A stretch of 64,000 bases of DNA, taken from positions 4,297 through 68,296 of the forward strand of contig JACIWB010000002.1 in the NCBI GenBank assembly GCA_014361245.1, in the 5' to 3' direction. Every line of letters begins with the position of its first letter. The stretch's first letter is position 1. This DNA is from Thermoplasmatales archaeon (lineage in GTDB: Archaea > Thermoplasmatota > E2 > UBA202 > JdFR-43). Position numbers and translations under genes: made by a program. Of this stretch, positions 1-64,000 are shown piece by piece. The notes beneath the pieces are model-generated. The model worked only from the letters and a program-made list of their open reading frames with translations. It did no database searches and was not told the DNA's origin.

Positions 1-60
1 TATAAGGAAGTAATTATATTAACTGACTGGGATGAAGAGGGATGGAAATTATGCAGAAGA

Positions 61-249
61 ATGGAAGAGAATTTGAAAGGAAGAATAAAATGTGTTACAG
101 ATTATCACTCCCTTTTTTCTCAATTCATAAATTCAAAAAATGTTGAAGGAATGCCAAAATTCATAAAAAATCTGAGGAAAAAAGTTCTGGATAAAAATGT
201 GCATAAAAAACAAGCGAGAAATATGGAAAATAACGATATTGGTGATTAA
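61..249 (+). CDS. hypothetical small basic protein; it may be the tail of a longer gene starting upstream of the window
   Basis: 62-aa ORF with no recognisable motifs; K/N-rich. Confidence 0.2.
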   Translation: MEENLKGRIKCVTDYHSLFSQFINSKNVEGMPKFIKNLRKKVLDKNVHKKQARNMENNDIGD

Positions 250-260
250 TTATTTTGGAG

Positions 261-2000
261 TCATCTTAAAATTAAAAGATAAGCATCCAAACCGTCTTCC
301 CTAACCCTATCCTCATAATACATCTTTACAATGATTTTATTCTTTCCGATTGCATTGCATATTTCCCATTCATAGGGTTTTTCATTATCCTCATATTTTA
401 ATTCATCATTCATATAAAACTCAACTTTATCATAATTTCCTTCAACCTTTACACTCATTTTTCCGATTATAAATGTCTTCCCTATTTTTGCTATCTTTCT
501 TCCCATTATATAAAGATAACCCTCCTCTGGCTCGCTTATCCCTCCGATTTTTATATGGAGTAAAGGAGATTGCCACCATATATTTCCCTTAATTTTTTCA
601 ATTCCGTCGCTCGTATTTAATTCTTCATAATAGCTTTCATTTGTTCTTTCCCATATTACTCTTAAATATGAATTTCCATAAATTTCTTTAGCAACTATAT
701 TTGAATATATTCCATCAACTTTAGCAAAAGCAACTGCATATAAATCATTAGCATTATCTGGTATTTCTATCTCCTCCTCCCAGATTTTTCCGTCCCAGTA
801 TGTCCCTCCTCTATAACTTCCATTATATTCATCATGAACTTTTCCTTTTATTCCATCTGATATATCTGAGAAGCTATAAAAAACATAGGTTTCCTCAACA
901 ACAAGTGCGCCATAAACCTGCCATTCAAGATTAATTTTATCTCCTGTAAAAAATTCGTCATTTAGCCACATTATATATGGCTGGGCAATATCAGTCTGAT
1001 GAAGAGCAATTTTAATTACCTCAGATATATAACCGCTATTTTCATCTCCAAACTGCCTTTCAGGCGGGTCTTTTGTTTTAGACATCTCAGGTGTTATCCA
1101 TAAAATATTACATCTTTCATATTTTCCTTTTACGAACTTCTCTTCCGCCCCGCTGCCTGCCCCATATGCCCATGCAGCTATGCAGCCTGGCGCCTCATAG
1201 CCAACAGTGAGAGGAATTGTGCCAATATTATCCTCATTTAAAGCCCCTCCATATGAGCCAACAAATTCACCGAGGCGAAGAGAAGAGATATGATAAAAAT
1301 AAAAATCAGGTGGCGCGTAATAATATATTTTTCCGGAAGGAGAGATTGCTGAAATCTCTTTATGGGTTGATGCCCATGGGTAGAGAATCATTCTTGCTCC
1401 TCCATGAAAATCAACTCCAACTCTTACTGAATGGTTTTCTATAAAACTGCAAAGTGTTTTCCCATTTATACTGCCCCATAGTTTTGAATTCACACCCTGC
1501 CAGTCATAGTCTGCCTCCCTGTTTAAATCCCATCCGTTTTTATCCCATCTCTGTTTATTATCAAATCCATAGGGATTGTGGCTTATTTCAATATATATTT
1601 CTCTGTTGTCCAGCAGGTTTCTTATCCATTTATCATTTTCATCAATTCTATCCATGAGCCATTTTGTAAACCAGTATAAGCCAACTGTTCCAACTGTTTC
1701 ATCTCCATGAGGACCACCAAGAAACAAAACTTCTGGTTTTAAAAAGCCATTGCTCTCATTTGTTATCCTTACATAATATAAATCATATCCTCCATCGGCT
1801 TTTCCATAGCCAAAAACCTCATTTGCCTTAAAAACCTCAATATATTCAGGATACTTTTCTTCAAGGCTTTTATACCATGAAACAAGCTCTTCATAATTAT
1901 CTGGTTTCTTTTTTTCATAATTTGCTTGCGAAAAACCTGTAATAAATGATATTGATAATAAGATAGCAAGCACAATTCTTAATTTATTTTTTTCAAACAT
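261..2000 (-). CDS. secreted zinc carboxypeptidase (peptidase M14 family) with an extra C-terminal ~65-aa beta-rich module
   Basis: N-terminal signal peptide (MFEKNKLRIVLAILLSISFITGFSQA); M14 zinc-binding HxxE in GGPHGDETVG and the general carboxypeptidase architecture; C-terminal module shared with ORF 37792-40083. Confidence 0.6.
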   Translation of the reverse strand: MFEKNKLRIVLAILLSISFITGFSQANYEKKKPDNYEELVSWYKSLEEKYPEYIEVFKANEVFGYGKADGGYDLYYVRITNESNGFLKPEVLFLGGPHGDETVGTVGLYWFTKWLMDRIDENDKWIRNLLDNREIYIEISHNPYGFDNKQRWDKNGWDLNREADYDWQGVNSKLWGSINGKTLCSFIENHSVRVGVDFHGGARMILYPWASTHKEISAISPSGKIYYYAPPDFYFYHISSLRLGEFVGSYGGALNEDNIGTIPLTVGYEAPGCIAAWAYGAGSGAEEKFVKGKYERCNILWITPEMSKTKDPPERQFGDENSGYISEVIKIALHQTDIAQPYIMWLNDEFFTGDKINLEWQVYGALVVEETYVFYSFSDISDGIKGKVHDEYNGSYRGGTYWDGKIWEEEIEIPDNANDLYAVAFAKVDGIYSNIVAKEIYGNSYLRVIWERTNESYYEELNTSDGIEKIKGNIWWQSPLLHIKIGGISEPEEGYLYIMGRKIAKIGKTFIIGKMSVKVEGNYDKVEFYMNDELKYEDNEKPYEWEICNAIGKNKIIVKMYYEDRVREDGLDAYLLILR

Positions 2001-2055
2001 TTTAACACCATCATGTATATCCTTACGAATAAAAAGCTTTTTCTAGGGTTTGATA

Positions 2056-3051
2056 TTAATATCTCGTGATGAAAGAATTCCTTCTGAGCCATCTGCTATG
2101 ATGAGGATCTTGAGTGCTGAGTTCCTCTTTCAATTCTTTTATTAATTTTGTTTCTATAGGATTAAATTTATCCAAATTTGCTTTATAAACGCTTACATAA
2201 TCCCCCATATAAAGGGAGGATATCATCTTTGTAAAATCCCTCTTTCCTTCAGCAAAATATTCAATTACCTTTGCCTTCTCACCATATCTTTTTTTCATAA
2301 AATCAAATCTTTTTGCCGTTTCCTCATTTTCATTTCCTCTCAAAAATATACAAGTTAAATTCTCCAAATCTCTTTCCCATGCCTCAATTTCATTATGATT
2401 GCATTCACTAACCGAAAAATCAAAGGCAAGCATTTTTGCATTCTCATTGAACTGCTGGCGCCATCTTGTGGCTATGCTTGCCATGCATCCGTAGCCGTAT
2501 ATCAATGCAGTGCCTTCTATTTTTTTTGCAATTTCTTCCGCAATATTTCCTTTTTCATTCATTCTATTTCTTAAAGTCTCCGCTATCTCTATTGCCTCCC
2601 TGTAATTTTGCCTCTCTATGAACCCGTTATTTTCAAGAGTTACCATAAGAGTAAAAAGTAGATAGGCGATAGCAAATCTCGGGGGCAAGCCGGCGGGCAA
2701 AATTATCGAATTTCTCTCCTTTGAAAGAATGCCACCAGATGTTATAACAAGAATTTTACACTTCCTTTTTTTAGCCTCTCTATAGCAAGAAATTACCTCT
2801 GAGGTATTCCCGCTGTAACTCATTGCAATAAATAAAGTGGAGGAATCTGCAAAATATGGGAGCTTATAATCTTTAACAACAATAAATGGAACTTTTGAAA
2901 AATGCTTTATTATCTCCCCACTTATTCCAGAGCCGCCCATTCCGCAGAATATTATCTTGTTTGCATCAAAATAAAAATCGTGGGATTTTGCTATTTTTAT
3001 TGCATCCTTTATTTGTTCCGGAAATGAATTAAGAAGCGATATTGCTTCCAT
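2056..3051 (-). CDS. bifunctional phosphoglucose/phosphomannose isomerase (SIS-domain, archaeal PGI/PMI family)
   Basis: 331 aa; N-terminal SIS motif CGMGGSGISGEI and a second SIS-like half; length and layout typical of archaeal PGI/PMI. Confidence 0.55.
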   Translation of the reverse strand: MEAISLLNSFPEQIKDAIKIAKSHDFYFDANKIIFCGMGGSGISGEIIKHFSKVPFIVVKDYKLPYFADSSTLFIAMSYSGNTSEVISCYREAKKRKCKILVITSGGILSKERNSIILPAGLPPRFAIAYLLFTLMVTLENNGFIERQNYREAIEIAETLRNRMNEKGNIAEEIAKKIEGTALIYGYGCMASIATRWRQQFNENAKMLAFDFSVSECNHNEIEAWERDLENLTCIFLRGNENEETAKRFDFMKKRYGEKAKVIEYFAEGKRDFTKMISSLYMGDYVSVYKANLDKFNPIETKLIKELKEELSTQDPHHSRWLRRNSFITRY

Positions 3052-3064
3052 GATAGTAAAAACT

Positions 3065-3469
3065 TTATTGTATAAAATTGTTTATAACCCCAATACAGGC
3101 ATTAAATATAATATCTATCCTATCCTTATATTTCTCAATTGCTTCAATATTTTCCGAGCCAGGTTGAAACCATATAAATTTTGCCTTTATCTCAATTGCT
3201 TCTCTCAATACTTCCTCTGCATAATCTCTGTTTCTGAAAACATCCACAATATCTATTTCCTCATTTATCTCTTTAAGAGATGAATAAACCTTTCTCCCAA
3301 GAATTTCTTCGTTTGCATATTTAGGATTTACCAGAAATAAATTATGTTTATCAAGTTTTTTTGCAATCTGATAGCTTGCTCTTTCCTCATTTTTTGATAT
3401 ACCCACGATTGCAATATTCTTTGCATTTTTCAAAATTTCAATTATTTTATCAAATTCTTTTATTATCAT
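3065..3469 (-). CDS. CoA-binding domain protein (YccU-like)
   Basis: 134 aa; Rossmann-like NIAIVGISKNEERASYQIAKKL at N-terminus; 4-nt overlap with upstream gene. Confidence 0.5.
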   Translation of the reverse strand: MIIKEFDKIIEILKNAKNIAIVGISKNEERASYQIAKKLDKHNLFLVNPKYANEEILGRKVYSSLKEINEEIDIVDVFRNRDYAEEVLREAIEIKAKFIWFQPGSENIEAIEKYKDRIDIIFNACIGVINNFIQ

Positions 3470-4524
3470 ATTACTCTCATTATCTTCTTTTCTTTATACC
3501 CTATATAAACAGGAATAAAGCCTCGGAGCATTTCATTTACTTCCTCACTTCCAGTATCCACCTTCAAATAATCAATTTTATCTAATTTTTCTTTTGTTGA
3601 AACAACTATTATATTTTCCTTTCCCACTTTTTTTATTATTTCGGCGCTTATCGGCTGGTTTCCTCTTCCAAAAATAAATCCCTGCCCTCCAAGCGGAGAG
3701 ATAACAATTTTTGCCTTTTCTCCTAAAAATCTCTTTATATCTTCCTCCCCCGCATCTTTAAAAATAATCTTTCCATTCTTTATCAAGTCTATACCAAGAA
3801 AAGAGCCATTGCCGATCCTCTTTTTTATTTCCCATGTTGTACTTCCTCCTCCTATTATATATAAAATTTCATTATTCATTTCTTCAATAACCCATGAAGC
3901 GATTTCCTCCTTATCATCTCCATAATAAGTTTCTTTTCCACACTGAATTTTTTTATGGGAGGGAACAATTGCATAGCCAACCATCTTTTTTATTATCTTC
4001 TCTTCTCTAATTGCATCCTCATCTATATCAAATATTTCTCTTTCCTCGAAATTCAATTCATCGATTTCATCGATTATCTCAGCAGCATCTCTCGGAGTTA
4101 GTGCAAATACACCAGAATACATCTTAACCCCAGAGGGAACACCAAGAATTGGAATCGAGGAGCCAACAACTTCATAAATATCTTTTGCAGTTCCATCCCC
4201 TCCAACAAATACTATTATGTCCGCAAGCTCTGAAATTATTTTTGCACTTTTTTTTGTATCCTCAGCTGTTGTCTTTCCTCCTGTTTTATAAACAACACTT
4301 AATTTTTTTCCACTTTTTAAAATAGCATTTTCTCCCATTTCAGATGAGCATGTTATAAATTCATAATCTTTTTTTATATTTGATAAAAATTCAATGGCCC
4401 TCTCTATCGCTATTGGTCTAGCCCCTCTCTTTATTGCTTCCTCGAGATTTCCATCTGTGCCCTTTAAGCCAACTTTTCCTCCCATTCCAGCAATTGGGTT
4501 GATTATAAAACCTATTTTCTTCAT
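3466..4524 (-). CDS. ATP-NAD kinase family protein (COG3199-like; NAD kinase/diacylglycerol kinase catalytic fold)
   Basis: 352 aa; GGDGT motif (IIVFVGGDGTAKDIY); second GGDGT kinase in the window, distinct from the bona fide NADK at 56983. Confidence 0.5.
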   Translation of the reverse strand: MKKIGFIINPIAGMGGKVGLKGTDGNLEEAIKRGARPIAIERAIEFLSNIKKDYEFITCSSEMGENAILKSGKKLSVVYKTGGKTTAEDTKKSAKIISELADIIVFVGGDGTAKDIYEVVGSSIPILGVPSGVKMYSGVFALTPRDAAEIIDEIDELNFEEREIFDIDEDAIREEKIIKKMVGYAIVPSHKKIQCGKETYYGDDKEEIASWVIEEMNNEILYIIGGGSTTWEIKKRIGNGSFLGIDLIKNGKIIFKDAGEEDIKRFLGEKAKIVISPLGGQGFIFGRGNQPISAEIIKKVGKENIIVVSTKEKLDKIDYLKVDTGSEEVNEMLRGFIPVYIGYKEKKIMRVI

Positions 4525-4925
4525 TTGATGGTTTCTATTCTCTCCTGAATGATTTTTTGCATTTTAAAAAGGGATTGTTTTATTTTATCTATTTTTTCCC
4601 TTGTGCTATCAGGCATGCTTTCTACTTCATCCTCTATATGCTCCAAATACCCTCGGCACGCTATCAATGTATTAAGCAAATCATATGAAATTTCTCTTAG
4701 AGGAGTAAGCTCCAGATCTCCTCTTCTCTCTCTTATAAGATGCGTCTGTGGCTCCTTTCTATAATTTATTTTTTCATATAGTTCAAGATAAAGCTGAAGC
4801 GCCTTTACAAGCTCATTTCCTAAAACAGTATGCTTCTTTCCATATTTTTCTTCTACAAACTCCTTAAATTTAAGCCATATTTTTTCCTGTTTATCATCAA
4901 CCCTTACTCCAATCGGCTTGCTCAT
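4521..4925 (-). CDS. hypothetical protein (first gene of the 4925->3065 operon)
   Basis: 134 aa, charged and helical; 4-nt overlap with the downstream kinase-like gene. Confidence 0.35.
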   Translation of the reverse strand: MSKPIGVRVDDKQEKIWLKFKEFVEEKYGKKHTVLGNELVKALQLYLELYEKINYRKEPQTHLIRERRGDLELTPLREISYDLLNTLIACRGYLEHIEDEVESMPDSTREKIDKIKQSLFKMQKIIQERIETIK

Positions 4926-4994
4926 ATTTTGCTAACAATATAAGCAGAATTTAAATATAAGCCTTTTGCAAATCTTTGGTAAAAAGCAAAATCT

Positions 4995-5004
4995 TTATAA
5001 AAAG
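4995..5004 (+). promoter_or_regulatory. putative archaeal TATA box (TTTATAAAAA) giving a long 5' leader for the surface glycoprotein gene
   Basis: AT-rich TATA-like octamer ~90 nt upstream of the start; long leaders are common for S-layer mRNAs. Confidence 0.2.
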
Positions 5005-5081
5005 GAATTGAATTCTACTTGTTTAAAATGGAAAAAGAGAAAAAGTTAAAAAAGGAAAAGCATTTTAGAAAGAAAAATTAA

Positions 5082-5086
5082 GGGGG
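5082..5086 (+). promoter_or_regulatory. Shine-Dalgarno-like GGGGG; its 7-nt spacing fits the ATG at 5094 rather than the one at 5088
   Basis: aagggggaatgaaaATGaat; spacing favours start at 5094 (MNRRNIKK...). Confidence 0.35.
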
Positions 5087-5087
5087 A

Positions 5088-8000
5088 ATGAAAATGAATA
5101 GAAGAAATATTAAAAAAATAGGAAGTTTGGTTGTGGTAGTTGCAATATTAGCGAGCGCGTTGCCAGTTGGAGCACAGGATACAAATCCGCCAGTTACAAC
5201 AGTAACATTTGAGCCAGATTTGCCAGTCTGGGGATGGCATGTAACAAATGTAACAGTAACATTAACTGCAACTGATGATGAGAGTGGGGTAAATGCAACA
5301 TATTACAGAATAAATGAAGGAGATTGGATAACATATACGGCGCCATTTACATTGAGCGCGCCAGGAAAGCATACCATAGAATATTATAGCATCGATAATG
5401 AAGGAAATGAAGAAGAGCCTAAGACGGCATATATTCCAATTGCAAATTTAACTGCATTGCAGGTAACTCCAGCAACCGCAAACTGGAATGAAACAAAAAC
5501 AATTGAAATAAACAATGCGGAGGGAACAGCTTATTTATATGCTCCCCGTGAAACAACACCAAGATATACAACTGCTGGACCAGGCTACATAAGATGGTCA
5601 AATGTATTGCTAAATATAAGTGGAAAATGGTGGATTATTGATATTGTAGATGATAGCAAAGCAAATGCATTTGCAATAGATGTTAAACCCGTTGAGCTTG
5701 TTGTAAATGCGACACCAGATGAAGTTGATTACATAAAGGTAGGGAAGCCAGGATGCTACATAAACATTGAAGGAACAGTTACGATGGCTGGTCAGCCCGC
5801 AACTCAGGCAAAAGTTAAGTTAATTTATCCCGATGGAAGCAGTGAAATCCAGAATGTTACCACAACAGGAAGTTTCTCATTTATAGATAAAAATATAGGG
5901 CAGAAGGGAGCGGGCGCATATAATGTTACTGCATTTATTGGAGATGAAGATTATCCAGATGCATCTGGCTATGATGTTGTAAATGTTAAAACAGTTACTC
6001 CAAATATAAGTGTAGTGGTTAATGATGCAGTTGGTGGATTTGATATAGGAAAAGTGGCATTTGAAGTAACATATCCAGAAGATGGGTTGCAATTGCTTCC
6101 AGGAAGCAACTATAACTTATCCATCTATAAAGGCGGAGAGCTATATGCATGGAGAAATAATACTGGAACAAGCAATGAAACAAAAATTGCATTTACCATA
6201 GATGGAAAATTCCTTAATCTGACATCATCAATGTGGGAATCTGGAAACTATTTGCTTAAAGTGAATGTTGATGTAACAGGAGATGGAAACTGGGAATATG
6301 TTGGCGAAAAAGATTTTGCCATTGCCTCGCCGCCAGCAGTGAACCTAAAGATTTTACAGCCAGTGGATAAAACAATGAATGTTTTGGCACCTGCAGCGAA
6401 TAAACAGCTATTAAGAATTCAGATATTTGGAAGCAATATGACTACTTATGGCACGCCAGAAGCGCTTGGCATAGGAGCAAATAATGAAAATTTAACTGAA
6501 AGAATTAAGATAGAAGGGGATTTGCTTTATTCTCCACCAAAAGATGCGTATAACTATATAGGAAATGGAACATGGGAAATAGATGTATTTCCGATAAAAG
6601 GAAATGGATTTATTTATATAAATATAACATGGCCTGAGAAAGGAGAAGCAAAGGAAACAATAAATATAAGTGATGGAGGAGTTGCAATTGTTACACCAAA
6701 ATCAGTAATAGTAGATACACCTACAGATATTGAAGTGGAGGTTAAGGATAAATATGGAAATCCAGTTGCAAATGCAAATGTAAATATGTATTATGAGGAT
6801 GATCTATACCTTTTGGGTGAGGCTGTTGCAAACGGAAGCATATCAGGAGATGGCTCACCTGGAAAAGGATTGAATGGAAAATACAATTTCACAATTAATT
6901 CAAAATATGCTGGAACTAATATAATAGTTGTAGTGGATTATGTAATAAGCGGAACAGGAACACAATATACATATGCAAGAATTGAATCAAGAGCAGCTCA
7001 TGATTTAAATGTAACTTTTGCTCCATCAAAAGTTCTTGCTGGAGAGAATACCGAATTTACAGTTAATGTAACAAAAGGCGGACAGGCATATTCAGATAGC
7101 TTCGAATTCTACATATTGAATGAAACAGAATTGCAGAAATTGCATGATGGAACACTTGATCTGCCATTGCCAGTATATATAACAAGCAGTGCAAATTCGA
7201 CATTCAAGTATTATATAGAGGAGGCAGGGGATTATTACCTATATGTAAGAACAGCGGATAAGAAGCATGACAATATGCAAAATGAGCCAAGCTTTGAAGT
7301 AACAAAGGCGAAGGTTACTGCAAGCCCAAGTTTGCTTGTAAAAAATGTTGATAAAAATACAACAGTTTCATTCAGTGTTGTATGGAATGAAAAAGCATTG
7401 AACGGAACACTCCGTATAATAGGAATAAGCCCGCAGAACATTACATGGGTAAATGATACAATTGAGATAACAATAACGGATGGAATAGGAAATGTAACAG
7501 AGATAAATGCAACAACAATTGGAAATATAACATTTGAATTCAAACCAGCTACTGAGGGAAGTGTTTTTGCAGAAGCGGAAGGAATGTTAAGGATAACAAC
7601 TCCAACAGTTGAAATACTCGAGCCAGCGGAAAAAGTTGCATTCCTTGCAGAGGAAAATCTGATAACAATAGTTGTAAAGCATCCATTAACAAATGCAGGA
7701 ATTGAAGGACTTAATGTTGAAGTAATTACTCCAATGGGTGCAATAGATGTTGGAGAGACAGATGCAAATGGAAAATTACTATTTGGAATTCTTCCACTTG
7801 AAACAGGAAAAATACATATATATGTTGAAGGAGATGAGGCGGGAAGCATAGATATAGCCATCGGCTTAAAGATAGTTGTTCCAGAACTTGAAAAAGGAAA
7901 GGAAGCAAAAATAACAGTTACAACAAGAGGTGGAAAACCAGTTTCTGGAGCAAAGGTAACAATAGACGGACAGACATTTACAACAGATGCAAATGGAGAG

Positions 8001-8177
8001 ATTAAATTCACACCAGATAAGGAAGGAAACATAACAATAGTTGCAGAGAAAGACGGCTACTACAAGGCAACAAAAACAGCAGAAGTGAAAGCGGGGGCGA
8101 AGGCGCCTGGCTTTGAACTATTGGGCTTTGCAATTGCGATGCTTGCAGCGATAATACTTTTGAGGAGAAGAAGATAA
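5088..8177 (+). CDS. large cell-surface (S-layer-like) glycoprotein with PGF-CTERM archaeosortase sorting signal
   Basis: 1029 aa; Sec signal peptide (RR...VVVVAILASALPVGA/QD); dozens of N-x-S/T sequons; Ig-like repetitive beta-rich body; C-terminus APGFELLGFAIAMLAAIILLRRRR = PGF + TM helix + Arg tail. Confidence 0.75.
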   Translation: MKMNRRNIKKIGSLVVVVAILASALPVGAQDTNPPVTTVTFEPDLPVWGWHVTNVTVTLTATDDESGVNATYYRINEGDWITYTAPFTLSAPGKHTIEYYSIDNEGNEEEPKTAYIPIANLTALQVTPATANWNETKTIEINNAEGTAYLYAPRETTPRYTTAGPGYIRWSNVLLNISGKWWIIDIVDDSKANAFAIDVKPVELVVNATPDEVDYIKVGKPGCYINIEGTVTMAGQPATQAKVKLIYPDGSSEIQNVTTTGSFSFIDKNIGQKGAGAYNVTAFIGDEDYPDASGYDVVNVKTVTPNISVVVNDAVGGFDIGKVAFEVTYPEDGLQLLPGSNYNLSIYKGGELYAWRNNTGTSNETKIAFTIDGKFLNLTSSMWESGNYLLKVNVDVTGDGNWEYVGEKDFAIASPPAVNLKILQPVDKTMNVLAPAANKQLLRIQIFGSNMTTYGTPEALGIGANNENLTERIKIEGDLLYSPPKDAYNYIGNGTWEIDVFPIKGNGFIYINITWPEKGEAKETINISDGGVAIVTPKSVIVDTPTDIEVEVKDKYGNPVANANVNMYYEDDLYLLGEAVANGSISGDGSPGKGLNGKYNFTINSKYAGTNIIVVVDYVISGTGTQYTYARIESRAAHDLNVTFAPSKVLAGENTEFTVNVTKGGQAYSDSFEFYILNETELQKLHDGTLDLPLPVYITSSANSTFKYYIEEAGDYYLYVRTADKKHDNMQNEPSFEVTKAKVTASPSLLVKNVDKNTTVSFSVVWNEKALNGTLRIIGISPQNITWVNDTIEITITDGIGNVTEINATTIGNITFEFKPATEGSVFAEAEGMLRITTPTVEILEPAEKVAFLAEENLITIVVKHPLTNAGIEGLNVEVITPMGAIDVGETDANGKLLFGILPLETGKIHIYVEGDEAGSIDIAIGLKIVVPELEKGKEAKITVTTRGGKPVSGAKVTIDGQTFTTDANGEIKFTPDKEGNITIVAEKDGYYKATKTAEVKAGAKAPGFELLGFAIAMLAAIILLRRRR

Positions 8178-8228
8178 ACCAAACCCCTCTTTCCAAAATA
8201 TTTTAATATCTCTTTTTCTTTTTATCTA

Positions 8229-8546
8229 ATGGTTGATGAAGAAGATGAATTCAGGAAAATAATGAAGGAAATGGGTAAAATATTTGAGGAAGTATTTAAG
8301 GATGTTATGGAACAATTTTCTGGAGAAAAAATTTTTGAAATAAATGAAGATGATAAAAAAATTTATGTAACTGTTGAGCTAAATACAAAAGAGGAAGATA
8401 TAAAAGTTAAGGTATATAAAAATGCGATTGAAATAAGATTAAAAAATGGATGGGCAAAGAAAATTGATTTTCCATGCAAAATCAAGAAAAAAATAAAGAA
8501 AACTTTTAAAAATGGCATTCTTGATTTAGAAATAGAAAAAGCTTAG
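8229..8546 (+). CDS. small heat-shock protein (Hsp20/alpha-crystallin domain), short form
   Basis: 105 aa; core resembles sHSP alpha-crystallin domain (KIYVTVELNTKEEDIKVKVYKNAIEIRL ... GILDLEIEK). Confidence 0.45.
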   Translation: MVDEEDEFRKIMKEMGKIFEEVFKDVMEQFSGEKIFEINEDDKKIYVTVELNTKEEDIKVKVYKNAIEIRLKNGWAKKIDFPCKIKKKIKKTFKNGILDLEIEKA

Positions 8547-9829
8547 ATATATTCTTTTATTTCATCCCTTGCGAATTCTCTTTTTTCTTTTAATTCATTT
8601 AAAAAATTTGAAAGGAGTTCATGGGCATATTTTTTGCATTCTCCACATAAAATTTCTCCATTCCTGCATTTCTCCCTTATATTTAAAATTTCTCCATCGC
8701 TTTCTATAACTCCATAATTGAAAATTTCATATATAATGCATTCCTCCGGTTTCCCCCCATATTTTCTTTGCTCTTCTGCAGAAGTTGCTCCTCCAGTTTT
8801 TGCATTCCATATTTTCTTTTTTAAATCATTTAAGTCATCTGTAAGAAATATTGCGTATTGCGGTCTGCTGCTCGACATTTTATTTCCGTCCAAACCAGTT
8901 ACGAAGCGATGATATGTTGAAGAAGGAAGGATGAAGCCATATCCACCATTTTCTCTCTCTGCTTTAGCAATTTCATATTCAAAAGAAAATATGTCATCAA
9001 TTTTTGCATATATTGCTTTATATCCATCAATTCTCTCTATAACCCTTCCAAAATTATTTACAATTTCTTCAGCAATATCTAAAAATTTTTTGACATTTTC
9101 CTCACCCTTTATAAATATTCCAACCCTATCATCCTCTCTAATTATACTATATATACGATGGGCGCTCGCCACATCCCTGCAAAGCCTTATATGGGGGTCT
9201 TGGTCAATCCCAACAGGAACAAGTGTAGGGCATATTCCACCATATTCATCGAGTTGAACATGCAAAATATCTCCTATTTGAATGAATGGTGCAAAAATAT
9301 GTGCCATGTTTGTTGAACCCTGAAAGCCATAAATTGCATTTATCTGGGAAAAATTTGATTTTTTAGCAAGAAGATATGCCAAATCCTTTACTTCTTCATT
9401 TTTTGATTGAAAATATATTCTGCATGGTTTTAAACCAAGAGCAATGTAATTAAGTATATATTCTTCGATTGCAATTCTTTCTCCTTCTTTAATAGAAATA
9501 TCTCTTGTGGCGTATGCTTCTATATCTGCGACTGCAATACTAATATTTGCTCCTATTGACTGGTAATAAATAACCTGATCTATTACTATTTTATGACCGA
9601 AATGCATTTTCCCAGATGGCATTAATCCAGTTAATATTTTCCATTTCATTCTTCTTTTAATTGCCTCTTTTATGTTATCAAATCCTCTGTGCCCGAAAAC
9701 AATATTTCGGCGGAAGAAAAATGGTGGATGAGGTAAATCCTCCCATAGATTGCCCGAAAATTTTTCTATTCCAAACTTCTCAAATAGCTCATCATATTCA
9801 TATTTCTGCGAGCCCCATGGGTCAATCAT
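8543..9829 (-). CDS. trpS: tryptophanyl-tRNA synthetase (archaeal/eukaryotic type)
   Basis: 428 aa; DPWG...YDELFEKFG...HPPFFFRRNIVFGHRGFD N-terminus matches the eukaryotic/archaeal TrpRS signature; HIGH-like GKMHFGHK; KMSSS; C-terminal Cys cluster CRNGEILCGEC. Confidence 0.85.
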   Translation of the reverse strand: MIDPWGSQKYEYDELFEKFGIEKFSGNLWEDLPHPPFFFRRNIVFGHRGFDNIKEAIKRRMKWKILTGLMPSGKMHFGHKIVIDQVIYYQSIGANISIAVADIEAYATRDISIKEGERIAIEEYILNYIALGLKPCRIYFQSKNEEVKDLAYLLAKKSNFSQINAIYGFQGSTNMAHIFAPFIQIGDILHVQLDEYGGICPTLVPVGIDQDPHIRLCRDVASAHRIYSIIREDDRVGIFIKGEENVKKFLDIAEEIVNNFGRVIERIDGYKAIYAKIDDIFSFEYEIAKAERENGGYGFILPSSTYHRFVTGLDGNKMSSSRPQYAIFLTDDLNDLKKKIWNAKTGGATSAEEQRKYGGKPEECIIYEIFNYGVIESDGEILNIREKCRNGEILCGECKKYAHELLSNFLNELKEKREFARDEIKEYI

Positions 9830-9866
9830 AACATTGCAAGTTATGAAAACATATAAATATTTTGGA

Positions 9867-9937
9867 AGGGCGGGGCGGGAATTGAACCCGCGTATGCGGA
9901 TCTGCAGTCCGCCACCCTACCACTAGGTGACCCGCCC
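9867..9937 (-). tRNA. tRNA-Cys (GCA)
   Basis: Cloverleaf folded by hand: acceptor GGGCGGG/CCCGCCC, D-stem ACCT/GGGT, anticodon stem GCGGA/TCCGC with loop CTGCAGA, T-arm GCGGG-TTCAATT-CCCGC, discriminator U73 (Cys identity). Confidence 0.85.
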
Positions 9938-9958
9938 ATTAAAAAACATGAAAGGTTT

Positions 9959-11791
9959 TTAATTTTTTCCGAAAAATTTGTTTATTTCTTCCAGCAAGTT
10001 ATCTGCTTTTTCCATTTCAATGTATTTTCTGAGCCTTATAGCTCGCTCATCCAATATGATTGCGATTCCTCTATCATTTTCCTTCCTTATAAGCCTGCCG
10101 ATTGCCTGCATTGTTTTTCTTATTGCGGGGGCTTCAAAAGCATATTTCCATCCATTCTGATTTTTATTTTCATAATATTTTTGCAGTGCTGACTGTTTTG
10201 CAGAAGGAGGAGGATATGGCAATCCAACTATCAAAACAATTTCAAGTTCCTCTGAGGGAAAATCAATTCCTTCAGATATTTTTCCTCCTATAACAGATAA
10301 AAAAACTCCTCCTGATTTTTTAAAATTTTCTATCTTATTCATTAATTCTTCCTGTCTCTCATTTCTTCCTTCAACATACAAATTTCTGCTTATATTGAGA
10401 ACATTGATAAATCTATTCATTACTGAATAAGAAGGAAAGAAAACCAGAGTATTTTTATTCACATTATTGCATATCTTCTCTATGTAGCCTGAAATTTTTT
10501 TAACCATATCATCATCAATATAATATTTCGTTGATATTCCCTTTAGATATAAAATCCTCCTATTTTCTTTTGGAAAAGGAGAAGGAAAGATTGCTTTCTC
10601 CGCCTTTATCCCAATTGAATTTATATACTCATCTAAGGGTTGCAATGTGCCCGACATATGAATTGTTGAATAAAATGAATTCAGTATTGAAGATGCTATA
10701 GATGGCTCCAAGCAGTAGGCAACTATCCTTAAATTTTCATTTTCCATTTCAATCAATTTAACCCATCTGTTATCTAAATCAATCCAGTAAAGAATAAAGT
10801 TACCTATGCTTCTTAAAAAAGAGCGAGGAAAACTATTATTCTTTTCCTTTATATCAGCAATTGCCTCACCATATCCAATCATGCCCTCCGCAATTATTTT
10901 TATCTGCTCAACAGAAAAATATTTTTTAAGCATATTTTCAAAAAAATCCCCGATTATTGCATCTCCTCCTTCAGATATTTCAAATTTCTCTCTTATCAAA
11001 ATAAAAATCTTATCCAAGATATCCATAAAATTAGAAATGTTTCTATCTCTGACATCGTATTCCTCTATCTCCTCCATTCCATTTTTTAATGAATTATATG
11101 AAAGAGATGTTGAAAGCAATTCCCTGCAAAAATCTGGCAAGTTATGGGCTTCGTCTATTATAAGTATTGTTTTTTCTGGAGGATATTGATACATGGAAAA
11201 AAATTTCTCCCTTAATATTTCATCAAAAATGTAAATATATGGTGCTATAACTGCTCTTGCTTTTTTAACCAATTCCTTATTTATCTCATATGGACATATA
11301 TTGTGAATTTTACCGTATAAAAAAATTTCCTCAGATGATATAACATTCTCAAAATCATTCTTCATTTTTAAAAAATTTTCAAAAAATATGCATCTATTAA
11401 AATCATCTTTTTTGCGCTCCATACTTCCCTTCTTCCTCCTCGCGCATATCCTCGAAAGCTCTTCATTTGCACAATTTCTGAGAGATGGAAAATTTTCAAC
11501 CAGAAGGCACATATTATTTCTACCCTGCAATCCAGTCGCTCTAATTCCCCCTTTCATCCTTTTAATTTCAATTATCGCCTGCTTTTGCTGGGAGTTTGTC
11601 CTTGTTGTATAAACCACCCCCATATCATTTTCAATTGCAAATTTAATGCAGGGCGCCAGCACGCTTATTGTTTTTCCACTCCCGGCGGGCGCCTCCATCA
11701 CGAGATTTTTTCTTCTTTTAAGGCATTCTTCAATTTTTGAAATAATTTCGAGCTGAAACTTTCTTGGGTTATATGGGAAAAAATCAATCAT
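9959..11791 (-). CDS. xpd: XPD/Rad3-family (DinG-like) 5'-3' DNA helicase with Fe-S cluster domain
   Basis: 610 aa; Walker A AGSGKT, DEAH (IIDEAHNL), four Cys in the insertion (CLL...C...C...C) typical of the XPD 4Fe-4S domain; 8-nt overlap with upstream aIF5B. Confidence 0.8.
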   Translation of the reverse strand: MIDFFPYNPRKFQLEIISKIEECLKRRKNLVMEAPAGSGKTISVLAPCIKFAIENDMGVVYTTRTNSQQKQAIIEIKRMKGGIRATGLQGRNNMCLLVENFPSLRNCANEELSRICARRKKGSMERKKDDFNRCIFFENFLKMKNDFENVISSEEIFLYGKIHNICPYEINKELVKKARAVIAPYIYIFDEILREKFFSMYQYPPEKTILIIDEAHNLPDFCRELLSTSLSYNSLKNGMEEIEEYDVRDRNISNFMDILDKIFILIREKFEISEGGDAIIGDFFENMLKKYFSVEQIKIIAEGMIGYGEAIADIKEKNNSFPRSFLRSIGNFILYWIDLDNRWVKLIEMENENLRIVAYCLEPSIASSILNSFYSTIHMSGTLQPLDEYINSIGIKAEKAIFPSPFPKENRRILYLKGISTKYYIDDDMVKKISGYIEKICNNVNKNTLVFFPSYSVMNRFINVLNISRNLYVEGRNERQEELMNKIENFKKSGGVFLSVIGGKISEGIDFPSEELEIVLIVGLPYPPPSAKQSALQKYYENKNQNGWKYAFEAPAIRKTMQAIGRLIRKENDRGIAIILDERAIRLRKYIEMEKADNLLEEINKFFGKN

Positions 11792-13502
11792 GCTTTCTCT
11801 TTATTTTTATTACTTTTTCAAGAACATCCTTTTCATCAATGCTCAAATCTTCTTCAAGCAATTTTTGAATATCATTTTCGCTTAAATCAACAAAGAGTAT
11901 TTGCTCTGGCTTTATCTGCCTTCCAACAGTTGCCCCTTCTATTGAAATTGCAACTTCCATTCCCTTTGTTGCTCTATCAAGAGATCTCTTTTCCATCTGA
12001 ATGCTTTTTATTTTTCCAATCTTTTTTCCATCTTCTCTTATTAAATGTTGCTCGGGTCTTATTTCCCCAGCAAGAACTCTTACTCCAATAATTGCTGGCT
12101 TACTCAGCCTGAAGGTGCAATTTGGAAGGAAGAGAATCATTCCTGGATATGTTATTTCCATTCTTTTTTTCTCCTCCTCTTCCTTCCTTTTATTTTCTCT
12201 CCATTTCTCAAGTTTTTCAATTAGATGATAAACAACACTATCTGTTATTATTTCCACACCCTCACTATCCTCCACTTCAGGAAGAACTTTTACATTGAAA
12301 CCAATTATTGCCCTATTTACCTCTCTTTCATTTGTTTTTGCCTCAAAAATATCCCTTTTTGATATATCTCCTATTTCAGCCTTCCTTAAAGGTATATTTT
12401 TCTCTTTAAGAATTAAGGATATTGCTTCAAGAGAGCCGAGCGCATCTGCTTTTAATACAACTCCTTCATCGGTTGTTTCAATATTTATTTTCATCTCCTC
12501 CTCTATCTTCTTCATATCTTCTTCAACATTTTTTAAAACTTTTATCGGAGCTCCAGCAAAAGCATCTTCAAGTCGCGGGGCAACTATTTTAACCCCGCAT
12601 GCTGCGGTAGCAATTTTAACTCTCCTGAACTTTTCTTCAGGAGCCCTTATTTCATCAAGTGGCTTTGGCTTAAGCAAGGCTCTTACTGTTGTAATTATTG
12701 CTCCTTTTTTTCCAGCAACTATTATTTCATCTCCTTCCTTAATTACGCCATTGTAAATTATTACATCAATAGTTGTGCCTAAACCCTTTTCTTCTTTAAC
12801 TTCAAGAACAGTTCCCTCCGCTTCTTTTTCCTCACAAATCAAATTTTCTTCAAGGAATTTTTGAGATAAGCCAATCAGAATCATTATCAGTTCGTCTATA
12901 CCTTCGCCATTTTTTGCTGAAATAGGAACAATTGCAACATTTCTCGTAAAATCCCTTATTCTGTCATATCTATCTGAAGAAAAACCCAAATCATAAATTT
13001 GCTCGACAAGCCTGTAAAATTTTTTATCAAAATCTTTTTTTGCCATTTCATTTTGTTCTTCAAGTCTTTTTGATATTACCCCTTCTTTTTTTCTCCATAA
13101 ATCAATTAAATCTATCTTATTTGCTGCTATAACAAAAGGTGTCTTGTATTTCTTAAGTATTGCAACCGCCTCTTTTGTCTGTTCCATTATTCCCTCATTT
13201 ATATCAACAACAAGAATAGCAAGGTCAGCAAGAGCTCCACCCCTTGCTCTCAAAGTTGTAAAGGCAAAATGTCCTGGTGTGTCGATAAAAAGCAAGCCAG
13301 GAATTTTAAATTCCTTTCCTTTAAGCAAATTACCACATATTTCTTTTACTGTTTCTATTGGCACTTCAGTTGCTCCTATATGCTGTGTGATTGCTCCCGC
13401 CTCCTTTGCGGCGACACAGCCGCCTCTTATGTAATCAAGGAGTGTTGTTTTTCCATGGTCAACATGTCCGAGAACTGCAACAATTGGTTGTCTGAAGTAC
13501 AT
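11784..13502 (-). CDS. infB: translation initiation factor aIF5B (IF2 homologue)
   Basis: 572 aa; G1 motif VLGHVDHGKTTLLDYIRG, DTPGH, NKID; size fits aIF5B, not aIF2-gamma. Confidence 0.85.
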   Translation of the reverse strand: MYFRQPIVAVLGHVDHGKTTLLDYIRGGCVAAKEAGAITQHIGATEVPIETVKEICGNLLKGKEFKIPGLLFIDTPGHFAFTTLRARGGALADLAILVVDINEGIMEQTKEAVAILKKYKTPFVIAANKIDLIDLWRKKEGVISKRLEEQNEMAKKDFDKKFYRLVEQIYDLGFSSDRYDRIRDFTRNVAIVPISAKNGEGIDELIMILIGLSQKFLEENLICEEKEAEGTVLEVKEEKGLGTTIDVIIYNGVIKEGDEIIVAGKKGAIITTVRALLKPKPLDEIRAPEEKFRRVKIATAACGVKIVAPRLEDAFAGAPIKVLKNVEEDMKKIEEEMKINIETTDEGVVLKADALGSLEAISLILKEKNIPLRKAEIGDISKRDIFEAKTNEREVNRAIIGFNVKVLPEVEDSEGVEIITDSVVYHLIEKLEKWRENKRKEEEEKKRMEITYPGMILFLPNCTFRLSKPAIIGVRVLAGEIRPEQHLIREDGKKIGKIKSIQMEKRSLDRATKGMEVAISIEGATVGRQIKPEQILFVDLSENDIQKLLEEDLSIDEKDVLEKVIKIKRKHD

Positions 13503-13570
13503 GAAAGAAAAATTGCAGGCAATTAAATAATTTTTGCCAAAAACATTTTTATCATTGTTAGAATACCATT

Positions 13571-14188
13571 ATGCTTGCTGTGTTTGACATGGATGGGGTA
13601 TTTATTGAAGAAAGGAGCTCATGGAAGGTAATTCATAAAAAATATGGAATAAAAAATGATGATATTGTTGAAGCATATAAAAGAAGGGAGATAGGCGATG
13701 AGGAATTTTTAAACAGAGACATTGAAAGATGGAGGGAAAGAGGAATAAGGAGGAAAGATATTGAAGAAGTTTTCAATTCAATAGAACTGACCCCTGGATG
13801 CAGGGAATGTATTGAATATTTTAATAAAGTCGGGAAAGTTGCGATAATATCAGGGGGAATTGATATTCTTGCAAAAAGAATTGCAAATTTTGGAGTAGAA
13901 TATGTTTTTGTAAATGGAATAATCTATAAAAATGAACTACCATGGAAAGCAATTTTAAATGTTCCTCTAATGGAAAAGGGGAAAATACTTGAAAAGTTAA
14001 TTGAAAAATTGGGCTTGGAAAAAGAAGATGTAATTGTTGTAGGGGATACAAAGTATGATGTTGATATGTTTAAAAGGGCTGGTTTAAAAATTGCCTTCAA
14101 TCCAACAGATGAAATAAAAAATTTTGCAGATTTTGTAATAGAAAAAAGAGATTTAAATGAATTAATTAAAATATTTGAAAAGCATTAA
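13571..14188 (+). CDS. HAD-superfamily hydrolase (phosphoserine phosphatase-like, subfamily IB)
   Basis: 205 aa; motif I FDMDGV at N-terminus; GDTKYD near C-terminus. Confidence 0.55.
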   Translation: MLAVFDMDGVFIEERSSWKVIHKKYGIKNDDIVEAYKRREIGDEEFLNRDIERWRERGIRRKDIEEVFNSIELTPGCRECIEYFNKVGKVAIISGGIDILAKRIANFGVEYVFVNGIIYKNELPWKAILNVPLMEKGKILEKLIEKLGLEKEDVIVVGDTKYDVDMFKRAGLKIAFNPTDEIKNFADFVIEKRDLNELIKIFEKH

Positions 14189-14798
14189 AAATATGCTGAC
14201 CGCACTCCTTATATTAATAATATTTGCGCTGATTTCCTTCCTTGTTTATTCAATCTTTACATATGTTTTTGAAGAAGTTGGTTTTAAATGGTGGGAAGCA
14301 AGCTTAATAGTTTTTAGCTCCCTGCTTTTTAGAGAGGTTAATATCCCTCTTTTTCAATATGAAAATTTAACCATAGCAATAAATTTAAGCGGTGCTCTCC
14401 TCCCGTTGCTGATAAGTGCCTACTTAATTTTATCAAGAAAAATATTTTTAAGAAGTTTGCCAGGAATAATAATTGTAACATTTGTTGCATACATGGTTAG
14501 CTATGCATCGCATGAAGGGATTGTATCGCCTTTTCCATACTGGCTTTTGCCGCCCATTTCTTCAGCTCTCTACAGCTTGGTCGCTGGCTATAAAAATAAA
14601 AGGAAGGTTGCAAGCATTGCCTATTCATGTGGGACATTTGGGGCGATTATAGGCGCGGATTTCCTCCATTTTAAAGAATTTTTGGAAATGAATTCGAGCA
14701 GACAAATTGTTGCAAGCATAGGAGGGGCAGCGATTCTTGATATGGTATTTCTTACTGGAATAATTGCGGTTATAATAGCTGCCTTATTTTATGAATGA
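14175..14798 (+). CDS. hypothetical integral membrane protein
   Basis: 207 aa with ~5 predicted TM helices; overlaps HAD gene by 14 nt. Confidence 0.4.
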   Translation: MKSIKNMLTALLILIIFALISFLVYSIFTYVFEEVGFKWWEASLIVFSSLLFREVNIPLFQYENLTIAINLSGALLPLLISAYLILSRKIFLRSLPGIIIVTFVAYMVSYASHEGIVSPFPYWLLPPISSALYSLVAGYKNKRKVASIAYSCGTFGAIIGADFLHFKEFLEMNSSRQIVASIGGAAILDMVFLTGIIAVIIAALFYE

Positions 14799-14871
14799 GA
14801 AAAATTAAGCGGCATAATTTGGTGGAAAGAGTTAAACTGCAACGCATTTTTTACTCCCCAGGACGATATGT

Positions 14872-15324
14872 TCATTCAACCGTTTTTTCATGCGATAGCT
14901 TTTCGAATATTTTCAAAAGCTCTATCTCGAGTTTTTTAATGTAGCTTCCAAATTCCCCACTAAAAACCTTGTTTTTTAGTATTTTTATCCCGCCCGCAGC
15001 ATAACTCTCAGCAATTGAATAGACCTCTTTTGGATTGAGTAAAACTTGTAAATCCCCCCTTTTATCAGCGATTGCAACAGCCTTTATAAGAGCTTTTTCC
15101 GCTGGATTTAAATATGCTACTCTATCATAATCCTTTGTTTTTTCTCTTTCTAAAGAGATCTTTTTTCTTTCACGATAGCCGATAGCCATTGCCATTAGAA
15201 ACACTGCTTTTCTTGTAGAATTTATAAATGGGCTTTCTTTTTCGTTGAGTAGGGTGTTGAAATCATCTAAGTCAGTAGCTCTAACCCGTATTATTAACGG
15301 TTCTTTGGGTCTATCCTTATTCAT
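14872..15324 (-). CDS. hypothetical 150-aa protein, last gene of the candidate defense operon (in the DndE position relative to a DndD-like ATPase)
   Basis: 8-nt overlap with the upstream ATPase gene (translational coupling); no recognisable catalytic motif; basic and helical. Confidence 0.4.
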   Translation of the reverse strand: MNKDRPKEPLIIRVRATDLDDFNTLLNEKESPFINSTRKAVFLMAMAIGYRERKKISLEREKTKDYDRVAYLNPAEKALIKAVAIADKRGDLQVLLNPKEVYSIAESYAAGGIKILKNKVFSGEFGSYIKKLEIELLKIFEKLSHEKTVE

Positions 15325-17338
15325 AGGGTTTCACCTCCGCCTCGCTTCCAGAAGTATATTCTTTGAAATTTATTTTGTAATCCTTCCAAACAACATCTGA
15401 TAATGCATCCCTTACATGGGATGTGTACTCGGTACTGGTTACCAATAATATCACCTGAGTATTTTTGAAATGCTTTGGTATCGTTTTGGCAATATTCTCT
15501 CTAGGTTCTCTATCAATTCTTGCTAAGGGTGTGTCTATAATTATAGGAGCGTCTATACCTGACACCGTATTTAATGCCGCTATAAATGCGAGTGCCAATG
15601 ATTGTCTTTCTCCGGCACTTAATGTTCCTAGCGCAGGTCTACCTTGCTGGTCAGTTACTGAAAAGGTGTAGTTATCATCTATTTTTACATCACTATATGT
15701 TATCGCTTTTGGGATTATAGCGAAAAACTCTTCTTTAGTTTTTCTTTCTATCTCCTCTCTGGTTTCCCTCATGATTTCTTCTGTAATCCTTTGTGCAGCA
15801 TTTAAAGCATATTCACAAAATGAGTTTATTTTTCTTAATTCACTTAATTTTTTCTCTTTTTTAAGTTCTTCATCCAAATCTATCTTAATAGCCTCTATCG
15901 TTGTTTCGGTTTGCCTGATTTGGGCGCACAATTCCCCTATCTTTTCATCTGCCTTCTTTATTTCGTTGTTATAATCCTCGTATCTCTCCTCCAACATTTT
16001 TATCTTTTCAATATTCACACCTTTAATTTCGTCCTCTATATTTTTCAATCTATCTCTTTTCCTATTAAGATCTTCCTCCATCTCCTTAATTTTCTCGGTG
16101 TATTTTTTAAGATTCTTATCAAAACCAATCATTTTTTCTTGGTGTCTTCTCAATTCGTTGTGAAGCTCTATAATTTCCTCTGTTATATTAGTTATCTCGT
16201 CGCACTCCTCTAAAAGTTTCTTTATTCTTAATCTATAATCATTATCCTTAGATATATCCATACCACATATACAGACACCCTCTTTTAACAATTTTTCTAA
16301 AAAATTTCTTTTATAATCTGGCGGGATCTCTCCAGCCTCCTTTCTCTTAGATATAGGTTTTAGTGATTCATCGATTGCATCGCACAGGAATATTGTTGGC
16401 GCAACACTGATAAGATAAGCGGCTTTATTTTTTTCCTCCTCAGCAAATTCATTATCAATCCTTTTTAGATCTTTTTCAATACTCTCCCTCTCTTCTGCTA
16501 ATCTCTTAATATCTTTAGGAGAAATGCCTATTAATTCTTTTTGAATCTCTTTTCTATCTGCTTCAGCTTCTTTTCTATGTGCCTTTAGTTTTTCTAAATC
16601 TTCTTCTAATTTTTTCTTTGAAGCTTCAAAACACGCCTTTTTTTCTTCTAGATCTTTTATTTTAGGCGTTAGATCCTTAGATAAGGCAAAAAACTTTTTC
16701 TTCACCTCTTCTAAATGAGAAATCACTTTTTTCAACAAATCTAGTTGTGCGATTCTAAATACGGCTTTTTTTATTTCTTCTCCAGCCTCTTCTCTAAAGT
16801 AGTCATCCAATCTCTCCCCATCGAAAAAGAAGTATTCATGAATTTCTTTAGGAAAAATCCTTTGAATCGCATTAGTTGGGTCACGGAAGTAGCCCATATC
16901 TTTCCCTATCTGTACAAGTATCTCAAGTTTTGAACCATCTGATTGATTTGAGAAATATCGATCCTTGATTATTTCGATTTTATTTTCATCTAATTTTTTC
17001 ACCTTAGCGGATCTTTTAATTTTATATTTTTTACTTTTATCAATATTAGTTAGGCCTATCTCGACTTCTATATCAGCGATTTCATTTTCTCCTACCTGGG
17101 ATAGAGAGAGTGTGTTAAGGAGTGGCAACCCTTCATATTTTTTAGATAGGTAAAATTCCTCGCCATAAAGGCACCAAGTAATCGCGTTTAGAAAATTAGT
17201 TTTTCCTGCACCTGTTGTCCCTTCGATAACTATAACATTTTTTCCAGGTTCCACGTACATATTATCAATTACAACATCTTTATACTGCCTATAATTTTTT
17301 AATTTAATATAATCAATGAACATTTCTACACCTCCCAC
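15317..17338 (-). CDS. SMC/Rad50-like ABC ATPase with long coiled coil, DndD-like (AAA_23-type N-terminus)
   Basis: 673 aa; Walker A GTTGAGKT; FFFDGERL motif; ~350-aa E/K-rich coiled coil; signature LSAGERQ; Walker B/D-loop IIIDTPLARID, where the catalytic Glu is replaced by Thr as in DndD-family proteins; no Rad50 CxxC zinc hook and no Mre11 partner. Confidence 0.6.
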   Translation of the reverse strand: MGGVEMFIDYIKLKNYRQYKDVVIDNMYVEPGKNVIVIEGTTGAGKTNFLNAITWCLYGEEFYLSKKYEGLPLLNTLSLSQVGENEIADIEVEIGLTNIDKSKKYKIKRSAKVKKLDENKIEIIKDRYFSNQSDGSKLEILVQIGKDMGYFRDPTNAIQRIFPKEIHEYFFFDGERLDDYFREEAGEEIKKAVFRIAQLDLLKKVISHLEEVKKKFFALSKDLTPKIKDLEEKKACFEASKKKLEEDLEKLKAHRKEAEADRKEIQKELIGISPKDIKRLAEERESIEKDLKRIDNEFAEEEKNKAAYLISVAPTIFLCDAIDESLKPISKRKEAGEIPPDYKRNFLEKLLKEGVCICGMDISKDNDYRLRIKKLLEECDEITNITEEIIELHNELRRHQEKMIGFDKNLKKYTEKIKEMEEDLNRKRDRLKNIEDEIKGVNIEKIKMLEERYEDYNNEIKKADEKIGELCAQIRQTETTIEAIKIDLDEELKKEKKLSELRKINSFCEYALNAAQRITEEIMRETREEIERKTKEEFFAIIPKAITYSDVKIDDNYTFSVTDQQGRPALGTLSAGERQSLALAFIAALNTVSGIDAPIIIDTPLARIDREPRENIAKTIPKHFKNTQVILLVTSTEYTSHVRDALSDVVWKDYKINFKEYTSGSEAEVKPYE

Positions 17339-17532
17339 TCTTTTGCGTATTTTTCAACAAGTTTCATATATTCATCTTGCACCCCTCGTGGGCGACTTTC
17401 GTATATATAATTGAACTCCAGCATAATTACTTCCCACAAAAATTTCTTAATTATATCTGGGTAGTCGCCTTTATCTATTTTACTCTTTATTCTTTCACTA
17501 ACATCTTCTTCTATTTTCTTCTCTTTTCTCAT
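17326..17532 (-). CDS. hypothetical 68-aa protein inside the candidate defense operon
   Basis: Overlaps the ATPase start by 13 nt and lies 6 nt after the helicase gene; helical and charged. Confidence 0.35.
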   Translation of the reverse strand: MRKEKKIEEDVSERIKSKIDKGDYPDIIKKFLWEVIMLEFNYIYESRPRGVQDEYMKLVEKYAKEWEV

Positions 17533-17538
17533 TTTCCT

Positions 17539-19677
17539 TTACACCCCTTCCCATAATTTTTTTTCGATTTTATAAATATTATTGAGGCACTCTAAACTAT
17601 TGACCGCGATTTCAGCGAATTCTTTATACCTGATTAATTCTTTATAAAATATCTTTCTTTCCAAATCTTCTATTGAGGAGTTATTTATCCATGAGAGTGC
17701 AGGTACCACTATAACATCGTATATTATTGCTTTTTCTTTTCCGGGAAAACGTCTTAGAACTCTTCCTCTCCTCTGAATCCATTCTCGGGGGTTACTACTA
17801 CTCATTAGGATTATTGCAGTAGTAGCGGCTGGTACATCAACTCCTTCATCTAAGCATCGGATAGCCACTAAAACTTGGTATGTTCCTTCCGCAAATTTTT
17901 GAAGTAAAAATTCTCTCTCTGATAACCCACCATACTCCTCGCTAGGGGTAATCTTTTCTCTTAGAGTAAATTTATGTTGGGTGATATTCAATTCATTCAA
18001 AATATTTTGTACATGATTTATTTGTTCTGGCGAACAATAAACCAAACAATGTTTAATATTCTTACCCATTTCTTCTATTATTTTTTTAAAAGTATCGTAC
18101 TTTTTAATTGCGTTTTTTATAATCTCCTGTCGTTTAACGCACAATAACGAAAACCATTTCTTACGCTCGTTATCTGTTTTTGAGCTATAGTATGATTTAG
18201 CGATTTTTTTTGTGACACTCTCGTATCTTTCCAATTCTTCCTTATTTAATTCCACAAAATAAGGTTTATATTCGTAGGGTACCAGATAAGTTTTCCCTGT
18301 AGCTGGATTTAGTGTATTAACAGCATCTTTTAACGAAAATTCGAACACAGTGCCACCGAAATAATTGAAAAGTGTTTCAGTACCTTCCAAATCAAACCAT
18401 CGCTTAGGTGTTGCGCTTAATCCTAGCCTAAAATGGTAGAGATCCAGCAAACCTCTTTTCCTTTTTGGCGCTCCAATTCCATGAACTTCATCTACAATCA
18501 AAAACAATTTTTCATTTGCAGATCGAATTATTTTGATAAAATTATCTGTATGAAAAGTGGCGTGTGTTGTTAGCACAATTAAATTATTTTCAATCCCGAT
18601 TTTTATATCTATTAGGGAATCAGAGAGTTTATCTTTCCAATCAGGATTGCTACTGTCTGCAACAATATATTCACAGGTTAAACCAAATTCATCTATATCA
18701 TTAATCCACTGTCTTATCAAATGATTAGATGGGCAAGTTATAACTGCTATTGTTTTATTATAATTTTCCATTACTTTTTTAAGGCATCCTAAAGCAGCAA
18801 AAGTTTTCCCTAAACCTGTAGCCATCTCAAAAATTCCTTTCATGTCATTATTAAACCATTTCTGAATCGCATCCTTTTGATGTGGGTAAAACTCTATTTC
18901 CTTCTTCTTTTCTCCTTTCTTCAGATACCATCTTTGGAGGTAAACCTCATCGATGTTTTTTGGTGCTATTTCGATTAATTTCCTTTTAACTGCTTCGGGC
19001 ACCTCCATAACTATTATTCGGGAAGCTTTATTATTCCAGAATCTTTCAAATTTTAATATGTCGGCCTCTACATATTCTTTTTCCTCTTTTATCCATTTTC
19101 TAAAAACTTTAAATTCCTCAATATTTTTTAGCCATCCAGACGCAGATTCGTTTATAGATCCACTAAAGGTAAGAATATCTCCCACTATATCTTTTAAAAT
19201 TCCTATCTTTTGATGAAACACACCTTGTAATTGAATTTCATCGAAACTCAGGGGTTGTCCATCTTCATCTGAAACTATGGCAACTTTTATTTCTAATCTT
19301 TTATTCGCAATCATCCATCCGAGCGCAAAAATATGATCTCTTATAAATTCATCCTCTAATTTTTCTAGTTCTTCAACCATTCTCCTCTCTACATAGTTTT
19401 GAGGATTTTCAGTAGCATCTTTAATAATTTTAATGTCTTTTTCATCTAATTTTGGTGATACCAATAATTTCATTGTGCCATTGTTTTTTATTAACCCAAG
19501 AATTCCTCGTGCCGCGATAGCTAAACTAGTCGATGAAAAAAATCCAGCAATCCTGTCATACTCTATACACTCTGATAACGCCGGGATATAAAAATCGTTT
19601 AAAATATCATCAGTATCTGATGAATATGTCTTTTTTAATGACAAATCTCTAAACCCCATATTTGCACCAATTTTCAA
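17539..19677 (-). CDS. fusion protein: N-terminal phospholipase-D-family (HKD) nuclease domain + SF2 helicase (ResIII/DEAH-type)
   Basis: 712 aa; HKD motif HQKIGILKD-x6-FSGSINESASGW (aa ~155-182); helicase motifs Q/I (PHQKDAI, EMATGLGKT), II (VDEVH), III (GLSATP), VI (QRRGRVLR). Confidence 0.7.
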   Translation of the reverse strand: MKIGANMGFRDLSLKKTYSSDTDDILNDFYIPALSECIEYDRIAGFFSSTSLAIAARGILGLIKNNGTMKLLVSPKLDEKDIKIIKDATENPQNYVERRMVEELEKLEDEFIRDHIFALGWMIANKRLEIKVAIVSDEDGQPLSFDEIQLQGVFHQKIGILKDIVGDILTFSGSINESASGWLKNIEEFKVFRKWIKEEKEYVEADILKFERFWNNKASRIIVMEVPEAVKRKLIEIAPKNIDEVYLQRWYLKKGEKKKEIEFYPHQKDAIQKWFNNDMKGIFEMATGLGKTFAALGCLKKVMENYNKTIAVITCPSNHLIRQWINDIDEFGLTCEYIVADSSNPDWKDKLSDSLIDIKIGIENNLIVLTTHATFHTDNFIKIIRSANEKLFLIVDEVHGIGAPKRKRGLLDLYHFRLGLSATPKRWFDLEGTETLFNYFGGTVFEFSLKDAVNTLNPATGKTYLVPYEYKPYFVELNKEELERYESVTKKIAKSYYSSKTDNERKKWFSLLCVKRQEIIKNAIKKYDTFKKIIEEMGKNIKHCLVYCSPEQINHVQNILNELNITQHKFTLREKITPSEEYGGLSEREFLLQKFAEGTYQVLVAIRCLDEGVDVPAATTAIILMSSSNPREWIQRRGRVLRRFPGKEKAIIYDVIVVPALSWINNSSIEDLERKIFYKELIRYKEFAEIAVNSLECLNNIYKIEKKLWEGV

Positions 19678-19865
19678 TCAACTACTATTATCTAATATAA
19701 TAGAATTTTAAAAATTTTGTGCCTATCGCTTATAACTATCTCTATAGAGCGAATGAAAATCCTCTTTATCAACCGTTGCCCGATCTTCAAAAATTATTTA
19801 ACTTTTTGCGATGCCGAATATCAGCAATGAATGAGAAAAATTATAAGGCAAGGAAATATAACTTT

Positions 19866-21155
19866 ATGCTTCGCACCCATTATATAAATGAAATAAGCGA
19901 AAAGGAACATGAAAAAAGGGTTTGCATTGCTGGATGGGTTGAAGAAATAAGAAATCTTGGAGGAATAGCATTCATAATTTTAAGGGATAGAAGTGGGAAA
20001 GCACAAATCACAGCAATAAAAAAGGAAAATGCCGAACTTTTTAAGGCAATTACCTCGCTGAACAGGGAGAGTGTGATATCAGCATGCGGAATATGCAAGA
20101 GGAATGAAAAAGTAATGAATGGATGGGAAATTTTGCTTGAGGAATTTAAATTAATCAGCGAGGCATCAACACCTCTTCCAATGGGAGTAATAGATAAGGT
20201 TAATGTTGATTTCGATACCCGTCTTGATAACAGGATAATAGATTTAAGAAAAGATGATGTTAAAGCAATTTTTATGATAAGAAATTCATTTATAAAGTAT
20301 GCTTCAGAATTTTTAAGAAAAAAAGGTTTTATGGAAGTTCATACTCCAAAAATTTCATCTTCATCATCTGAAGGAGGAACAGAAGTCTTCAGAATAGATT
20401 ATTTTGATAGAGATGCATATCTTGTGCAATCTCCCCAACTATACAAACAAATGTTAATGGCAACTGGTTTTGATAGAGTTTTTGAAATAGCATGGTATTT
20501 CAGGGCGGAGGAGCATGACACAACCCGCCATCTTAATGAATCAACTGCTGTTGATATAGAAATGGCATTCATCGATAGCGAGGAAGATGTGATGAGAATT
20601 GCAGAGGAAATGACAGATTATTCAATAAATAAAATAGTTGGTGAGAATAGCAAGGAATTGAGCATTCTTAACGCTGAAATAGAATTCCCATCTCCTCCAT
20701 ATCCAAGAATAAGGTATGATGAAGTTGTTGAAATACTTAGTAAGGAAATAAATTTTTCATGGGGAGAAGATTTGGGGGCGGATGAGGAAAATATTTTATA
20801 CAAAAATTTGGGATATGATATTTATTTCATAAAGGATTTCCCTCTATCATCAAAACCATTTTATGCAATGCCATCTGGGAAATATGCAAGAGCATTTGAT
20901 CTCGAGCTAAGGGGAATGGAAATTGCATCTGGCGCACAGCGCATTCATGATTATGAACTGCTTACTAAAAGAATGATCGAGCTTGGAATGAATCTAAAAA
21001 ATTTCGAAGAATATCTGAAAGCATTTAAATATGGAATGCCTACCCATGGCGGATTTGGTTATGGAATTGAGCGCTTCCTAATGAGCTTTCTTAAATTGAA
21101 AAATATAAGAGAATGCATACTTTTTCCAAGAGATAGATACAGAATTAAACCTTAA
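19866..21155 (+). CDS. asnS: asparaginyl-tRNA synthetase (class II)
   Basis: Strong motif-level similarity to archaeal AsnRS (FRAEEHDTTRHLNEST, SWGEDLGADEE, GGFGYGIERFLM with ER not DR). ORF track starts at 19719 but the homology-supported start is MLRTHYINE at 19866 (alternative 19827). Confidence 0.75.
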   Translation: MLRTHYINEISEKEHEKRVCIAGWVEEIRNLGGIAFIILRDRSGKAQITAIKKENAELFKAITSLNRESVISACGICKRNEKVMNGWEILLEEFKLISEASTPLPMGVIDKVNVDFDTRLDNRIIDLRKDDVKAIFMIRNSFIKYASEFLRKKGFMEVHTPKISSSSSEGGTEVFRIDYFDRDAYLVQSPQLYKQMLMATGFDRVFEIAWYFRAEEHDTTRHLNESTAVDIEMAFIDSEEDVMRIAEEMTDYSINKIVGENSKELSILNAEIEFPSPPYPRIRYDEVVEILSKEINFSWGEDLGADEENILYKNLGYDIYFIKDFPLSSKPFYAMPSGKYARAFDLELRGMEIASGAQRIHDYELLTKRMIELGMNLKNFEEYLKAFKYGMPTHGGFGYGIERFLMSFLKLKNIRECILFPRDRYRIKP

Positions 21156-21315
21156 GGCATAAATAATTTCCTCATTTGGAGAAGTATAAAATTTCTTATT
21201 CCATACAAACCCTGAAATTTGTGATATGCATTTTATATGCCTGTTTTCTCTCATCTTCAAATCTTATTAAAATCTCATTCCAACTAAAATTGATCTAACA
21301 TATAAATTTTTAAAG

Positions 21316-21424
21316 TCCCGGCGGCCGGATTTGAACCAGCGACTTGCGGATTTCCGCGGCGGTGGGTTATAACCCAAGAGATGCAACTACAGTCCGCCAC
21401 TCTACCAGTCTGAGTTACGCCGGG
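21316..21424 (-). tRNA. tRNA-Tyr (GTA) with ~35-nt intron at the canonical 37/38 position
   Basis: Hand fold: acceptor CCCGGCG/CGCCGGG with C1-G72 and A73 (archaeal Tyr identity), D-stem ACTC/GAGT, anticodon stem GCGGA...TCCGC, loop CUGUAG|intron|A, 5-nt variable loop, T-arm GCTGG-TTCAAAT-CCGGC. Confidence 0.75.
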
Positions 21425-21437
21425 CAATAATATATAA

Positions 21438-21452
21438 TACATTTTTTTAAAT
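21438..21452 (-). promoter_or_regulatory. putative TATA box for tRNA-Tyr (TTTAAAAAAATG on minus strand)
   Basis: AT-rich TATA-like element centred ~20-27 nt upstream of the tRNA 5' end; overlaps the 3' end of the DP2 ORF. Confidence 0.2.
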
Positions 21453-21458
21453 TTTTTG

Positions 21459-24400
21459 TTAGAAGAAATCGGTGAGGGTTTTATCTTTTCCATTTCTAAA
21501 GAGTGATTCAACAAATTTTTCTGAAAGCAAGATGCGCTGTTTTGTATAATTTGGTATATCAAATTCCTCTGCCAGTTTCTTTATAACTCCTAAATATTTC
21601 TTTATAGAACTTTCATGAACTGTTAGTAATAGCGTGCTTCCGCATTTTCCACATTTTCCAGTTAAAGTGATGCGGCGATATTTTGTATTACAATTTGTGC
21701 ATCTGAACTGCTGTTTTGTGAAAGCTTTTAAATTTCCTGTTAAATCCGGAAGGAAATGTTTTTGAATTATTTTTGTAACAACATCTACTTCATCAACAGC
21801 CCTTATCTTTATTGCCAGATTTATCTGTGCCATTACCTTATCCTCCATGTTTTCATATAGCTTATATGAAGATGTTTTTGGAGCATTTGCTATGTTGCTT
21901 GTATCATGAGTAAATCCAAAAAATTTATACTCTTTTTCACTCCCAATTCTATTTGCAACTAAATCCATTTCCTTTTCAAGTTCTTTTGAATGAGCGTAAA
22001 TATGAGTTTTTCTGTAGAATAGCAGAGGATAGGAACTTAAGACATCCAAACTCAATGCTTCCTTATCTATTTCACTTGGAGAAATTCTTGTTGCTATAAC
22101 AAGTGGTAAGTCCATTTTTCCCCCTCTTTTTTCGGGTATATATTCTTTTGAGAAATTTATTAATACATCGGTAAGAAGCATCAATGAATCCTCATCACCA
22201 TCGCAATTCCTCCTTTTTGCTGCATGGAAAAATGGATGGGCACAGCATACATTTAAGTCAATAAATCCAATTATTCTTCCAATGATTCCCGCTGATGTAT
22301 GGGGGGATAAACCAACTACTAAGTGTCCTATTAAATCATCCAGACTATTTGCATTGTAATATGCATCAATTTCATAAATTTTTAAAAGCATTTCATCAAT
22401 ATATTTAGCAACTCTGAGAAAGTATTCTCCACATTTTTTTGAGGGTATAACATCCTGTGGCATCAGTTCAACAATTTGATTATCATTTACTAATTCATTT
22501 CCTTTATAATCATATTTATATCCTAACTCTCTAAGTTTTTCTACAGAAACACCTATTTCATATGGTTTAAAATGAGTTAATGGCATATTTGTCATATCGT
22601 ATCTTATAGTTCCATCTTTAAAAACATAAACATCATATTTTGCTCTTATAATTCCTTTTTCTATGCATTCTGGAGTTTTACTTGAAGAGGATAAACCAAT
22701 AACTCCCTTAACCTTCTTCATCTGTGTATTTATTCTTTTTTCGGATTTACTCAATTCCTCCTTAACATCTATTTCAAAATTTTTTATATTTCCCGTAAAA
22801 TATGTATGCCCGCCGCACTCACATTTTGTTTTATAACCTATTCTTCCACAATTTTCACATCTCCTTTCTCCCAATTCAGCAATTATTTTCCCTGTTGTAT
22901 TTAAAATCCTTTCCTTTCCCCCCTTCTCAATTCCTACAGGGAAGAGAACATGCGGGGCGGGCGACATTTTCCTTTCGGCGGATTTCTCGGGTCTTCCCAT
23001 TCTTGCTCCTATTCTGTGAATTGCTTTAGGAATTATTTTTATTCCAAGAATTTCCTGAACAGCATCAATTGCCTCCTTTGAACTATTTTTAACTTCAAAA
23101 ATTTTTCCATCAATCAATTCAAATCCGCAGCACTTGATAATTACATCTGCATATTTCTCTACAATATAGCCATCTCTTTCAAGATGAGTGACTCCAAGAT
23201 TTAATAAAATTTCCTTTAATCTTTTATCTCTTTCAAGATATAACTTTCCATCATATCTTGCTTTTTTTATAAAATTTCTCAAAATCTGAAAATCATCCTT
23301 ACTTATATCATGCCAGAAAAGATTATAGGAAGGATGGAGCGGGATTCCATATTCTCTCGATAATTCAATTGCTTTTTCAAAAGATATGCTTTCAAAACTC
23401 TCTATTCCATGCTTTATTTTTACCTCTTCAATATTTGTTTTTTCCTCAAGTTCTTTAATCCACCATTCATAGCAAAAACTTGCGGGAGGAAGAATTGAAT
23501 TGTTCTCAAAAAATTCTCCAAAAGGTATTAAAATTTCTCCCAAATCAATTATTTCCCTAACATTTTTGGCAATTTTAACCGCTTCCTCAAGAGAATTCAC
23601 CTGTATAAAATCCCCGTTATCAAGCAAAACCATCGGTCCTTCGATACTGTCGCAAGGAGTTGCAATCGTTCCCTTCCCCGGTCTTTCGGTCTTAAGCTGT
23701 GTCCCAACCGCAATAAATCCATCTAGCAAATACATGGTTGCAGGATGCATTGCTGTTGCCCCCAGCCCGCAACTTCTCGCCCTCCCATATCTGAGCCTGA
23801 AGCCACCCTTGCGAGATGGATGACTTATTACAGGGCGCCCACCAATCAGATCTTCAATATATCTTTTAGATGGTTCTATTTCCCTGTTCTCATCCACTTC
23901 TTTAGAAAAGTTTTTCAGGAAATTCCATCCTTCAAGATTTAATCTTGTAACATGTTTCATAAGCTTTGGTGCTTTAAGGCAGAGTCCTTCGGCTATTACA
24001 AGGCATGCCCCCCCTCTTATTCTATTTGTTTTTATTCTTGGCAAATCTCTTTTACCCATTACCTCATCCTTTTCAGTTGGCTCGCCATTTATACAGATAG
24101 GGCAATTTCTTATGATTAGTTCTATCTCCTCTGAGGATGGTAAATATTGCAAATGTGTTATTCTATCATAAAGAGGGATTTCTTCCTTATATCTTTCAAC
24201 TTCATCATCAGTTGGCTTATATCTATCTACTCCTAATTTTCTTCTGACAACATCAGCAATTAATACACTCATTGCTTCTCCTGTTCCTCCGGCAGAGCGA
24301 ATAGGTCCAGAAAAATAAAGGTCAACATATCTACTTCCATCAAAATTTTTTCCAATCTCAACAGATGATATTCCTTCTATGGGAGCAACTAAAACACCTT

Positions 24401-24707
24401 CTGTTAATATTGCGAGTCCGGTCCTTACCGCTTGCTCAATTATTTCTGCGTGACTTCCATTCATATTTTCGGCAATCTCAGTTGCTATCTGAATAGCAGT
24501 TTCCTCTCTTCCTTTTTCTTTCAAATATTTTCTTATTTTATGAGCTATCCCACTTGGACCAACAAGCTCTTCAACCCTGTCAGCAAGGTCCTTTGCAAAA
24601 GATATCTCTACTTCTTTTTTTGGATCATAACCTTTTTTCCTTGCTAAATTCGCTATTTCATAACATTCTCTTGCCTTATTTTCTATCCATCTAAAATATT
24701 CTTCCAC
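21459..24707 (-). CDS. polC: DNA polymerase II (PolD) large subunit DP2
   Basis: 1082 aa; DP2-specific Cys clusters/zinc fingers (CENCGRIGYKTKCECGG; CTNCNTKYRR...CGKCGS); intein-free length; DP1 is not adjacent. Confidence 0.85.
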   Translation of the reverse strand: MEEYFRWIENKARECYEIANLARKKGYDPKKEVEISFAKDLADRVEELVGPSGIAHKIRKYLKEKGREETAIQIATEIAENMNGSHAEIIEQAVRTGLAILTEGVLVAPIEGISSVEIGKNFDGSRYVDLYFSGPIRSAGGTGEAMSVLIADVVRRKLGVDRYKPTDDEVERYKEEIPLYDRITHLQYLPSSEEIELIIRNCPICINGEPTEKDEVMGKRDLPRIKTNRIRGGACLVIAEGLCLKAPKLMKHVTRLNLEGWNFLKNFSKEVDENREIEPSKRYIEDLIGGRPVISHPSRKGGFRLRYGRARSCGLGATAMHPATMYLLDGFIAVGTQLKTERPGKGTIATPCDSIEGPMVLLDNGDFIQVNSLEEAVKIAKNVREIIDLGEILIPFGEFFENNSILPPASFCYEWWIKELEEKTNIEEVKIKHGIESFESISFEKAIELSREYGIPLHPSYNLFWHDISKDDFQILRNFIKKARYDGKLYLERDKRLKEILLNLGVTHLERDGYIVEKYADVIIKCCGFELIDGKIFEVKNSSKEAIDAVQEILGIKIIPKAIHRIGARMGRPEKSAERKMSPAPHVLFPVGIEKGGKERILNTTGKIIAELGERRCENCGRIGYKTKCECGGHTYFTGNIKNFEIDVKEELSKSEKRINTQMKKVKGVIGLSSSSKTPECIEKGIIRAKYDVYVFKDGTIRYDMTNMPLTHFKPYEIGVSVEKLRELGYKYDYKGNELVNDNQIVELMPQDVIPSKKCGEYFLRVAKYIDEMLLKIYEIDAYYNANSLDDLIGHLVVGLSPHTSAGIIGRIIGFIDLNVCCAHPFFHAAKRRNCDGDEDSLMLLTDVLINFSKEYIPEKRGGKMDLPLVIATRISPSEIDKEALSLDVLSSYPLLFYRKTHIYAHSKELEKEMDLVANRIGSEKEYKFFGFTHDTSNIANAPKTSSYKLYENMEDKVMAQINLAIKIRAVDEVDVVTKIIQKHFLPDLTGNLKAFTKQQFRCTNCNTKYRRITLTGKCGKCGSTLLLTVHESSIKKYLGVIKKLAEEFDIPNYTKQRILLSEKFVESLFRNGKDKTLTDFF

Positions 24708-24788
24708 AAAAAGAATAAAGAAGACATAAATTTAGTTTTTTATTTTTCAAATCGATATCTTCATATATATTTACAAATTAACCTTATA

Positions 24789-25097
24789 ATGGATGAAGAA
24801 GTTGAGCAACGAATACCCTTGCCAAAAAAAAATGAAAAAGAAATGTTTGCTATTGTTGAACAGCACATGGGAGGGGGTAGATTAAAGATTGTTTGCGAGG
24901 ACGGAAAATCAAGAATGGCAAGAATACCTGGAAAAATAAAGAAAAGAAAGTGGATAAAAACAGGGGATTTAATCATTGTCAAGGCATGGGATTTTCAGGA
25001 TGAAAAAGCGGATGTAATATATCGCTACACCCCGACCCAGATAGTAAATCTTGATAGAAAAAATCTTATTCCCGATACCCTAAAAGGATTTTTATGA
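24789..25097 (+). CDS. eif1a: translation initiation factor aIF1A
   Basis: 102 aa; S1-like OB-fold sequence typical of eIF1A (GGGRLKIVCEDGKSRMARIPGKIKKRKWIKTGDLIIV). Confidence 0.85.
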   Translation: MDEEVEQRIPLPKKNEKEMFAIVEQHMGGGRLKIVCEDGKSRMARIPGKIKKRKWIKTGDLIIVKAWDFQDEKADVIYRYTPTQIVNLDRKNLIPDTLKGFL

Positions 25098-25792
25098 AAA
25101 AAATTGAAGAGCTAAGGAAAACAGAAGGAGAAGTTTTTGAAAAAACAACCCTCGATGCCCTTGCAAAATTGATGAATGACGGTTTTATTGATTATATTGA
25201 TTTTCCAATTTCAACTGGAAAGGAGGGAAATGTTTTTAGAGGGGTATGTGGTGAAAGATTAATAGCAATCAAGATTTATAGGATAAATACTGCAACATTC
25301 AGAAGCATCTCAAAATATCTTATGTATGACCCACCTGAAAAAATTAAATTTGACAGAAGAAACATAATTTTTGCTTGGGCTAAAAAAGAATTTGGCAATC
25401 TTAAAAAATTGTATGAGGCTGGCGTGAGGGTGCCCGAACCAATAGCGATTGAGGAAAATGTAATTGTAATGGAGTATATAGGGAGCAAGGCGAAGCCAGC
25501 CCCATTGCTTAAAGATGCAAATATAAAAAATGCAGAGAAAATTTTTGAGAAAATAAAAAAATATCTCAAGCTTATGTATCAAAAAGCAAAACTTGTTCAT
25601 GCCGATTTTTCTGAATATAATGTTCTAATTTATAGAAATAACCCAGTTATAATAGATGTGGGACAAACTGTTAAAAGAGAAAATCCGATGGCAATGGAAT
25701 TTTTAAGGAGAGATGTATATAATATAGTAAAATTTTTTAAAAAATTCATTAATATAGAAGAGGAAGATACAATCTCTTACATAATTGGGTGA
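25094..25792 (+). CDS. RIO-type serine/threonine protein kinase (Rio1-like)
   Basis: 232 aa; RIO motifs (STGKEGNVF, LVHADFSEYNVLIY); conserved archaeal aIF1A-Rio-KH gene order. Confidence 0.8.
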   Translation: MKKIEELRKTEGEVFEKTTLDALAKLMNDGFIDYIDFPISTGKEGNVFRGVCGERLIAIKIYRINTATFRSISKYLMYDPPEKIKFDRRNIIFAWAKKEFGNLKKLYEAGVRVPEPIAIEENVIVMEYIGSKAKPAPLLKDANIKNAEKIFEKIKKYLKLMYQKAKLVHADFSEYNVLIYRNNPVIIDVGQTVKRENPMAMEFLRRDVYNIVKFFKKFINIEEEDTISYIIG

Positions 25793-26322
25793 TGAAGATG
25801 AAATATGTTAAAATTCCTATTGATAGGGTGGGTGTTTTAATTGGCAAGAACGGAGAAACAAAAAGCAGCATAGAGAGTTATGGATTAAAGCTTGAGGTTA
25901 ACTCGAGCATAGGAGAAGTTAAAATAGAAAGTGAGGATAAGATAAGGGAGATGGAAGCAGAAAATGTTGTTGTTGCAATTGGAAGAGGATTTTCTCCAGA
26001 GAAAGCAATTCTTCTGTTTAATGAGGACTACTATCTTGAAATAATTGATATAAGAGATTGGGTTGGGAAAAAGGAAAATCATATAAGAAGGCTTGCTGGC
26101 AGAGTGATTGGAAAAAATGGAAGGGCAAGAGAAATTATAGAAGAATTAAGTGGAGCATATGTGAGCATTTATGGACACACAATTGGAATAATAGGGAAAA
26201 TCGAGAATTTGCAGATTGCAAAAAAAGCAGTAGAGATGTTGCTTGAAGGAGCAAATCATTCAACAGTTTATAGATTTCTTGAAGAAGAAAATAGAAGAAG
26301 AAAGATGATGGAAATGCTCTGA
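25789..26322 (+). CDS. KH-domain RNA-binding protein (Dim2/Krr1-like)
   Basis: 177 aa; two KH GxxG loops (IGKNGETK, IGKNGRAR). Confidence 0.7.
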   Translation: MMKMKYVKIPIDRVGVLIGKNGETKSSIESYGLKLEVNSSIGEVKIESEDKIREMEAENVVVAIGRGFSPEKAILLFNEDYYLEIIDIRDWVGKKENHIRRLAGRVIGKNGRAREIIEELSGAYVSIYGHTIGIIGKIENLQIAKKAVEMLLEGANHSTVYRFLEEENRRRKMMEML

Positions 26323-26358
26323 ATAGATATATTTTTTAATTATTAAAGGTATTCAATT

Positions 26359-27525
26359 ATGTACCTCACGCCCGAGCAGGAAAAAATGCTTGATGGTGAA
26401 GAAGGGGAAATTGTCGCCAGGATGCTCCGCCTTCTTGTAAGGCTTGGAGAGGTTTATAAAGCGGAAAAAATGATTGAAGTTTCTTCAGCCCAGATTGCGG
26501 GTGTTTCATATAAATCAATAGAAGATGCTGGTCTCGAATTTCTTGAAGATATAGCAAAAGAAGCAAGGGTTAAAATTTTAACATATTTAAATCCAGCTGG
26601 CATGGATTTAGAAAAGTGGGAGGAAATGGGTATAAGCAAGGAGTTTGCTGAAAAACAGATGGCTATAATAAATGCCTTTAAAAAGATGGGAATTGTAATT
26701 TCTGCAACCTGCACACCATATCTTGCAGGAAATTTACCAAGATATCGCCAGCACATAGCATGGAGCGAGTCATCCGCTGTTTCATTTGCAAACTCGGTTA
26801 TAGGGGCAAGAACAAACCGTGAAGGAGGTCCTTCCGCTCTTGCAGCAGCAATAACAGGTTTAACACCTTATTATGGCTTGCATTTAGATGAAAACAGGGA
26901 GCCAGATTTTATTATAGATGTAAAAGCAAATCTTTTGAACCCCACAGATTTTGCAGCACTGGGCTATCATGTAGGGGAAGAAATCAAGAATAAAATACCA
27001 TATTTCAGGGGAATAAAAGATGCTGATGTAGATGATTTAAAGCAGATGGGGGCGGCGATGGCGGCTGCTGGCGCTGTCGCAATGTATCATGTTGAGGGGA
27101 TTACACCCGAGGCAAATGAATATGAAATTAAGGGGAAGGAGAAAATTGAGGTGGGCAATGAAGATGTGGAAGAAGTTTATTCAAAATTGAGCAATAGCGG
27201 GGATGTGGATATAGTGATTTTCGGCTGCCCACACGCCTCCCTTAATGAAATAATAAAAATTGCAAAATTTTTAGGCAATAGGAAAGCTAAAAGAAATTTC
27301 TGGATATGCACTTCTCGAGCTGTTAAGGAAGTTGCGGAAAGAATGGGTATAAATGAGAAAATTGAGAAAGCTGGCGGAAAGATAATAGCAGATACATGCA
27401 TGGTTGTTTCACCAATTGAAAAAATTTTTGAAAAAACTGGGGTGAATTCTGCAAAAGCGGCCCACTATCTACCAAGTTTTTGCAATCAAAAGGTTCTTTT
27501 TGCGAGAATGGAGGAATTAATATGA
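26359..27525 (+). CDS. aconitase X large (catalytic) subunit, DUF521; phosphomevalonate dehydratase large subunit of the archaeal alternative MVA pathway
   Basis: 388 aa; N-terminal LTPEQEKMLDGEEGE pattern and overall AcnX DUF521 architecture; followed by an overlapping DUF126 small subunit. Confidence 0.65.
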   Translation: MYLTPEQEKMLDGEEGEIVARMLRLLVRLGEVYKAEKMIEVSSAQIAGVSYKSIEDAGLEFLEDIAKEARVKILTYLNPAGMDLEKWEEMGISKEFAEKQMAIINAFKKMGIVISATCTPYLAGNLPRYRQHIAWSESSAVSFANSVIGARTNREGGPSALAAAITGLTPYYGLHLDENREPDFIIDVKANLLNPTDFAALGYHVGEEIKNKIPYFRGIKDADVDDLKQMGAAMAAAGAVAMYHVEGITPEANEYEIKGKEKIEVGNEDVEEVYSKLSNSGDVDIVIFGCPHASLNEIIKIAKFLGNRKAKRNFWICTSRAVKEVAERMGINEKIEKAGGKIIADTCMVVSPIEKIFEKTGVNSAKAAHYLPSFCNQKVLFARMEELI

Positions 27526-27914
27526 AAGGGAGGACAATATACCCGGGGAAAGTGAAGGGTGAGGCAATAGTGAGCAGGGAAGCATTCAGCTTTTATGGAG
27601 GTGTTGATACAAAAAGTGGAATAATAATTGACAAAAATAGCTCTCTATATGGAAAATGTATAAAGGATAAGATATTTGTTTTTCCTTGCGGAAGGGGTTC
27701 AACGGTTGGCTCGTATGTAATTTATGCTCTAAAAAGGAATGGAGTTGCTCCTAAGGCAATAATAAATAAGGAGACGGAAACAATAGTTGCAACTGGGGCA
27801 ATAATTGCTGGCTTAGTATGCGTTGATGGAATTGATATAGATGCCATAGAAGATGGGGATATTGTTATAGTGGATGCAAAAGAAGAAGAAGCGGATGTGA
27901 TAGTGGAAAAATGA
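27522..27914 (+). CDS. aconitase X small (swivel) subunit, DUF126; phosphomevalonate dehydratase small subunit
   Basis: ~130 aa from ATG 27522 (ATGA overlap with large-subunit stop); GKVKGEAIVSREAFSFYGGVD typical of DUF126. Confidence 0.65.
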   Translation: MKGRTIYPGKVKGEAIVSREAFSFYGGVDTKSGIIIDKNSSLYGKCIKDKIFVFPCGRGSTVGSYVIYALKRNGVAPKAIINKETETIVATGAIIAGLVCVDGIDIDAIEDGDIVIVDAKEEEADVIVEK

Positions 27915-28663
27915 TTATCATAAAATTAGGAGGAAGTGTTATAAGTGATAAAGAAAAGCCATTCTCCTTCAATAAAAGAATTGTTGAGCAGATTGCAGAT
28001 GAAATTAAGCCATTTTACCCAGAAAAAAAATTTTTGATTGTGCATGGCGGCGGGAGCTACGGCCATCCTCTGGCTAAAAAATATGGAATAAAGGGTGGAT
28101 GGAGCAAGGAAAAGGCGGCGGGATTTTATAAGACGCATAGGGCAATGATGGAATTGAACATGAAAATAGTTGATATTTTTGTTGAAAAGGAATTGCCATC
28201 CTTTCCTGTTTGCCCTTCCTCAATTTTTATAGTCAAGGAGGGAGAGATTGTTGATGGCTATACAGAGATTATTGAAAAATTGATTGAAAAAGATTTTATT
28301 CCTTTCCTTTATGGAGATGTATCAATTTCAGTTGAAAGGGGAATCGATATTTTATCGGGAGATCAAATAGTGACATATCTTGCAAATAATTTTTCTGCTG
28401 AAAAAGTCATATTTTTGATGGATGTTGACGGAATTTATGATAGAAATCCAAGCGAAGGAGATGCGAAATTAATTGAATTAATTGATGAAAAAATTGAAAT
28501 AAAGGCAAGTAAAGGATTTTTTGATGTTACTGGTGGAATAAAAAATAAGATTGAAGAAGCAATGAAAATTGATTGCGATGTTTATTTCATAAATGGAAAA
28601 ATAAAAGGGAATTTAACAAAAGCGATTAAGGGAGAAAAAGTTGGAACAGTAAAATTTAAATGA
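27911..28663 (+). CDS. ipk: isopentenyl phosphate kinase (amino-acid-kinase fold)
   Basis: 250 aa; IIKLGGSVISDK ... VHGGGSYGH motifs characteristic of IPK. Confidence 0.75.
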   Translation: MIIIKLGGSVISDKEKPFSFNKRIVEQIADEIKPFYPEKKFLIVHGGGSYGHPLAKKYGIKGGWSKEKAAGFYKTHRAMMELNMKIVDIFVEKELPSFPVCPSSIFIVKEGEIVDGYTEIIEKLIEKDFIPFLYGDVSISVERGIDILSGDQIVTYLANNFSAEKVIFLMDVDGIYDRNPSEGDAKLIELIDEKIEIKASKGFFDVTGGIKNKIEEAMKIDCDVYFINGKIKGNLTKAIKGEKVGTVKFK

Positions 28664-28679
28664 TAAAGGATATAACTTT

Positions 28680-29699
28680 ATGGGAAGCGTAAAGGATTTG
28701 AGAATTATTGAAGAAGCAAAAGAAAAGCCTGGGATTGCTGAATTCATATTTTCAGACCGCTATTCAGTTTTTGATTGGGGTGAAATGCCAGATTTAATAG
28801 AAAATAAGGGCAAGTCACTCTGCTTAATTGGAGCATATTTTTTTGAAAAAATGAATAAAAATGGAATAAAAAATCATTATGTTGGAGTTGTTGAGGATGA
28901 AAAAATAAAAAGTATAAAAGAAATTAAAGAAGCAACAAACAGGATGAGAATAAAAATTTTAAGAGTTATTAAGCCAAGAATATGCGGGAAAGAATATGAT
29001 TATTCAGTTTATTCAAAAGAAAAATCAAATTTTCTTATACCTGTTGAAGTAATATACAGAAATTTTATAGCAGAAGGCTCAAGTTTTCTTAAGAGGTTGA
29101 GGGAAGGAAAAATAAATCTTGCTGAATATGGTTTAAAAAAAGTGGAGGCAAATCAAAAGCTTGATCAGCCAATATATGAATTTTCTACAAAGCTTGAAGA
29201 AATTGATAGATATATAAGCAGGGAAGAAGTAAAAAGAATTGCTATGTTAAGCAATGAAGAAATAGAGGAAATTATAGAAATTTCAGAAAAAATAAATGGG
29301 ATGATAAGCAGGGAAGTGGAAAAAACTGGAGCAAGAAATGAAGATGGAAAAATTGAATTCGGTTTTGATGAAGAAAGAAATATTATTGTTGTTGATGTTG
29401 TTGGCACACCAGATGAATGCAGATTTACAATAAATGGCATACCGATAAGCAAGGAAATTGCAAGAATTTATTATAGAAAAACAGAATGGTATAAAGAAAT
29501 AGAGGAAGCAAAGAAAATTGATGCAATAGATTGGAGGCGAAAGGTCACTCAGCCGCCGTTCCTGCCTCCCATACTCAGGGAAAGCATTTCGTCGATTTAT
29601 CAATCTTTATGCAATGAAATAACAGGGAGAAGATTTTTTAAAGTGAAGTCATTTGGAGAGATAATAGCTGAAATTAAGGAGCTTTTAAATGAAGGATAA
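28680..29699 (+). CDS. SAICAR synthetase (PurC)-family protein, unusually long (339 aa), embedded in the isoprenoid operon
   Basis: PurC motifs SDRYSVFDWGE, IPVEVIYRNFIAEGSSF, KIEFGFDEERNIIVVDVVGTPDECRF; ~100 aa longer than prokaryotic PurC. Confidence 0.5.
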   Translation: MGSVKDLRIIEEAKEKPGIAEFIFSDRYSVFDWGEMPDLIENKGKSLCLIGAYFFEKMNKNGIKNHYVGVVEDEKIKSIKEIKEATNRMRIKILRVIKPRICGKEYDYSVYSKEKSNFLIPVEVIYRNFIAEGSSFLKRLREGKINLAEYGLKKVEANQKLDQPIYEFSTKLEEIDRYISREEVKRIAMLSNEEIEEIIEISEKINGMISREVEKTGARNEDGKIEFGFDEERNIIVVDVVGTPDECRFTINGIPISKEIARIYYRKTEWYKEIEEAKKIDAIDWRRKVTQPPFLPPILRESISSIYQSLCNEITGRRFFKVKSFGEIIAEIKELLNEG

Positions 29700-31014
29700 A
29701 AATATAGTTTTGATTATAACATGTTTTTCATCTTTTCTTGTTCCATTTACAAGTTCATCAATTAACATAGCCCTTCCCTCTATAGGAAGAGATTTTGGCG
29801 TTGATTCAATTTTTCTTGGATGGATTACAACATCCTATATACTGGCGACAGCTGTCCTTCTTTTGCCATTTGGCAAAATTGGAGATATTTATGGAAGAAT
29901 TAAAATTTTTTTATACGGGATAATAATTTTTGCAGTTGCATCTTTTCTATCAATGATTTCCTTTTTGCCATATCTTTTTTTAATTTTAAGAATAATTCAT
30001 GCAATAGGAAGTGCAATGATTTTCTCAAATGGAATCGCAATTTTATCTTCATTTTTTAGGGAAGAAAGAGGGAAAGCACTTGGCATAAATGCGTCATTTA
30101 CCTATGCGGGACTTTCAAGCGGCCCATTTATAGGGGGATTTTTAACAAGTTATTTTGGATGGAGAAGCATATTTCTCCTCATGATTTTCATTTGTATTTT
30201 AATAATTTTTTTCCTCAGCAGATTTAAATATGAATTTTCTGGTAATTATGAGAAATTTGATTATTTTGGCTCATTTCTCTCAGGAGCATCTATAATCTCT
30301 ATTATATGCGCCCTTTCAATAATTGATTCAATAAGAGGAATAATAATTGCAATTTTCTCTTTTTTACTTTTTATATTTTTCATTTTTTGGGAGAGCAAGA
30401 TGAAAAATCCATTGATAAACCCTTCAATTTTTGGAAAAAATATTGTATTTGTTTTTTCAAATTTAACGGCATTAATTCATTATACTGCCACAGCATCATT
30501 AACATTTTTTATGAGCCTTTATCTTCAAAATATAAAAAACTATTCAGCGAGCTTTGCTGGATTAGTTCTTGTGTCTCAGCCGATTTTTCAGGCAATTTTT
30601 TCTCCAACTGCTGGAAAATTATCTGATAGAATAGATGCAAAAATAATTGCATCATTGGGTATAGGATTAACTGCTCTTGGCATTTTTTTACTAGCTTTAT
30701 ATATCAGAAATGATCCAGGTTTAATAATAATAGTTGTAATTCTCTCATTAATAGGATTTGGTTTTGCATTTTTTTCTTCTCCAAATACAAATGCAATAAT
30801 GGCAAGTGTTGAAGGAAAAGAATATGGAATTGCATCTGCTACACTTGCTACAATGCGCACGATTGGTCAATCCGCAAGCATGGGAATTGCAATATTGCTC
30901 ACAAAAAATTATTCTTTTGTTGATGCAATGGAAAAAGCATTCATAATTTCAGCGATTTTATGCATCATTGGAATATTCACATCAATTGCAAGAGGTAGAA
31001 ATAATTATAAATAA
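29689..31014 (+). CDS. MFS-family transporter
   Basis: 441 aa, ~12-14 TM helices, MFS motif-A-like GKIGDIYGRIK between TM2 and TM3; 11-nt overlap with upstream gene. Confidence 0.6.
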   Translation: MKDKNIVLIITCFSSFLVPFTSSSINIALPSIGRDFGVDSIFLGWITTSYILATAVLLLPFGKIGDIYGRIKIFLYGIIIFAVASFLSMISFLPYLFLILRIIHAIGSAMIFSNGIAILSSFFREERGKALGINASFTYAGLSSGPFIGGFLTSYFGWRSIFLLMIFICILIIFFLSRFKYEFSGNYEKFDYFGSFLSGASIISIICALSIIDSIRGIIIAIFSFLLFIFFIFWESKMKNPLINPSIFGKNIVFVFSNLTALIHYTATASLTFFMSLYLQNIKNYSASFAGLVLVSQPIFQAIFSPTAGKLSDRIDAKIIASLGIGLTALGIFLLALYIRNDPGLIIIVVILSLIGFGFAFFSSPNTNAIMASVEGKEYGIASATLATMRTIGQSASMGIAILLTKNYSFVDAMEKAFIISAILCIIGIFTSIARGRNNYK

Positions 31015-31034
31015 TTTAAATAATTAATGGGAAG

Positions 31035-32045
31035 ATGAAAAATAGAAAAAAGGAGCACCTTGAAATAGTAATGGAAAAGGATGTCATGCATTCTTATAAC
31101 TATTGGGATGATTTCATGCTGATTCATGATGCATTACCTGAGATAAATATTGATGAAATAGATCTTTCAACAGAAATTTTCGGAAAAAAGCTTTCAATGC
31201 CGATAATAATTGCAGGAATGACGGGTGGCTTCGAGGAGGCGAAGGAAATAAATAGAAAAATAGCGATGGTTGCGGAAAAATTTGGCGTTGGCATGGGCGT
31301 CGGCTCGCAGAGGGCGGGGCTTGAAAACAGGGAAGTTGTTGAAAGCTACAGTGTGGTGAAAAATTATCGTGTGCCTTTGAGAATTGCAAATGTTGGAGCT
31401 CCTCAACTGCTTGAATGGAATAATGTAATAGAGAAAGCGAATGAGGCTATAGAGATGATAGATGCGGATGTGCTTGCAATACATTTGAATTTTTTGCAGG
31501 AAGTTATTCAACCAGAAGGAGATAGAAATGCAAAGGGATGCGTTAGGATGATAAAGGAAGTTTCTTCCTCAGTTGATAAGCCAGTTATTGTTAAGGAAAC
31601 AGGGGCTGGAATAAGCAGGAAGGTTGTTGAGAAATTACTAGATACTGATATAGTTGGAATAGATATTGGAGGGGCTGGAGGAACATCTTTTTCAGCTGTT
31701 GAAAGCTATAGGGCAAAAAAAATCAGAAACAGGATACAGGAGGAGATAGGGAAAATATTCTGGGACTGGGGAATTCCCGCTCCTTATTGCTTGATTGAAA
31801 TAGCGGAGATATGCAAAAATGCTGGAATTGAAATAGTTGCTACTGGAGGAATAAGGCATGGACTTGATGTCGCAAAATCAATAGCACTTGGCGCAGATTG
31901 TGCGGGTGTTGCAAGTGCTATTTTAAAAAGCAAATCAATGGACGAAAAAATGGAAATTTTTAAGAAATCTCTTCTTTTTTCAATGTTTCTTACGGGGTGC
32001 AAAAATATTAAGGAGCTTAGGGAGGTTGAGATATGGACTATTTAG
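31035..32045 (+). CDS. fni: isopentenyl-diphosphate delta-isomerase type 2 (FMN-dependent IDI-2)
   Basis: 336 aa; KKEHLEIV N-terminus, IIAGMTGG, GVGSQRAGLE motifs of IDI-2. Confidence 0.8.
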   Translation: MKNRKKEHLEIVMEKDVMHSYNYWDDFMLIHDALPEINIDEIDLSTEIFGKKLSMPIIIAGMTGGFEEAKEINRKIAMVAEKFGVGMGVGSQRAGLENREVVESYSVVKNYRVPLRIANVGAPQLLEWNNVIEKANEAIEMIDADVLAIHLNFLQEVIQPEGDRNAKGCVRMIKEVSSSVDKPVIVKETGAGISRKVVEKLLDTDIVGIDIGGAGGTSFSAVESYRAKKIRNRIQEEIGKIFWDWGIPAPYCLIEIAEICKNAGIEIVATGGIRHGLDVAKSIALGADCAGVASAILKSKSMDEKMEIFKKSLLFSMFLTGCKNIKELREVEIWTI

Positions 32046-32980
32046 AGGAAATAAGAGATGCTATTGATAAAGGAATAGAAAATTATCTCTATGAAATTGA
32101 GCCAAAAAATTTGTATAATGCGGTAAAGCATCTGCCCTTCGCGGGGGGGAAAAGATTGCGCCCGATAATTGCCTTTATTGCCTGCGAAGCGGTGGGTGGG
32201 GATGGAATGAATACAATTCCTTTTGGAGTTGCTCTTGAACTAATTCATACTTTTACCCTTATACATGATGATATAATGGATAAGGATGAGGAAAGGCGGG
32301 GCAAACCAACCGTTCATAAAATATTTGGAGAAAATACAGCAATTCTTGCGGGGGATGCTCTTTTTGCAAAATCTTTTGAAATAGCAAGCTATATAGAAAA
32401 TGATAAAATTGCAAAGAGAATTTTAAGAAATCTTGCAATTATGGCAAAAGAAATATGCGAGGGACAGGATATGGATATGAGTTTTGAAAAAGAAGAATAT
32501 GTTGATGAAAAAAAATTTCTTAAAATGATTGAAAAGAAAACAGCAAAAATGTTTGAACATGCGGCAATGGGAGGAGCAATCATTGGAATGGCTAAAGAAA
32601 TAGATATAGAAGCATTAAGAAATTATGGTCTAAATCTTGGAATGGCATTTCAGATATGGGATGATTGTCTTGATGTAATTGGGAAAGACATAGGAAAGCC
32701 AGTTGGAAGTGATATAAGGAGGGGTAAGAAAACAATTCTTTATATATATGGATATAAAAAAGATAGGGAAAAATTGCTTAAAAATTATGGGAAGGAAAGC
32801 AATGAAGAAATTAAAAAAGTAATATCATTTTTTGAAGAAGTAGGGGCAATAGATTATGCAAAAAATATGGCTTTTGAATATGCAGAGAAGGCAAAAAAGG
32901 CGATAGAGAAAATTAAGGATAGCGAAGAAAAGAAGAAGTTAATTGAAATTGCTGAATTTGCGGTAAAAAGGGAAAAATGA
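32033..32980 (+). CDS. idsA: geranylgeranyl diphosphate synthase (short-chain trans-prenyltransferase)
   Basis: 315 aa; FARM LIHDDIMD and SARM IWDDCLD aspartate-rich motifs. Confidence 0.8.
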   Translation: MDYLEEIRDAIDKGIENYLYEIEPKNLYNAVKHLPFAGGKRLRPIIAFIACEAVGGDGMNTIPFGVALELIHTFTLIHDDIMDKDEERRGKPTVHKIFGENTAILAGDALFAKSFEIASYIENDKIAKRILRNLAIMAKEICEGQDMDMSFEKEEYVDEKKFLKMIEKKTAKMFEHAAMGGAIIGMAKEIDIEALRNYGLNLGMAFQIWDDCLDVIGKDIGKPVGSDIRRGKKTILYIYGYKKDREKLLKNYGKESNEEIKKVISFFEEVGAIDYAKNMAFEYAEKAKKAIEKIKDSEEKKKLIEIAEFAVKREK

Positions 32981-34644
32981 AGATAGAGGATATTGCAAGA
33001 AAACATGCTTTAATAAATGCATTGAAATTTGGCAAAGCAGATTTAAAAGCAGTTATTGGGAAGGTAATTGCTGAAACTAATGCTGATGCAAAAGAAGTAA
33101 TACCTGTTGTAAGGAGAGTTATTGAGGAAATAAATAAACTTAGTGTTGAAGAAATAAGAGAAGAATGCGAAAAAATTGGCATTGAGGAAATAAAAAAAGA
33201 GAAGGAAGAAAAAAAGCTTCCACCATTGCCATTTGCTAAGAAAGGGGAAGTTATTACCCGCTTTCCGCCAGAGCCAAATGGCTACCTCCATATTGGGCAT
33301 GCGAAGGCAGCTCTTATTGATTATGAGTATGCTAGGATTTATGATGGGATATTTATTCTTCGCTTCGATGACACGAATCCTGTAAATGAAAGGAAGGAAT
33401 TTTATGAAGCTCAGAAAGAAGATTTGAAATGGCTTGGGATAGAATGGGACAAAGAATACAGGACTTCTGATAATTTACCAAAGCACTATGAGTTGATTAA
33501 AAAAATGCTTGATGAGGGGAATGCATATGTATGCACATGCAGTGAAGAAAAAGTGAGGGAAAATAGGGCAAATGGAAGGGAATGTGAATGCAGAAATAAA
33601 AATTTTTCATGGGAAGATTTTAAGTTAATGGAGGAAGGAGAGGCAACTATAAGGTTAAAAGGAGATATGAAATCATTTAATACAGCAATGCGAGACCCAG
33701 TTTTATTCCGCATAATAGAGCATCCCCATCCAATTCATGGAAAAAGATTTAGGATATGGCCTACATATGATTTTTATGGAGCGGTTGAGGATTCTTTATC
33801 AGGAGTTACTCATCCTTTTAGAAGCAAGGAATATGAACTAAGGGATGAGGTATATTTCTACATACTTGATTGCTTGGGTTTAAGAAAGCCATATTTAATG
33901 GAATTTTCACGCCTTGAGATAAAGGGAATGCCTGTTTCAAAAAGAAAGATAAAACCACTGATAGAAAATAAAGTTGTTATGGGGTGGGATGACCCACGCC
34001 TGCCAACTCTTATTGGTTTAAAAAGGCGTGGCATACTGGCAGAGAGCATAAAAGAATTTGTTCTTTCTCAGGGAATATCAAAATCTGAGGCAATGGTTGT
34101 TTTTGAGAACATAGAGGCAATAAATAGAAAAAATTTGGATGCAAAAGCAAAAAGATATTTTTTTGTTCCAGAGCCAGTAAAACTTATTGTTGAAGATGGA
34201 ATTGAAAAAGAAGTTGAGCTGAGAAATCATCCGTCCATCGATATGGGTAAAAGGAAAATATTTGTTGGCAAAGTATTTTATATTCCCAAGGAAGATGTTT
34301 TAAAAATAAAAGAAGGAAATTTAATAAGGCTAAAAGATTTGTATAATGTAAAAATAGAGAAAAAGAATTCATACCTGTATGGGAAATTTGCGGGAGAAAA
34401 TATAATTGAAGGAGTGGAAAAAATACAATGGGTAGGCGAGGATAAGATAGAACTGAAAGTAATTGTTCCCCTTCTGCCATTTAAAAATGATGAATTTGAT
34501 GAAAATAGCTTAAAAATAATTAATGGATATGCAGAAAAAAATGTGGAAAAGATTGAAGATGGAGAAATTGTTCAATTTGAAAGATTTGGATTTGTAAGGA
34601 TTGAAAGGAGAGATGGAATAACTGGCATTTTTTCTCATAAATAA
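32977..34644 (+). CDS. gltX: glutamyl-tRNA synthetase (archaeal non-discriminating type likely)
   Basis: 555 aa; HIGH (PEPNGYLHIGHAKAAL); KMSKS-like VSKRK; size and N-terminal region typical of archaeal GluRS; 4-nt overlap with GGPPS gene. Confidence 0.8.
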   Translation: MKIEDIARKHALINALKFGKADLKAVIGKVIAETNADAKEVIPVVRRVIEEINKLSVEEIREECEKIGIEEIKKEKEEKKLPPLPFAKKGEVITRFPPEPNGYLHIGHAKAALIDYEYARIYDGIFILRFDDTNPVNERKEFYEAQKEDLKWLGIEWDKEYRTSDNLPKHYELIKKMLDEGNAYVCTCSEEKVRENRANGRECECRNKNFSWEDFKLMEEGEATIRLKGDMKSFNTAMRDPVLFRIIEHPHPIHGKRFRIWPTYDFYGAVEDSLSGVTHPFRSKEYELRDEVYFYILDCLGLRKPYLMEFSRLEIKGMPVSKRKIKPLIENKVVMGWDDPRLPTLIGLKRRGILAESIKEFVLSQGISKSEAMVVFENIEAINRKNLDAKAKRYFFVPEPVKLIVEDGIEKEVELRNHPSIDMGKRKIFVGKVFYIPKEDVLKIKEGNLIRLKDLYNVKIEKKNSYLYGKFAGENIIEGVEKIQWVGEDKIELKVIVPLLPFKNDEFDENSLKIINGYAEKNVEKIEDGEIVQFERFGFVRIERRDGITGIFSHK

Positions 34645-36810
34645 TTATGCCTTCTTAAGATATATTTCAAATTCTGCTCTTTTTGCATCTTTAAGAATTA
34701 TCTTTCCTCCATATCCTTCAACAATAATTTTTGAGAGATGCAAGCCCAAGCCGCTTCCCTTGCTTTCCTTCCCTTTTGCCCCAAGCTCAAATATTCTTTT
34801 TGCAACATCCTCGCTTATTCCCTTTCCATCATCTCTTATTCTTACAATATAGTAATCATTTTCTTCATCAATATCTATTTCAATATTCTTGCAGTTTGAA
34901 TGAATTATTGAATTCTCTATGAAATTTGAGAATATATTTTCAAGCAATTCATCAGCGATAACAAAAGCCATCTTTTTCTTAAAAGAAATTTTTATTCCTT
35001 TTTCTTCAGCAATATTTTTATGAAATTCTATACTCCTTTCTATTGCATCATCCAAACTAATTTTTTTGAGTTCTCTTTCTCCAATTCTCCCTACTATGCT
35101 TAACTTGTAGAGAAGTTTTTGGGATTGCATAATGTTTTCATATGCTTTATCAAGCAAATTTTTCTGCTCTTCGCTTAAATCACTTTCTCCGAGCAATTCT
35201 AAACAACCAGCAGCTATCTGATTTCTATTTCCTATATCATGCCTTATGAGGGAGTTATACATATCAAGCAATCTTCTTGTTTCCTTCAGTTCAGTTATAT
35301 CCTTTATTATCCCCTGATAATATATCTTATTATCTTTTTCAATTTTTATTGCAGAAACGAGGCAATCAATTATTTTTCCATCCTTCCTTTTCAATCTAAC
35401 TTCATAATTTTTTAAAAACCCTCTTTTGGCAATTTCTTTCTTGAATTTTTCCCTATCCTCACTCTTTTCATAAATTTCATCAATATTTATCTTAAAAATT
35501 TCATCTCTACTATAGCCGAGAAGTTTTAATCCAGCATTATTTATATCAACAAATTTTCCTTCATAAGTAGAAATATAGATTGCATCCATTGATTCATCAA
35601 AAATTCCTCTATACTTTTCTTCAGATTCTTTAAGAGATTTGCTGTATATGCTCAATTCCTCCATCATTCTATTGAAATCTCTTGAAAGCGCTGATATTTC
35701 ATCATTTCCACCTGTTTTTGCCCTTATATCAAGATTTCCCTTGCTTGCTTCCCTTGTAACATTTCTTAAATCCTCAAGCGATTTAGTTAAATTTTTTGAA
35801 AGAACAAGAGAAGTAATTATAACCGCCGCCAAAACACAAAAAAACATCCCCAAATATTCTCTTGTCCTAGCAGAAACAATTTGAGTAATGACTTTTTCCT
35901 GTAAGAGAAAAATCAGGGAGCCCTTCATTTCTTCAATTGGATGAGAGAAAGCATAGTATTTTTCACCATTCATTTCTATAATTTTCATTCCAGCTGATGA
36001 ATTTTTTATAAAATCTCCAATTTCTTTAAGCCCACTTATGTTAAAAATATTCTCTTCCTCAAAAGTTTCATTCCATTTCCTACCCATCTCGCTATATTCA
36101 GGATGAACTAAAATATCGCCATCTTCTTCCACAAGAATTGCATATCCATATCCTGCAAAATTTATATCAAGTATATTGTCCCTTATATTCTCAAGTAGCA
36201 AATCCGCGCCAGCCACCCCGACAAATTCACCATTTACAAGCACTGGCGTAGAAATTGTTGTTGTTAATTTTCCAGTATTTGCATCTATATATAGAGGGCT
36301 CCATAATGTTGAATTATTTTCTTTTGCAGATATATACCATATTCTTTTCCTGTAATCAAACCTTTCACCTGTCTCATTAGATATCTCTTCTAGTTTTTTT
36401 GTAAAGTTGCTATCGCTTAAAAAGCATAAACCATTCTCCATTCCAAAATATACAAGAGTTATATTTTCATCTCTTTCCATTAATTCAAATGCCTGTTTTA
36501 TAAATTCAAAATTTTTAATTTCCTCGCTATCATAACTTCCATTTACACTCCATATATAGGATAAGTTGTAATATTTTCCTTTCCCCCAGTTTTCCTCTAT
36601 TAACTTAACTACATTTTCCAATTTATTTCTAAAATACTTAAAAATAAAATCATAAAATTCAGATTTTGATTCAACAAGAGTTGCTATGTTTTTTTCCGCT
36701 TGCGCCCTCATTTCTTGCCCACTTCTTTCAGAGAGGATATAGGGTAGTATTATAAGTGGTATAATTGAAATTGCAAGCATGATAATTGTTATCTTGTATC
36801 TAAATTTCAC
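34645..36810 (-). CDS. sensor histidine kinase (TM - Cache-like periplasmic domain - TM - HAMP - PAS - HisKA - HATPase)
   Basis: 721 aa; H-box LIRHDIGNRNQ; G-box GSGLGLHLSKIIVEGYGG; HAMP-like linker and PAS segment (YRGIFDESMDAIYIS...); no response regulator adjacent. Confidence 0.7.
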   Translation of the reverse strand: MKFRYKITIIMLAISIIPLIILPYILSERSGQEMRAQAEKNIATLVESKSEFYDFIFKYFRNKLENVVKLIEENWGKGKYYNLSYIWSVNGSYDSEEIKNFEFIKQAFELMERDENITLVYFGMENGLCFLSDSNFTKKLEEISNETGERFDYRKRIWYISAKENNSTLWSPLYIDANTGKLTTTISTPVLVNGEFVGVAGADLLLENIRDNILDINFAGYGYAILVEEDGDILVHPEYSEMGRKWNETFEEENIFNISGLKEIGDFIKNSSAGMKIIEMNGEKYYAFSHPIEEMKGSLIFLLQEKVITQIVSARTREYLGMFFCVLAAVIITSLVLSKNLTKSLEDLRNVTREASKGNLDIRAKTGGNDEISALSRDFNRMMEELSIYSKSLKESEEKYRGIFDESMDAIYISTYEGKFVDINNAGLKLLGYSRDEIFKINIDEIYEKSEDREKFKKEIAKRGFLKNYEVRLKRKDGKIIDCLVSAIKIEKDNKIYYQGIIKDITELKETRRLLDMYNSLIRHDIGNRNQIAAGCLELLGESDLSEEQKNLLDKAYENIMQSQKLLYKLSIVGRIGERELKKISLDDAIERSIEFHKNIAEEKGIKISFKKKMAFVIADELLENIFSNFIENSIIHSNCKNIEIDIDEENDYYIVRIRDDGKGISEDVAKRIFELGAKGKESKGSGLGLHLSKIIVEGYGGKIILKDAKRAEFEIYLKKA

Positions 36811-36855
36811 AGGAATATATCAGAAAAATATTAAAAACTTATTCATTTTTTCAGT

Positions 36856-37782
36856 ATGAAATGGAAGAGCATAAAAAAAATTCTGCCTTTTTTTGGCTTA
36901 ATTCTATTTTTTTACATTGTTTATGATGCTGGAATTAATGAAATTTTTGAAATTTTTAAAAAAGTTTCTCCTCTAGCTATTTTAATATCCTCAATCCTTT
37001 TTATTCCTCGCTTTTTTATAAGCACTTATAAATGGATGCTGATATGCAGGAAGCAGGCAATAGAAACAAGATATCTTTATTTAATTAAAATAAATCTTAT
37101 AGGTCTTTTTTATGGAAGCGTAACACCTCTCTGGATAGGAGATTACATAAGGGCTCCTTATTTAATGGAAGAAAGCAAAAGACCCATTCATGCATGCATT
37201 ATAAATGTTTTCATTGACCAGATTATTGAGTTAGCATCCCTCATTTTTTTAGCTCTTTTTAGCTCAATCCTTATTTACAGAAAATTTCCTTATTTCCTTC
37301 CCATATTTTTCTCAATTTCTTTAATAATTTTATTTCTTTATTTCATATTCAAGGAAAAAAGCAAAAAAATATTATCTTTTTTCAAATTTGTAATACCAGA
37401 GAAATTTTCCTCATGGATTTCTCCAGATTACATTTATAATTTTCCATCCATATCTTTTTTCCTTTTAACAATTTTTATAGAAATTTTAAGTTATTTAATC
37501 ATGTTTCTCCAGATATATATAATTTCATTTTCCCTCAATATTTCGATTCCATTTCTTGATTTCGTTTTAATATATTCAGTTGCTTCATTAGTAGGAATAA
37601 TTCCAGTAACCATTGCTGGGTTTGGAACAAGGGAAAGTGTTCTTATATACTTCTTTTCTTTTTATGGAATTGATAGCGCATCTGTAATAGCTCTTTCTTT
37701 AAGCGGGTATATAATAACAATACTTATTCCCGCTCTTTTTGGTGGAATTTTTTCAATCAGAAAAAATTTAAAAGTAGATTGA
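36856..37782 (+). CDS. polytopic membrane protein (UPF0104/flippase-like, LPG-synthase TM-domain-like)
   Basis: 308 aa, 7-8 TM helices, very hydrophobic. Confidence 0.4.
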   Translation: MKWKSIKKILPFFGLILFFYIVYDAGINEIFEIFKKVSPLAILISSILFIPRFFISTYKWMLICRKQAIETRYLYLIKINLIGLFYGSVTPLWIGDYIRAPYLMEESKRPIHACIINVFIDQIIELASLIFLALFSSILIYRKFPYFLPIFFSISLIILFLYFIFKEKSKKILSFFKFVIPEKFSSWISPDYIYNFPSISFFLLTIFIEILSYLIMFLQIYIISFSLNISIPFLDFVLIYSVASLVGIIPVTIAGFGTRESVLIYFFSFYGIDSASVIALSLSGYIITILIPALFGGIFSIRKNLKVD

Positions 37783-37791
37783 TTTTTTATT

Positions 37792-40083
37792 ATGAAAAAA
37801 TTGGTTGCAATGCTTATAATTTTAACAATTTTTCCATTTAAATTTAAAAGCCATAGCATAAATAGCGATGAAGGAGATGAATGGCTAACCAATGCAAGAA
37901 TTTTAACTCCATATTCCTACAATCTTTCATGGGAGGATGCAATTAAAAAAGCTGTTGAAAACAATGCAAATGTTATTCTTGATTGGGCAGGCTTCAGCGA
38001 TACATATCAAGGAAGAATATTGAATATAAATGAATCAATAGAAGAATTGAAGGAAAAGACAAATTTCATTCACTCAAATTTTCCAGGAATAAAATATGTT
38101 GTATATGTAGCACCTCTTGAAATGCAGACAATTGATAGCGACATGAATGAAGATGGAAAAGACGATGATGGAAAAAACAGCGCATATACAGATCATCCTG
38201 AATGGCTCCAGGTTGGAAAAGATGCAAGGAAGGCGGTTTTTTACGGCTGCCTGCCTGGCATGCCCTTCTGGGTGGATGAAAAAAGTGAGGATGTATGGCT
38301 TAGCCCGAGTAATAGAGAATATAAAAATATTGTATTAAATATAGCAAAAGAAATAGCAAATTTTGTTGATGGCGTATGGCTTGATGTTCCTCATTTATGT
38401 TTTGAATTTGGTGATGTATGGAAGGAGCAATGGTGCAGTCTTGATGAAGCAAGCATGAAAGATTTTTATAATGACACCGGCTTCATTCTTTCTCCTCCCC
38501 TTTCCCCAGATTGGAATAATTCCTCATGGCTTGCATTTGTTAAATGGAGATATAAACAAATAAACGATTTCGTAGGAGATTTTAATAAAGCGCTGAAGGA
38601 AGTAAATCCCAACTGCAAGCTAATTGTTGAGACATCTTCTTCAACTGTTTCATCTACTCAGCACGGAGTTGATTTAGAATTGCTTAATGGGGCATGCGAT
38701 GCTATTTGCCATGAATACGGTGGTCCTTTTGAGGATTTGCAATACTATGGATGGATATATATGCTCGCTCATCTAAAATTATGGCATGATATTGACAAAA
38801 ACTATTCATTTCTTCTTTCATATGTTGATGGAAATAATTTAAATCTTCTAAAATTCCACGCCGGAATAATTTTAGCATCATGCTATGATAACTATTATGC
38901 TTCTGGGGATGAAACAATGTCTGGGTATATCAATGAAAATTTCTTAAAAGAATTATTTAGATGGCTTAGCAATAATGATGATTATTTTTGTGGATGGAAA
39001 AATAATCCAGAAATTGCCCTAATTTTTTCAAGAAATACGCTTGATTATGCAGATAAAGGAAGCTGGGAAGGTTATGCATATCATGATGAAATTACTGGTT
39101 CAATAATGATGCTAATTCAATCAAACATACAATTTAAAGTGATAGATGAAAGAAATTTAGAAGAAATAAAAAAGTATAAGGCAGTTATTTTACCAGAATT
39201 TTCGTGCATGTCAGAAGAGCAAGCAAATATTTTAAGAGAATATGTTATGAATGGAGGAATTCTAATATCAACACATGAAACATCTCTTTATAATGAATAT
39301 GGAATTAGAAGAGAAAATTTCCTTCTGAATGATTTATTTGGAGTTAATTTATCAGATATCGAAGAAAAAATTTACTTAAATGAATATGGAAAAGGAAAAT
39401 CAATTTTTTATCCTTTGCCAGTTGGAAGATATTATATATGGGAGGCAAATCCATGGGAAGAAGAAGGAAATGAAATTGAGGCAGAGAAATGGAGGGGAAA
39501 ATTCTTAGAATTAATTGAAAAAGCAAATGCCCCTCAGGATTTTGAAATATCGGGAAATGCTGTTGCTTTTAAATATGAAAAAGATGGAAGAGAAGAAATT
39601 AGGATAATAAATTTTGGTGGGTTAGAAGAAATTAGGATAAAAGGAAAAATAAAAGATGTAAAAATTTTGAATTTTATGGAGGAAATCATAGATGTTGAAT
39701 TTTATGAAAATGGAAATGAAACTATAGTATATGGAAATTTCTCAAATCAATGCACTATTTTATATTCAAAAGATGAAGAGCTTTTCGTTGAAATTTTAAA
39801 ACCATCAAAGGGTAAAATATATTTTATGGATAGAGAAATTGCAATAATAAATTCCGAAAAAGCAATAATAATAGGAAAAATTTATGTAGAAGTTACTACA
39901 AATGGAAATAAGGTTGAATTTTATTTGAATGATAAAATTGAATTTATTGATTATTCTCCTCCATTTGAATGGCTTCTTAGCAAAAATTGCTTTGGAAATT
40001 ATGAAATAAAGGCAATATCTTATTTAAACGGGAGAAGTAAAGAAGATAGTTTATCAGCATTTATTCTTCAAATATCCTTTTAA
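37792..40083 (+). CDS. secreted glycoside-hydrolase-like protein (TIM-barrel-like N-half, GH42-type trimerisation/GATase1-like middle domain, shared C-terminal module)
   Basis: 763 aa; signal peptide MKKLVAMLIILTIFPF; middle region KAVILPEFSCMSEEQANILREYVMNGGILIST resembles the GH42 domain-B fold; last ~70 aa homologous to the C-terminus of the M14 peptidase at 261-2000. Confidence 0.3.
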   Translation: MKKLVAMLIILTIFPFKFKSHSINSDEGDEWLTNARILTPYSYNLSWEDAIKKAVENNANVILDWAGFSDTYQGRILNINESIEELKEKTNFIHSNFPGIKYVVYVAPLEMQTIDSDMNEDGKDDDGKNSAYTDHPEWLQVGKDARKAVFYGCLPGMPFWVDEKSEDVWLSPSNREYKNIVLNIAKEIANFVDGVWLDVPHLCFEFGDVWKEQWCSLDEASMKDFYNDTGFILSPPLSPDWNNSSWLAFVKWRYKQINDFVGDFNKALKEVNPNCKLIVETSSSTVSSTQHGVDLELLNGACDAICHEYGGPFEDLQYYGWIYMLAHLKLWHDIDKNYSFLLSYVDGNNLNLLKFHAGIILASCYDNYYASGDETMSGYINENFLKELFRWLSNNDDYFCGWKNNPEIALIFSRNTLDYADKGSWEGYAYHDEITGSIMMLIQSNIQFKVIDERNLEEIKKYKAVILPEFSCMSEEQANILREYVMNGGILISTHETSLYNEYGIRRENFLLNDLFGVNLSDIEEKIYLNEYGKGKSIFYPLPVGRYYIWEANPWEEEGNEIEAEKWRGKFLELIEKANAPQDFEISGNAVAFKYEKDGREEIRIINFGGLEEIRIKGKIKDVKILNFMEEIIDVEFYENGNETIVYGNFSNQCTILYSKDEELFVEILKPSKGKIYFMDREIAIINSEKAIIIGKIYVEVTTNGNKVEFYLNDKIEFIDYSPPFEWLLSKNCFGNYEIKAISYLNGRSKEDSLSAFILQISF

Positions 40084-40966
40084 TCATCCATTCAGCATTG
40101 AATGGTATCTGGTCTTCATATCTCTGCCCAGTCCCTATGAAGTAGAGTGGCTTCTTTATTGAATATGCTATTGATATCGATGCCCCTCCTTTTGCATCCG
40201 CATCTACTTTTGATAATATCACCCCATCTATCCCAACTGCTTCATTAAATTTTCTTGCCTGCTCTATTGCATCATTTCCAACAAGTGCATCACCAACAAA
40301 AATTGTCATGTGCGGCTTTGCAACTCTCTTTATTTTCTTCATTTCCTCCATTAGATTTATATTTGTCTGCATTCTCCCAGCAGTGTCGATTAAAACAAAA
40401 TCTTTGTGCCTCGCTTTTGCATGCCCTATCGCATCATACGCAACAGCAGCAGGATCGGCGCCAAAATCATGCTTTATCAACTTTGCTCCTACTTGCAAGG
40501 CATGCCTTTCAAGTTGCTCAATTGCGCCAGCCCTGAAAGTATCGCATGCCGCAATTACACAGCTGTAACCCATATTCTTCAACTGCCAAGCAAGTTTTGC
40601 TATTGCTGTTGTTTTTCCTGAGCCATTTACCCCAACAAATAAAATTATCACTGGTTTCTCAAATTTTTTAATTTCTTCAAAAAAATTTCCCTCGCTATTT
40701 TTCAATATCTTGTATATCGCATCTTCAATTATTTTACTCACTTCCTCCTTTGCCTCTTTCCTTGATAGACCGACCAAATTCCCTTTTATTTCTCTTTTAA
40801 TTTCTTCTATAACTTCAAAAGCAACATCTGCCTCAATTAGCTCAATTTCAACCTGCCATAGCAATTCATCTACTTTCTTCTCACTTACTCCAAATAATCC
40901 CTTCTTTTTTTCTTCTTCAATAACTTCTTCTGCTTTCTTTAACTTTTTTTTAAGAAACTGGAACAT
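40061..40966 (-). CDS. ftsY: signal recognition particle receptor FtsY
   Basis: 301 aa; SRP-GTPase motifs GVNGSGKTT, DTAGR, SKVDA; size fits FtsY rather than SRP54. Confidence 0.85.
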   Translation of the reverse strand: MFQFLKKKLKKAEEVIEEEKKKGLFGVSEKKVDELLWQVEIELIEADVAFEVIEEIKREIKGNLVGLSRKEAKEEVSKIIEDAIYKILKNSEGNFFEEIKKFEKPVIILFVGVNGSGKTTAIAKLAWQLKNMGYSCVIAACDTFRAGAIEQLERHALQVGAKLIKHDFGADPAAVAYDAIGHAKARHKDFVLIDTAGRMQTNINLMEEMKKIKRVAKPHMTIFVGDALVGNDAIEQARKFNEAVGIDGVILSKVDADAKGGASISIAYSIKKPLYFIGTGQRYEDQIPFNAEWMIKRIFEE

Positions 40967-41363
40967 CTTCTTTTTTAATCTTCTTTGAAATTTCGTTCAT
41001 CCTGTCGCTCAATTCTTCCGCAAGATTTATCAATTTTTCCTCGCTCTTCATCAATTCCTCTATTTTTTTATTCAGAAAATCAATCGCTCCATTTGTTGAT
41101 TTCTCTATAAATACCTTATCTCCTATACTCAATATAACCTTCTTTGTATTCTTTAGCGTTGTATATGCAAAAACATTTCCACCTATTGGCATAAGAATTT
41201 CCTTTCCTTCTTCCATTGATGCCATCTCTTGCAATGTTTCAATAGTCCTCCTGTATTCATTTATCATTCTTTCAATTACATCAATCTGTGCATATGTATT
41301 TTCAATTTCCTCCTGATGTCTCTGCAATAAATATATATTTTTTCTTAATTCTTCATCATTCAT
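40950..41363 (-). CDS. pfdA: prefoldin alpha subunit
   Basis: 137 aa; two coiled-coil arms flanking a double beta-hairpin; conserved position next to ftsY/eif6. Confidence 0.6.
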   Translation of the reverse strand: MNDEELRKNIYLLQRHQEEIENTYAQIDVIERMINEYRRTIETLQEMASMEEGKEILMPIGGNVFAYTTLKNTKKVILSIGDKVFIEKSTNGAIDFLNKKIEELMKSEEKLINLAEELSDRMNEISKKIKKEDVPVS

Positions 41364-41380
41364 TCTTCCTATATCAATTT

Positions 41381-42061
41381 CTAATATATTTCATTTTCCG
41401 AAAGATGAAGTGCCTCTTCAATCCTCCCCATCTCAATTCCAGTTGTTTCGCTCCCAACAATTGCGCCATGCTCATTCGCAACAGCCCCCGCCCCCACAAA
41501 TGGCATCCCGTGATTTACTGTGCCTATTTCCACCTCAACTCCAAGAACCTGCTCAATCAATTTTTTTTCCTCTTCCTTTATTTTTGGATGACATAAAACA
41601 CCCTTATTTGTTGCTATCCCCAGCATTCCGACGGTATTGAGCCCAGCTATTGTTCCTTTCCTTACTTCCACTTTCATAATTTTTTCCAATTTTTTTATTG
41701 TGCTGTCCCCAATTAAAGGATGAACAATTGCTCCATAATCATTTGCAAGTATGTTATTTCCAGCAGCATTGAACTTATCTTTTAAAATAAATATTTCTCC
41801 ATCGAATTTATCTTTGATTATTTCAATTTCTTCTTTTTCAATAAAATCCGTTACAACAATTGCATTTGAATTTATAACTGCAAGCGAGCCAATAATTGTG
41901 CTGCTTCCTATTGTTAATTCAAAAGCCTTTACTTTGAGAATTTTCTCAATATCGTTCTTTGTTTTTTCTGGAAGGAAAGGTTGAACAAAAGCTATTGAAT
42001 TATTAACCCTGCAGTAAATACCTAAATATGGATTTCCATTAAAATCAATCTTTTTCAGCAT
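41381..42061 (-). CDS. eif6: translation initiation factor 6 (aIF6)
   Basis: 226 aa; five-fold pseudo-repeat with GNPYLGIY..., SSTIIGSLA..., HPLIGDST... elements typical of eIF6. Confidence 0.8.
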   Translation of the reverse strand: MLKKIDFNGNPYLGIYCRVNNSIAFVQPFLPEKTKNDIEKILKVKAFELTIGSSTIIGSLAVINSNAIVVTDFIEKEEIEIIKDKFDGEIFILKDKFNAAGNNILANDYGAIVHPLIGDSTIKKLEKIMKVEVRKGTIAGLNTVGMLGIATNKGVLCHPKIKEEEKKLIEQVLGVEVEIGTVNHGMPFVGAGAVANEHGAIVGSETTGIEMGRIEEALHLSENEIY

Positions 42062-42446
42062 GGCTCTGGTTTTCCTCCTCTGCTTTCTTTACATCTTCCT
42101 CTTTTTTCTCTTCCTTCTCTTCCTCTTTTTCCTTACTTTCCTCCTCCTTTTTTATTTCTTTTTCCTTCTTTTCCTTTTTAATTTCCTCAATCTTAACTTC
42201 TGCCTCGGGCGTATAAGCCCATATAATATCATCAATTTTAACAACCTTCAGCCTTATTTTACTTGGAGGATTTTTTATTCCTCTTTCCCATACAAGTTCA
42301 TTTACACTCTTGTCTATCTTGATATTATCACTTTTTGTGTGTCTTTTCAAAAATTCCTTTATTTCCCTTACCGCAATTTTAGCCCTCTTGCTTCTGGGAG
42401 AATTTTTTGTTTTAATTATTGGCACTGTATAAATTTTCTCTTCCAT
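42045..42446 (-). CDS. rpl31e: ribosomal protein L31e with K/E-rich C-terminal extension
   Basis: N-terminal 85 aa match L31e (TVPIIKTK..RSKRAKIAVREIKEFLKRH...IRLKVVK); C-terminal ~45 aa of KEEKKEKE low complexity. Confidence 0.75.
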   Translation of the reverse strand: MEEKIYTVPIIKTKNSPRSKRAKIAVREIKEFLKRHTKSDNIKIDKSVNELVWERGIKNPPSKIRLKVVKIDDIIWAYTPEAEVKIEEIKKEKKEKEIKKEEESKEKEEEKEEKKEEDVKKAEEENQSHAEKD

Positions 42447-42450
42447 AAAA

Positions 42451-42606
42451 TCACCTCTTTAAATTGTTTCTCCTCCAGTATCTCCTCTTCGGATGCTGTA
42501 AAAATCTTCTGCTCGTTCTTATTATTATCCATGCCGGCACGCGCCTATTGCTTTTTGTTTCCTTCATCAATCTCCTTTTTCTAGCCGCTGGCTTGTTTCT
42601 TGCCAT
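42451..42606 (-). CDS. rpl39e: ribosomal protein L39e (51 aa; absent from the ORF track because <60 aa)
   Basis: Manual translation of minus strand: [51 protein letters not shown], textbook L39e. Confidence 0.85.
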
Positions 42607-42607
42607 T

Positions 42608-42931
42608 TTATAACCTCCTTATTCTTATCTCTTTTTTCTTTGGCATGAGATGGGATATCAAAACTTTTAAAACCTCGTCATTTATCCTATTTTTTATTTT
42701 ACCCATCTGATATAATCTTATAATCTGATTTTCTATATATTCTGCCTCTTCCGGCTTTGCCATCCTTATTCTTTCCAATCTTGCTCTTGCCTCCGCATCA
42801 AGCAAAAATTTAAGTATATTCCTTTTTTGGGCTTCCCATATCTCTCTTTCAATTTGCCTTTTCTGCTCTTCTTCTGCCTCGCGCTGCATTTGCTCTATCA
42901 TTCTTCTTTTTATTTCTTCTGTTTCATCCAT
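42608..42931 (-). CDS. PDCD5/TFAR19-family DNA-binding protein
   Basis: 107 aa; helical, conserved ...[18 protein letters not shown]... core; conserved neighbour of rps19e/rpl39e in archaea. Confidence 0.7.
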
Positions 42932-42951
42932 TATAAATCACTCCTTATTTA

Positions 42952-43386
42952 CTATATAAGTTTTCCTATTTCAGTCGCAAGTTCATGAGCGGTATTATCA
43001 ACGAGTGATTGTCCTTTGGCGGTGATTTTTCTTCCTTTTCCTTTTATCTGCTCAACAAGCCCGATTTCTTCAAGCTGGTGAAGTGCTTTCCTTACTATTG
43101 AACCACTTCCCTTTACATGTTTATATGGAGCATTTCTCCTGTCCCTCCTCCCTCCATAGAAGCCCCTCAAGCGAGATGTTCCAATGGGCCCGCGCATATA
43201 AATTTTTCTAAGAATGGCAGCAACTCTCACATACCACCAGTCTGGATTTTCAGGCGGTCTTTCCTTATGCATTCCAGTCTTTACCCATTTAGCCCATTCA
43301 GGTGGCTGTATTTTGAAATCATTCTTTAGCTTTTCCGCTAACCTTTTTATTAACGGCTCCGCAGGCACATCATATGCTGTAGTCAT
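42952..43386 (-). CDS. rps19e: ribosomal protein S19e
   Basis: 144 aa; PEWAKWVKTG...WWYVRVAAILRKIY...GGRRDRR motifs. Confidence 0.85.
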   Translation of the reverse strand: MTTAYDVPAEPLIKRLAEKLKNDFKIQPPEWAKWVKTGMHKERPPENPDWWYVRVAAILRKIYMRGPIGTSRLRGFYGGRRDRRNAPYKHVKGSGSIVRKALHQLEEIGLVEQIKGKGRKITAKGQSLVDNTAHELATEIGKLI

Positions 43387-43459
43387 TGAAAAAGCAATAA
43401 AGAAGGAATATAAAAATGTAACTTATTAGGCACACCACCAATTTAGAGTTGATGAAATG

Positions 43460-44156
43460 TTAAAACTTCGTGGGAGAATATTGAACTTCTGCAACAACAC
43501 AACTCCCAGCTAGCGTCACACTATTTTTTATCCAATTCTTGCTTGATATCTCGCTCAACTTCCAGTGAGGTTTGAGATAGTTATGTAAGAAAGTATAGCC
43601 AAAGATTGTATCCCTCAGCCATGCTAACAGTCGAGCAATTCTCCTTGTTCTTTTAACCAAGTACTGTTTAGCTCCTCTGAGAGATGAGTTCAGGTTCTCT
43701 ATGAGTGCTGGACTTATGGTTTTACCGCTGACACCAAACAATCCATAGGTGTAGAACCGTCCTGTCTTTTATACCCAAGTATTTGTTGATAAACTTTTCA
43801 CAAAATTGATACCCATTTATAAGAACCAGCTTAACCCTTCCTCTAAACCGTTTCAATTTCTTGAACATTTGTTCAAGAGTTTCATCGTCTCTTTTACCTA
43901 TAAAAAAATCTATGATGAACTTGTTTTTAGGATAATATGCTAGCCAACCATAGAACTTCTTTTCACTCTGCAATTTGATATGTGTTTCATCGACCTCTAT
44001 AACTTCTGGTATATAATCTGATGGAATAAGGGCATAATCCTTGAACTTCTGAAACTGTAAGAAAAACTGTTTGAGTATCTCCTCATCGCTTAATCTTCCC
44101 CTGTAGAACAATGCTCCATACTTCTGGTTGAATATCTTTCTACAGTGTTGTATCTA
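43460..44156 (-). mobile_element. degenerate IS6-family transposase gene (frameshifted, 5'-truncated); IS remnant
   Basis: Two overlapping minus-strand ORFs (43722-44111 and 43460-43741) together cover an IS6 DDE transposase (VDETHIKLQSEKKFYGWLAYY...D..E...LINGYQ; then RIARLLAWLRDTIFGYTFLHNYLKPHWK...), split by a frameshift near 43722-43741; an in-frame stop ~14 codons upstream removes the N-terminal HTH. Confidence 0.65.
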
Positions 44157-44396
44157 TACCTCTTTAACTTATTCCTTTGAAAACCATACTTTACCAACAA
44201 TCTCCTTCTGCACCCCTTCCATCAAAAGAGAAATACATTGACCCTTTATAAATCAACTCCACTGATGGGTGCTCTTATTGTTAATTCTCCTTCAAAATTA
44301 GTGCATTTCTTAAGATTTTCTTTTTCAAATCTATGGAAAAAGATTTGGAATGGATGACTACAGCAAAAGAAATTAATATATGTTTTATTATCAAAA

Positions 44397-46601
44397 GTGA
44401 TGGAAATGAATGAAGTTATGCTTAGGGTTGCTGAAGGATTAAGCCAGGATGTAGGGGCAGGAAGAGCAAGGCTTGATACTGAAACAAGAATGAAGCTTAA
44501 TGTTGCCCCTGGAGATATAATTGAAATAGAGGGAGGAAGAAAAACTGGCGCAGTTGTATGGCGCGCCCGCCCTGTTGATGAGGGAAAGGGAATAATAAGG
44601 ATTGATAATCTTACGAGGAAAAATGCAAGGGTCGGGATAGGAGATAAGGTAATAGTGAGGAAGGGTGAAGTTAAGGTTGCGAGCCAGGTTGTTATCGCCC
44701 CAGCAATTTCTCAAAGTCAGAGGATACAATTTGGGCATGGAATAGAAAGTATAGTTAAGAGAGGACTTTATAAGCGCCCCCTTACTGCTGGAGACACAAT
44801 AATTGTCCCTGGAATTGCTCTATTTGGAAATTCTCTACCATTTGGTGTTGTTAAAACAGAGCCAAAAGGATTGGTTGTGATAGGTGATGAAACAAGTGTA
44901 GTAGTTAAAGAAGAGCCAATAAAGGAAGAATTACTCAAATTGCCGCAGATAAGCTATGAAGACATCGGTGGGCTTGATGAAGAAATAATGAAAATAAGAG
45001 AAATGATAGAATTGCCATTGAAGCATCCAGAACTTTTTGAAAGGCTTGGAATAGACCCTCCAAAAGGAGTATTGCTTTATGGGCCACCAGGCACTGGCAA
45101 GACATTGATTGCGAAGGCAGTTGCCAACGAATCTGGAGCAAGTTTCTTTACCATAAATGGTCCAGAAATAATGAGCAAATTTTATGGGCAAAGCGAAGAA
45201 AATTTGAGGAGAACATTTGAGGAGGCTGAGAAAAATGCTCCTTCTATAATTTTTATTGATGAAATAGATGCAATCGCTCCTAAAAGAGAGGAAGTGCATG
45301 GTGAGGTGGAGAGAAGAGTTGTTTCTCAATTGCTTACACTTATGGACGGGCTAAAGGGAAGAGGAAAGGTAATAGTTATAGGTGCAACAAACAGACCAGA
45401 TTCTCTTGACCCTGCTTTAAGGCGTCCTGGAAGATTTGATAGAGAAATAGAGATAGGCGTGCCAGACAGGGATGGAAGGAAGGAAATCCTTCAGATTCAT
45501 ACCCGTGGTATGCCTCTTGCTGAAGATGTAAATCTTGACGCTCTTGCAGATGTAACCCACGGGTTTGTTGGCGCTGATTTGGCAGCACTTGCGAGGGAGG
45601 CGGCGATGAATGCGCTGCGGAGATATTTGCCAGAGATAGAACTTGACAAGCCAATTCCTACTGAAATTCTTGAAAGAATGGTTGTTACAATGAATGATTT
45701 CAAAGAAGCACTTAAAATGATTGAACCATCTGCTTTAAGAGAAGTTCTTATTGAAATTCCAAATGTTAGGTGGGATGATATTGGCGGGCTTGAAGATGTG
45801 AAGCAAAGGCTCAGAGAGGCTGTTGAATGGCCACTTAAAAATCCAGAAGCATTTAAAAAATTGGGAATTAGGCCACCAAAAGGAATTTTGCTTTATGGGC
45901 CACCAGGCACTGGCAAGACATTGCTTGCAAAGGCTGTTGCAACAGAGAGTGAGGCAAACTTTTTATCAGTTAAAGGGCCAGAGATTTATAGCAAATGGGT
46001 TGGAGAAAGCGAGAAAGCAATAAGAGAATTATTTAAAAAAGCAAAGCAGACCGCTCCATCAATAATATTCTTTGACGAAATAGACGCAATTGCCCCAAGG
46101 AGAGGGAGTTATGAAGGCACAAGAGTTACTGAAACTGTTGTAAACCAACTCTTAACTTCAATGGATGGGCTTGAACAGATGAGTGATGTTGTTATAATCG
46201 GTGCAACAAATAGACCCGATATCCTTGATCCTTCTCTTTTACGCCCTGGCAGATTTGATGAACTTGTTCTTGTTGGAATACCTGACAAAGAGGCGAGGAA
46301 AAACATATTCAAGATACATACTGCAAATATGCCACTCGCAAAGGATGTTAATATAGATGAACTCGCTGAAATTACTGACGGATATGTTGGAGCTGATATT
46401 GAAGCAATATGTAGGGAAGCAGGAATGATAGCATTGAGGGAGAATGCAAATGAAGTTACAAAAGAGTATTTCATGAGAGCTATAAAGGAGGCTCATCCAT
46501 CTGTTGATGAGGAAATGATGGAATATTACAAAGAAATGGAGAAAAAATTGGGAAAGGGAGTTGCAAAGAAAGAACTCAAAAAGGGAGTGGAAGTAATGTA
46601 G
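44397..46601 (+). CDS. cdc48: CDC48/VCP-like AAA+ ATPase (two AAA domains)
   Basis: 734 aa; N-domain + D1 and D2 each with GPPGTGKT Walker A and DE Walker B plus second region of homology. Confidence 0.9.
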
Positions 46602-46676
46602 TAGCGGGGCGTGGATTTGAACCACGGATCTTCGGGTTATGAGCCCGACGGGTTTTCCTGACTACCCCACCCCGCT
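46602..46676 (-). tRNA. initiator tRNA-Met (CAT)
   Basis: Hand fold: A1-U72, three consecutive G-C pairs at 29-31/39-41 (TCGGG/CCCGA), loop CUCAUAA, T-arm CGTGG-TTCAAAT-CCACG, A73: archaeal initiator hallmarks; begins 1 nt after the CDC48 stop. Confidence 0.8.
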
Positions 46677-46709
46677 ATAGGATTATAAATATATAATAAT
46701 TTAAGCTTT

Positions 46710-47735
46710 GTGGTCAAAATGATAGAGATAGATGGAAGTTATGGCGAGGGCGGCGGGCAGATTTTAAGGATGAGCATAGCATTTTCCTCCATAACAAATA
46801 AGCCAGTAAAAATTTTTAATATAAGAGCAAATCGTCCAAATCCAGGACTAAGAAACCAGCATATAACCGCAATTGAAACTGTTGCAAAAATATGCAATGC
46901 AGAAGTTAAGGGTTTAAAAATTGGTTCAAGAGAAATAGAATTTTATCCAGGAGAAATTTGTGGAGGGCAGTATGAATTTGATGTTGGGACTGCTGGAAGT
47001 GTTACACTTGTATTGCAGGCATGTATAATTCCATCAATCTTTGCTGAAAAAGAGACAAAATTAATTCTGAAAGGAGGTACTGATGTAAGATGGTCCCCTC
47101 CATGGGATTATTTCAGAAATGTTTTTCTTGAAAATCTTAAAAAAATGGGAATAGAAATTGAGGGAAAATTGCATAAGAGAGGATATTACCCAGCCGGTGG
47201 GGGAAAAATAGAAATTTCAATAAACCCCTGCAGGGAAATAAAGCCATTATATTTTGATGAAAAATTTGAAGAAATAGAGGGAATTGTTCATATTTCAAAT
47301 CTACCATTGCAGATTGCTGAGAGAATAAAAAAATCAGCTGAAGAAAATATAAGTGGTAAATATCCCTCAAACATAAGGATTGAAGAAAATGAAGCAATTT
47401 CTCCAGGCGTCGGCATCGTGCTATGGAGCAAGCCAAAAATAATTGGCTCAGATTGTTTGGGTGAAAAAGGGAAGCCAGCAGAAGAAATAGGAAAATTTGT
47501 AGCAAAAAAAATTCTGGAAGAGATTGATGCTGGAGTTGATTTAGATGAAAAGGCTGTTGATCAGCTCCTTCCCTTCATGGCAATAAGTGGAAGCAAAATA
47601 AAATTTAAATGTTCAGACCTGAGCATGCATGCCTCCACAGAAATCTTCTTATTAAAAAAATTCATTGATATTGATGCAAAAATAGAAAAAAATAAGATTG
47701 TTGAAGTAGAGGTAGAAGGAGAAAAATTAATTTAA
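46710..47735 (+). CDS. rtcA: RNA 3'-terminal phosphate cyclase
   Basis: 341 aa; IEIDGSYGEGGGQILR N-terminal signature. Confidence 0.8.
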   Translation: MVKMIEIDGSYGEGGGQILRMSIAFSSITNKPVKIFNIRANRPNPGLRNQHITAIETVAKICNAEVKGLKIGSREIEFYPGEICGGQYEFDVGTAGSVTLVLQACIIPSIFAEKETKLILKGGTDVRWSPPWDYFRNVFLENLKKMGIEIEGKLHKRGYYPAGGGKIEISINPCREIKPLYFDEKFEEIEGIVHISNLPLQIAERIKKSAEENISGKYPSNIRIEENEAISPGVGIVLWSKPKIIGSDCLGEKGKPAEEIGKFVAKKILEEIDAGVDLDEKAVDQLLPFMAISGSKIKFKCSDLSMHASTEIFLLKKFIDIDAKIEKNKIVEVEVEGEKLI

Positions 47736-47929
47736 ACGCTTCTCTGGCTTAGTATAACTATCATATATGCTATAATCACAAGAAAAATCAGGATGTAAAA
47801 TATTATCTGTAATCTCCTCCTCTTTTTTATATATCCTTCATATTCACTTTTACATTTCTCACTGCAAAAATCCTCACCATATTTTATTGCTTTTCCACAT
47901 ATATGGCAATGTCCGTGCTGGGGAATCAT
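47732..47929 (-). CDS. small zinc-ribbon membrane protein
   Basis: 65 aa; CHIC...C..C Cys4 followed by one TM helix. Confidence 0.3.
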   Translation of the reverse strand: MIPQHGHCHICGKAIKYGEDFCSEKCKSEYEGYIKKRRRLQIIFYILIFLVIIAYMIVILSQRSV

Positions 47930-47930
47930 T

Positions 47931-48584
47931 TCATACCTCTATAACTGTTCCATTAAACTCTTTTCCATATATAGCATTTTCTAATTCTTTCAGATTTTTT
48001 CCATTTACAACAAATGTTTTTATTCTCCCATCCCTTATTATTTTACAGGCAACAGGATCAACAACAACTTTATATCCAGCCATTTTCCATTCTCCCCCAA
48101 CCATCTCTATCAGCTTATCTATCCTTATTTTATCAAATTTTATCGCATCCCTATAAATTTTGGGATCCTTATCATATATACCATCTACATCTGTTGCTAT
48201 TACAAGATGATCCGCCCTTGCTTCTTTTGCAAGCATTGCAGCAACTGCATCAGTTGAATGACCCGGGAAAGTTCCACCCATTACAACCGGCGGGCCAATC
48301 TGCAATGCTTCTTCTATAGTCAGAGGAATTTTTTTTCTGAAGAAGGAATTTATAAGATAAGCATTTAAGCGGGTTGCTGCTATCCCAATTTCATCTAAAT
48401 ATCTTTCATCCTCGCAAAATTTTCTTCCAGTAGATATATAATTTCTTGCAGTTTTTCCTCCGCCAACGACAATAAAAAGAGAAATTTCATCTGATATTTT
48501 CTTTAAAAGAAGAGAAAGTTTTTCTATAAATTCTGGATTATCCAATGAAAGCAATGAGCCACCGAGTGAAACAACAACTTTCAT
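47931..48584 (-). CDS. pyrH: uridylate (UMP) kinase, archaeal type
   Basis: 217 aa; amino-acid-kinase fold MKVVVSLGGSLL...FIVVGGG. Confidence 0.75.
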   Translation of the reverse strand: MKVVVSLGGSLLSLDNPEFIEKLSLLLKKISDEISLFIVVGGGKTARNYISTGRKFCEDERYLDEIGIAATRLNAYLINSFFRKKIPLTIEEALQIGPPVVMGGTFPGHSTDAVAAMLAKEARADHLVIATDVDGIYDKDPKIYRDAIKFDKIRIDKLIEMVGGEWKMAGYKVVVDPVACKIIRDGRIKTFVVNGKNLKELENAIYGKEFNGTVIEV

Positions 48585-48626
48585 GCTTGTATTAAAAAGA
48601 TTTTATAAAATGTTTTCTATACCATT

Positions 48627-48917
48627 ATGCGAAGATATTCAATAAAAAAAGGGCATAAAGCAAATCTGGACGAATTGCTAAAAAAATATTTTAGTGTTGA
48701 AGGAAACTTGAATGAGGGATTTGAGTTTGAAGAAAATGGAATAGGGAAGATATTTATAAAAAAAGAGGGAAACGAAATACTAATAGATATAAAGCCACCA
48801 GAAAAAATAGAGCCAAATCCAGAAATATTGAAAAAATGGAATAATTTTTTATTTGAAGCAACAGGGAGAACAGCAAAAGAAAGGAAAAAATTGCTTGAAA
48901 AAGAATTGGAAAATTAA
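48627..48917 (+). CDS. hypothetical protein
   Basis: 96 aa; no motifs recognised. Confidence 0.25.
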   Translation: MRRYSIKKGHKANLDELLKKYFSVEGNLNEGFEFEENGIGKIFIKKEGNEILIDIKPPEKIEPNPEILKKWNNFLFEATGRTAKERKKLLEKELEN

Positions 48918-48948
48918 AAAATCTATTAAATATTCCTTATTTATTATC

Positions 48949-50202
48949 ATGCAGAGAATAGAGAGCATAAAGGCAAGGCAAATTCTTGATTCAAGGGGAA
49001 ATCCTACCATAGAAGTTGAGGTAAAAACAAAAAATGCAGAGGGAAGGGCAAGCGCGCCATCCGGCGCAAGCCGCGGGAGCAGAGAGGCGGTGGAGCTGAG
49101 AGATGGTGGGGAGGAGTTTCATGGAAAAGGGGTAAGGAAGGCGATAGAGAATGTTAATACAATTCTTGCACCCGCTATTGTTGGAATGGATGTAAATGAG
49201 CAGGAGGAAATTGATGGAAAAATTATTAAAATAGATGGTACTCCTGATAAAAGGATAATTGGGGGGAATGCTTGCATAGCTACTTCTATTGCCTGCTGTA
49301 AATGCGCTGCAAATTCAAAAAAAATCCCTGTCCATCTTTATTTAAACAAAGAAGCAAATCTTATGCCAATTCCTTTTATGAATATAATAAATGGTGGAAA
49401 GCATGCGGGAAATGAGCTTGCTATACAGGAATTTATGATTGCCCCTATAATGGCTAAAAGTTTTTCTCAAGCAATAAGGATGGGTTGTGAGGTTTATTAT
49501 TCATTAAAGGAAATAATTCTTAAAAAATATGGAAGAAATGCAATAAATGTTGGTGATGAAGGTGGTTTTGCTCCTCCTCTTAAAGAAACAAGAGATGCTC
49601 TTGAGCTTATAATGGATGCTATTGAAGAAAATGGATATGAAAATGAAGTCATGCTTGCAATAGATTGTGCTGCTTCATCTTTCTATAAGGATAATTTATA
49701 CTATATAGAAGGGGAAAAAAGCCGGGATGAGCTAATAGATTTTTATGAAGAAATAGTGGAGGAATATCATATAGTTTCAATAGAAGATGCATTTAGCGAG
49801 GATGACTGGGATGGATTTTCAAAATTAACAAAAAAAATGGGGAAAAAGATACAGATTGTAGGAGATGATATTTTTGTTACAAATGCAAAAAGATTAAAGG
49901 AAGGAATAAAAAAGAAAGCATGCAATGCATTGCTTTTAAAACCAAATCAGTGTGGCACGCTAAGCGAAACTCTCAAAGTTGTAAAAATATGCAATGAAAA
50001 CAACTATTCAATAATGGTTTCACATCGCTCAGGTGATACATGCGATTCATTTATATCTGAGCTTGCGGTTGCAATAAACTGCGGGCAGATAAAGGCAGGC
50101 GCCCCCTGCAGGGCAGAAAGAACCGAAAAATATAATCAGTTGATTAGAATTGAAGAAGAAATTGAAAAGCCAATATATGCTGGCAAAAAATGGAGAATAT
50201 AG
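48949..50202 (+). CDS. eno: enolase (phosphopyruvate hydratase)
   Basis: Homology starts at MQRIESIKARQILDSRGNPTIEVEV (ATG 48949); the ORF-track start at 48853 is an upstream extension; stop codon overlaps the 3' end of tRNA-Gln. Confidence 0.85.
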   Translation: MQRIESIKARQILDSRGNPTIEVEVKTKNAEGRASAPSGASRGSREAVELRDGGEEFHGKGVRKAIENVNTILAPAIVGMDVNEQEEIDGKIIKIDGTPDKRIIGGNACIATSIACCKCAANSKKIPVHLYLNKEANLMPIPFMNIINGGKHAGNELAIQEFMIAPIMAKSFSQAIRMGCEVYYSLKEIILKKYGRNAINVGDEGGFAPPLKETRDALELIMDAIEENGYENEVMLAIDCAASSFYKDNLYYIEGEKSRDELIDFYEEIVEEYHIVSIEDAFSEDDWDGFSKLTKKMGKKIQIVGDDIFVTNAKRLKEGIKKKACNALLLKPNQCGTLSETLKVVKICNENNYSIMVSHRSGDTCDSFISELAVAINCGQIKAGAPCRAERTEKYNQLIRIEEEIEKPIYAGKKWRI

Positions 50203-50272
50203 CCCCGCCAGGATTCGAACCTGGGTCGTGAGGTCCAGAGCCTCACATGCTTGACCACTACACCACGGGGCT
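50200..50272 (-). tRNA. tRNA-Gln (CTG)
   Basis: Hand fold: acceptor AGCCCCG/CGGGGCT with A1-U72 (archaeal tRNA-Gln feature), anticodon stem TGAGG/CCTCA, loop CUCUGGA (anticodon CUG), T-arm CCAGG-TTCGAAT-CCTGG, A73. Confidence 0.75.
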
Positions 50273-50397
50273 GAACAATGTAAAAAAATTACTCTTTAAA
50301 ATTTTTACCAAAAATTTATAAATTGATATTCTATACATTATGAGGAGTGAGGTCATCTTTTTATTTTCTTTTCACCTCCTCTACCTCACTCCTCAAA

Positions 50398-51318
50398 TTA
50401 TTTCTTCAATTTAACCTCAACCTTCATGAAATCATTTGCCAAATATGAGTTTGGAAATATTTTCCTTGCCTCCTCCTCAAGGGATTTTGCATTTTTGTAC
50501 CTCGGGCTTATATGGGTTAAAATTAATTTTTCTACGCATGCTTCCTTCGCTATATTTGCCGCCTGCATGGCGGTGGAGTGGAAATATTCTCTTGCTTTTT
50601 CTTCCATATCTGATGAAAAGGTTGCATCATGTATTAACACATCGCTTCTTTTTGCAAAATTTATGAGTTTGTTGCAAGGCATTGTATCTCCAGATATAAC
50701 TATTTTTCTTCCAGGACGTGGCTCGCCAAGAACCATATCAGGGGTTATTTTCCTCCCGTTTATTTCTATAATTTTTCCCTTCTGTAGCTCTCTGAAAAGA
50801 TGACCTTCTGGAATGCCAAGCGAGAGAGCTTTTTCTTTATTAAATTTTCCTGGTCTCATATCCTCTTCCAAACAATATGCAAGGGTTGGAACATTGTGCT
50901 CTACAAAAATGCACTTTATTTTATATCCATCAAATTCAACGCAGTCATTCTCTTTCAATTCTTGGGGGTATATATTATAAGATGGCTTAAAATAGCCAAG
51001 ATGAATAACATCATTAACAACTTTATCTATCCCTTTTGGCCCGTATATATACAAATCTTCTTTCCTATCATTCAGCTGAAATGTTTGAATTAATCCAGGC
51101 AGACCAAGGATATGGTCGCCATGGAAATGTGTTATAAATATTTTTTTTATCTGCATATAACTTATTTCAGATTTTTGAAGCTGTCTTTGTGTTCCTTCTC
51201 CGCAATCAAAAAGAATTATTTCTCCCCCTCTTTTTATTGCTATTGAAGATACATTCCTCTGAATTGTTGGCCAGCTTCCTCCTGTCCCCAGAAAATATAT
51301 ATAGAGCTGCATCAGCAA
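50398..51318 (-). CDS. rnz: ribonuclease Z (tRNA 3' endonuclease, metallo-beta-lactamase fold)
   Basis: 306 aa; HFHGDHILGLPGL motif II, size typical of short RNase Z. Confidence 0.8.
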   Translation of the reverse strand: MLMQLYIYFLGTGGSWPTIQRNVSSIAIKRGGEIILFDCGEGTQRQLQKSEISYMQIKKIFITHFHGDHILGLPGLIQTFQLNDRKEDLYIYGPKGIDKVVNDVIHLGYFKPSYNIYPQELKENDCVEFDGYKIKCIFVEHNVPTLAYCLEEDMRPGKFNKEKALSLGIPEGHLFRELQKGKIIEINGRKITPDMVLGEPRPGRKIVISGDTMPCNKLINFAKRSDVLIHDATFSSDMEEKAREYFHSTAMQAANIAKEACVEKLILTHISPRYKNAKSLEEEARKIFPNSYLANDFMKVEVKLKK

Positions 51319-51647
51319 AACTCTTCCAAAGCTTTCTTAACTTCAGTAAAGTATGTCATCGCTGGTCCTCCTTCCATGAGCACTGCAACAAGAGATGCTT
51401 CAATAATTTCCTCTTTTGTTGCTCCCGCCTTCAATGCTTTTTCAACATGTATGCCAATGCAGTAATCGCATCTTTTTGCAATTGCTATCCCAAGGGCAAT
51501 TAACTCTTTTGTTTTTGTGCTTAATTGAGCATCTTTAAGAACCGAATCAACAAATTTCTGGTAATTTTTCATTGTTTCTGGCTCATTCCTTATCAAATCT
51601 TTTTTTGCCTCTTTATAACTTTCAACAATTTCTCTAAATTTTCCCAT
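51312..51647 (-). CDS. carboxymuconolactone decarboxylase / AhpD-like family protein
   Basis: 111 aa; conserved CDYCIGIH (CxxC...H) AhpD core. Confidence 0.6.
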   Translation of the reverse strand: MGKFREIVESYKEAKKDLIRNEPETMKNYQKFVDSVLKDAQLSTKTKELIALGIAIAKRCDYCIGIHVEKALKAGATKEEIIEASLVAVLMEGGPAMTYFTEVKKALEEFC

Positions 51648-51718
51648 GATTAATATATCTTAGTAATAAAAATATTTTGCAATTAGAAAAATAAATTTAC
51701 CTCCTTTTTATTATTTTT

Positions 51719-53449
51719 GTGAAGAAAATTGCTCTGCTTATAATATTAATTCTTCCTGTCTCATCGGCATGCAAGGATATAATTGTAATGGATGATGCAA
51801 CATCAGGAAATTACAATCTTTTTATGAAAATTCGTGACCCATCCCGCTCCGGCTTGCAGGTTTTATTTGTTGTAAATGAAGGATATGAATATACATACCA
51901 CCACCCATGGAGAAACTATAACATGGCATTTAAAACAAAATACAAGATTATAGGAGTAGCAACAGCCGGCGATACACCCCCAAACATAATAAAGGCTGGA
52001 ATGATGATGACAAGCGCAGGAATTGCATATGGCGATGCGGATGTGCCAACATATTACATAAATCCAACAAGAAAAGCATGGGATGATTTTGACTGGCTCC
52101 GCTACGCCGCCCAGCAGGCGGGCAGCGAGAAAGAAGCCCTTGATTTGCTTGAAGAAGTTGTTGATATGCGTGCCCCTGGCATAGGAGAAAATCTATTTGT
52201 TGTTGGAAAAGATGCTTATGTTGTTGAGGCGGATGCATTTCATTTTTATTCGAGAAAGGCGAGTAGTATAGATGTAATGTCAAATTATCCAGAATATTTA
52301 TGGAAAAGCAGGTTACTAAGAAGAATTGGAATAGCATCATCTTTTGATAGAGTTTTTGAAGGAGATGCTTTTGAAAAAGAAGTAATAAGAATAGGAGGAA
52401 TTTACGGAGTAAAATTGGTGGAAGTCAAAGATGGATATGTTGTTGTAAATGAATTTCCTTTTGGAAGCGAGATAAAAATCGAAAGAGGAAATGGAAGCAA
52501 AGTTGGGAATTTTTATGTTGAATTTAAAGAAGCAAATGGAAAAAAAGCTAATTTAAAGGTTTGTTATGAATATTATGAATGGGAAAGTAGAATCACAAAA
52601 ATTTTAAATGAAAAATATGGAGATATAGGTGTAATTGATCTGATGAATATATCTCGCATTCATTCATGGGAAATAGAGGGGCTGAGGGGCTTATGTGAAA
52701 ATGAAATGAAAGCATGTATGATTTTTAAAATACCACTGAGCAATGCAAATACGCTGCTTGCTGGATGGTTTGCACCCGACCAATGCGCATCAGTATTTAT
52801 TCCAGTTCATATATGCGATTATGATATATATGAAGATTATAAAAATGGTAAAGCAAGTGAAATTGCCCTTACAATTTTAAGAAAATATGGGCATGGAAAT
52901 GTTAGTTTTGGGAACTTTGAAGAAATGCTTTTATATGAAAATGAAAAAGCAGAAGATATAGCTAAAAAAAATATTGAGAAGGCTGGCGATATACTAACTG
53001 CTGTTGATATTGAAATGCAAAAGCAAGCAATAATAATTCAGAGAATATGGTTAAATGCCAGCGAGCATGAAAAAAATTTTTTGAGGAATTTATGGAAAAA
53101 AGATTACTATACAACAATATGTGAAATTGAAAAAAATATTGATAGCATTGGAAGATTTTCTCATGATATAGGAGAAATTATTTTGAGCATGTGCAAAACA
53201 AGAGTGGATGTTGAAAGTATTATAAATGGTAGCAAATTTGATGGTGATTATAGTAAAGCATCGGATTATATAAAAAAAGGGGAATATAAAAAAGGAATTG
53301 AAATTGTGAAAAGCATATTTGAAAAAATAGATAAAAAATTATATGGTATAGAATATAAAAAATTAAGAAAAATCGATGTTTTTATCGTGGTTCTACCCAT
53401 CCTACTTTTGATAGCCCTTTTAATCTTTATTTACAGAAAATTCAGATAA
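51719..53449 (+). CDS. membrane-anchored extracellular protein, Ntn-hydrolase-like (peptidase C69-like N-terminus)
   Basis: 576 aa; signal peptide ending ...PVSSAC; the Cys is followed by a C69-like segment (CKDIIVMDDATSGNYNLFMKIRD); C-terminal TM helix + basic tail (VLPILLLIALLIFIYRKFR). Confidence 0.3.
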   Translation: MKKIALLIILILPVSSACKDIIVMDDATSGNYNLFMKIRDPSRSGLQVLFVVNEGYEYTYHHPWRNYNMAFKTKYKIIGVATAGDTPPNIIKAGMMMTSAGIAYGDADVPTYYINPTRKAWDDFDWLRYAAQQAGSEKEALDLLEEVVDMRAPGIGENLFVVGKDAYVVEADAFHFYSRKASSIDVMSNYPEYLWKSRLLRRIGIASSFDRVFEGDAFEKEVIRIGGIYGVKLVEVKDGYVVVNEFPFGSEIKIERGNGSKVGNFYVEFKEANGKKANLKVCYEYYEWESRITKILNEKYGDIGVIDLMNISRIHSWEIEGLRGLCENEMKACMIFKIPLSNANTLLAGWFAPDQCASVFIPVHICDYDIYEDYKNGKASEIALTILRKYGHGNVSFGNFEEMLLYENEKAEDIAKKNIEKAGDILTAVDIEMQKQAIIIQRIWLNASEHEKNFLRNLWKKDYYTTICEIEKNIDSIGRFSHDIGEIILSMCKTRVDVESIINGSKFDGDYSKASDYIKKGEYKKGIEIVKSIFEKIDKKLYGIEYKKLRKIDVFIVVLPILLLIALLIFIYRKFR

Positions 53450-54620
53450 ATCTTCTCGGGTCTGCTATTTTTCCTTCTATTGCACTCGCAGCCACAGTTG
53501 CAGGGGATGCAAGATATATCTCAGAGTCCTTTGCCCCCATTCTCCCCTGGAAATTCCTGTTTGTCGTTGTTATTGCAATTTCCCCGCTCGCAAGAATTCC
53601 CTCGTGTGCCCCCAGGCAGGGGCCGCATCCAGGATTCATAATTACCGCTCCCGCCTCTATAAATATGGAGATTAATCCTTCTTTTATTGCCTGATTGTAT
53701 ATCTTCATTGATGCAGGAAATACAAGCATTCTTACATTCTTTGCTATTTTTTTTCCTTTCAATATCTTTGCTGCCGTTCTTAAATCCTCTATCCTCCCGT
53801 TTGTGCATGAGCCTAGCACTGCCTGGTGTATTTCTTTTCCTTCAACTTCTTCAACACTTTTTACATTATCGACACTATGAGGGCATGCAATTTGAGGACT
53901 TAAATCTGTAACATCTATTTCTATTTCTTTTTCAAATACATCGTTTTTATCTCCTCCAAAAAGAGCAACTTTTGCACCCATTTCCATTGACATATTTGCA
54001 ATTGTTATTTTATCTGCGAGGGGCATATCTTCAATTATTCCATAAAATTCGCATGCTTTATAATTTGCTCCCTCACATCCCATTTTCCCTATTATATGCA
54101 GAATTATATCCTTTGAAAAAACTGCTTTTGGCAAATTTCCAACTATATCAAATTTTATTGTTTCTGGAACTTTCAGCCATATTTTTCCTGTTGCCCATAC
54201 AGCAGCCATTTCAGTTGCTCCTATTCCAGTTGAAAATGACCCCAATGCTCCATAACTTGTTGTATGGCTATCTGTTCCAACTATAAGCATCCCTTTCTTT
54301 GCATGTCCTTCCTCAATCATTACCTGGTGGCATATTCCATAATTTATATCATAGAAATTTTTTATTCCATGCTTTTTAACAAACTCTCTTATCTGTTTGT
54401 GGTTTTCTGCTGTCTTTATTGTGTTTGCTGGCACTCGATGGTCAAGTATAATAACTATTCTATCCACATCCCATGGTTTTTCTGCCATTTCTTTAAAACT
54501 TTTTATTACAAGCGCCGCATTATCATGGCTCATTGCCTTATCAACTCTTGCCTCAATTATTTCTCCTGCCTCAACTTTTTCCCCGCATTTTTCAGATAAT
54601 ATTTTTTCAGATAGTGTCAT
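53442..54620 (-). CDS. aconitase-family dehydratase large subunit (3-isopropylmalate / homoaconitate dehydratase LeuC/HacA type)
   Basis: 392 aa; MTLSEKIL start, Fe-S ligand regions GTDSHT, GSCTNGRIEDL, GCGPCLG; no small subunit in window. Confidence 0.75.
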   Translation of the reverse strand: MTLSEKILSEKCGEKVEAGEIIEARVDKAMSHDNAALVIKSFKEMAEKPWDVDRIVIILDHRVPANTIKTAENHKQIREFVKKHGIKNFYDINYGICHQVMIEEGHAKKGMLIVGTDSHTTSYGALGSFSTGIGATEMAAVWATGKIWLKVPETIKFDIVGNLPKAVFSKDIILHIIGKMGCEGANYKACEFYGIIEDMPLADKITIANMSMEMGAKVALFGGDKNDVFEKEIEIDVTDLSPQIACPHSVDNVKSVEEVEGKEIHQAVLGSCTNGRIEDLRTAAKILKGKKIAKNVRMLVFPASMKIYNQAIKEGLISIFIEAGAVIMNPGCGPCLGAHEGILASGEIAITTTNRNFQGRMGAKDSEIYLASPATVAASAIEGKIADPRRFI

Positions 54621-56149
54621 CCTTTCACCTTCCTTACAACATCAAGTGTTGTTCCATCTCTATATTCAATTATTGCTACAATTTCATCACTCAATTTTGG
54701 CTCCTCTGGCTCACCAACCAGACTTTTTGCCTTTTTATATAATTCTTCTATACCGACAACCTCCATTTTTCCCTTTACCGCTTCAATCAAATCTTCTCTT
54801 TCAGGATTTATTGCAATACCTCTATCAGTAACAACAACATCAACAGTATGGCCTGGTGTTGATACAGTTGTAACCTCTTTTCTTATAACTGGCAATCTTC
54901 CTCTGAGTAAAGGAACTGTTATTATGGTAATATCACTGCCAGCTGCGGCATCCTGGTGCCCCCCTATTCCATGTAAAAGCAGGCCATCTGAATGAGTATT
55001 TACATTCACATTAAAATTTAAATCAATTTCAGTTGCGCCAAGGAAGCAGGCATTCTGCCTATTAACAACACATCCACATGTATGGGGGTCGCCAAACATG
55101 ATATGGCTAACCTCGACATGTCCTGGATTCTTAGATATTGACTCAACCGCCCTCAAATCAAAGCTCTGTGCATCAAGAATTTTCCTTATTGTCCCGTCCA
55201 TCAGCATATCAACAACAAATCCAGTTATTCCACCCATTACAAAATCCCCAACAATACCTTTTTCTTTCATATATTCATGCAAAAATTTCGTAACTGCAAG
55301 GCTTATTCCTCCCGCCCCTGCCTGGAATGAAAAGCCATTTTTTAATATGCCAGCTTTTGCCAGAAACTTTACAACATTTTTTGCAATGGTGAGGCGGGCT
55401 GGACTTCTTGTTATTTGCATTGTTCCTGTTTGTATGCCAGATGGGTCGCCAATGCTTTCAATTTGCACAACATAATCAACATATATCTGTGGTATTGAGA
55501 TAGGTGTAACAGGATATGGCTGTAAATTATCTGTAATTACAACAACATTGTCCGCAAACGCCGCGTCTGCATAAGCAAATCCCATTGCCCCAAACGCAGA
55601 TTTGCCGAGCATTCCATTGCAATTTCCATATTCATCAGCAATTGAAGCGGCGAGAAAAGCTACATCTATATGCAAATCCCCGCTTTTTATTGCCCTCGCT
55701 CTTCCTCCATGGCTCCTCAAAATAACTGGCTCATTCAGCCCTTGTTTAGATACATATTCTCCCAGAGGGCCATTTAAACTTCCTTCTATAGAAGTAATAA
55801 CCCCATTTTTTATATACTCAATCAACTTTTCATGAACTGGAAAAAGAGCGCTTGGAGCAAGTTTTATATCTTTTATACCCATTTTTGCAATTTCATCAAC
55901 AACTAAATTTACAACAGCATCCCCGTTTCTTAAATGATGATGAAAGGATATTGTCATCCCATCTTCAAGTCCTACTTTTTTTATCGCTTCTCTTATCGAT
56001 GGTAACAACTTTTTTTCATCTGGAAAGACACATTTTAATGGCTTTCCATATTGCCTTTTATCTGGCTTAAATGAAAAAGGACCATTATATGGAATTAATT
56101 TTCTCCCATTCACTTCCTCAGGTATCTCTCTTCCAACAGCATTTCGCAT
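54617..56149 (-). CDS. citF: citrate lyase alpha subunit (citrate CoA-transferase)
   Basis: 510 aa; near full-length motif match to CitF (GLEDGMTISFHHHLRNGD, LRSHGGRARAI, GAGGISLAVTKFL, ITVPLLRGRLP); 4-nt overlap with the dehydratase gene. Confidence 0.8.
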   Translation of the reverse strand: MRNAVGREIPEEVNGRKLIPYNGPFSFKPDKRQYGKPLKCVFPDEKKLLPSIREAIKKVGLEDGMTISFHHHLRNGDAVVNLVVDEIAKMGIKDIKLAPSALFPVHEKLIEYIKNGVITSIEGSLNGPLGEYVSKQGLNEPVILRSHGGRARAIKSGDLHIDVAFLAASIADEYGNCNGMLGKSAFGAMGFAYADAAFADNVVVITDNLQPYPVTPISIPQIYVDYVVQIESIGDPSGIQTGTMQITRSPARLTIAKNVVKFLAKAGILKNGFSFQAGAGGISLAVTKFLHEYMKEKGIVGDFVMGGITGFVVDMLMDGTIRKILDAQSFDLRAVESISKNPGHVEVSHIMFGDPHTCGCVVNRQNACFLGATEIDLNFNVNVNTHSDGLLLHGIGGHQDAAAGSDITIITVPLLRGRLPVIRKEVTTVSTPGHTVDVVVTDRGIAINPEREDLIEAVKGKMEVVGIEELYKKAKSLVGEPEEPKLSDEIVAIIEYRDGTTLDVVRKVKG

Positions 56150-56236
56150 ATTGGAAATAAAAAAATTGTTTATATCCTTTTTGTGTTTTGTTAAACTTTC
56201 CGAATTGTTTTAATATTAATAAATATTCAAAAATCA

Positions 56237-56986
56237 ATGGAGAAATTGATTGAGAAGGCAAGAGAAATAACTGAGGAGATAGATAAAAAAATAAGGAGCG
56301 ATGATAAGAATAAATTTGGTGAATTCATTGAGATGGGTGCGGATGGAACACCTACAAATTATATTGATAAGATTGCTGAGGATATTGCATTAAAAATAAT
56401 AGGAAAGGAAGGAAATATTCTATCTGAAGAATGTGGTTTTATTGATAATGGTTGCGAATATACTTTTGTTATCGACCCGATTGATGGAACAAGAAATGCA
56501 ATCGCTGGTATTCCTTTTTATGGTGTTTCAGTAGCAATAGGAAAAGAAAAATTAAAAGATGTTTCATATGGTATAGTAAAAAATATTCCAACAGGAGAAA
56601 TTTTTGAAGCAATCGCTGGAAAAGGAGCATTTCTAAATAAAAAAATTATAAGGGTAAAGAAAAGAAATAACCCCTTCCTCTGTCTCGTGCTCGGAGAATC
56701 TGGAAATGAAAAAACATGGAGACTATCAAACAAGCACCATGTAAGGGCGATGGGCGCGGCCGCTCTTGAAATGTGTCTTGTTGCATGCGGGGCGGCGCAG
56801 GCATATTTTATGGGGAAAAAGAGCTTGCGAGTTACTGATTTTGCGGCGGCAAGCCTGATTGTGGAAGAAGCGGGGGGGATTGTTAGGGATGAGAATGGTG
56901 AGGAGCTTGATTTGCCCCTTGATTTGAAAGTAAGGAGCGGGGTTATTGCTGGTTGTGATGAAGAGATTTTGAAGGTGTTGATATGA
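56237..56986 (+). CDS. inositol monophosphatase / fructose-1,6-bisphosphatase family (SuhB-like; possible NADP phosphatase)
   Basis: 249 aa; FVIDPIDGT and WRLSNKHHVRAMGAAALE motifs. Confidence 0.7.
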   Translation: MEKLIEKAREITEEIDKKIRSDDKNKFGEFIEMGADGTPTNYIDKIAEDIALKIIGKEGNILSEECGFIDNGCEYTFVIDPIDGTRNAIAGIPFYGVSVAIGKEKLKDVSYGIVKNIPTGEIFEAIAGKGAFLNKKIIRVKKRNNPFLCLVLGESGNEKTWRLSNKHHVRAMGAAALEMCLVACGAAQAYFMGKKSLRVTDFAAASLIVEEAGGIVRDENGEELDLPLDLKVRSGVIAGCDEEILKVLI

Positions 56987-57774
56987 GATGGGGTATTGTA
57001 TGCAAGCCATCGGTGGAAGCATATGAAATAGGGAAAAGGGTTTATAAGATAATAGGAAATGCAGTTCTTGAGGAAAAGATAGCAAATTATATGAAAAAGA
57101 GGGGTTATAAAATTGAAGAGATGGGTGAGAGATGTGATGGAATAATTGTTGTTGGGGGAGATGGAACAATTTTATTAACTCTGAGGCACTCAAAAAAACC
57201 TGTTTTTTCAATAAATGCGGGCAGAGTTGGATTTCTTACTGAAGTGGATGCTGATGATACGGAAAAAGCAATTGAAGAAATTTTGAAAGGAAATTATTTT
57301 GTTGAGGAATATATGAAAATAAAAATTTTTTTGAATAAGAAGAGATTACCAGATGCAGTAAATGAAATTGTAATTCATACTGCAAATCTTGGTAAAATTT
57401 TGCCTTATAAGATTTATGTTGATGAGCAAATTATTAAGGAAGGAAGTGGGGATGGTTTAGTTGTTTCAACACCAGTTGGCTCAACAAGTTATTCTCTTTC
57501 CTTAGGGGGACCAGTTATTGAGCCGAAAATAAATGCATTTTTGATTGTTGCAATTGCTCCTTTCAGGAGAGATTTTCATCCTCTTGTTTTATCTTCTGAA
57601 AGAAAAATAAAAATAGAGGTCTTTAAAGATGCAGAAATTGCAGTAGATGGGCTTTATAATAAAAAAATATCAAAGGATGATGTTATTGAATTGATGATAT
57701 CAGAGGAGAAGGCAAAATTTATAAAAATAAACAACAAGTTTTTTGAGAAAATTTATAAGAAGTTGGAAAAATGA
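56983..57774 (+). CDS. ppnK: NAD+ kinase
   Basis: 263 aa; VVGGDGT and downstream NE/DGL motifs; 4-nt overlap with the IMPase-family gene. Confidence 0.75.
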   Translation: MRWGIVCKPSVEAYEIGKRVYKIIGNAVLEEKIANYMKKRGYKIEEMGERCDGIIVVGGDGTILLTLRHSKKPVFSINAGRVGFLTEVDADDTEKAIEEILKGNYFVEEYMKIKIFLNKKRLPDAVNEIVIHTANLGKILPYKIYVDEQIIKEGSGDGLVVSTPVGSTSYSLSLGGPVIEPKINAFLIVAIAPFRRDFHPLVLSSERKIKIEVFKDAEIAVDGLYNKKISKDDVIELMISEEKAKFIKINNKFFEKIYKKLEK

Positions 57775-58136
57775 AAATAAAAAAGGAATGTTTAAAAACG
57801 ATAATTGAAGCCGCAAAAGAAATGCATCCCAAGGAATTTTTAGCATTTCTTTCTATTGGAAGAAAAAAAGATTTAATAGAGGAGTTTGTTATAATACCTC
57901 AGATGATATATGGAAGAAGTTCTGCATCATTTAATCTTGCAATGCTTCCAGTGGATAAATCAATAGTTGGAACTGCACATTCACATCCATCTGGCAGTTA
58001 TTTTCCATCGAGCGAGGATTTAATTACCTTCAGAAAAAGTGGAAGAATTCATGTAATAGTGGCATATCCTTATAATGAAAAAAACTGGAAAGCATATGAC
58101 AGCATGGGAAGAGAAATAATTTTGGAGGTAATATGA
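57771..58136 (+). CDS. JAMM/MPN+ metalloprotease-family protein
   Basis: 121 aa; E...HSHPSGSYFPSSEDL = JAMM motif (E-x(n)-HxH-x7-S-xx-D). Confidence 0.7.
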   Translation: MKIKKECLKTIIEAAKEMHPKEFLAFLSIGRKKDLIEEFVIIPQMIYGRSSASFNLAMLPVDKSIVGTAHSHPSGSYFPSSEDLITFRKSGRIHVIVAYPYNEKNWKAYDSMGREIILEVI

Positions 58137-58867
58137 TTTGGGTATATACAATTTTAAGTGTTATAATTGTGAGCATGATTTCACTCATTGGTATAACAGT
58201 TCTATGGATAAACGAGGAGAAGCTGAGAAAAGCATTAATTTATCTCGTCGCATTTTCTGCTGGCGGGCTTTTCGGCGGGGCATTTCTTCATCTACTGCCA
58301 GAAATGATAGATAGGGGATTTAAAAGTTATTACGGGATTTGTATCATTTGCGGGATTGTTGCATATTTTTTACTTGAGAAAATTATTCGCTGGAGGCACT
58401 GCCATATTCTTCCATCTGAAAGACATCCACATACTCTTTCCTCCATGATTCTTTTTGGGGATGCCCTTCACAACCTTATAGATGGTCTTGTTATAGGGGC
58501 AAGTTATATGGCTGATTTAAATCTTGGAATTGCGACAACTTTTGCTGTTATATTTCATGAGATACCTCAGGAAATAGGTGATTTTGGTTCTCTTCTTTAT
58601 GGAGGGTTCAGCAAATCAAAAGCTTTGCTCTTCAATTTTTTTTCCGCTCTTACCGCAGTTTTAGGAGCATTAATTGTTCTAACAATTAAAAATGATTTGC
58701 TGGTGAATATACTTATTCCAGTTACAGTAGGAGGATTTATATACATTGCTGGTTCAGATATGATGCCCGAATTACATAAAGAATTGAATTTTAAGAAATC
58801 ATTTCTACAGCTTTTATCAATAATTGCGGGAGTAGTTGTTATGTATGCTTTAACTCTTTTTGAATAA
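58133..58867 (+). CDS. ZIP-family metal (zinc) transporter
   Basis: 244 aa; 8 TM; HEIPQEIGDFG signature. Confidence 0.75.
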   Translation: MIWVYTILSVIIVSMISLIGITVLWINEEKLRKALIYLVAFSAGGLFGGAFLHLLPEMIDRGFKSYYGICIICGIVAYFLLEKIIRWRHCHILPSERHPHTLSSMILFGDALHNLIDGLVIGASYMADLNLGIATTFAVIFHEIPQEIGDFGSLLYGGFSKSKALLFNFFSALTAVLGALIVLTIKNDLLVNILIPVTVGGFIYIAGSDMMPELHKELNFKKSFLQLLSIIAGVVVMYALTLFE

Positions 58868-58944
58868 TTATTTTTTCCTTATAGCCCTGTATATGCAGTA
58901 AAATAATCCACCATAAAAAACAGCACATCCAATTATTGCCATTG

Positions 58945-60342
58945 CTATTGCGCCCGCCGACATTTTGTCCTCCATAAAGTAAAGGAAAGGAAGAAAATCA
59001 ATAAAATTATTAAAAAACCAATTGAAGGATAGCTCAGAAGACTAGTTGAAGAAGCAAAAAGCATGAAGGCAAGCACGGCGGGCGCCAAAAATTTTAAGGA
59101 AATGCCCCACCACCTTCCAACTTTTATTTCTGATACCTTATTTACATATTTCCTTAATTTTTCATCACCAAGAAGATAGGCAAATATTATGCACTCAAGC
59201 AAGCCAACGACAACAAGTGCAAAATCTGAAATGAAGTGATCAGCTGTCTCTATTAGCAATATATTTTTTCCAATTAGCAAACCAGCAAGAAGTCCAATTA
59301 AGCAGATTATAAAATTTGATTTTTGTCTGCTTATTTTAAATTTTTCACTTATGCTTTTTGATATTGCCTCAACCATTGAATATGCGGAAGTTAAGCCAAA
59401 TAAAAATAAAATTGAAAAGAACATTAATCCAAAAATTGATTGAAGGAATGGAATTTTTGATATAACTGTTGGATATGTGATGAAGGCAAGGGCAAATCCA
59501 CCTCTTGCAATTTCCTCAAAATTCATTCCAGTAGTAAAAGACAGGTAGCCAAGTGTTGAAAAAACAGCAAATCCACCAAGAAAAGCAATCCCACAATCTG
59601 CAAATGCTGTAATAAAAGAATTGTTTGTTATATCTGATTTCTTTTCTAAATAGCTTCCATATGCAATCATTATTCCTTGGGCAAGGGAAAGTGAAAAGAA
59701 AACCTGAGCAAAAGCAGCTAGCCATGTGGATGGCAATAAAAGTTTTGAAAAATCTGGAGCAAGATAGAATTCCAAGCCATTTGTAGCATTTGGCAATGTT
59801 AATCCAACAAATGTTAATATTAGCAATAGTATAACTGGAAAAGGAACCGCTATCATGGAGAATTTACCAATAGATTTAACTCCTTTATAAAGGATAAGGT
59901 ATATTGCAACCCATACAAAAAGAATTGAAAAAAGTATTTGCTCTCCACTACTTAAAAATTTATAATAAAAGAAAGAAGAAGCATCTGTCCCCCATGCCAT
60001 AAAAATTGAATGAATGATATAGCATAAACTCCATCCAACTATTACACAATAATATATTGAAATAAAAAATGCAACAATAACGCTTAGCCACCCGGCAAAC
60101 TCGCTTCTTTTTGATATTTTTTTAAGAGCCATAGGGGCAGAATGGGCATAAATGTTACCAACAGCAAATTCAGCTATTAGAAGAGGAATTCCAACAACAA
60201 AGAGGGCAATTATAAAAGGAATAAGAAAAGCCCCTCCTCCGCTTTTATAGCAAACATAAGGAAAGCGCCATAAGTTTCCGAGCCCAACTGCTGAGCCAAT
60301 CGATGCAAATAAAAATGCCACTCGAGATTGCCACTTCTCCAC
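58945..60342 (-). CDS. sodium-dependent transporter, NSS/SNF family
   Basis: 465 aa; GLGNLWRFPY motif in TM1, 11-12 TM helices. Confidence 0.8.
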   Translation of the reverse strand: MEKWQSRVAFLFASIGSAVGLGNLWRFPYVCYKSGGGAFLIPFIIALFVVGIPLLIAEFAVGNIYAHSAPMALKKISKRSEFAGWLSVIVAFFISIYYCVIVGWSLCYIIHSIFMAWGTDASSFFYYKFLSSGEQILFSILFVWVAIYLILYKGVKSIGKFSMIAVPFPVILLLILTFVGLTLPNATNGLEFYLAPDFSKLLLPSTWLAAFAQVFFSLSLAQGIMIAYGSYLEKKSDITNNSFITAFADCGIAFLGGFAVFSTLGYLSFTTGMNFEEIARGGFALAFITYPTVISKIPFLQSIFGLMFFSILFLFGLTSAYSMVEAISKSISEKFKISRQKSNFIICLIGLLAGLLIGKNILLIETADHFISDFALVVVGLLECIIFAYLLGDEKLRKYVNKVSEIKVGRWWGISLKFLAPAVLAFMLFASSTSLLSYPSIGFLIILLIFFLSFTLWRTKCRRAQ

Positions 60343-60607
60343 ACTATAATAGGATTTGATATATTTATATGTTTAACAATTGCTAAATTTATTGGTCTCG
60401 AAAAGGAGTTAAACTCATGTAGATAGGTTTATAGAATAATAACCCTTGAAAAGAGCATAAAATATTAAATAGTGAAATCTATTTTTTATAAGATGATAAG
60501 TGAAGAAGAAAATCGACTATATAATATATTTTTTCAGAAGAATGAGATATATATTAAGAAAATTTTTGAAAAAACAATAAAAATGAAATCCTGCAAAAAG
60601 ATAAACG

Positions 60608-61651
60608 GTGAGGAAAATGCTTAAGGGAATTTTAGAAGCAGTCGTTGAGAAAATGAAAAAATATCACTCTCTTTATGAAGAAAACGAAGCGGCAGTAAGA
60701 GAGCATATAATAAATCCCGTATTAAATGCTTTAGGATGGTGTCCCGAGAACCCTGAAGAAGTACAACCAAATGTTTCCACCGAAGAAGGATTTCCTGATT
60801 AATCTCTTATAAAGAACGGAAAAAAAGTTCTATTTATTGAAACAAAGAAATTATCGATAGATATAGAACAAAAAGAAGTCATTCGTCAGTTGGCAAAATA
60901 TTGTTTTGGCGAGGGAATGAAATATGGAGTTTTAACCAATGGAGCTGTTTGGATACTTTTCAGGGCTTTTCAAGAAGGAACTACAATGTCTGAGAGAATA
61001 GTTTGGAAAACGGATATTGAAAGTGATGAATTAACTGCAAGCGTAAGAAAACTATGTACTATTTCGAAGGATAATATCGACAATATCGAGAGACTTATAA
61101 AGAAACTCCAAATATTGGATGAAATCTGGCATTCTCTGGTAGATGAGCCAGAAGAAATTATCAAAGGGCTAATTCCTGTTTTTGAGAATTTAATTAAAGA
61201 AGGATATCCCGATTATGAATTTGAAGTCATGGAAATTGAGGATTTTCTCAAAGAAAAGATCAAAGAATTAATTGTTCCAACAGAAGAAACAGAAGAACAA
61301 ATATCTCCATCAGAAATACCTGCATGGGAAGGAAGGCGACCAAGAAGAATTAAAATAAGTAGCGATGTTTTTGAGGTCAGGAACTCTTACGAAATACTAA
61401 TAAATGTTGCAGAATGGCTTATCCAGAAGGGAAAATTAAAAAAAAGCGATTGCCCAATACCAATTGGAAGGAAACGCCACTTAATAAATACAGAGCCTAA
61501 ACACAGATATGGGGATAATTTTAGGGCCCCAAAACGGTTATCTAACGGATTGTATGTCGAAGTACATTACAGCACTGCTGGATGTATAAATAACGCTAGG
61601 CGACTTCTTGAGAGATTTGGTTTCAGAGGGGATATATTGGAGGTGCAATAG
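60608..61651 (+). pseudogene. PD-(D/E)xK nuclease-family (HsdR_N-like) protein interrupted by a single in-frame TAA
   Basis: ORFs 60608-60802 and 60890-61651 are in the same frame, separated only by TAA at 60800-60802; read-through gives ...EEGFPD*SLIKNGKKVLFIETKK..., i.e. the HsdR_N/PD-ExK core (D...E-x-K) with the stop at the position of the conserved Tyr (FPDY). Confidence 0.55.
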
Positions 61652-61717
61652 ATATATACAGGATTCTCAATAACATTAATTTTCGAAATCCTTAAATATG
61701 AAAAAGTATTACTTTTT

Positions 61718-62011
61718 TTGAAAAAAGTAATATGTGATAATATGTGGCTGATAACAACACTCATCTTTGCAATCATTGCAACCATATTATATGCATTTCT
61801 TAAGAAATACAAATTAAATTATCTTGCTCTTATGTTCTGGGGAGCATTTGTTATGATATTGGTGGACCATGTTCTTGGTTATGAAGGGGGAAATTTCCTT
61901 GAATACGAAACCGAAGGATTAATAAACAATGGAATTATTCTTGGAATTGTTATGGCAGTTCCAGTCATAGCAATATGGCTGGTGCTTGTAGCAATTGAAA
62001 AAAAGAGGTGA
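61718..62011 (+). CDS. small membrane protein (3 TM)
   Basis: 97 aa hydrophobic; 4-nt overlap with the next small membrane ORF. Confidence 0.3.
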   Translation: MKKVICDNMWLITTLIFAIIATILYAFLKKYKLNYLALMFWGAFVMILVDHVLGYEGGNFLEYETEGLINNGIILGIVMAVPVIAIWLVLVAIEKKR

Positions 62012-62325
62012 TAAAAATGGCGTGTTTCCTCGTGCCCACGGCGGCGGGCGTTGCGGGCCTGCTCGCAAGGAAAAAGATGCATAAGAAATATAGAATGGAT
62101 ATACTGAATGCCATGCTTTGGGGAGGAGCTGCAATGCTTGCAGTTGAACACATAGCACACGGAGAAGTAGTTCCATATCCGCCTTTCTTAACAGCTGGGC
62201 TTAGCGAAGTGTTGCCAGAGATGCTTAAGATTGGCTTGCCAATGACAATCTGCATATTTATTGCATGGGCAATAATTGTTGCAATAACTGAATTGATGCC
62301 GAAGAAGGAGTTAAAAACTGAATAA
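62008..62325 (+). CDS. small membrane protein (3 TM)
   Basis: 105 aa; locally GC-rich 5' end. Confidence 0.3.
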   Translation: MIKMACFLVPTAAGVAGLLARKKMHKKYRMDILNAMLWGGAAMLAVEHIAHGEVVPYPPFLTAGLSEVLPEMLKIGLPMTICIFIAWAIIVAITELMPKKELKTE

Positions 62326-62700
62326 GTTAAAATCTGCTAAAACTTCGGAAAAAGCTTCGATGCTATTGGCATAAAATAGATGACTTTTGCATTGGCAATC
62401 ACTTGAACCAAACTTTGGAATAAATTCAAAAGAATCAAATTTTCTTGCTATATCGCATTCTTCCTTAAACTTGCTTTCTTTATAAAAAATTTTTTTTATT
62501 TTTCCCTTTTCAAGCAAATAATCAATGTGCCATCTCTTCCTTTTTTCCATTCTTAAATGCCTTTCCAACCTTTTTTCAATACTATTCATCGCAGAGCCAA
62601 CATAAGCATAGTATCCTCTCTTAAAATAAATCCCTCTTTTTCCAATTTTTATTTTTTTATCTTTTTCAATCTCAATTAAAAGAATGTAGCATCCTTTCAT
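62311..62700 (-). CDS. GIY-YIG nuclease-superfamily protein (archaeal DUF123 type)
   Basis: 129 aa; GCYILLIE...GIYFKRGYYAYVGSA...RLERH pattern of DUF123 (Uri-like). Confidence 0.55.
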   Translation of the reverse strand: MKGCYILLIEIEKDKKIKIGKRGIYFKRGYYAYVGSAMNSIEKRLERHLRMEKRKRWHIDYLLEKGKIKKIFYKESKFKEECDIARKFDSFEFIPKFGSSDCQCKSHLFYANSIEAFSEVLADFNLFSF

Positions 62701-62854
62701 TTGAATATATCCTTTATATCAAACTCCTTCATCTTATCCTTTGCATAAACCCACCCATCCTTTATTTCAACATATCCTTCCCTCTCATATTCTTTCAATA
62801 AATTCTTCATTACCTTCATTTCCCTCTTTATTTCTTCTTCAAATCTATCAATTC

Positions 62855-63286
62855 TTATTTTTCCCTCTTTTTTATGCTTACAAGAACAAGCATTATTGTT
62901 GCCATAATTATATCCTTTGCAAGTAATTTTTCCGCAACCTCATCAGCAACTTCTTCCATTTCCTCTCCTATGTGCAAACCAATAAGGATTAACCCATCTG
63001 TAACGAGTTTTCCAGTCCATGTTAGGCTATAATATTCATTTTCCTTTTTTATAAAATTTACATCTTTTAAAGCAGATAAAGCCCTGTTAAATGTTGCAGT
63101 AGATATTTTTGTTTCTTCCTGCAATTCCTTCCATCTTATTTTTTCTTTTTCTCTCAAAACAAACAGTATTTTTATAACATTTTCCTTGAATAACTTGAAA
63201 ATTTTATATATTGTATCATTTTTTTCCATGAAAATATATATATTTTCCTTAATAAATTTTGGGAAAACAAAATATTTTGAAGCCAA
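62855..63286 (-). CDS. winged-helix transcriptional regulator with C-terminal hydrophobic segment
   Basis: HTH region KILFVLREKEKIRWKELQEETKISTATFNRALSALKDVNFIKKE; C-terminal DIIMATIMLVLVSIKKREK looks like a TM anchor; true start probably the internal MEKND. Confidence 0.45.
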   Translation of the reverse strand: MASKYFVFPKFIKENIYIFMEKNDTIYKIFKLFKENVIKILFVLREKEKIRWKELQEETKISTATFNRALSALKDVNFIKKENEYYSLTWTGKLVTDGLILIGLHIGEEMEEVADEVAEKLLAKDIIMATIMLVLVSIKKREK

Positions 63287-63335
63287 ATGTTATTGGTTTG
63301 AAGCCAAATTTATATACTTGTTGATATTTATTATC

Positions 63336-64000
63336 ATGTTTTATTATCTTTTACCACTGCTTGCGGGATTTATCGCTCAATATGTAGATGGCACTTTAGG
63401 GATGGGCTATGGTGTTTCCTCTTCCTCTCTTCTTGTTGCCGCTGGTTTCATGCCCGCTCTTGTTTCCGCCTCCGTGCATATGGCGGAGATATTTGTATCA
63501 TTCACATCTGGAATAAGCCACCTAAAATTTGGAAATGTTGATAAGGATATCTTATTGCCATTAATAATTCCTGGAATAATTGGAGGAGTGCTCGGCGCCT
63601 ATATTCTTTCAGATATAATTCCTGAAAAAGGTGTTAAGATAATTGTGAGCTTTATCCTTCTTTGTCTTGGACTTGTAATATTTTTAAGATTTTATTTCGG
63701 AAAAATAAAGAAAAGGGAGGGAAATTTTTCAAAAAGATTTGTATTTGCTGTTGGTTTTGCTGGCGGACTGCTTGATGCAATAGGAGGCGGAGGATGGGGG
63801 CCTGTATGCACTTCTTCACTTGTTGCTTTAAATAAACGCAGGCCAAGAAAGGTTATTGGCTCGGTAAATTTTGCTGAATTTTTTGTAACCATATCAATAA
63901 CAGTAGCATTTGCAATAACTCTTGGAATAGAAAATTTCCTCTGGAATATAACACTACCACTAATAGTGGGAGGAGTTATAGCAGCTCCATTATCTGCATA
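63336..64000 (+). CDS. TauE/SafE (DUF81) family membrane transporter, partial; runs off the window end
   Basis: Manual translation MFYYLLPLLAGFIAQYVDGTLGMGYGVSSSSLLVAAGFMPALVSASVHMAEIF... matches TSUP/TauE N-terminal repeat; no stop before 64000. Confidence 0.6.
   Translation, partial: MFYYLLPLLAGFIAQYVDGTLGMGYGVSSSSLLVAAGFMPALVSASVHMAEIFVSFTSGISHLKFGNVDKDILLPLIIPGIIGGVLGAYILSDIIPEKGVKIIVSFILLCLGLVIFLRFYFGKIKKREGNFSKRFVFAVGFAGGLLDAIGGGGWGPVCTSSLVALNKRRPRKVIGSVNFAEFFVTISITVAFAITLGIENFLWNITLPLIVGGVIAAPLSA

Follow-up and report, generated by a model that had tools for sequence, protein, structure and literature searches.

A PbeABCD-type defense cassette in a Thermoplasmatales archaeon, very probably acquired through a 5036-bp insertion

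Four tightly packed minus-strand genes in a Thermoplasmatales archaeon raise the question of whether they form a defense system that has escaped description, or a further copy of one that already has a name. The 64-kb stretch of DNA in which they lie is referred to here as the window. An earlier note, made from the sequence, had put them forward as a candidate for an undescribed, Dnd-related operon directed against mobile genetic elements, in which a PLD/HKD-nuclease-helicase is joined by a DndD-like ATPase and by two short proteins of 68 and 150 aa. The domain matches agree with that description of the parts, and the four open reading frames are found where the note placed them, at 17539-19677 (712 aa), 17326-17532 (68 aa), 15317-17338 (673 aa) and 14872-15324 (150 aa); the spacing it gave, with 6 nt between the first two genes and then overlaps of 13 and 8 nt, holds for the frames as listed. 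The claim of novelty fared differently. Here we report that the operon is one more copy of PbeABCD, an antiviral system that others have already described; it is real but not new. Taken as a whole, the evidence makes it very probable that this is a PbeABCD-type cassette, also known as a CxC-ABC-ATPase/DndE-anchored system, horizontally acquired as a 5036-bp insertion between a DUF1614 membrane-protein gene and aspS; its mechanism is argued below from the family.

The operon cannot be called undescribed because the PADLOC models for PbeA and PbeC both match over their full length, and because gene order, protein sizes and domains are those of PbeABCD. The PbeA model (PDLC02707) aligns residues 9-697 with model positions 2-668 at an E-value of 2.1e-240, and the PbeC model (PDLC02723) matches at 2.8e-128, with PbeC models making up 20 of the best 25 PADLOC models listed and ranking above DndD. 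NCBIfam points in the same direction through dnd_restrict_1 (TIGR04095, 440 bits for PbeA), phospholipD_antiphage (NF042964, E 8e-25 for the PbeA N-terminus), DndD (TIGR03185, 208 bits for PbeC against a cutoff of 245.85) and dnd_assoc_4, all matches of PbeA, PbeC and PbeD being below the curated cutoffs and some of the models covering other subfamilies or only part of a protein. The genes form a tightly packed single operon in A-B-C-D order, as is characteristic of PbeABCD, and this order is repeated in relatives (L002, L005, L006 and L009-L015). The pairing of nuclease-helicase and DndD-like genes, which the earlier note had thought worth tracing elsewhere, recurs as adjacent pbeA and pbeC in about 60 metagenome loci, and a search of genome contigs with PbeA alone returned one true relative, L002.

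That the operon might nevertheless be a genuinely new and unnamed defense system is extremely unlikely. Such a reading could appeal to the NCBI record of the 150-aa protein (H5T45_00790, 100% identical), which is annotated as hypothetical, and to Pfam, which by itself yields generic helicase and SMC_N matches; it is contradicted by the full-length PADLOC matches, by the four-gene architecture already set out in two papers (PMC6459918, PMC10853773), and by thousands of homologs in which this gene order recurs, PbeC having 4072 relatives at E<=1e-10. The earlier note had made its claim of novelty depend on the genes not being classed under an existing name, and they are now so classed. Among other named systems, DISARM and Lamassu, which are recognized by DrmA/B/C with a methyltransferase and by LmuA/B/C, were rejected, since PADLOC favors Pbe by over 100 orders of magnitude, the sole DISARM-related match is DrmD at an E-value of 0.012, and no Lmu model is among those listed. 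The features of the locus are collected in Table 1.

Table 1. Features of the pbe cassette and its insertion site, in window coordinates
Feature	Coordinates	Strand	Basis or remarks
pbeA, N-terminal HKD (PLD-superfamily) nuclease domain and XPB/Rad25-like SF2 helicase	17539..19659	-	706 aa; PADLOC, NCBIfam, Pfam and PDB sequence matches
Single HKD catalytic motif of PbeA, HQKIGILKDIVGDILTFSGSINE	19147..19215	-	H149, K151, D157, G167, S168, N170, E171 (706-aa numbering)
PbeA helicase motif I (ATGLGKT, 18802-18822) to motif II (DEVH, 18481-18492)	18481..18822	-	translation
pbeB, 68-aa protein gene between pbeA and pbeC	17326..17532	-	HMM of relatives' small ORFs, position, size
pbeC, coiled-coil ABC ATPase of the CxC clade, sister of DndD	15317..17323	-	668 aa; PADLOC and NCBIfam
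PbeC Walker A GTTGAGKT	17198-17221	-	translation
CxC motif C351-I-C353 of PbeC, putative Zn hook	16265..16273	-	translation and family conservation
PbeC Walker B IIIDTP, Thr-Pro after Asp, without Glu	15527..15544	-	translation
pbeD, 150-aa DndE-like protein (clade-2 'DndE cognate')	14872..15324	-	fold search
Left direct-repeat copy, ATGAATGAGAAAAATTA, exact 17 bp (24 nt at 88%)	14791..14814	+	overlaps DUF1614 stop codon
Right direct-repeat copy	19827..19850	+	upstream of true aspS start, ATG 19866
A+T-rich region, 167 bp, upstream of pbeA, inside inserted DNA	19660..19826	-	sequence read directly

PbeA is an HKD nuclease fused to an SF2 helicase, the combination by which this component of PbeABCD is defined. 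Its likely start is the ATG at 19659, the alternative being a TTG at 19677, and likewise pbeC is likely to begin at the ATG at 17323 rather than at a GTG at 17338; these starts are preferred because other gene callers choose them and the profiles begin there. With pbeC read in this way, the junction between pbeB and pbeC becomes a 2-nt gap rather than a 13-nt overlap. On the helicase side, Pfam recognizes ResIII, DEAD and Helicase_C, PDB sequences of XPB/Rad25 match at an E-value of 2e-23, and the key residues of motifs I and II (G284, K285, T286, D390, E391 and H393), as well as motif VI, QRRGRxxR, are invariant in 120 homologs. The nuclease motif reads HQKIGILKD...GSIN and is present in one copy, and its seven residues are equally invariant in those homologs. 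Full-length PbeA has no PLD match in Pfam at E<=0.1, and the isolated N-terminus gives a weak match to PLDc_2 (E 0.0069); since the Pfam signal is weak, the nuclease assignment rests on the invariance of the motif and on the NCBIfam and PADLOC matches.

The ATPase that the earlier note had described, SMC_N/AAA_23-like with a Walker B of IIIDTP, is present as stated, as are the helicase and HKD domains. PbeC is a coiled-coil ABC ATPase with a CxC motif at mid-protein, a sister of DndD, and so has the features expected of the third component, the Zn hook itself being putative. The motif reads VCICG at residues 350-354, with C351 kept in 144 and C353 in all 145 of 145 family members, and CxC is the defining feature of the clade (PMC10853773). 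In a single-sequence AlphaFold2 model, whose low confidence (pLDDT 43.5) allows only the pattern of secondary structure to be read, it falls in a non-helical break (348-360) between long helices at 181-328 and 361-532. The missing glutamate of Walker B is a family trait rather than decay, since the Asp-Thr-Pro sequence is kept across the 145 members (D597 in 145, T598 in 127, P599 in 138). Part of an earlier statement about this protein consequently stands and part does not: it was said not to be Rad50, with no Mre11 neighbor and no zinc hook, and the neighbor is indeed missing, but a cysteine hook motif is found in 144-145 of the 145 members.

The two small proteins complete the set. When the small ORFs of nine relatives, but not the window copy, were made into an HMM, it picked out pbeB among 11,949 ORFs at an E-value of 1e-14, and 52 of 60 loci have a small ORF (49-93 aa) in the interval from pbeA to pbeC; the PADLOC model for PbeB matches weakly (E 0.04). 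The 68-aa ORF is thus the small, fast-evolving gene of about 60-90 aa that PbeABCD carries at this position. For PbeD, PADLOC gave no match and an alignment-profile search of PDB sequences found nothing, so that its link to DndE comes solely from a fold search, in which it shows the DndE fold with the long loops and long C-terminal helix of the clade-2 DndE cognate. It is in this sense the DndE-like tandem ribbon-helix-helix protein that adjoins the ATPase in these systems.

How the cassette reached its position is seen by comparison with a relative, L007, which is 83% identical in DNA sequence and colinear over about 27 kb and lacks the four genes, its aspS lying 31 bp from the DUF1614 gene. 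In the window, a 17-bp direct repeat occurs in two exact copies where 0.01 would be expected by chance, one on either side of the cassette, and L007 has a single copy. Measured from start to start, the repeats are 5036 bp apart, which is also the length of the DNA inserted in comparison with L007. The island does not stand out by its GC content (0.334 versus 0.343). The A+T-rich region upstream of pbeA is presumed to hold the promoter, with candidate TATA-like elements TTTTTAAAA and TTATATTA 25-60 nt upstream of start codons. Orthology with L007 identifies the flanking genes as HAD, DUF1614, a class IIb aminoacyl-tRNA synthetase and PolD, in keeping with the earlier description of an island between housekeeping genes. 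To judge by its QSPQLYKQ motif, the synthetase is probably AspRS rather than AsnRS; it starts at ATG 19866 (429 aa, as in L007), not at GTG 19719. The comparison of empty and filled sites, together with the repeat, indicates that the four Pbe genes by themselves can be mobile, as a 5-kb cassette that carries no recombinase of its own.

The same comparison bears on whether the genes could be a housekeeping DNA repair module, with a Rad50/SbcC-like ATPase and an XPB-like helicase. The PDB sequence matches, to the Rad50 head at 3e-8 and to XPB/Rad25 as above, would fit such a module, yet its genes are absent from L007 at identical synteny, there is no neighboring Mre11, the cysteine motif is CxC instead of the CxxC of Rad50, and the copies of relatives lie in defense islands, next to DISARM-like, Gabija-like, BREX-fragment and R-M genes. 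We therefore consider a repair role very unlikely.

A linked DNA modification module, which PbeABCD systems need not have, is absent from the 64-kb window. None of the 52 other ORFs matches a Dnd, Ssp, methyltransferase or restriction endonuclease model of PADLOC at E<=1e-4, as the earlier note had seen for methyltransferases and DndA/C, and among the L007 orthologs Pfam shows nothing but housekeeping genes. With no dnd, ssp or methyltransferase partner in this range, the copy is a solitary pbe, a condition shared by 320 of 553 published pbeAC pairs (58%; PMC6459918). One more solitary copy, in a Thermoplasmatales MAG with hypothetical annotation, matters little as such. Its present activity may depend on an unlinked modification system, be independent of modification, or be nil.

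The neighbors of its closest relatives suggest a partner of another kind. Each of the 11 informative loci in the closest Pbe subclade has a B12-binding radical SAM gene adjoining the operon, which suggests an unexamined modification partner and bears on how solitary Pbe systems discriminate self from non-self. The window copy is nested in this subclade, as sister of L009, yet is without the gene: tblastn of the relatives' radical SAM, DndB-like and other neighboring proteins against the window gave noise only (best E 0.03). The partner has no PADLOC or NCBIfam model, and we found no mention of it in PMC6459918 or in the main text of PMC10853773. Within 10 kb of the close-subclade loci, none has DndC, DndA or a second DndD. 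Speculatively, the closest subclade may be a five-gene system in which the B12-radical SAM enzyme marks self DNA with a mark that is neither phosphorothioate nor methyl-cytosine, and the window copy a natural 'restriction-only' variant that retains every catalytic motif; we hold this to be rather doubtful as it stands. If true, the PbeABCD core either defends alone without modification or reads the mark of an unlinked enzyme.

These observations also give some weight to the idea that the copy is an orphan, an intact-looking restriction-type module that has no self-marking partner (the radical SAM gene or dnd) and neither protects nor harms. The constant presence of the radical SAM gene around a nested copy that lacks it and the lack of any modification gene within 64 kb would be as expected, and PbeABCD without phosphorothioate (PT) has been reported to be neither protective nor toxic (PMC6459918). 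However, none of the four ORFs is broken and no catalytic motif has been lost, decay looks different where it is seen (as in L013, with its split pbeC), and the large published share of solitary pbeAC pairs (PMC6459918) would be hard to explain if all were dead. An inert remnant is thus a possibility to be taken seriously, although not the reading we favor. We think it unlikely that PbeC and PbeD instead form a modification-side module, installing a mark in the manner of DndD-DndE with an unlinked dndC/iscS, while PbeA is the linked restriction part of an R-M-like system split across the genome. The DndE fold of PbeD, the DndD match of PbeC, and the published view that DndD/CxC and DndE make up an indispensable DNA-scanning core in modification operons (PMC10853773) could be read in this way; PADLOC finds no PP-loop DndC homolog in the window, the close-subclade loci are equally without Dnd genes, and PT writing in the tested system relied on a separate DndD and DndE in addition to PbeC and PbeD (PMC6459918, PMC10853773).

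For the PbeABCD cassette as we read it, the steps of a mechanism can be inferred from the family. PbeC would dimerize through its CxC hook and ATP-engaged heads, and with the DndE-like tandem ribbon-helix-helix protein PbeD may form a DNA-binding and scanning complex, which would recruit or license PbeA. PbeA would translocate on double-stranded DNA by its XPB-like SF2 motor, and its single HKD site, for which dimerization would be needed, might cut one or both strands of invading DNA or, at the least, stop it from replicating, with the small PbeB as a possible adaptor or regulator. The cassette has either lost the B12/radical SAM gene of its closest relatives or never received it. In the one system studied experimentally, protection takes all four pbe genes and, in addition, phosphorothioate marks made by the adjacent dndCDEA (PMC6459918). 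The nuclease role has been argued from the conserved HKD motif by the Aravind laboratory (PMC10853773); Xiong et al. did not observe that viral DNA was cleaved (PMC6459918), which is in conflict with the nuclease step of this model. A literature search for newer mechanistic work on PbeA and PbeC turned up the 2019 and 2024 papers and reviews but no further studies.

Among known systems, Rad50/SbcC shares with PbeC the coiled-coil ABC ATPase architecture, the mid-protein cysteine hook and a similar head domain, but PbeC has CxC rather than CxxC, a much shorter coiled coil (about 350 residues), a Walker B without Glu and no Mre11/SbcD; with Rad50 models at 38-42 bits against cutoffs of at least 700, an assignment to Rad50/SbcC-Mre11 was rejected. 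Res/HsdR-type subunits (Type I/III and the Type ISP enzyme LlaGI) combine SF2 translocase and nuclease in one polypeptide, as PbeA does, and PbeA matches PDB sequences of LlaGI and a Type I R subunit weakly. Its nuclease is of the HKD/PLD type rather than PD-(D/E)xK and there is no cognate Mod or HsdM, which rejects a Type I/III assignment, and it is presumably PbeC and PbeD that recognize the target, unlike in Res/HsdR. The DndABCDE phosphorothioation system was likewise rejected, in view of the lack of DndC and DndA matches in the window, the ATPase score below cutoff and its CxC, which DndD does not have according to the same two papers (PMC6459918, PMC10853773); compared with the DndD-DndE core, the cassette has no DndC, DndA or DndB and is coupled to a nuclease-helicase, not to sulfur-transfer enzymes. 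Of the CxC ABC ATPase-DndE systems (Aravind laboratory, NAR 2024, PMC10853773) it has all four defining parts and neither of the optional partners, cytosine methylases and MTaX1. The closest likeness in the literature is PbeABCD of Haloterrigena/Natrinema jeotgali A29 (Xiong et al. 2019, Nat Commun, PMC6459918), which adjoins dndCDEA in a haloarchaeon and needs PT, whereas the window copy lies in a low-GC Thermoplasmatales MAG without linked dnd genes. The two agree in gene set, gene order and organization as one operon, with a helicase fusion of about 700 aa as PbeA, an SMC-like/DndD-like PbeC, and small proteins of nearly equal length (PbeB, 66 aa in A29 and 68 aa here; PbeD, 152 and 150 aa).

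An ORF listing of the window reproduced exactly the four minus-strand ORFs at the positions that the earlier note had assigned to them (see table) and, for the ORFs as called, the junctions that it had described: a 6-nt gap between pbeA and pbeB, a 13-nt overlap between pbeB and pbeC, and an 8-nt overlap between pbeC and pbeD. The genes form an operon of four. Independent gene callers and the extent of the profile matches both point to slightly shorter true products, 706 aa for PbeA (start ATG at 19659) and 668 aa for PbeC (start ATG at 17323), so that the pbeB-pbeC overlap becomes a 2-nt gap. The GC content of the region is not distinctive (0.334 versus 0.343).

Coordinates of the pbe ORFs and flanking repeats in the window, and of radical SAM (rSAM) genes at pbe loci of relatives
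Feature	Sequence	Position	Strand	Product
pbeA ORF, as first called	window	17539-19677	minus	712 aa
pbeB ORF	window	17326-17532	minus	68 aa
pbeC ORF, as first called	window	15317-17338	minus	673 aa
pbeD ORF	window	14872-15324	minus	150 aa
Direct repeat, left copy	window	14791-14814		
Direct repeat, right copy	window	19827-19850		
rSAM gene	L002	12463-13725		
rSAM region	L005	6926-9813		
rSAM gene	L006	11639-12769		
rSAM gene	L009	5008-6318		
rSAM region	L010	1953-4828		
rSAM gene	L011	14734-15975		
rSAM gene	L012	12617-13954		
rSAM gene	L013	14701-15966		
rSAM gene	L014	14699-15955		
rSAM gene	L015	16589-17689		
rSAM gene	L019	4077-5441		

These genes had been put forward as a candidate undescribed system, a proposal that does not hold: PADLOC and the published description agree in fitting them to pbeABCD, a four-gene archaeal cassette named by Xiong et al. 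2019, whose products are a helicase fusion (PbeA), a 66-aa protein (PbeB), an SMC-like ATPase (PbeC) and a 152-aa protein (PbeD) (PMC6459918). At the level of sequence the earlier note described a real feature correctly, but the window operon is a copy of an already known system. All four proteins can be identified and their catalytic motifs are intact. While a Pfam search of the pbe proteins gave generic helicase and SMC-like domains only, a PADLOC run matched five PbeA models to the first protein, the best over its full length (E 2.1e-240). PbeA also scored 440 bits against the NCBIfam family 'DNA phosphorothioation system restriction enzyme', and its N-terminus matched 'phospholipase D-like anti-phage protein' (E 8e-25). 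Its helicase core is similar to that of XPB/Rad25, and 120 homologs show no variation in helicase motifs I, II and VI or at the residues of its single HKD motif (H149, K151, D157, G167, S168, N170 and E171). PbeB scored E 1e-14 against an HMM trained solely on small ORFs from relatives, and 52 of 60 related loci have a small ORF at this position. The window PbeD is identical to H5T45_00790, annotated as a 'hypothetical protein' in a Thermoplasmatales archaeon MAG.

The ATPase matched PADLOC's PbeC at E 2.8e-128; PbeC models took 20 of the 25 top ranks listed, ahead of DndD, and its score on the DndD model (208 bits) falls under the curated cutoff of 245.85. An exhaustive HMMER search returned 4072 PbeC relatives at E<=1e-10, from which 144 representatives were aligned. 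Walker A GK[TS] is invariant, as is the Walker B Asp, which is followed by Thr in 127 and Pro in 138 of 145 sequences; the Glu-less Walker B remarked on in the earlier note is thus a property of the family. Its statement that the protein has no zinc hook is incorrect, since the mid-protein cysteines C351 and C353 (conserved in 144-145 of 145 sequences) form a CxC motif, the defining feature of the 'CxC ABC ATPase' clade that is sister to DndD (PMC10853773). A single-sequence AlphaFold2 model, too poor for three-dimensional placement (pLDDT 43.5), has this motif at a brief non-helical interruption that separates two long helical regions.

The cassette is a recent insertion. A contig (L007) from another Thermoplasmatales MAG, whose PolD large subunit is 88% identical to that of the window, aligns colinearly with the window, at 82-84% DNA identity, between about 6.9 kb and 34.6 kb; it lacks the pbe genes, and 31 bp separate its aspS from its DUF1614 gene. 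Relative to this empty site the window carries 5036 additional bp, bounded by the direct repeat ATGAATGAGAAAAATTA (17 nt exact, 24 nt at 88%), which occurs once in L007 and would be expected 0.01 times by chance. The repeat looks like an att site or a target-site duplication; no recombinase lies inside the 5036-bp cassette. The adjacent synthetase ORF (19719-21155, 478 aa, GTG start) extends 147 nt into the inserted DNA; its ortholog in L007 has 429 aa, so the true aspS start is the ATG at 19866 and the longer ORF is an artefact of the insertion. Its QSPQLYKQ motif presumably marks an AspRS rather than an AsnRS. The distance between the cassette and an eIF-1A/RIO1/KH gene trio is about 5 kb in the window (24789-26322) and about 3 kb in another archaeal contig (L006, 560-2243); this may be chance, or such cassettes may insert repeatedly in this neighborhood. 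Elsewhere in the window, two short overlapping minus-strand ORFs (43460-44111; 93 and 129 aa) are probably a degraded IS transposase, given a weak DDE_Tnp_IS240 match of the second (E 0.0015), and ORFs 51719-53449 (576 aa) and 60890-61651 (253 aa) have no Pfam match at E<=0.01.

Experimentally, all four pbe genes are needed for about 10^4-fold protection against virus SNJ1, which also requires phosphorothioate marks from the adjacent dndCDEA; replication was blocked and DNA cleavage was not visible (PMC6459918). Such linked modification genes are absent from the window, as the earlier note had stated of methyltransferase and DndA/C partners: the 52 other ORFs gave only three weak and unrelated PADLOC matches at E<=1e-4, with Dnd, Ssp, methyltransferase and restriction models all unmatched, and Pfam matches of syntenic orthologs and unassigned ORFs point to housekeeping genes. 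Within the 14.8 kb and 44 kb that the window covers on its two sides, the copy is solitary. It may be in an orphan state, a reading favored by the inertness of the experimental system when phosphorothioation is lacking (PMC6459918), while its perfectly conserved motifs and the large number of solitary loci (pbeAC pairs, 320 of 553; PMC6459918) argue that such copies are maintained. In a working system, PbeC and PbeD would form a DNA-scanning complex, PbeA would translocate and then nick through its HKD motif or block replication, and PbeB would act as a regulator.

Relatives were gathered from exact-protein look-ups and a metagenome scan, and the order A-B-C-D proved essentially universal among them. 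In the closest subclade (PbeA at least 53% identical), a B12-binding/rSAM gene lies beside the operon in 11 of 11 loci with enough flanking DNA (see table), directly after pbeD in most; in L005 and L010 a divergent paralogous pair is present instead, upstream of pbeA. By blastp the rSAM proteins are homologous to one another (E 1e-15 to 1e-142), and all carry CxxxCxxC except the second paralog in L005 and in L010. They distantly resemble class B radical SAM methyltransferases, with all NCBIfam matches far under cutoff and essentially no PADLOC model. DndC-type or DndA-type families occur in 0 of 9 close-subclade loci with precomputed Pfam annotation, and a second DndD-like ATPase is present in nine more distant loci but in none of the close subclade. 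The window copy, alone against these 11 loci, has no rSAM homolog anywhere in its 64 kb, and in a neighbor-joining tree its PbeA is nested among those of rSAM-bearing loci, with L009 as its neighbor. Loss of the gene, or its being left out at insertion of the cassette, would be the simplest explanation; the association is a lead that concerns the relatives and does not describe the window itself.

Several relatives' cassettes sit in defense islands (L005, 1-6752; L011, 16428-19950; L013, 17242-19140; L009, 7025-9444; L006, 17099-17651), with neighbors that include a DISARM-like DrmE_C/helicase cluster, a Gabija-like OLD-TOPRIM ATPase with UvrD helicase, BrxL fragments with HEPN/NTase, a C5-methylase with EcoO109I R-M, and an Eco57I-type IIG enzyme. 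In the bacterial L013 (12308-14270), pbeC, intact in the window, is split into 193 and 452 aa, which may reflect pseudogenization or an assembly frameshift. Homologs of pbeA-pbeC-pbeD also occur on two contigs classed as viral (L096 from IMG/VR, 4732-11346, and L095; PbeA 43% identical to that of the window), preceded by an ORF of about 630 aa weakly matching the rSAM HMM; viruses or proviruses may be vehicles for pbe cassettes.

The Aravind laboratory equates pbeABCD with its own CxC-ABC-ATPase/DndE-anchored systems and argues for DNA cleavage or abortive self-cleavage as part of the mechanism (PMC10853773). In its re-annotation PbeA is an HKD endoDNase with SF2 helicase, PbeB is small and evolves fast, PbeC is the CxC ATPase, and PbeD resembles DndE (PMC10853773). 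Searching the main texts of PMC6459918 and PMC10853773 by term gave no mention of an rSAM partner, and only this association and the repeat-flanked mini-island go beyond the searchable literature. The window cassette has all the defining features of the CxC-ABC-ATPase/DndE description that sequence can show, which places the four genes in this already named system.

Follow-up and report, generated by a model that had tools for sequence, protein, structure and literature searches.

A predicted CxC-clade ABC ATPase of the PbeC family in an acquired pbeABCD cassette of a Thermoplasmatales archaeon

A reading frame on the minus strand of a 64-kb window, the whole stretch of Thermoplasmatales DNA analysed here, raises the question of which ATPase combines an SMC-like head and coiled coil with a Walker B motif whose catalytic glutamate is replaced by threonine, and to which system such a protein belongs. 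The initial annotation proposed a DndD-like module recruited into a different system. Membership in the DndD superfamily and in a system other than dnd was upheld, but the protein belongs to the sister clade PbeC rather than to DndD proper, and the system is not a new one: PbeABCD was published in 2019 (PMC6459918) and re-annotated in 2024 as a CxC ATPase, DndE, HKD-helicase and small protein (CxC-DndE; PMC10853773). The explanation that best accounts for the locus as a whole, with a probability of about 85 %, is that the frame encodes PbeC within a complete, translationally coupled pbeABCD defence cassette, which was acquired as a 5.0-kb unit and may act by the clamp mechanism proposed below.

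The open frame 15317–17338 is present on the minus strand, but the gene is shorter than originally drawn, as pbeC starts at the ATG at 17323 and not at the GTG at 17338 and thus covers 15317–17323 (668 aa). An identical 668-aa protein already on record supports this start, and a Shine–Dalgarno-like GGAGGTG, which overlaps the end of pbeB, lies directly 5′ of the ATG. The translation confirmed the motifs listed in the initial annotation, including the exact coordinates of Walker A (GTTGAGKT, residues 35–42, 17198–17221), in which G40 and K41 are found in 145 of 145 representatives. The Q-loop-like FFFDGERL (residues 165–172, 16808–16831) contains the near-invariant E170, the ABC signature LSAGERQ spans residues 568–574 (15602–15622), and the Walker B/D-loop IIIDTPLARID spans residues 594–604 (15512–15544; DTPLARID at 15512–15535, as in the initial annotation). 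With Walker A, the signature and the Walker B aspartate (D597) all intact, the ABC head is complete; the H-loop region, QVILLVTSTEY (residues 623–633, 15425–15457), has no histidine. The E/K-rich coiled coil, estimated earlier at about 350 aa, measures 342 aa with 34 % E+K, and in the AF2 model a split ABC head carries an antiparallel coiled coil of two arms of about 140 aa each (helices 195–329 and 379–536). Between these helices, a short non-helical element at the modelled apex holds CIC (C351-x-C353, 16265–16273), a predicted zinc hook whose cysteines are conserved in 120/120 close homologues and in 144–145 of 145 diverse representatives. Neither this motif nor the three partner genes had been noticed in the first description of the sequence.

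pbeC stands third in a complete cassette of translationally coupled genes, pbeA-pbeB-pbeC-pbeD, all on the minus strand. The first gene, pbeA (17539–19659), encodes a 706-aa protein in which an HKD (PLD-type) nuclease domain is fused to an SF2 helicase/translocase; its start is at 19659, and an exact 706-aa entry is on record. The protein matches the PADLOC PbeA model with 797.9 bits and TIGR04095 ('phosphorothioation system restriction enzyme') with 440.5 bits, along with NF042964 (PLD anti-phage, N-terminal region) and Pfam ResIII, DEAD and Helicase_C. Its single HKD motif, FHQKIGILKD ... SGSINES (19144–19218), is kept in 11 of 11 aligned PbeAs, the haloarchaeal reference (FHDKxGI ... HGSQNDS) included. 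Helicase motifs I and II lie within 18481–18825 (MATGLGKT, 18802–18825; VDEVH, 18481–18495), and motif VI is QRRGRVLR (17752–17775). The stop codon of pbeB (17326–17532), which encodes a small conserved protein of 68 aa, lies 2 nt ahead of the pbeC ATG. PbeB matched no Pfam, NCBIfam or PADLOC model even at E ≤ 1, nor did the reference PbeBs used as controls, and its similarity to haloarchaeal PbeBs is marginal; BLASTP nevertheless showed it to be 44–51 % identical (E about 1e-20 to 1e-21) to the positionally equivalent small ORFs of loci L009–L011 and L023.

The last gene, pbeD (14872–15324), overlaps the pbeC stop by 8 nt, as ATGAATAA, and encodes a 150-aa double ribbon-helix-helix protein regarded as a DndE-like DNA-binding partner of clade 2 ('dnd-associated protein 4'). 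Its match to TIGR04062 (E = 2.4e-9, 37.5 bits) is below the cut-off of 74.25, and Pfam PF27807 is assigned to it among precomputed matches. The AF2 model (pLDDT 91.3) consists of two successive β-α-α units followed by a long C-terminal helix (125–149), and the top 12 PDB matches of this model in Foldseek were all DndE (4LRV, 5WTU, 7X4E; probability 0.95–0.98, with weak E-values of 0.075–0.26), while hhalign gave no signal against either DndE sequences or haloarchaeal PbeD. A relationship between PbeD and DndE emerges at the fold level alone, in a ranking with weak E-values. The gene order is that of the Halorubrum trapanicum dndCDEA-pbeABCD reference locus and of nine further contexts; the small gene of the H. 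trapanicum locus bears the NCBI name 'CxC ATPase DNA modification system associated small protein'. Upstream of pbeA, an AT-rich non-coding leader (19660–19826, minus strand) presumably holds the cassette's own promoter.

The Thermoplasmatales MAG acquired the cassette as one piece of 5.0 kb, which lies between its DUF1614 gene and aspS. Comparison by blastn with sister MAG loci delimits a strain-specific insertion of 5,019 bp (14808–19826) that contains all of pbeABCD together with the leader. An exact 17-bp direct repeat, ATGAATGAGAAAAATTA, is found at both junctions on the plus strand and nowhere else in the window, with the left copy (14791–14807) overlapping the DUF1614 stop codon and the right copy at 19827–19843; in its extended form (family D9) 21 of 24 bases are identical. 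Sister genomes contain only one copy, which matches it at 16 of the 17 bases. In the sister Thermoplasmatota loci L018 and L019, which share 86.7 % nucleotide identity over 10 kb, the cassette is absent and aspS begins 31 bp past the DUF1614 gene with nothing between them; the true aspS start here (429 aa) is near 19866. The GC content of the insert is 0.335, versus 0.343 in the flanks. No convincing integrase, tRNA or inverted repeat was found at the insert ends, the window holds no CRISPR array or orphan repeat of the kind present in sister genomes, and scans of viral contigs returned no close relative and two matches only, at about 25 % identity. Its absence from sisters of about 87 % nucleotide identity, together with base-precise junctions, shows that the restriction-like half of the system moves alone. 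Such independent movement amounts to a natural experiment that fits the published non-toxicity of PbeABCD without phosphorothioate.

On sequence evidence, the ORF at 15317–17323(-) is assigned to PbeC, a CxC-clade ABC ATPase family that is the sister of DndD. The CxC clade was reportedly defined in the 2020 ABC ATPase classification of Krishnan et al. The PADLOC PbeC model PDLC02723 matches the full length with 427.1 bits (E = 2.8e-128), versus 207.2 bits for the best DndD model. A true DndD of the DndACDE phosphorothioate modification machine that has been stranded or split off from dndC and dndE would also agree with part of the evidence, as TIGR03185 (DndD) is the best NCBIfam match, over the full length, with 208.1 bits and E = 2.3e-61, and some sources name homologues 'DNA sulfur modification protein DndD'. 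Nevertheless, this score is below the curated equivalog cut-off of 245.85 bits, PbeC models in PADLOC score twice the DndD models, the CxC hook of this and the reference PbeCs is absent from two aligned DndDs, and the gene is embedded in pbeA-B-C-D with no dndC, dndE or dndA within 64 kb. The shared motifs do not discriminate between the two families. As first suggested for DTPLxRLD, the DndD lineage has DTPLxRxD as a consensus, with DTPLARLD and DTPLGRLD in two genuine DndDs from dndBCDE and dndCDEA operons (loci L002 and L003) and D-T-P in 120/120 close homologues; FxFDGE also occurs in genuine DndDs. Being common to both clades, these motifs are diagnostic of the DndD/CxC superfamily and not of DndD itself. 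DndD likewise combines a head with a coiled coil of about 350–400 aa and is paired with a DndE-type double-RHH protein, but it works with DndC, DndE and DndA in installing sulphur, whereas PbeC sits with a nuclease-helicase. Identity as a true DndD is thus largely refuted by scores, hook and neighbours, and is very improbable.

Even less weight, close to none, can be given to a genome-maintenance ATPase of the Rad50/SbcC or SMC type, engaged in double-strand-break repair or chromosome organization, although Rad50 is the nearest solved structure in both sequence and fold (top Foldseek match, E = 6e-20, with Rad50, SMC, LmuB and JetC as the best matches), Pfam SMC_N and AAA_23 match the protein, and Xiong et al. 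termed PbeC SMC-like (PMC6459918). In the profile comparison recommended by the initial annotation, the NCBIfam Rad50/SbcC models reached only 35–42 bits against cut-offs of about 478–1,090, so that the best hits are not of this family, and the SMC models 29–35 bits against 567–729. PbeC shares with Rad50/SbcC a split ABC head, an antiparallel coiled coil and, as predicted from its CxC motif, an apical cysteine zinc hook; Rad50, however, has Walker B D-E, a Q-loop glutamine, an H-loop histidine, a CxxC hook, a longer coil and Mre11 as its partner, while PbeC has D-T with no conserved glutamate, D-G-E, no histidine, CxC and a double-RHH partner. SMC proteins are characterized by a hinge domain, a coiled coil of about 800–1,000 residues and kleisin/ScpAB partners, whereas PbeC has no hinge (no Pfam SMC_hinge match) and no Mre11/SbcD or ScpAB gene adjoins it. 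The absence of the gene from sister genomes, unlike a housekeeping gene, further disfavours such a role; a Rad50, SbcC or SMC identity was refuted by family scores and strain-specific presence.

The active site of PbeC departs from that of Rad50. A phmmer alignment with P. furiosus Rad50 sets IIIDTPLARID on LILDEPTPYLD and thereby places Thr598 (15530–15532) at the position of the catalytic glutamate, in agreement with the initial annotation, while Ser630 falls on the H-loop histidine. Among 145 diverse representatives D597 is invariant; position 598 is occupied by T (127), R (9), A (4), S (4) or M (1) and never by an acidic residue, and the H-loop column contains D, P, E, G, S or N and never histidine. 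The absence of the Walker B glutamate is superfamily-wide, extending down to 28 % identity. Threonine for this glutamate and the lost histidine are therefore family-wide traits and no defect of this copy. Close to the site, E170 is conserved in 120/120 close homologues (E in 138 and D in 5 of the 145 representatives), and the H-loop region contains an invariant Q623 along with near-invariant T629 and E632; D168, judged by the motif pattern rather than by alignment, would take the position of the Rad50/SMC Q-loop glutamine. Hydrolysis by PbeC is presumably slow and/or catalysed by a near-invariant acidic residue of D168-G-E170, and we infer that the catalytic glutamate may have been relocated to this motif. 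As both canonical residues are missing, PbeC might alternatively bind ATP without hydrolysing it and serve as a nucleotide-gated dimerization switch, in the manner of degenerate ABC sites. In ABC ATPases, ATP is bound but hardly hydrolysed by E-to-Q mutants and by naturally degenerate sites, and the complete lack of acidic residues at position 598 and of histidine in the H-loop column accords with such a switch. On the other hand, ATPase activity has been reported for one DndD that shares the DTP motif (Yao 2009, cited in PMC6435447), Walker A, the Walker B aspartate and the signature are all intact, and the near-invariant polar and acidic residues beside the site (D168, E170, Q623 and E632) point to a catalytic apparatus that is conserved rather than decaying, which makes the binding-only switch unlikely. 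Any mechanism for DndD/PbeC must account for ATP turnover at a site that lacks both the canonical glutamate and the histidine, and the near-invariant D-G-E motif is an obvious candidate for a role in it.

The second issue concerns the DNA mark that the cassette would respond to. Neither dnd (in keeping with the earlier statement that dndA and dndC do not accompany the gene) nor ssp, DNA-methylase or radical-SAM genes were found in the 64-kb window among ORFs of at least 110 aa searched with Pfam and NCBIfam, and the window also lacks a PAPS-reductase-type DndC and a cysteine desulfurase. A radical-SAM fifth gene is present in most close relatives and absent from this window, where tblastn with the relatives' proteins gave nothing (best E = 0.058). 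Defence against the SNJ1 virus, studied in Natrinema expressing the cassette of H. jeotgali, requires all four pbe genes and phosphorothioate in host DNA, and without the latter the reference PbeABCD gives no protection and has no toxic effect (PMC6459918). Considered together, an inert reference and the lack of a modification gene in 64 kb imply that the modification module resides elsewhere in the genome or that this copy is silent. The cassette could, on this analogy, be inert, and a functionless orphan, a horizontally acquired restriction half-system that is powerless in the absence of its modification partner and drifting toward loss, is a possibility of some weight, though a minority one. 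It is favoured, besides the two points just named, by the missing radical-SAM gene and by Xiong et al., who raised the same possibility and found 320 of 553 pbeAC pairs to be solitary (PMC6459918). It is opposed by the four ORFs, all of full length relative to homologues, by the intact Walker A and B, signature, CxC, HKD and helicase motifs I, II and VI, and by the preserved translational coupling and Shine–Dalgarno-like elements. Linkage to dndCDEA is not a family-defining feature, as the 320 solitary pbeAC pairs show. The nearest relatives (39–57 % identity) pair the cassette with a radical-SAM gene and/or methylases and not with dndCDEA, so that phosphorothioate dependence may not transfer to this clade, and their radical-SAM gene suggests that a non-canonical DNA modification other than a sulphur one may be the partner of CxC-DndE systems.

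For PbeC as a member of a working pbeABCD cassette, family knowledge and structural models suggest a likely mode of action. As in Rad50, the zinc hook of the CxC motif and heads with ATP sandwiched between them would hold two protomers together, and this dimer, with the double-RHH PbeD, would scan DNA as a clamp and read specific sites along with their state of modification. The clamp would then license PbeA, as HKD nuclease and SF2 translocase, on invader DNA, while PbeB would have a regulatory role. A nuclease role for PbeA is in some tension with the finding of Xiong et al. that no viral DNA degradation was seen (PMC6459918). A further, tentative proposal, held to be rather less probable than not, joins a rewired ATP hydrolysis site in the DndD/PbeC superfamily with the use of another mark by solitary cassettes. 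The catalytic carboxylate would have shifted from the position after the Walker B aspartate (Thr, Ser, Ala or Arg) to the Q-loop, where D-G-E replaces glutamine, the H-loop histidine would be dispensable, and solitary PbeABCD may consequently be a slow, ATP-gated DNA-scanning clamp that uses a mark other than phosphorothioate. No description of the active-site rewiring or of the radical-SAM pairing was found in the literature covered, which did not extend to the 2020 ABC-ATPase classification.

The closest characterized counterpart is DndCDEA-PbeABCD of Haloterrigena jeotgali A29 (PMC6459918), whose PbeC is the 'CxC-clade ABC ATPase' of Krishnan and Aravind (PMC10853773). The two cassettes agree in profile family, four-gene order, the HKD-helicase partner and the sizes of PbeB (66 aa versus 68 here) and PbeD (152 versus 150), and haloarchaeal PbeCs also have the CxC hook, the FxFDGE motif and no Walker B glutamate. 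However, they are only 22–32 % identical to the protein described here, and the haloarchaeal reference includes dndCDEA, which the Thermoplasmatales copy lacks nearby and throughout the 64 kb. Lamassu LmuB, Wadjet JetC and Septu PtuA are likewise SMC/Rad50-like ATPases that serve, next to nuclease effectors, in defence against invaders. The structural matches of PbeC include LmuB and JetC, and PtuA matches at the Walker A region only, yet no family-level sequence relationship was detectable beyond the ABC head, and these systems have other partners and no DndE-type subunit. PbeA resembles Type I and Type III restriction enzymes in the fusion of an SF2 ResIII-type translocase to a nuclease, and ATP-dependent action has been proposed for PbeA-type enzymes (PMC10853773). 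Unlike those enzymes, which recognize their targets through a methylase/specificity subunit, PbeA has an HKD/PLD nuclease and would leave target recognition to a separate ABC ATPase–RHH pair.

The observations on PbeC that prompted this analysis are correct in their details and largely ordinary, given that loss of the Walker B glutamate is normal for the DndD/PbeC family. The locus contributes a case from the Thermoplasmatales to a defence system whose tests to date have all relied on a haloarchaeal cassette. The source MAG lists the cassette genes as no more than 'DEAD/DEAH box helicase family protein' or 'hypothetical protein', and their recognition as PbeABCD is a gain in annotation.

The open reading frame recorded in the initial annotation as a DndD-like SMC ATPase (15317–17338, reverse strand) is present, and its translation holds every motif listed there. 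Coordinates computed from the translation place the Walker A sequence GTTGAGKT at exactly the position first given (17198–17221), FFFDGERL at 16808–16831, the signature LSAGERQ at 15602–15622 and the Walker B/D-loop IIIDTPLARID at 15512–15544, all on the reverse strand. The upstream boundary, however, requires correction, as the coding sequence begins at the ATG at 17323 (668 aa) rather than at 17338. This start is supported by a recorded protein of 668 aa that is identical to the one encoded here, and a Shine–Dalgarno-like GGAGGTG element, which overlaps the end of the upstream gene pbeB, lies just 5′ of it.

The protein is PbeC, not DndD. DndD (TIGR03185) is its top NCBIfam match over the full length (E=2.3e-61), but the score of 208 bits falls under the equivalog cut-off of 245.85 bits, and PADLOC models of PbeC reach 427 bits versus 207 for the best DndD model. 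The protein was aligned with two other PbeCs and two genuine DndDs, the latter from the dndBCDE operon of a P. aeruginosa plasmid and the dndCDEA–pbeABCD locus of Halorubrum trapanicum. F-x-F-[DN]-G-E is common to all five sequences and DTPLxRxx to four, the exception being H. trapanicum PbeC (DSPAVSID), while C-I-C-G, midway along the coiled coil, occurs in the PbeCs only, including the copy studied here, and in neither DndD. The CxC motif defines the ‘CxC-clade ABC ATPase’, DndD's sister clade, which the Aravind group equates with PbeC (PMC10853773). The initial observation is thus confirmed, with partial support for its interpretation: the motif pattern does represent a consensus of the DndD lineage and the gene does lie outside a dnd operon, but the protein is not itself a DndD, and the different system to which it was assigned is the already published PbeABCD (CxC ATPase–DndE). 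In the AF2 model of PbeC (pLDDT 81.7), residues 1–190 and 540–668 form a split head, and helices 195–329 and 379–536 form an antiparallel coiled coil with the CxC motif in a small apex element. The closest structural matches are Rad50, followed by SMC, Lamassu LmuB and JetC; the PDB copy searched contains no DndD or PbeC structure.

The neighbouring genes complete the cassette. The pbeA gene (17539–19659, reverse strand), located 5′ of pbeC, scores 798 bits against the PADLOC PbeA model and 440 bits against TIGR04095 (‘phosphorothioation system restriction enzyme’). Its product has a PLD-type N-terminus, then ResIII and Helicase_C domains, with intact helicase motifs I, II and VI and a single HKD motif (FHQKIGILKD ... 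SGSINES) that is kept in 11 of 11 aligned PbeAs. The 68-aa ORF between pbeA and pbeC (17326–17532, reverse strand) matches no model in the Pfam, NCBIfam or PADLOC libraries; it shares 44–51 % identity (E about 1e-20 to 1e-21) with small ORFs that relatives carry at this location, and is PbeB. PbeB is well conserved in this clade, and the shared pattern, hNxKIxxKI ... EIKxFL ... ExxHxDExRPR ... Y ... KY, has the look of a small helical protein; PMC10853773 characterises PbeB as fast-evolving and largely disordered. The 150-aa product of the gene 3′ of pbeC, which overlaps the pbeC stop by 8 nt, is PbeD, the ‘clade-2 DndE’. It matches TIGR04062 (‘dnd-associated protein 4’) under the cut-off (E=2.4e-9) and has a precomputed PF27807 assignment, and sequence profiles alone revealed no connection to DndE. 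Its AF2 model (pLDDT 91.3, pTM 0.83) contains two beta-alpha-alpha units followed by a long C-terminal helix, and DndE accounts for every one of the top 12 fold matches among ~350 000 PDB chains (probability 0.95–0.98, target-normalised TM 0.59–0.68), with weak E-values of 0.075–0.26. In the NCBI ‘Thermoplasmatales archaeon’ MAG from which the window derives (contig of 69 240 nt, proteins MBC7128250-277), PbeA carries the label ‘DEAD/DEAH box helicase family protein’, and the entry for PbeD reads ‘hypothetical protein H5T45_00790’.

The replacement of the Walker B catalytic glutamate by threonine, noted at the outset, is borne out by a phmmer alignment to P. furiosus Rad50, in which IIIDTPLARID lies opposite LILDEPTPYLD; this alignment puts Thr598 in the place of the catalytic Glu, and Ser630 where Rad50 has its H-loop His. 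The missing glutamate characterises the family as a whole and is not peculiar to this copy. Among 120 close homologues, D597-T598-P599, E170, C351 and C353 are invariant. A wider sample of 145 sequences from a 50 %-identity representative library (28–56 % identical to PbeC here) has T at position 598 in 127 cases, R in 9, A and S in 4 each and M in 1, with no acidic residue, and D, P, E, G, S or N but never His in the H-loop column. Near-invariant positions in the same sample are Q623 (present in 145 of 145 sequences), E632 (E 135, D 9), D168 (D 134, N 9), G169 and E170 (E 138, D 5). Distant bacterial members have DSP or DAP at Walker B and retain FFFDGE and CIC. Since SpfD, a DndD, is reported to be an ATPase (Yao 2009, as cited in PMC6435447), the family probably does not need the canonical Glu to hydrolyse ATP. 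By motif pattern, D168 falls where Rad50 and SMC carry the Q-loop Gln, from which we infer that the D-G-E motif may supply the catalytic acid. These data add superfamily-wide evidence for a rewired ABC active site.

Comparison with two sister Thermoplasmatota MAGs, 86.7 % identical at the nucleotide level across the left flank, allows the insertion to be mapped to the base and shows it to be specific to one strain. In the sister MAGs, which lack the pbe cassette, DUF1614 is followed 31 bp on by aspS. The pbeABCD insert occupies 14808–19826 (5019 bp) and is bounded by an exact 17 bp direct repeat, ATGAATGAGAAAAATTA, at 14791–14807 and 19827–19843; it occurs nowhere else in the window, and the sister genomes have one near-identical copy (16/17 bases). 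The GC content of the insert (0.335) equals that of the host, and no integrase, transposase or tRNA was found at its junctions. The maximal aspS ORF (19719–21155, forward strand, 478 aa, GTG start) is over-extended; the gene starts near 19866, because homologues and the MAG annotation give 429 aa, leaving a divergent intergenic region of ~200 bp before pbeA. CRISPR-Cas loci lie immediately past aspS in the sister MAGs (L018 13494–21290; L019 11633–21197), both with Cas1, Cas2 and Cas4, the former also with type III Csm/Cas10 genes and the latter with type I Cas3/Cas7/Cas6 genes together with an array whose repeat is ATTTCAATCCTACCTTAGTCCGATTTTAAC. The comparable slot here, 21156–21460, contains neither CRISPR-Cas nor an orphan repeat, and aspS leads directly to PolD. 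The aspS neighbourhood is, on both sides, a variable defence hotspot in this lineage.

According to Xiong et al. (PMC6459918), phosphorothioate (PT)-modified virus evades PbeABCD, pbeABCD without PT modification confers neither toxicity nor protection, and DndA C344S also destroys defence; of 553 pbeAC pairs, 320 were solitary, 155 of these lying near methylases. The Aravind group argues for a DNA-scanning core made up of PbeC and PbeD and analogous to DndD–DndE, with PbeA as nuclease effector (PMC10853773). The cassette described here is intact and coupled, and has no modification partner inside the 64 kb: Pfam and NCBIfam scans of window ORFs of at least 110 aa detected no dnd, ssp, DNA-methylase or radical-SAM genes. 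It would therefore appear, on analysis of this region, either to depend on a modification whose genes lie elsewhere in the genome or to be silent. Lack of toxicity in the solitary state is a plausible explanation of how the cassette could be acquired by itself.

In 10 contexts of PbeCs 39–58 % identical to this one, the order pbeA-B-C-D is kept in all 10, and dndCDEA is absent within 10 kb from every one. Eight of them have a gene of 384–469 aa directly 3′ of pbeD, in many cases with its start codon overlapping the pbeD stop (L009 11045–12304; L010 8508–9761; L011 5008–6318; L012/L013 12422–13576; L014 12407–13696; L015 7083–8492; L017 12437–13789; L023 2692–3990). These fifth genes form one homologous family with CxxxCxxC in every member, and match B12-binding radical-SAM families, P- and C-methyltransferases included, weakly and far under the cut-offs. 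At L016, a ninth context, two divergent radical-SAM genes (4607–7494) lie upstream of the cassette instead, and N4/N6 or C5 methylases are added in some relatives' contexts. No trace of the fifth gene was found in the window by tblastn (best E=0.058), and L022, a relative at 58 % identity, also apparently lacks it. The papers searched make no link between a radical SAM enzyme and Pbe/CxC systems. The fifth gene is a possible new modification partner of CxC–DndE systems, giving a lead towards a radical-SAM-linked variant among relatives. On the Halobaculum rubrum plasmid NZ_CP082285.1 (L001 12441–20488), a haloarchaeal pbeABCD, with an HNH endonuclease gene upstream, precedes two hypothetical genes and then three DNA methyltransferases, of which one is Dam-family; this locus is an example of a methylase-linked CxC system variant. 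Distant PbeC-like proteins (25–26 % identity) occur on two viral or proviral IMG/VR contigs (L024 8001–9896; L025 8001–9818).

Apart from the cassette, housekeeping genes were all that the Pfam and NCBIfam scans detected among the window ORFs of at least 110 aa, including PolD DP2, aIF-2, XPD, Cdc48, several aminoacyl-tRNA synthetases and genes of the mevalonate pathway. No Pfam match at E<=0.001 was obtained for the ORFs at 51719–53449 (forward, 576 aa), 60890–61651 (forward, 253 aa), 4521–4925 (reverse, 134 aa) and 43722–44111 (reverse, 129 aa). The cluster at 26359–32980 (forward strand) resembles an archaeal-type mevalonate/isoprenoid pathway, with an aconitase X (AcnX) large subunit and a small ORF (27480–27914), polyprenyl synthetase, a member of the amino-acid-kinase family (possibly isopentenyl phosphate kinase) and an FMN-dependent dehydrogenase-like protein (possibly IDI-2), interspersed with a SAICAR-synthetase-like gene and an MFS transporter. 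An imperfect CT-rich tandem repeat with periods of 21, 27 and 33 lies at 42071–42187, at the junction of the ORFs 42045–42446 (reverse) and 42060–42584 (forward).

Follow-up and report, generated by a model that had tools for sequence, protein, structure and literature searches.

A probable PbeABCD defence cassette, with a phospholipase D-like domain fused to a helicase, on a 5-kb insertion in a Thermoplasmatales genome

Gene organization of the cassette

The window analyzed here is a 64-kb stretch of a Thermoplasmatales metagenome-assembled genome (MAG), in which four co-oriented genes on the minus strand, separated by gaps or overlaps of no more than 8 nt, very probably make up a complete PbeABCD cassette (alias CxC-ABC-ATPase/DndE-anchored system), with pbeA encoding its effector. 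In the deposited annotation the four genes are named only "DEAD/DEAH box helicase" or "hypothetical protein". The pbeA coding sequence (17539-19659, minus strand) specifies 706 aa counted from the ATG at 19659 and begins MGFRDLSLKK. A longer form of the open reading frame (17539-19677, minus strand) is also present in the ORF list, and the deposited record (MBC7128258.1) starts at the TTG at 19677; alignment of homologues places the real start at ATG 19659, which a GGTG ribosome-binding site precedes by 6 nt. The nucleotide coordinates of the motifs in the original prediction agree with those recomputed here, and its residue numbers are higher by six because they were counted from the TTG. The PADLOC PbeA profile (PDLC02707) aligned to residues 3-691 over the full length of its 672 positions (2.1e-240). 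The restriction-like immunity layout proposed for the fusion protein was right, with PADLOC and the literature both pointing to pbeA of a four-gene PbeABCD operon.

Six nucleotides past the pbeA stop lies pbeB (17326-17532, minus strand), an open reading frame recognized by positional homology and encoding a small acidic protein of 68 aa (pI 5.5). It shares 37% identity (3e-10) with the small open reading frame at the same position in contig L009, and an open reading frame of 59-68 aa occupies the pbeB position in every related cassette but that of L013, where none was called. None of the Pfam, PADLOC or NCBIfam HMMs recognized PbeB, as one would expect if the protein evolves fast.

The third gene, pbeC (15317-17323, minus strand), is preceded by a GGAGGTG ribosome-binding site and encodes a coiled-coil ABC ATPase of 668 aa counted from the ATG at 17323. 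It was assigned by PADLOC (PbeC PDLC02723, 2.8e-128), by Pfam (SMC_N and AAA_23) and by the NCBIfam DndD model TIGR03185 (2.3e-61), where its 208 bits fall under the cutoff of 245.85; the NCBIfam equivalog scores of the cassette proteins are all under their curated cutoffs. Walker A (GTTGAGKT, residues 35-42, 17198-17221), the CxC hook (C351-I-C353, 16265-16273), the signature LSAGE (15608-15622) and Walker B (IIIDTP, 15527-15544) were all located on the minus strand, the CxC lying midway between Walker A and the signature and Walker B (residues 568-599). [quoted passage not shown]

Overlapping the stop end of pbeC by 8 nt, pbeD (14872-15324, minus strand) encodes a basic DndE-like protein of 150 aa (pI 9.4) with two ribbon-helix-helix (RHH) repeats. 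TIGR04062 (dnd_assoc_4) matched at 2.4e-9, and a precomputed match to PF27807 is available; PADLOC assigned PbeD to no family, and a PbeD profile found nothing among the PDB sequences. In the AF2 model (pLDDT 91) the chain folds into two strand-helix-helix units, and the best PDB folds for this model are the DndE structures 4lrv, 5wtu and 7x4e (probability 0.95-0.98). PbeD is thus modelled as a tandem-RHH, DndE-like protein and is a predicted DNA binder.

Insertion of the cassette into the chromosome

The inserted block (14808-19843) comprises pbeDCBA with 64 nt 3' of pbeD, 167 nt 5' of pbeA and one copy of a perfect 17-bp direct repeat, ATGAATGAGAAAAATTA. The left copy of the repeat (14791-14807) contains the stop codon of a DUF1614 gene, and within the right copy (19827-19843) falls what is probably the true ATG start of an aspartyl-tRNA synthetase gene, the ATG at 19827 being in frame with the open reading frame listed from GTG 19719. 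The repeat is the sole exact 17-mer repeated in 14001-20500; any such repeat appeared in 4 of 300 shuffles. Window positions 7173-14807 are matched at 96.0% identity by metagenome contig L021 (Ga0272448_1010418), whose last 24 nt then match positions 19827-19850 at 100%, an empty site; the contig ends 7 nt beyond the repeat. The cassette is therefore a 5-kb insertion lacking from a near-identical strain, and because of the insertion and its empty site the pbe block is of accessory, mobile character. This gives a clean before-and-after picture of cassette movement: a block of 5,036 bp that carries no recombinase gene and is accompanied by a 17-bp duplication.

The genes around the cassette are housekeeping genes, including those for XPD, aIF5B, aspartyl-tRNA synthetase (AspRS) and PolD. 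Between pbeA and the divergent synthetase gene lies an A+T-rich intergenic region (19660-19826) presumed to hold the promoters of both. A tRNA scan found no tRNA at the insertion borders and a tandem-repeat scan no CRISPR array. The G+C content of the cassette (32-36%) is no different from that of its surroundings, and composition therefore gives no sign of foreign origin.

The helicase half of PbeA

The original prediction of a PLD nuclease domain placed N-terminally of an SF2 helicase was confirmed by an NCBIfam PLD model, by fold comparison and by the Pfam helicase models. The helicase core, of the XPB/Rad25 type, covers residues 253-651 (17707-18903, minus strand), with Pfam matches to ResIII (1.6e-22) and Helicase_C (7e-13). 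The core has two RecA-like domains, and its helicase motifs lie on the minus strand, with YPHQ at 18877-18888, Walker A (ATGLGKT, residues 280-286) at 18802-18822, the DEVH motif II (residues 390-393) at 18481-18492, SAT (residues 415-417) at 18409-18417 and QRRGR (residues 629-633) at 17761-17775; with a CLDEGVD motif likewise present, the set of motifs Q, I, II, III, V and VI is complete. TIGR04095 (dnd_restrict_1) aligned to residues 253-701 over model positions 5-448 of 451 (7.4e-132) with 440.5 bits, which is below the curated equivalog cutoff of 600 bits and by NCBI's rule therefore makes PbeA a member of a related subfamily, not an equivalog. No further domain was detected in the last ~55 aa, C-terminal of the core.

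By sequence, PbeA is closest among solved structures to archaeal XPB/Rad25 helicases (6p66 and 2fwr, 2e-23, residues 254-650). Together with the housekeeping neighbours, this similarity would fit a housekeeping role in repair, with a nuclease attached to an XPB-type helicase in the manner of archaeal XPB-Bax1. We consider this extremely improbable, as pbeA lies within an insertion missing from the 96%-identical strain and shares an operon with pbeB, pbeC and pbeD, the NCBIfam XPB equivalog model gives only 42 bits against a cutoff of 610, and relatives have defence neighbourhoods with DISARM DrmE, BrxL, HEPN/NTase and R-M genes. The repair helicase was accordingly rejected on genomic context.

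The N-terminal PLD domain of PbeA

Residues 1 to ~240 (18940-19659, minus strand) form a single-HKD domain for which the AF2 model supports a PLD alpha/beta fold. The model of residues 1-250 (pLDDT 87, pTM 0.86) includes a helical insert of ~45 aa at residues 73-118, and the loop after GSxN (residues 169-179) is of low confidence. When this model was compared with the PDB by Foldseek, only members of the PLD superfamily were returned at E<=1e-3 (SauUSI, FAM83, Zucchini, phosphatidylserine synthase and PLD); SauUSI (7clg) was the top match (1.1e-4, probability 1.0), and BfiI (2c1l) came after these at 8e-3. Profile searches for this domain gave a divided answer: Pfam PLDc and PLDc_2 did not match PbeA even at E<=1, whereas NCBIfam NF042964 (phospholipD_antiphage), "phospholipase D-like domain-containing anti-phage protein", matched residues 11-323 at 8.6e-25. 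The PADLOC profile PLD_Helicase aligned to residues 10-329. Among 120 homologues listed, only one (P0028) carries a precomputed PF13091 match, and a profile built from 24 N-terminal domains retrieved only noise from all PDB sequences (polyphosphate kinase 2, E 0.5).

The HKD signature, H149-Q-K151-x5-D157-x9-G167-S-I-N170-E171, is encoded at 19147-19215 (minus strand), the H149-x-K151-x5-D157 part at 19189-19215 and the G167-S-I-N-E171 part at 19147-19161. The residues of the predicted H-x-K-x4-D...GSxN signature are thus present and conserved, but the spacing after the lysine is x5 and not x4, so that PbeA has HxK-x5-D-x9-GSxN in place of the canonical x4/x6. A regular expression for the HKD motif, applied to all six frames of the window, matched only once, in pbeA. 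Lack of conservation among homologues had been named as the observation that would refute the PLD assignment. In a set of 151 sequences, consisting of the PbeA of the window and 150 cluster representatives at 38-61% identity, H149, K151 and D157 are kept in 150, G167 in all 151, and S168, N170 and E171 in 149; the signature is also invariant across 38 close homologues. The assignment stands in this respect, and judged from sequence the HKD motif of PbeA exceeds chance.

In the single-HKD nucleases Nuc, BfiI, Zucchini and SauUSI, the active site is formed across a homodimer. Because PbeA has only one HKD per chain, it is reasonable by analogy to suppose that its PLD halves also act as a homodimer.

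Whether the domain cuts DNA is a matter of dispute. PbeA might be a motor that blocks replication sterically, its PLD-like domain serving only in dimerization or in binding DNA or phosphate, in line with the arrest proposed in the first experimental paper, where Southern blots from Natrinema showed SNJ1 DNA intact six hours post-infection and replication halted (PMC6459918). The non-canonical HKD spacing and the low-confidence loop following GSxN are compatible with such a motor. A purely structural role is hard to square with the retention of H, K, D, GSxN and E in 149-151 of 151 sequences, and the Aravind group has argued that an HKD DNase implies cleavage, possibly nicking or cleavage of self DNA that the blot would miss (PMC10853773). 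We therefore hold a motor without cleavage to be unlikely, and the almost complete retention of the HKD residues is relevant to the question whether PbeABCD cuts DNA.

Modification genes and relatives of the cassette

In Haloterrigena jeotgali A29, PbeABCD together with dndCDEA lowered SNJ1 plaquing about 10^4-fold, with all four pbe genes required for protection (Xiong et al. 2019, PMC6459918). Among Pbe systems, protection against viruses is known only from that of H. jeotgali. In the window, neither a dnd gene (dndA, dndC) nor a methylase or other modification gene was found by motif search and a Pfam scan of a subset of the ORFs. Motifs of PAPS-reductase/DndC and of N6, N4 and C5 methylases, searched in six frames of the window, occurred only as chance tetrapeptides inside housekeeping genes. 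The cassette is solitary in that no dndCDEA is adjacent to it. With no modification gene found in the window, this copy would therefore either depend on a mark supplied from another part of the genome or need none.

The four-gene order is the same in 12 related contigs, and the best non-self PbeA relative is 67% identical. In relatives at 53-65% identity the cassette always has a B12-type radical SAM gene as a neighbour; no such gene adjoins the cassette of the window or those of its closest subclade, L018-L020 at 67% identity. When 12 of these radical SAM neighbours were compared with the window by tblastn, nothing was found below E 0.03. PADLOC assigned the radical SAM proteins to no family, save for a weak PDC-M51A match for one. 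A PbeA scan of the GTDB species genomes gave only one true relative, in a bacterial MAG (55%); the species representatives thus lack the genome of the window, or this pbeA gene.

Since protection is lost once phosphorothioation is abolished and a reported 58% of PbeAC pairs are solitary (PMC6459918), with linked dndCDEA or cytosine methylase genes frequent but not obligatory, the cassette could be an inert passenger that needs phosphorothioate-marked host DNA in a region where dndA/dndC, methylase genes and the radical SAM partner were not found by Pfam on the scanned ORFs, motif searches and tblastn. However, none of the four frames is disrupted and no catalytic motif is lost, the same partnerless four-gene form is kept in L018-L020, which suggests selection on that form, and the search covered the scanned ORFs of 64 kb while dnd genes may lie elsewhere in the genome. 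Inactivity of the cassette thus appears improbable to us.

A tentative and rather doubtful possibility is that the cassette of the window and its closest subclade represent a stripped-down, self-mobile four-gene form that acts without a linked marking enzyme, with PbeC-PbeD recognizing foreign DNA directly, while the neighbouring clade uses its B12-type radical SAM enzyme, a previously undescribed partner, to mark or process DNA. If so, radical-SAM-based self-marking chemistry would be added to the Pbe family, and the Pbe core would be able to work independently of modification. The only lead of possible novelty is the radical SAM neighbour seen in relatives.

Proposed mode of action

For a PbeABCD system with PbeA as effector, the following mode of action can be proposed. 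By analogy with Nuc, BfiI, Zucchini and SauUSI, two PbeA chains would pair their HKD halves into a single phosphodiesterase site. PbeC and PbeD would scan DNA and decide between self and foreign, PbeA would translocate on foreign DNA at the expense of ATP, and its PLD site would then nick or cut this DNA, or the stalled complex would block replication; PbeB may be a regulator or an adaptor. In the 2024 re-annotation by the Aravind group, PbeA is a fusion of an HKD endoDNase with an SF2 helicase, while PbeC is classed with the CxC ABC ATPases and PbeD is the cognate of DndE (PMC10853773).

Comparison with known systems

The closest structural parallel to the N-terminal half of PbeA, SauUSI (7clg), is a type IV restriction enzyme from Staphylococcus aureus that depends on ATP and likewise has a single-HKD PLD domain followed by an SF2 helicase. 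It matches PbeA in sequence over helicase motifs V-VI (5.5e-6), whereas the PLD domains share about 14% identity. SauUSI acts as a single protein and recognizes modified cytosine by a C-terminal target-recognition domain; PbeA, in contrast, lacks such a domain, ends ~55 aa past the helicase and has three partner proteins. Nuc, BfiI (2c1l) and Zucchini (4gem) share with the N-terminus of PbeA one HKD per chain and the fold, but they have no motor domain, and PbeA differs in its x5/x9 spacing and the insert at residues 73-118. Archaeal XPB/Rad25 resembles PbeA in its helicase core and DEVH motif II. XPB lacks a fused PLD domain and has Bax1, a separate protein, as its nuclease partner, whereas PbeA is carried on an accessory insertion and scores far under the XPB equivalog cutoff.

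With DndFGH and the type I/III R subunits, PbeA would have in common ATP-driven translocation coupled to a nuclease and discrimination of self from foreign DNA, and NCBIfam names its helicase half "DNA phosphorothioation system restriction enzyme". The nuclease is of the PD-(D/E)xK type in those systems and PLD in PbeA, and DndF, DndG and DndH show no homology to Pbe proteins (PMC6459918). A cognate methylase or specificity subunit was not found with PbeA in the 64-kb window.

The PbeA family has already been described, and the Thermoplasmatales copy is a further member and not a new protein; the PLD-helicase fusion with its three partners was described in 2018-2019, re-analysed in 2024 and is detectable by PADLOC, so that the instance itself matters little. 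It does place a complete PbeABCD cassette in a Thermoplasmatales genome. The cassette has the PbeC CxC hook and PbeD DndE fold of PbeABCD/CxC ABC-ATPase-DndE systems, and resembles PbeABCD of H. jeotgali in four-gene order, in the domain order PLD/HKD, ResIII, helicase C, and in the sizes of PbeB (68 aa here and 66 aa there) and PbeD (150 and 152 aa; PMC6459918), one difference being that its host is a Thermoplasmatales MAG and not a haloarchaeon.

The pbeA gene and its helicase half

The predicted open reading frame at 17539-19677 on the minus strand was confirmed by ORF listing. Alignment with 37 homologues places the start of pbeA at ATG 19659, giving a protein of 706 aa with the N-terminus MGFRDLSLKK; this codon is preceded, at a distance of 6 nt, by the ribosome-binding site GGTG. 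The first listed starts of pbeA (TTG 19677), pbeC (GTG 17338), and the neighboring AspRS gene (GTG 19719) are probably too far upstream, since ATG 19659, ATG 17323, and ATG 19827, respectively, agree better with the aligned homologues, the ribosome-binding sites, and the repeat or empty-site junction. All motifs named in the original prediction, which had read PbeA as a single-HKD phospholipase D (PLD) nuclease fused to a DEAH-type SF2 helicase, were found in place on the minus strand: the PLD motifs HQKIGILKD (19189-19215, with H149, K151, and D157) and GSINE (19147-19161, aa 167-171), and the helicase motifs Walker A ATGLGKT (18802-18822), DEVH (18481-18492), SAT (18409-18417), and QRRGR (17761-17775). 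The HKD spacing, HxK-x5-D-x9-GSxN, is slightly non-canonical, and a regular-expression search for the HKD in six frames of the window returned PbeA as the sole site.

In addition to the intact motifs, the SF2 helicase half is supported by Pfam matches to ResIII (1.6e-22) and Helicase_C (7e-13) and by its nearest solved relatives by sequence, archaeal XPB/Rad25 (6p66 and 2fwr; 2e-23, aa 254-650), which are followed by Hef, SauUSI, and LlaGI. The NCBIfam model TIGR04095, 'DNA phosphorothioation system restriction enzyme', spans aa 253-701 (7.4e-132) with a score of 440 bits, below the 600-bit equivalog cutoff. That PbeA is a repair enzyme is a very unlikely alternative.

A PLD domain at the N-terminus of PbeA

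Sequence searches gave a mixed answer on the PLD domain. The Pfam check that upheld the helicase did not do so for the nuclease, as PLDc models were absent even at E ≤ 1, and a profile of 24 PbeA N-terminal domains found no PLD protein among PDB sequences. PbeA was matched, on the other hand, by NCBIfam NF042964, 'phospholipase D-like domain-containing anti-phage protein' (aa 11-323, 8.6e-25), and by PADLOC 'PLD_Helicase' (aa 10-329, 6.7e-11). The predicted structure settles the question in favor of a PLD domain. In an AlphaFold2 model of aa 1-250 (mean pLDDT 87, pTM 0.86), Foldseek matches against the PDB at E ≤ 1e-3 belonged exclusively to the PLD superfamily, namely SauUSI (7clg; 1.1e-4, probability 1.0), human FAM83 (4urj), Zucchini (4gem), phosphatidylserine synthase (8yr5, 3hsi), and an engineered phospholipase D (8ctq), with Streptomyces PLD and BfiI (2c1l) at E of ~2e-3 to 8e-3. 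The TM scores of these matches are modest (0.33-0.45), as expected from two helical additions in PbeA, an insert at aa 73-118 and a C-terminal extension. The sole part of the model with pLDDT <50 is a loop just past GSxN (aa 169-179, 19125-19155); its residues are nevertheless highly conserved, and it may become structured only upon dimerization or DNA binding.

The original prediction would have been undermined had homologues lost the HKD residues. With aa 1-250 as query, 1.84 billion cluster representatives yielded 3,577 clusters at E ≤ 1e-3. Among 151 sequences, comprising PbeA of the window and the best 150 of these clusters (38-61% identical), H149, K151, and D157 are kept in 150, G167 in all 151, and S168, N170, and E171 in 149. 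The PLD reading of PbeA therefore stands. A few cluster representatives of 1,212-1,490 aa (P0220, P0254, P0278, and P0284) have this N-terminal PLD domain as part of a protein about double the length of PbeA, which suggests fusions of PbeA with further domains.

A complete PbeABCD cassette inserted between housekeeping genes

PADLOC model PbeA (PDLC02707) matches the entire protein (aa 3-691, 2.1e-240), and pbeA is followed on the minus strand by three genes of an operon. A small ORF of 68 aa (pbeB, 17326-17532) separates it from the next large gene, pbeC (15317-17323), which matches PADLOC PbeC (2.8e-128), and the last gene, pbeD (14872-15324, 150 aa), has an 8-nt overlap with the pbeC stop. 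These sizes fit the experimentally characterized system of Haloterrigena jeotgali, in which PbeB and PbeD are of 66 and 152 aa (PMC6459918). PbeC has a Walker A (aa 35-42), C351-I-C353 midway in the coiled coil, an LSAGE signature, and an IIIDTP Walker B, and is a CxC zinc-hook ABC ATPase as defined by Aravind's group (PMC10853773). PbeD matches TIGR04062 dnd_assoc_4 (2.4e-9) and has a precomputed PF27807 match; its structure model (pLDDT 91) consists of two strand-helix-helix units, and the best PDB folds are those of DndE (4lrv, 5wtu, and 7x4e; probability 0.95-0.98, target-normalised TM 0.6-0.67). PbeB, which like PbeD is deposited as 'hypothetical' while PbeA (MBC7128258.1) is a 'DEAD/DEAH box helicase family protein', is 37% identical to a small ORF at the equivalent position in one relative. 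The order PbeA, small ORF, ABC ATPase, and PF27807 protein is common to 12 related contigs, in one of which (L013) the small ORF was not called; a further contig (L008) ends within the ATPase gene. Based on the PADLOC matches, gene sizes, PbeC and PbeD features, and recurring gene order, pbeA opens a complete PbeABCD cassette.

This cassette is an insertion, and the block is mobile. It is flanked by a perfect 17-bp direct repeat, ATGAATGAGAAAAATTA, at 14791-14807 and 19827-19843; the left copy includes the DUF1614 stop codon, and the right copy an in-frame ATG at which AspRS probably begins. When the 6.5-kb region was shuffled 300 times, any exact 17-mer repeat arose in only 4 cases. A metagenome contig from an empty-site strain (L021, Ga0272448_1010418) is 96.0% identical to window 7173-14807, and its last 24 nt (L021:7617-7640) match 19827-19850 perfectly, so that DUF1614 runs directly into AspRS in this strain. 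The contig ends only 7 nt past the repeat; these bases fit the AspRS side without exception, and 3 of the 7 are mismatched to the left junction. The 5,036 additional bases of the window (14808-19843) hold pbeABCD and the upstream region; no recombinase is encoded in this block, and the G+C content of the cassette is not distinctive.

An exact sequence match assigns the window to a 69,240-bp contig of a Thermoplasmatales archaeon MAG. The genes flanking the cassette are all housekeeping, with PolD large subunit and AspRS on one side and DUF1614, a HAD hydrolase, aIF5B, XPD, and a class I aminoacyl-tRNA synthetase (TyrRS/TrpRS family) on the other, and so are the remaining ORFs scanned across the window. 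ORF scanning and motif and repeat searches of the window found no dndA, dndC, DNA methylase, or CRISPR array. The cassette is thus 'solitary' in the terminology of Xiong et al., as reported for 58% of PbeAC pairs (PMC6459918). That the cassette is an inert solitary copy is an unlikely alternative.

Four related contigs (L003-L006) share ~86% nucleotide identity with 21205-34727 and have, immediately following the PolD gene (from position ~13448), Cas6 and a CRISPR-Cas locus in the place that AspRS holds in the window; L003 and L005 carry a type III-A locus, L004 and L006 a type I locus. Because synteny breaks at ~21205, this region seems to be a variable defense spot. Elsewhere in the window, the ORFs at 51719-53449 (plus strand, 576 aa) and 4521-4925 (minus strand, 134 aa) had no Pfam match at the thresholds used, and a short imperfect pyrimidine-rich tandem repeat (42071-42187, periods 21-33 nt) lies among overlapping ORFs at 42045-42584.

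A radical SAM neighbor in related cassettes

PbeA relatives of 53-65% identity provided 10 contexts that extend beyond the cassette, and in each of them the cassette is directly adjoined by a homologous gene for a B12-binding-type radical SAM protein (L001:12463-13725, L007:14701-15966, L010:12617-13954, L011:14699-15955, L012:11639-12769, L013:12475-13740, L015:5008-6318, L017:5602-6939, L009:6926-9813, and L014:1953-4828). In eight it lies 3' of pbeD in the same orientation, directly following or overlapping it in seven; in the other two, a divergent pair that includes this gene is found upstream of pbeA. The proteins are of 376-480 aa, and the CxxxCxxC cluster motif is kept in 10 of 12. No PADLOC family matches them, neither the window nor the subclade closest to it (L018-L020, 67% identity) has the gene, no mention of it was found in PMC6459918 or PMC10853773, and among the papers searched 'PbeABCD' and 'radical SAM' co-occur only where the latter denotes DndC. 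We regard this neighbor as a lead rather than a result. In L012, a DndB-family gene (PF14072, L012:10277-11638) stands right after pbeD and before the radical SAM homologue, and the end of this contig carries a type IIG-like N6 methylase.

Proposed mechanism and comparison with known systems

Single-HKD nucleases such as Nuc, BfiI, Zucchini, and SauUSI build their active site from paired HKD halves, and by analogy two PbeA chains would pair theirs into one active site. In the mechanism that we infer, DNA scanning would fall to PbeC and PbeD and regulation of the complex to PbeB, while PbeA would translocate by its XPB-like, ATP-driven motor and nick or cut foreign DNA at its PLD site. That PbeABCD is instead a non-cutting blocker is unlikely. 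In the one published experimental study, ~10^4-fold protection needed all four genes and phosphorothioate marks, and no DNA cleavage was visible (PMC6459918), while Aravind's group holds that the HKD domain implies that cleavage must occur (PMC10853773). The near-absolute conservation of the catalytic residues favors a catalytic role, and it cannot separate nicking, double-strand cleavage, and self-DNA cleavage. The original observation is confirmed and its interpretation supported. PbeA is a new member, with no match above 67% identity in the databases searched, of a known, named family in a known system; to this system the analysis adds a clean insertion picture, the case that conservation makes for catalysis at the PLD site, and the lead on the radical SAM neighbor.
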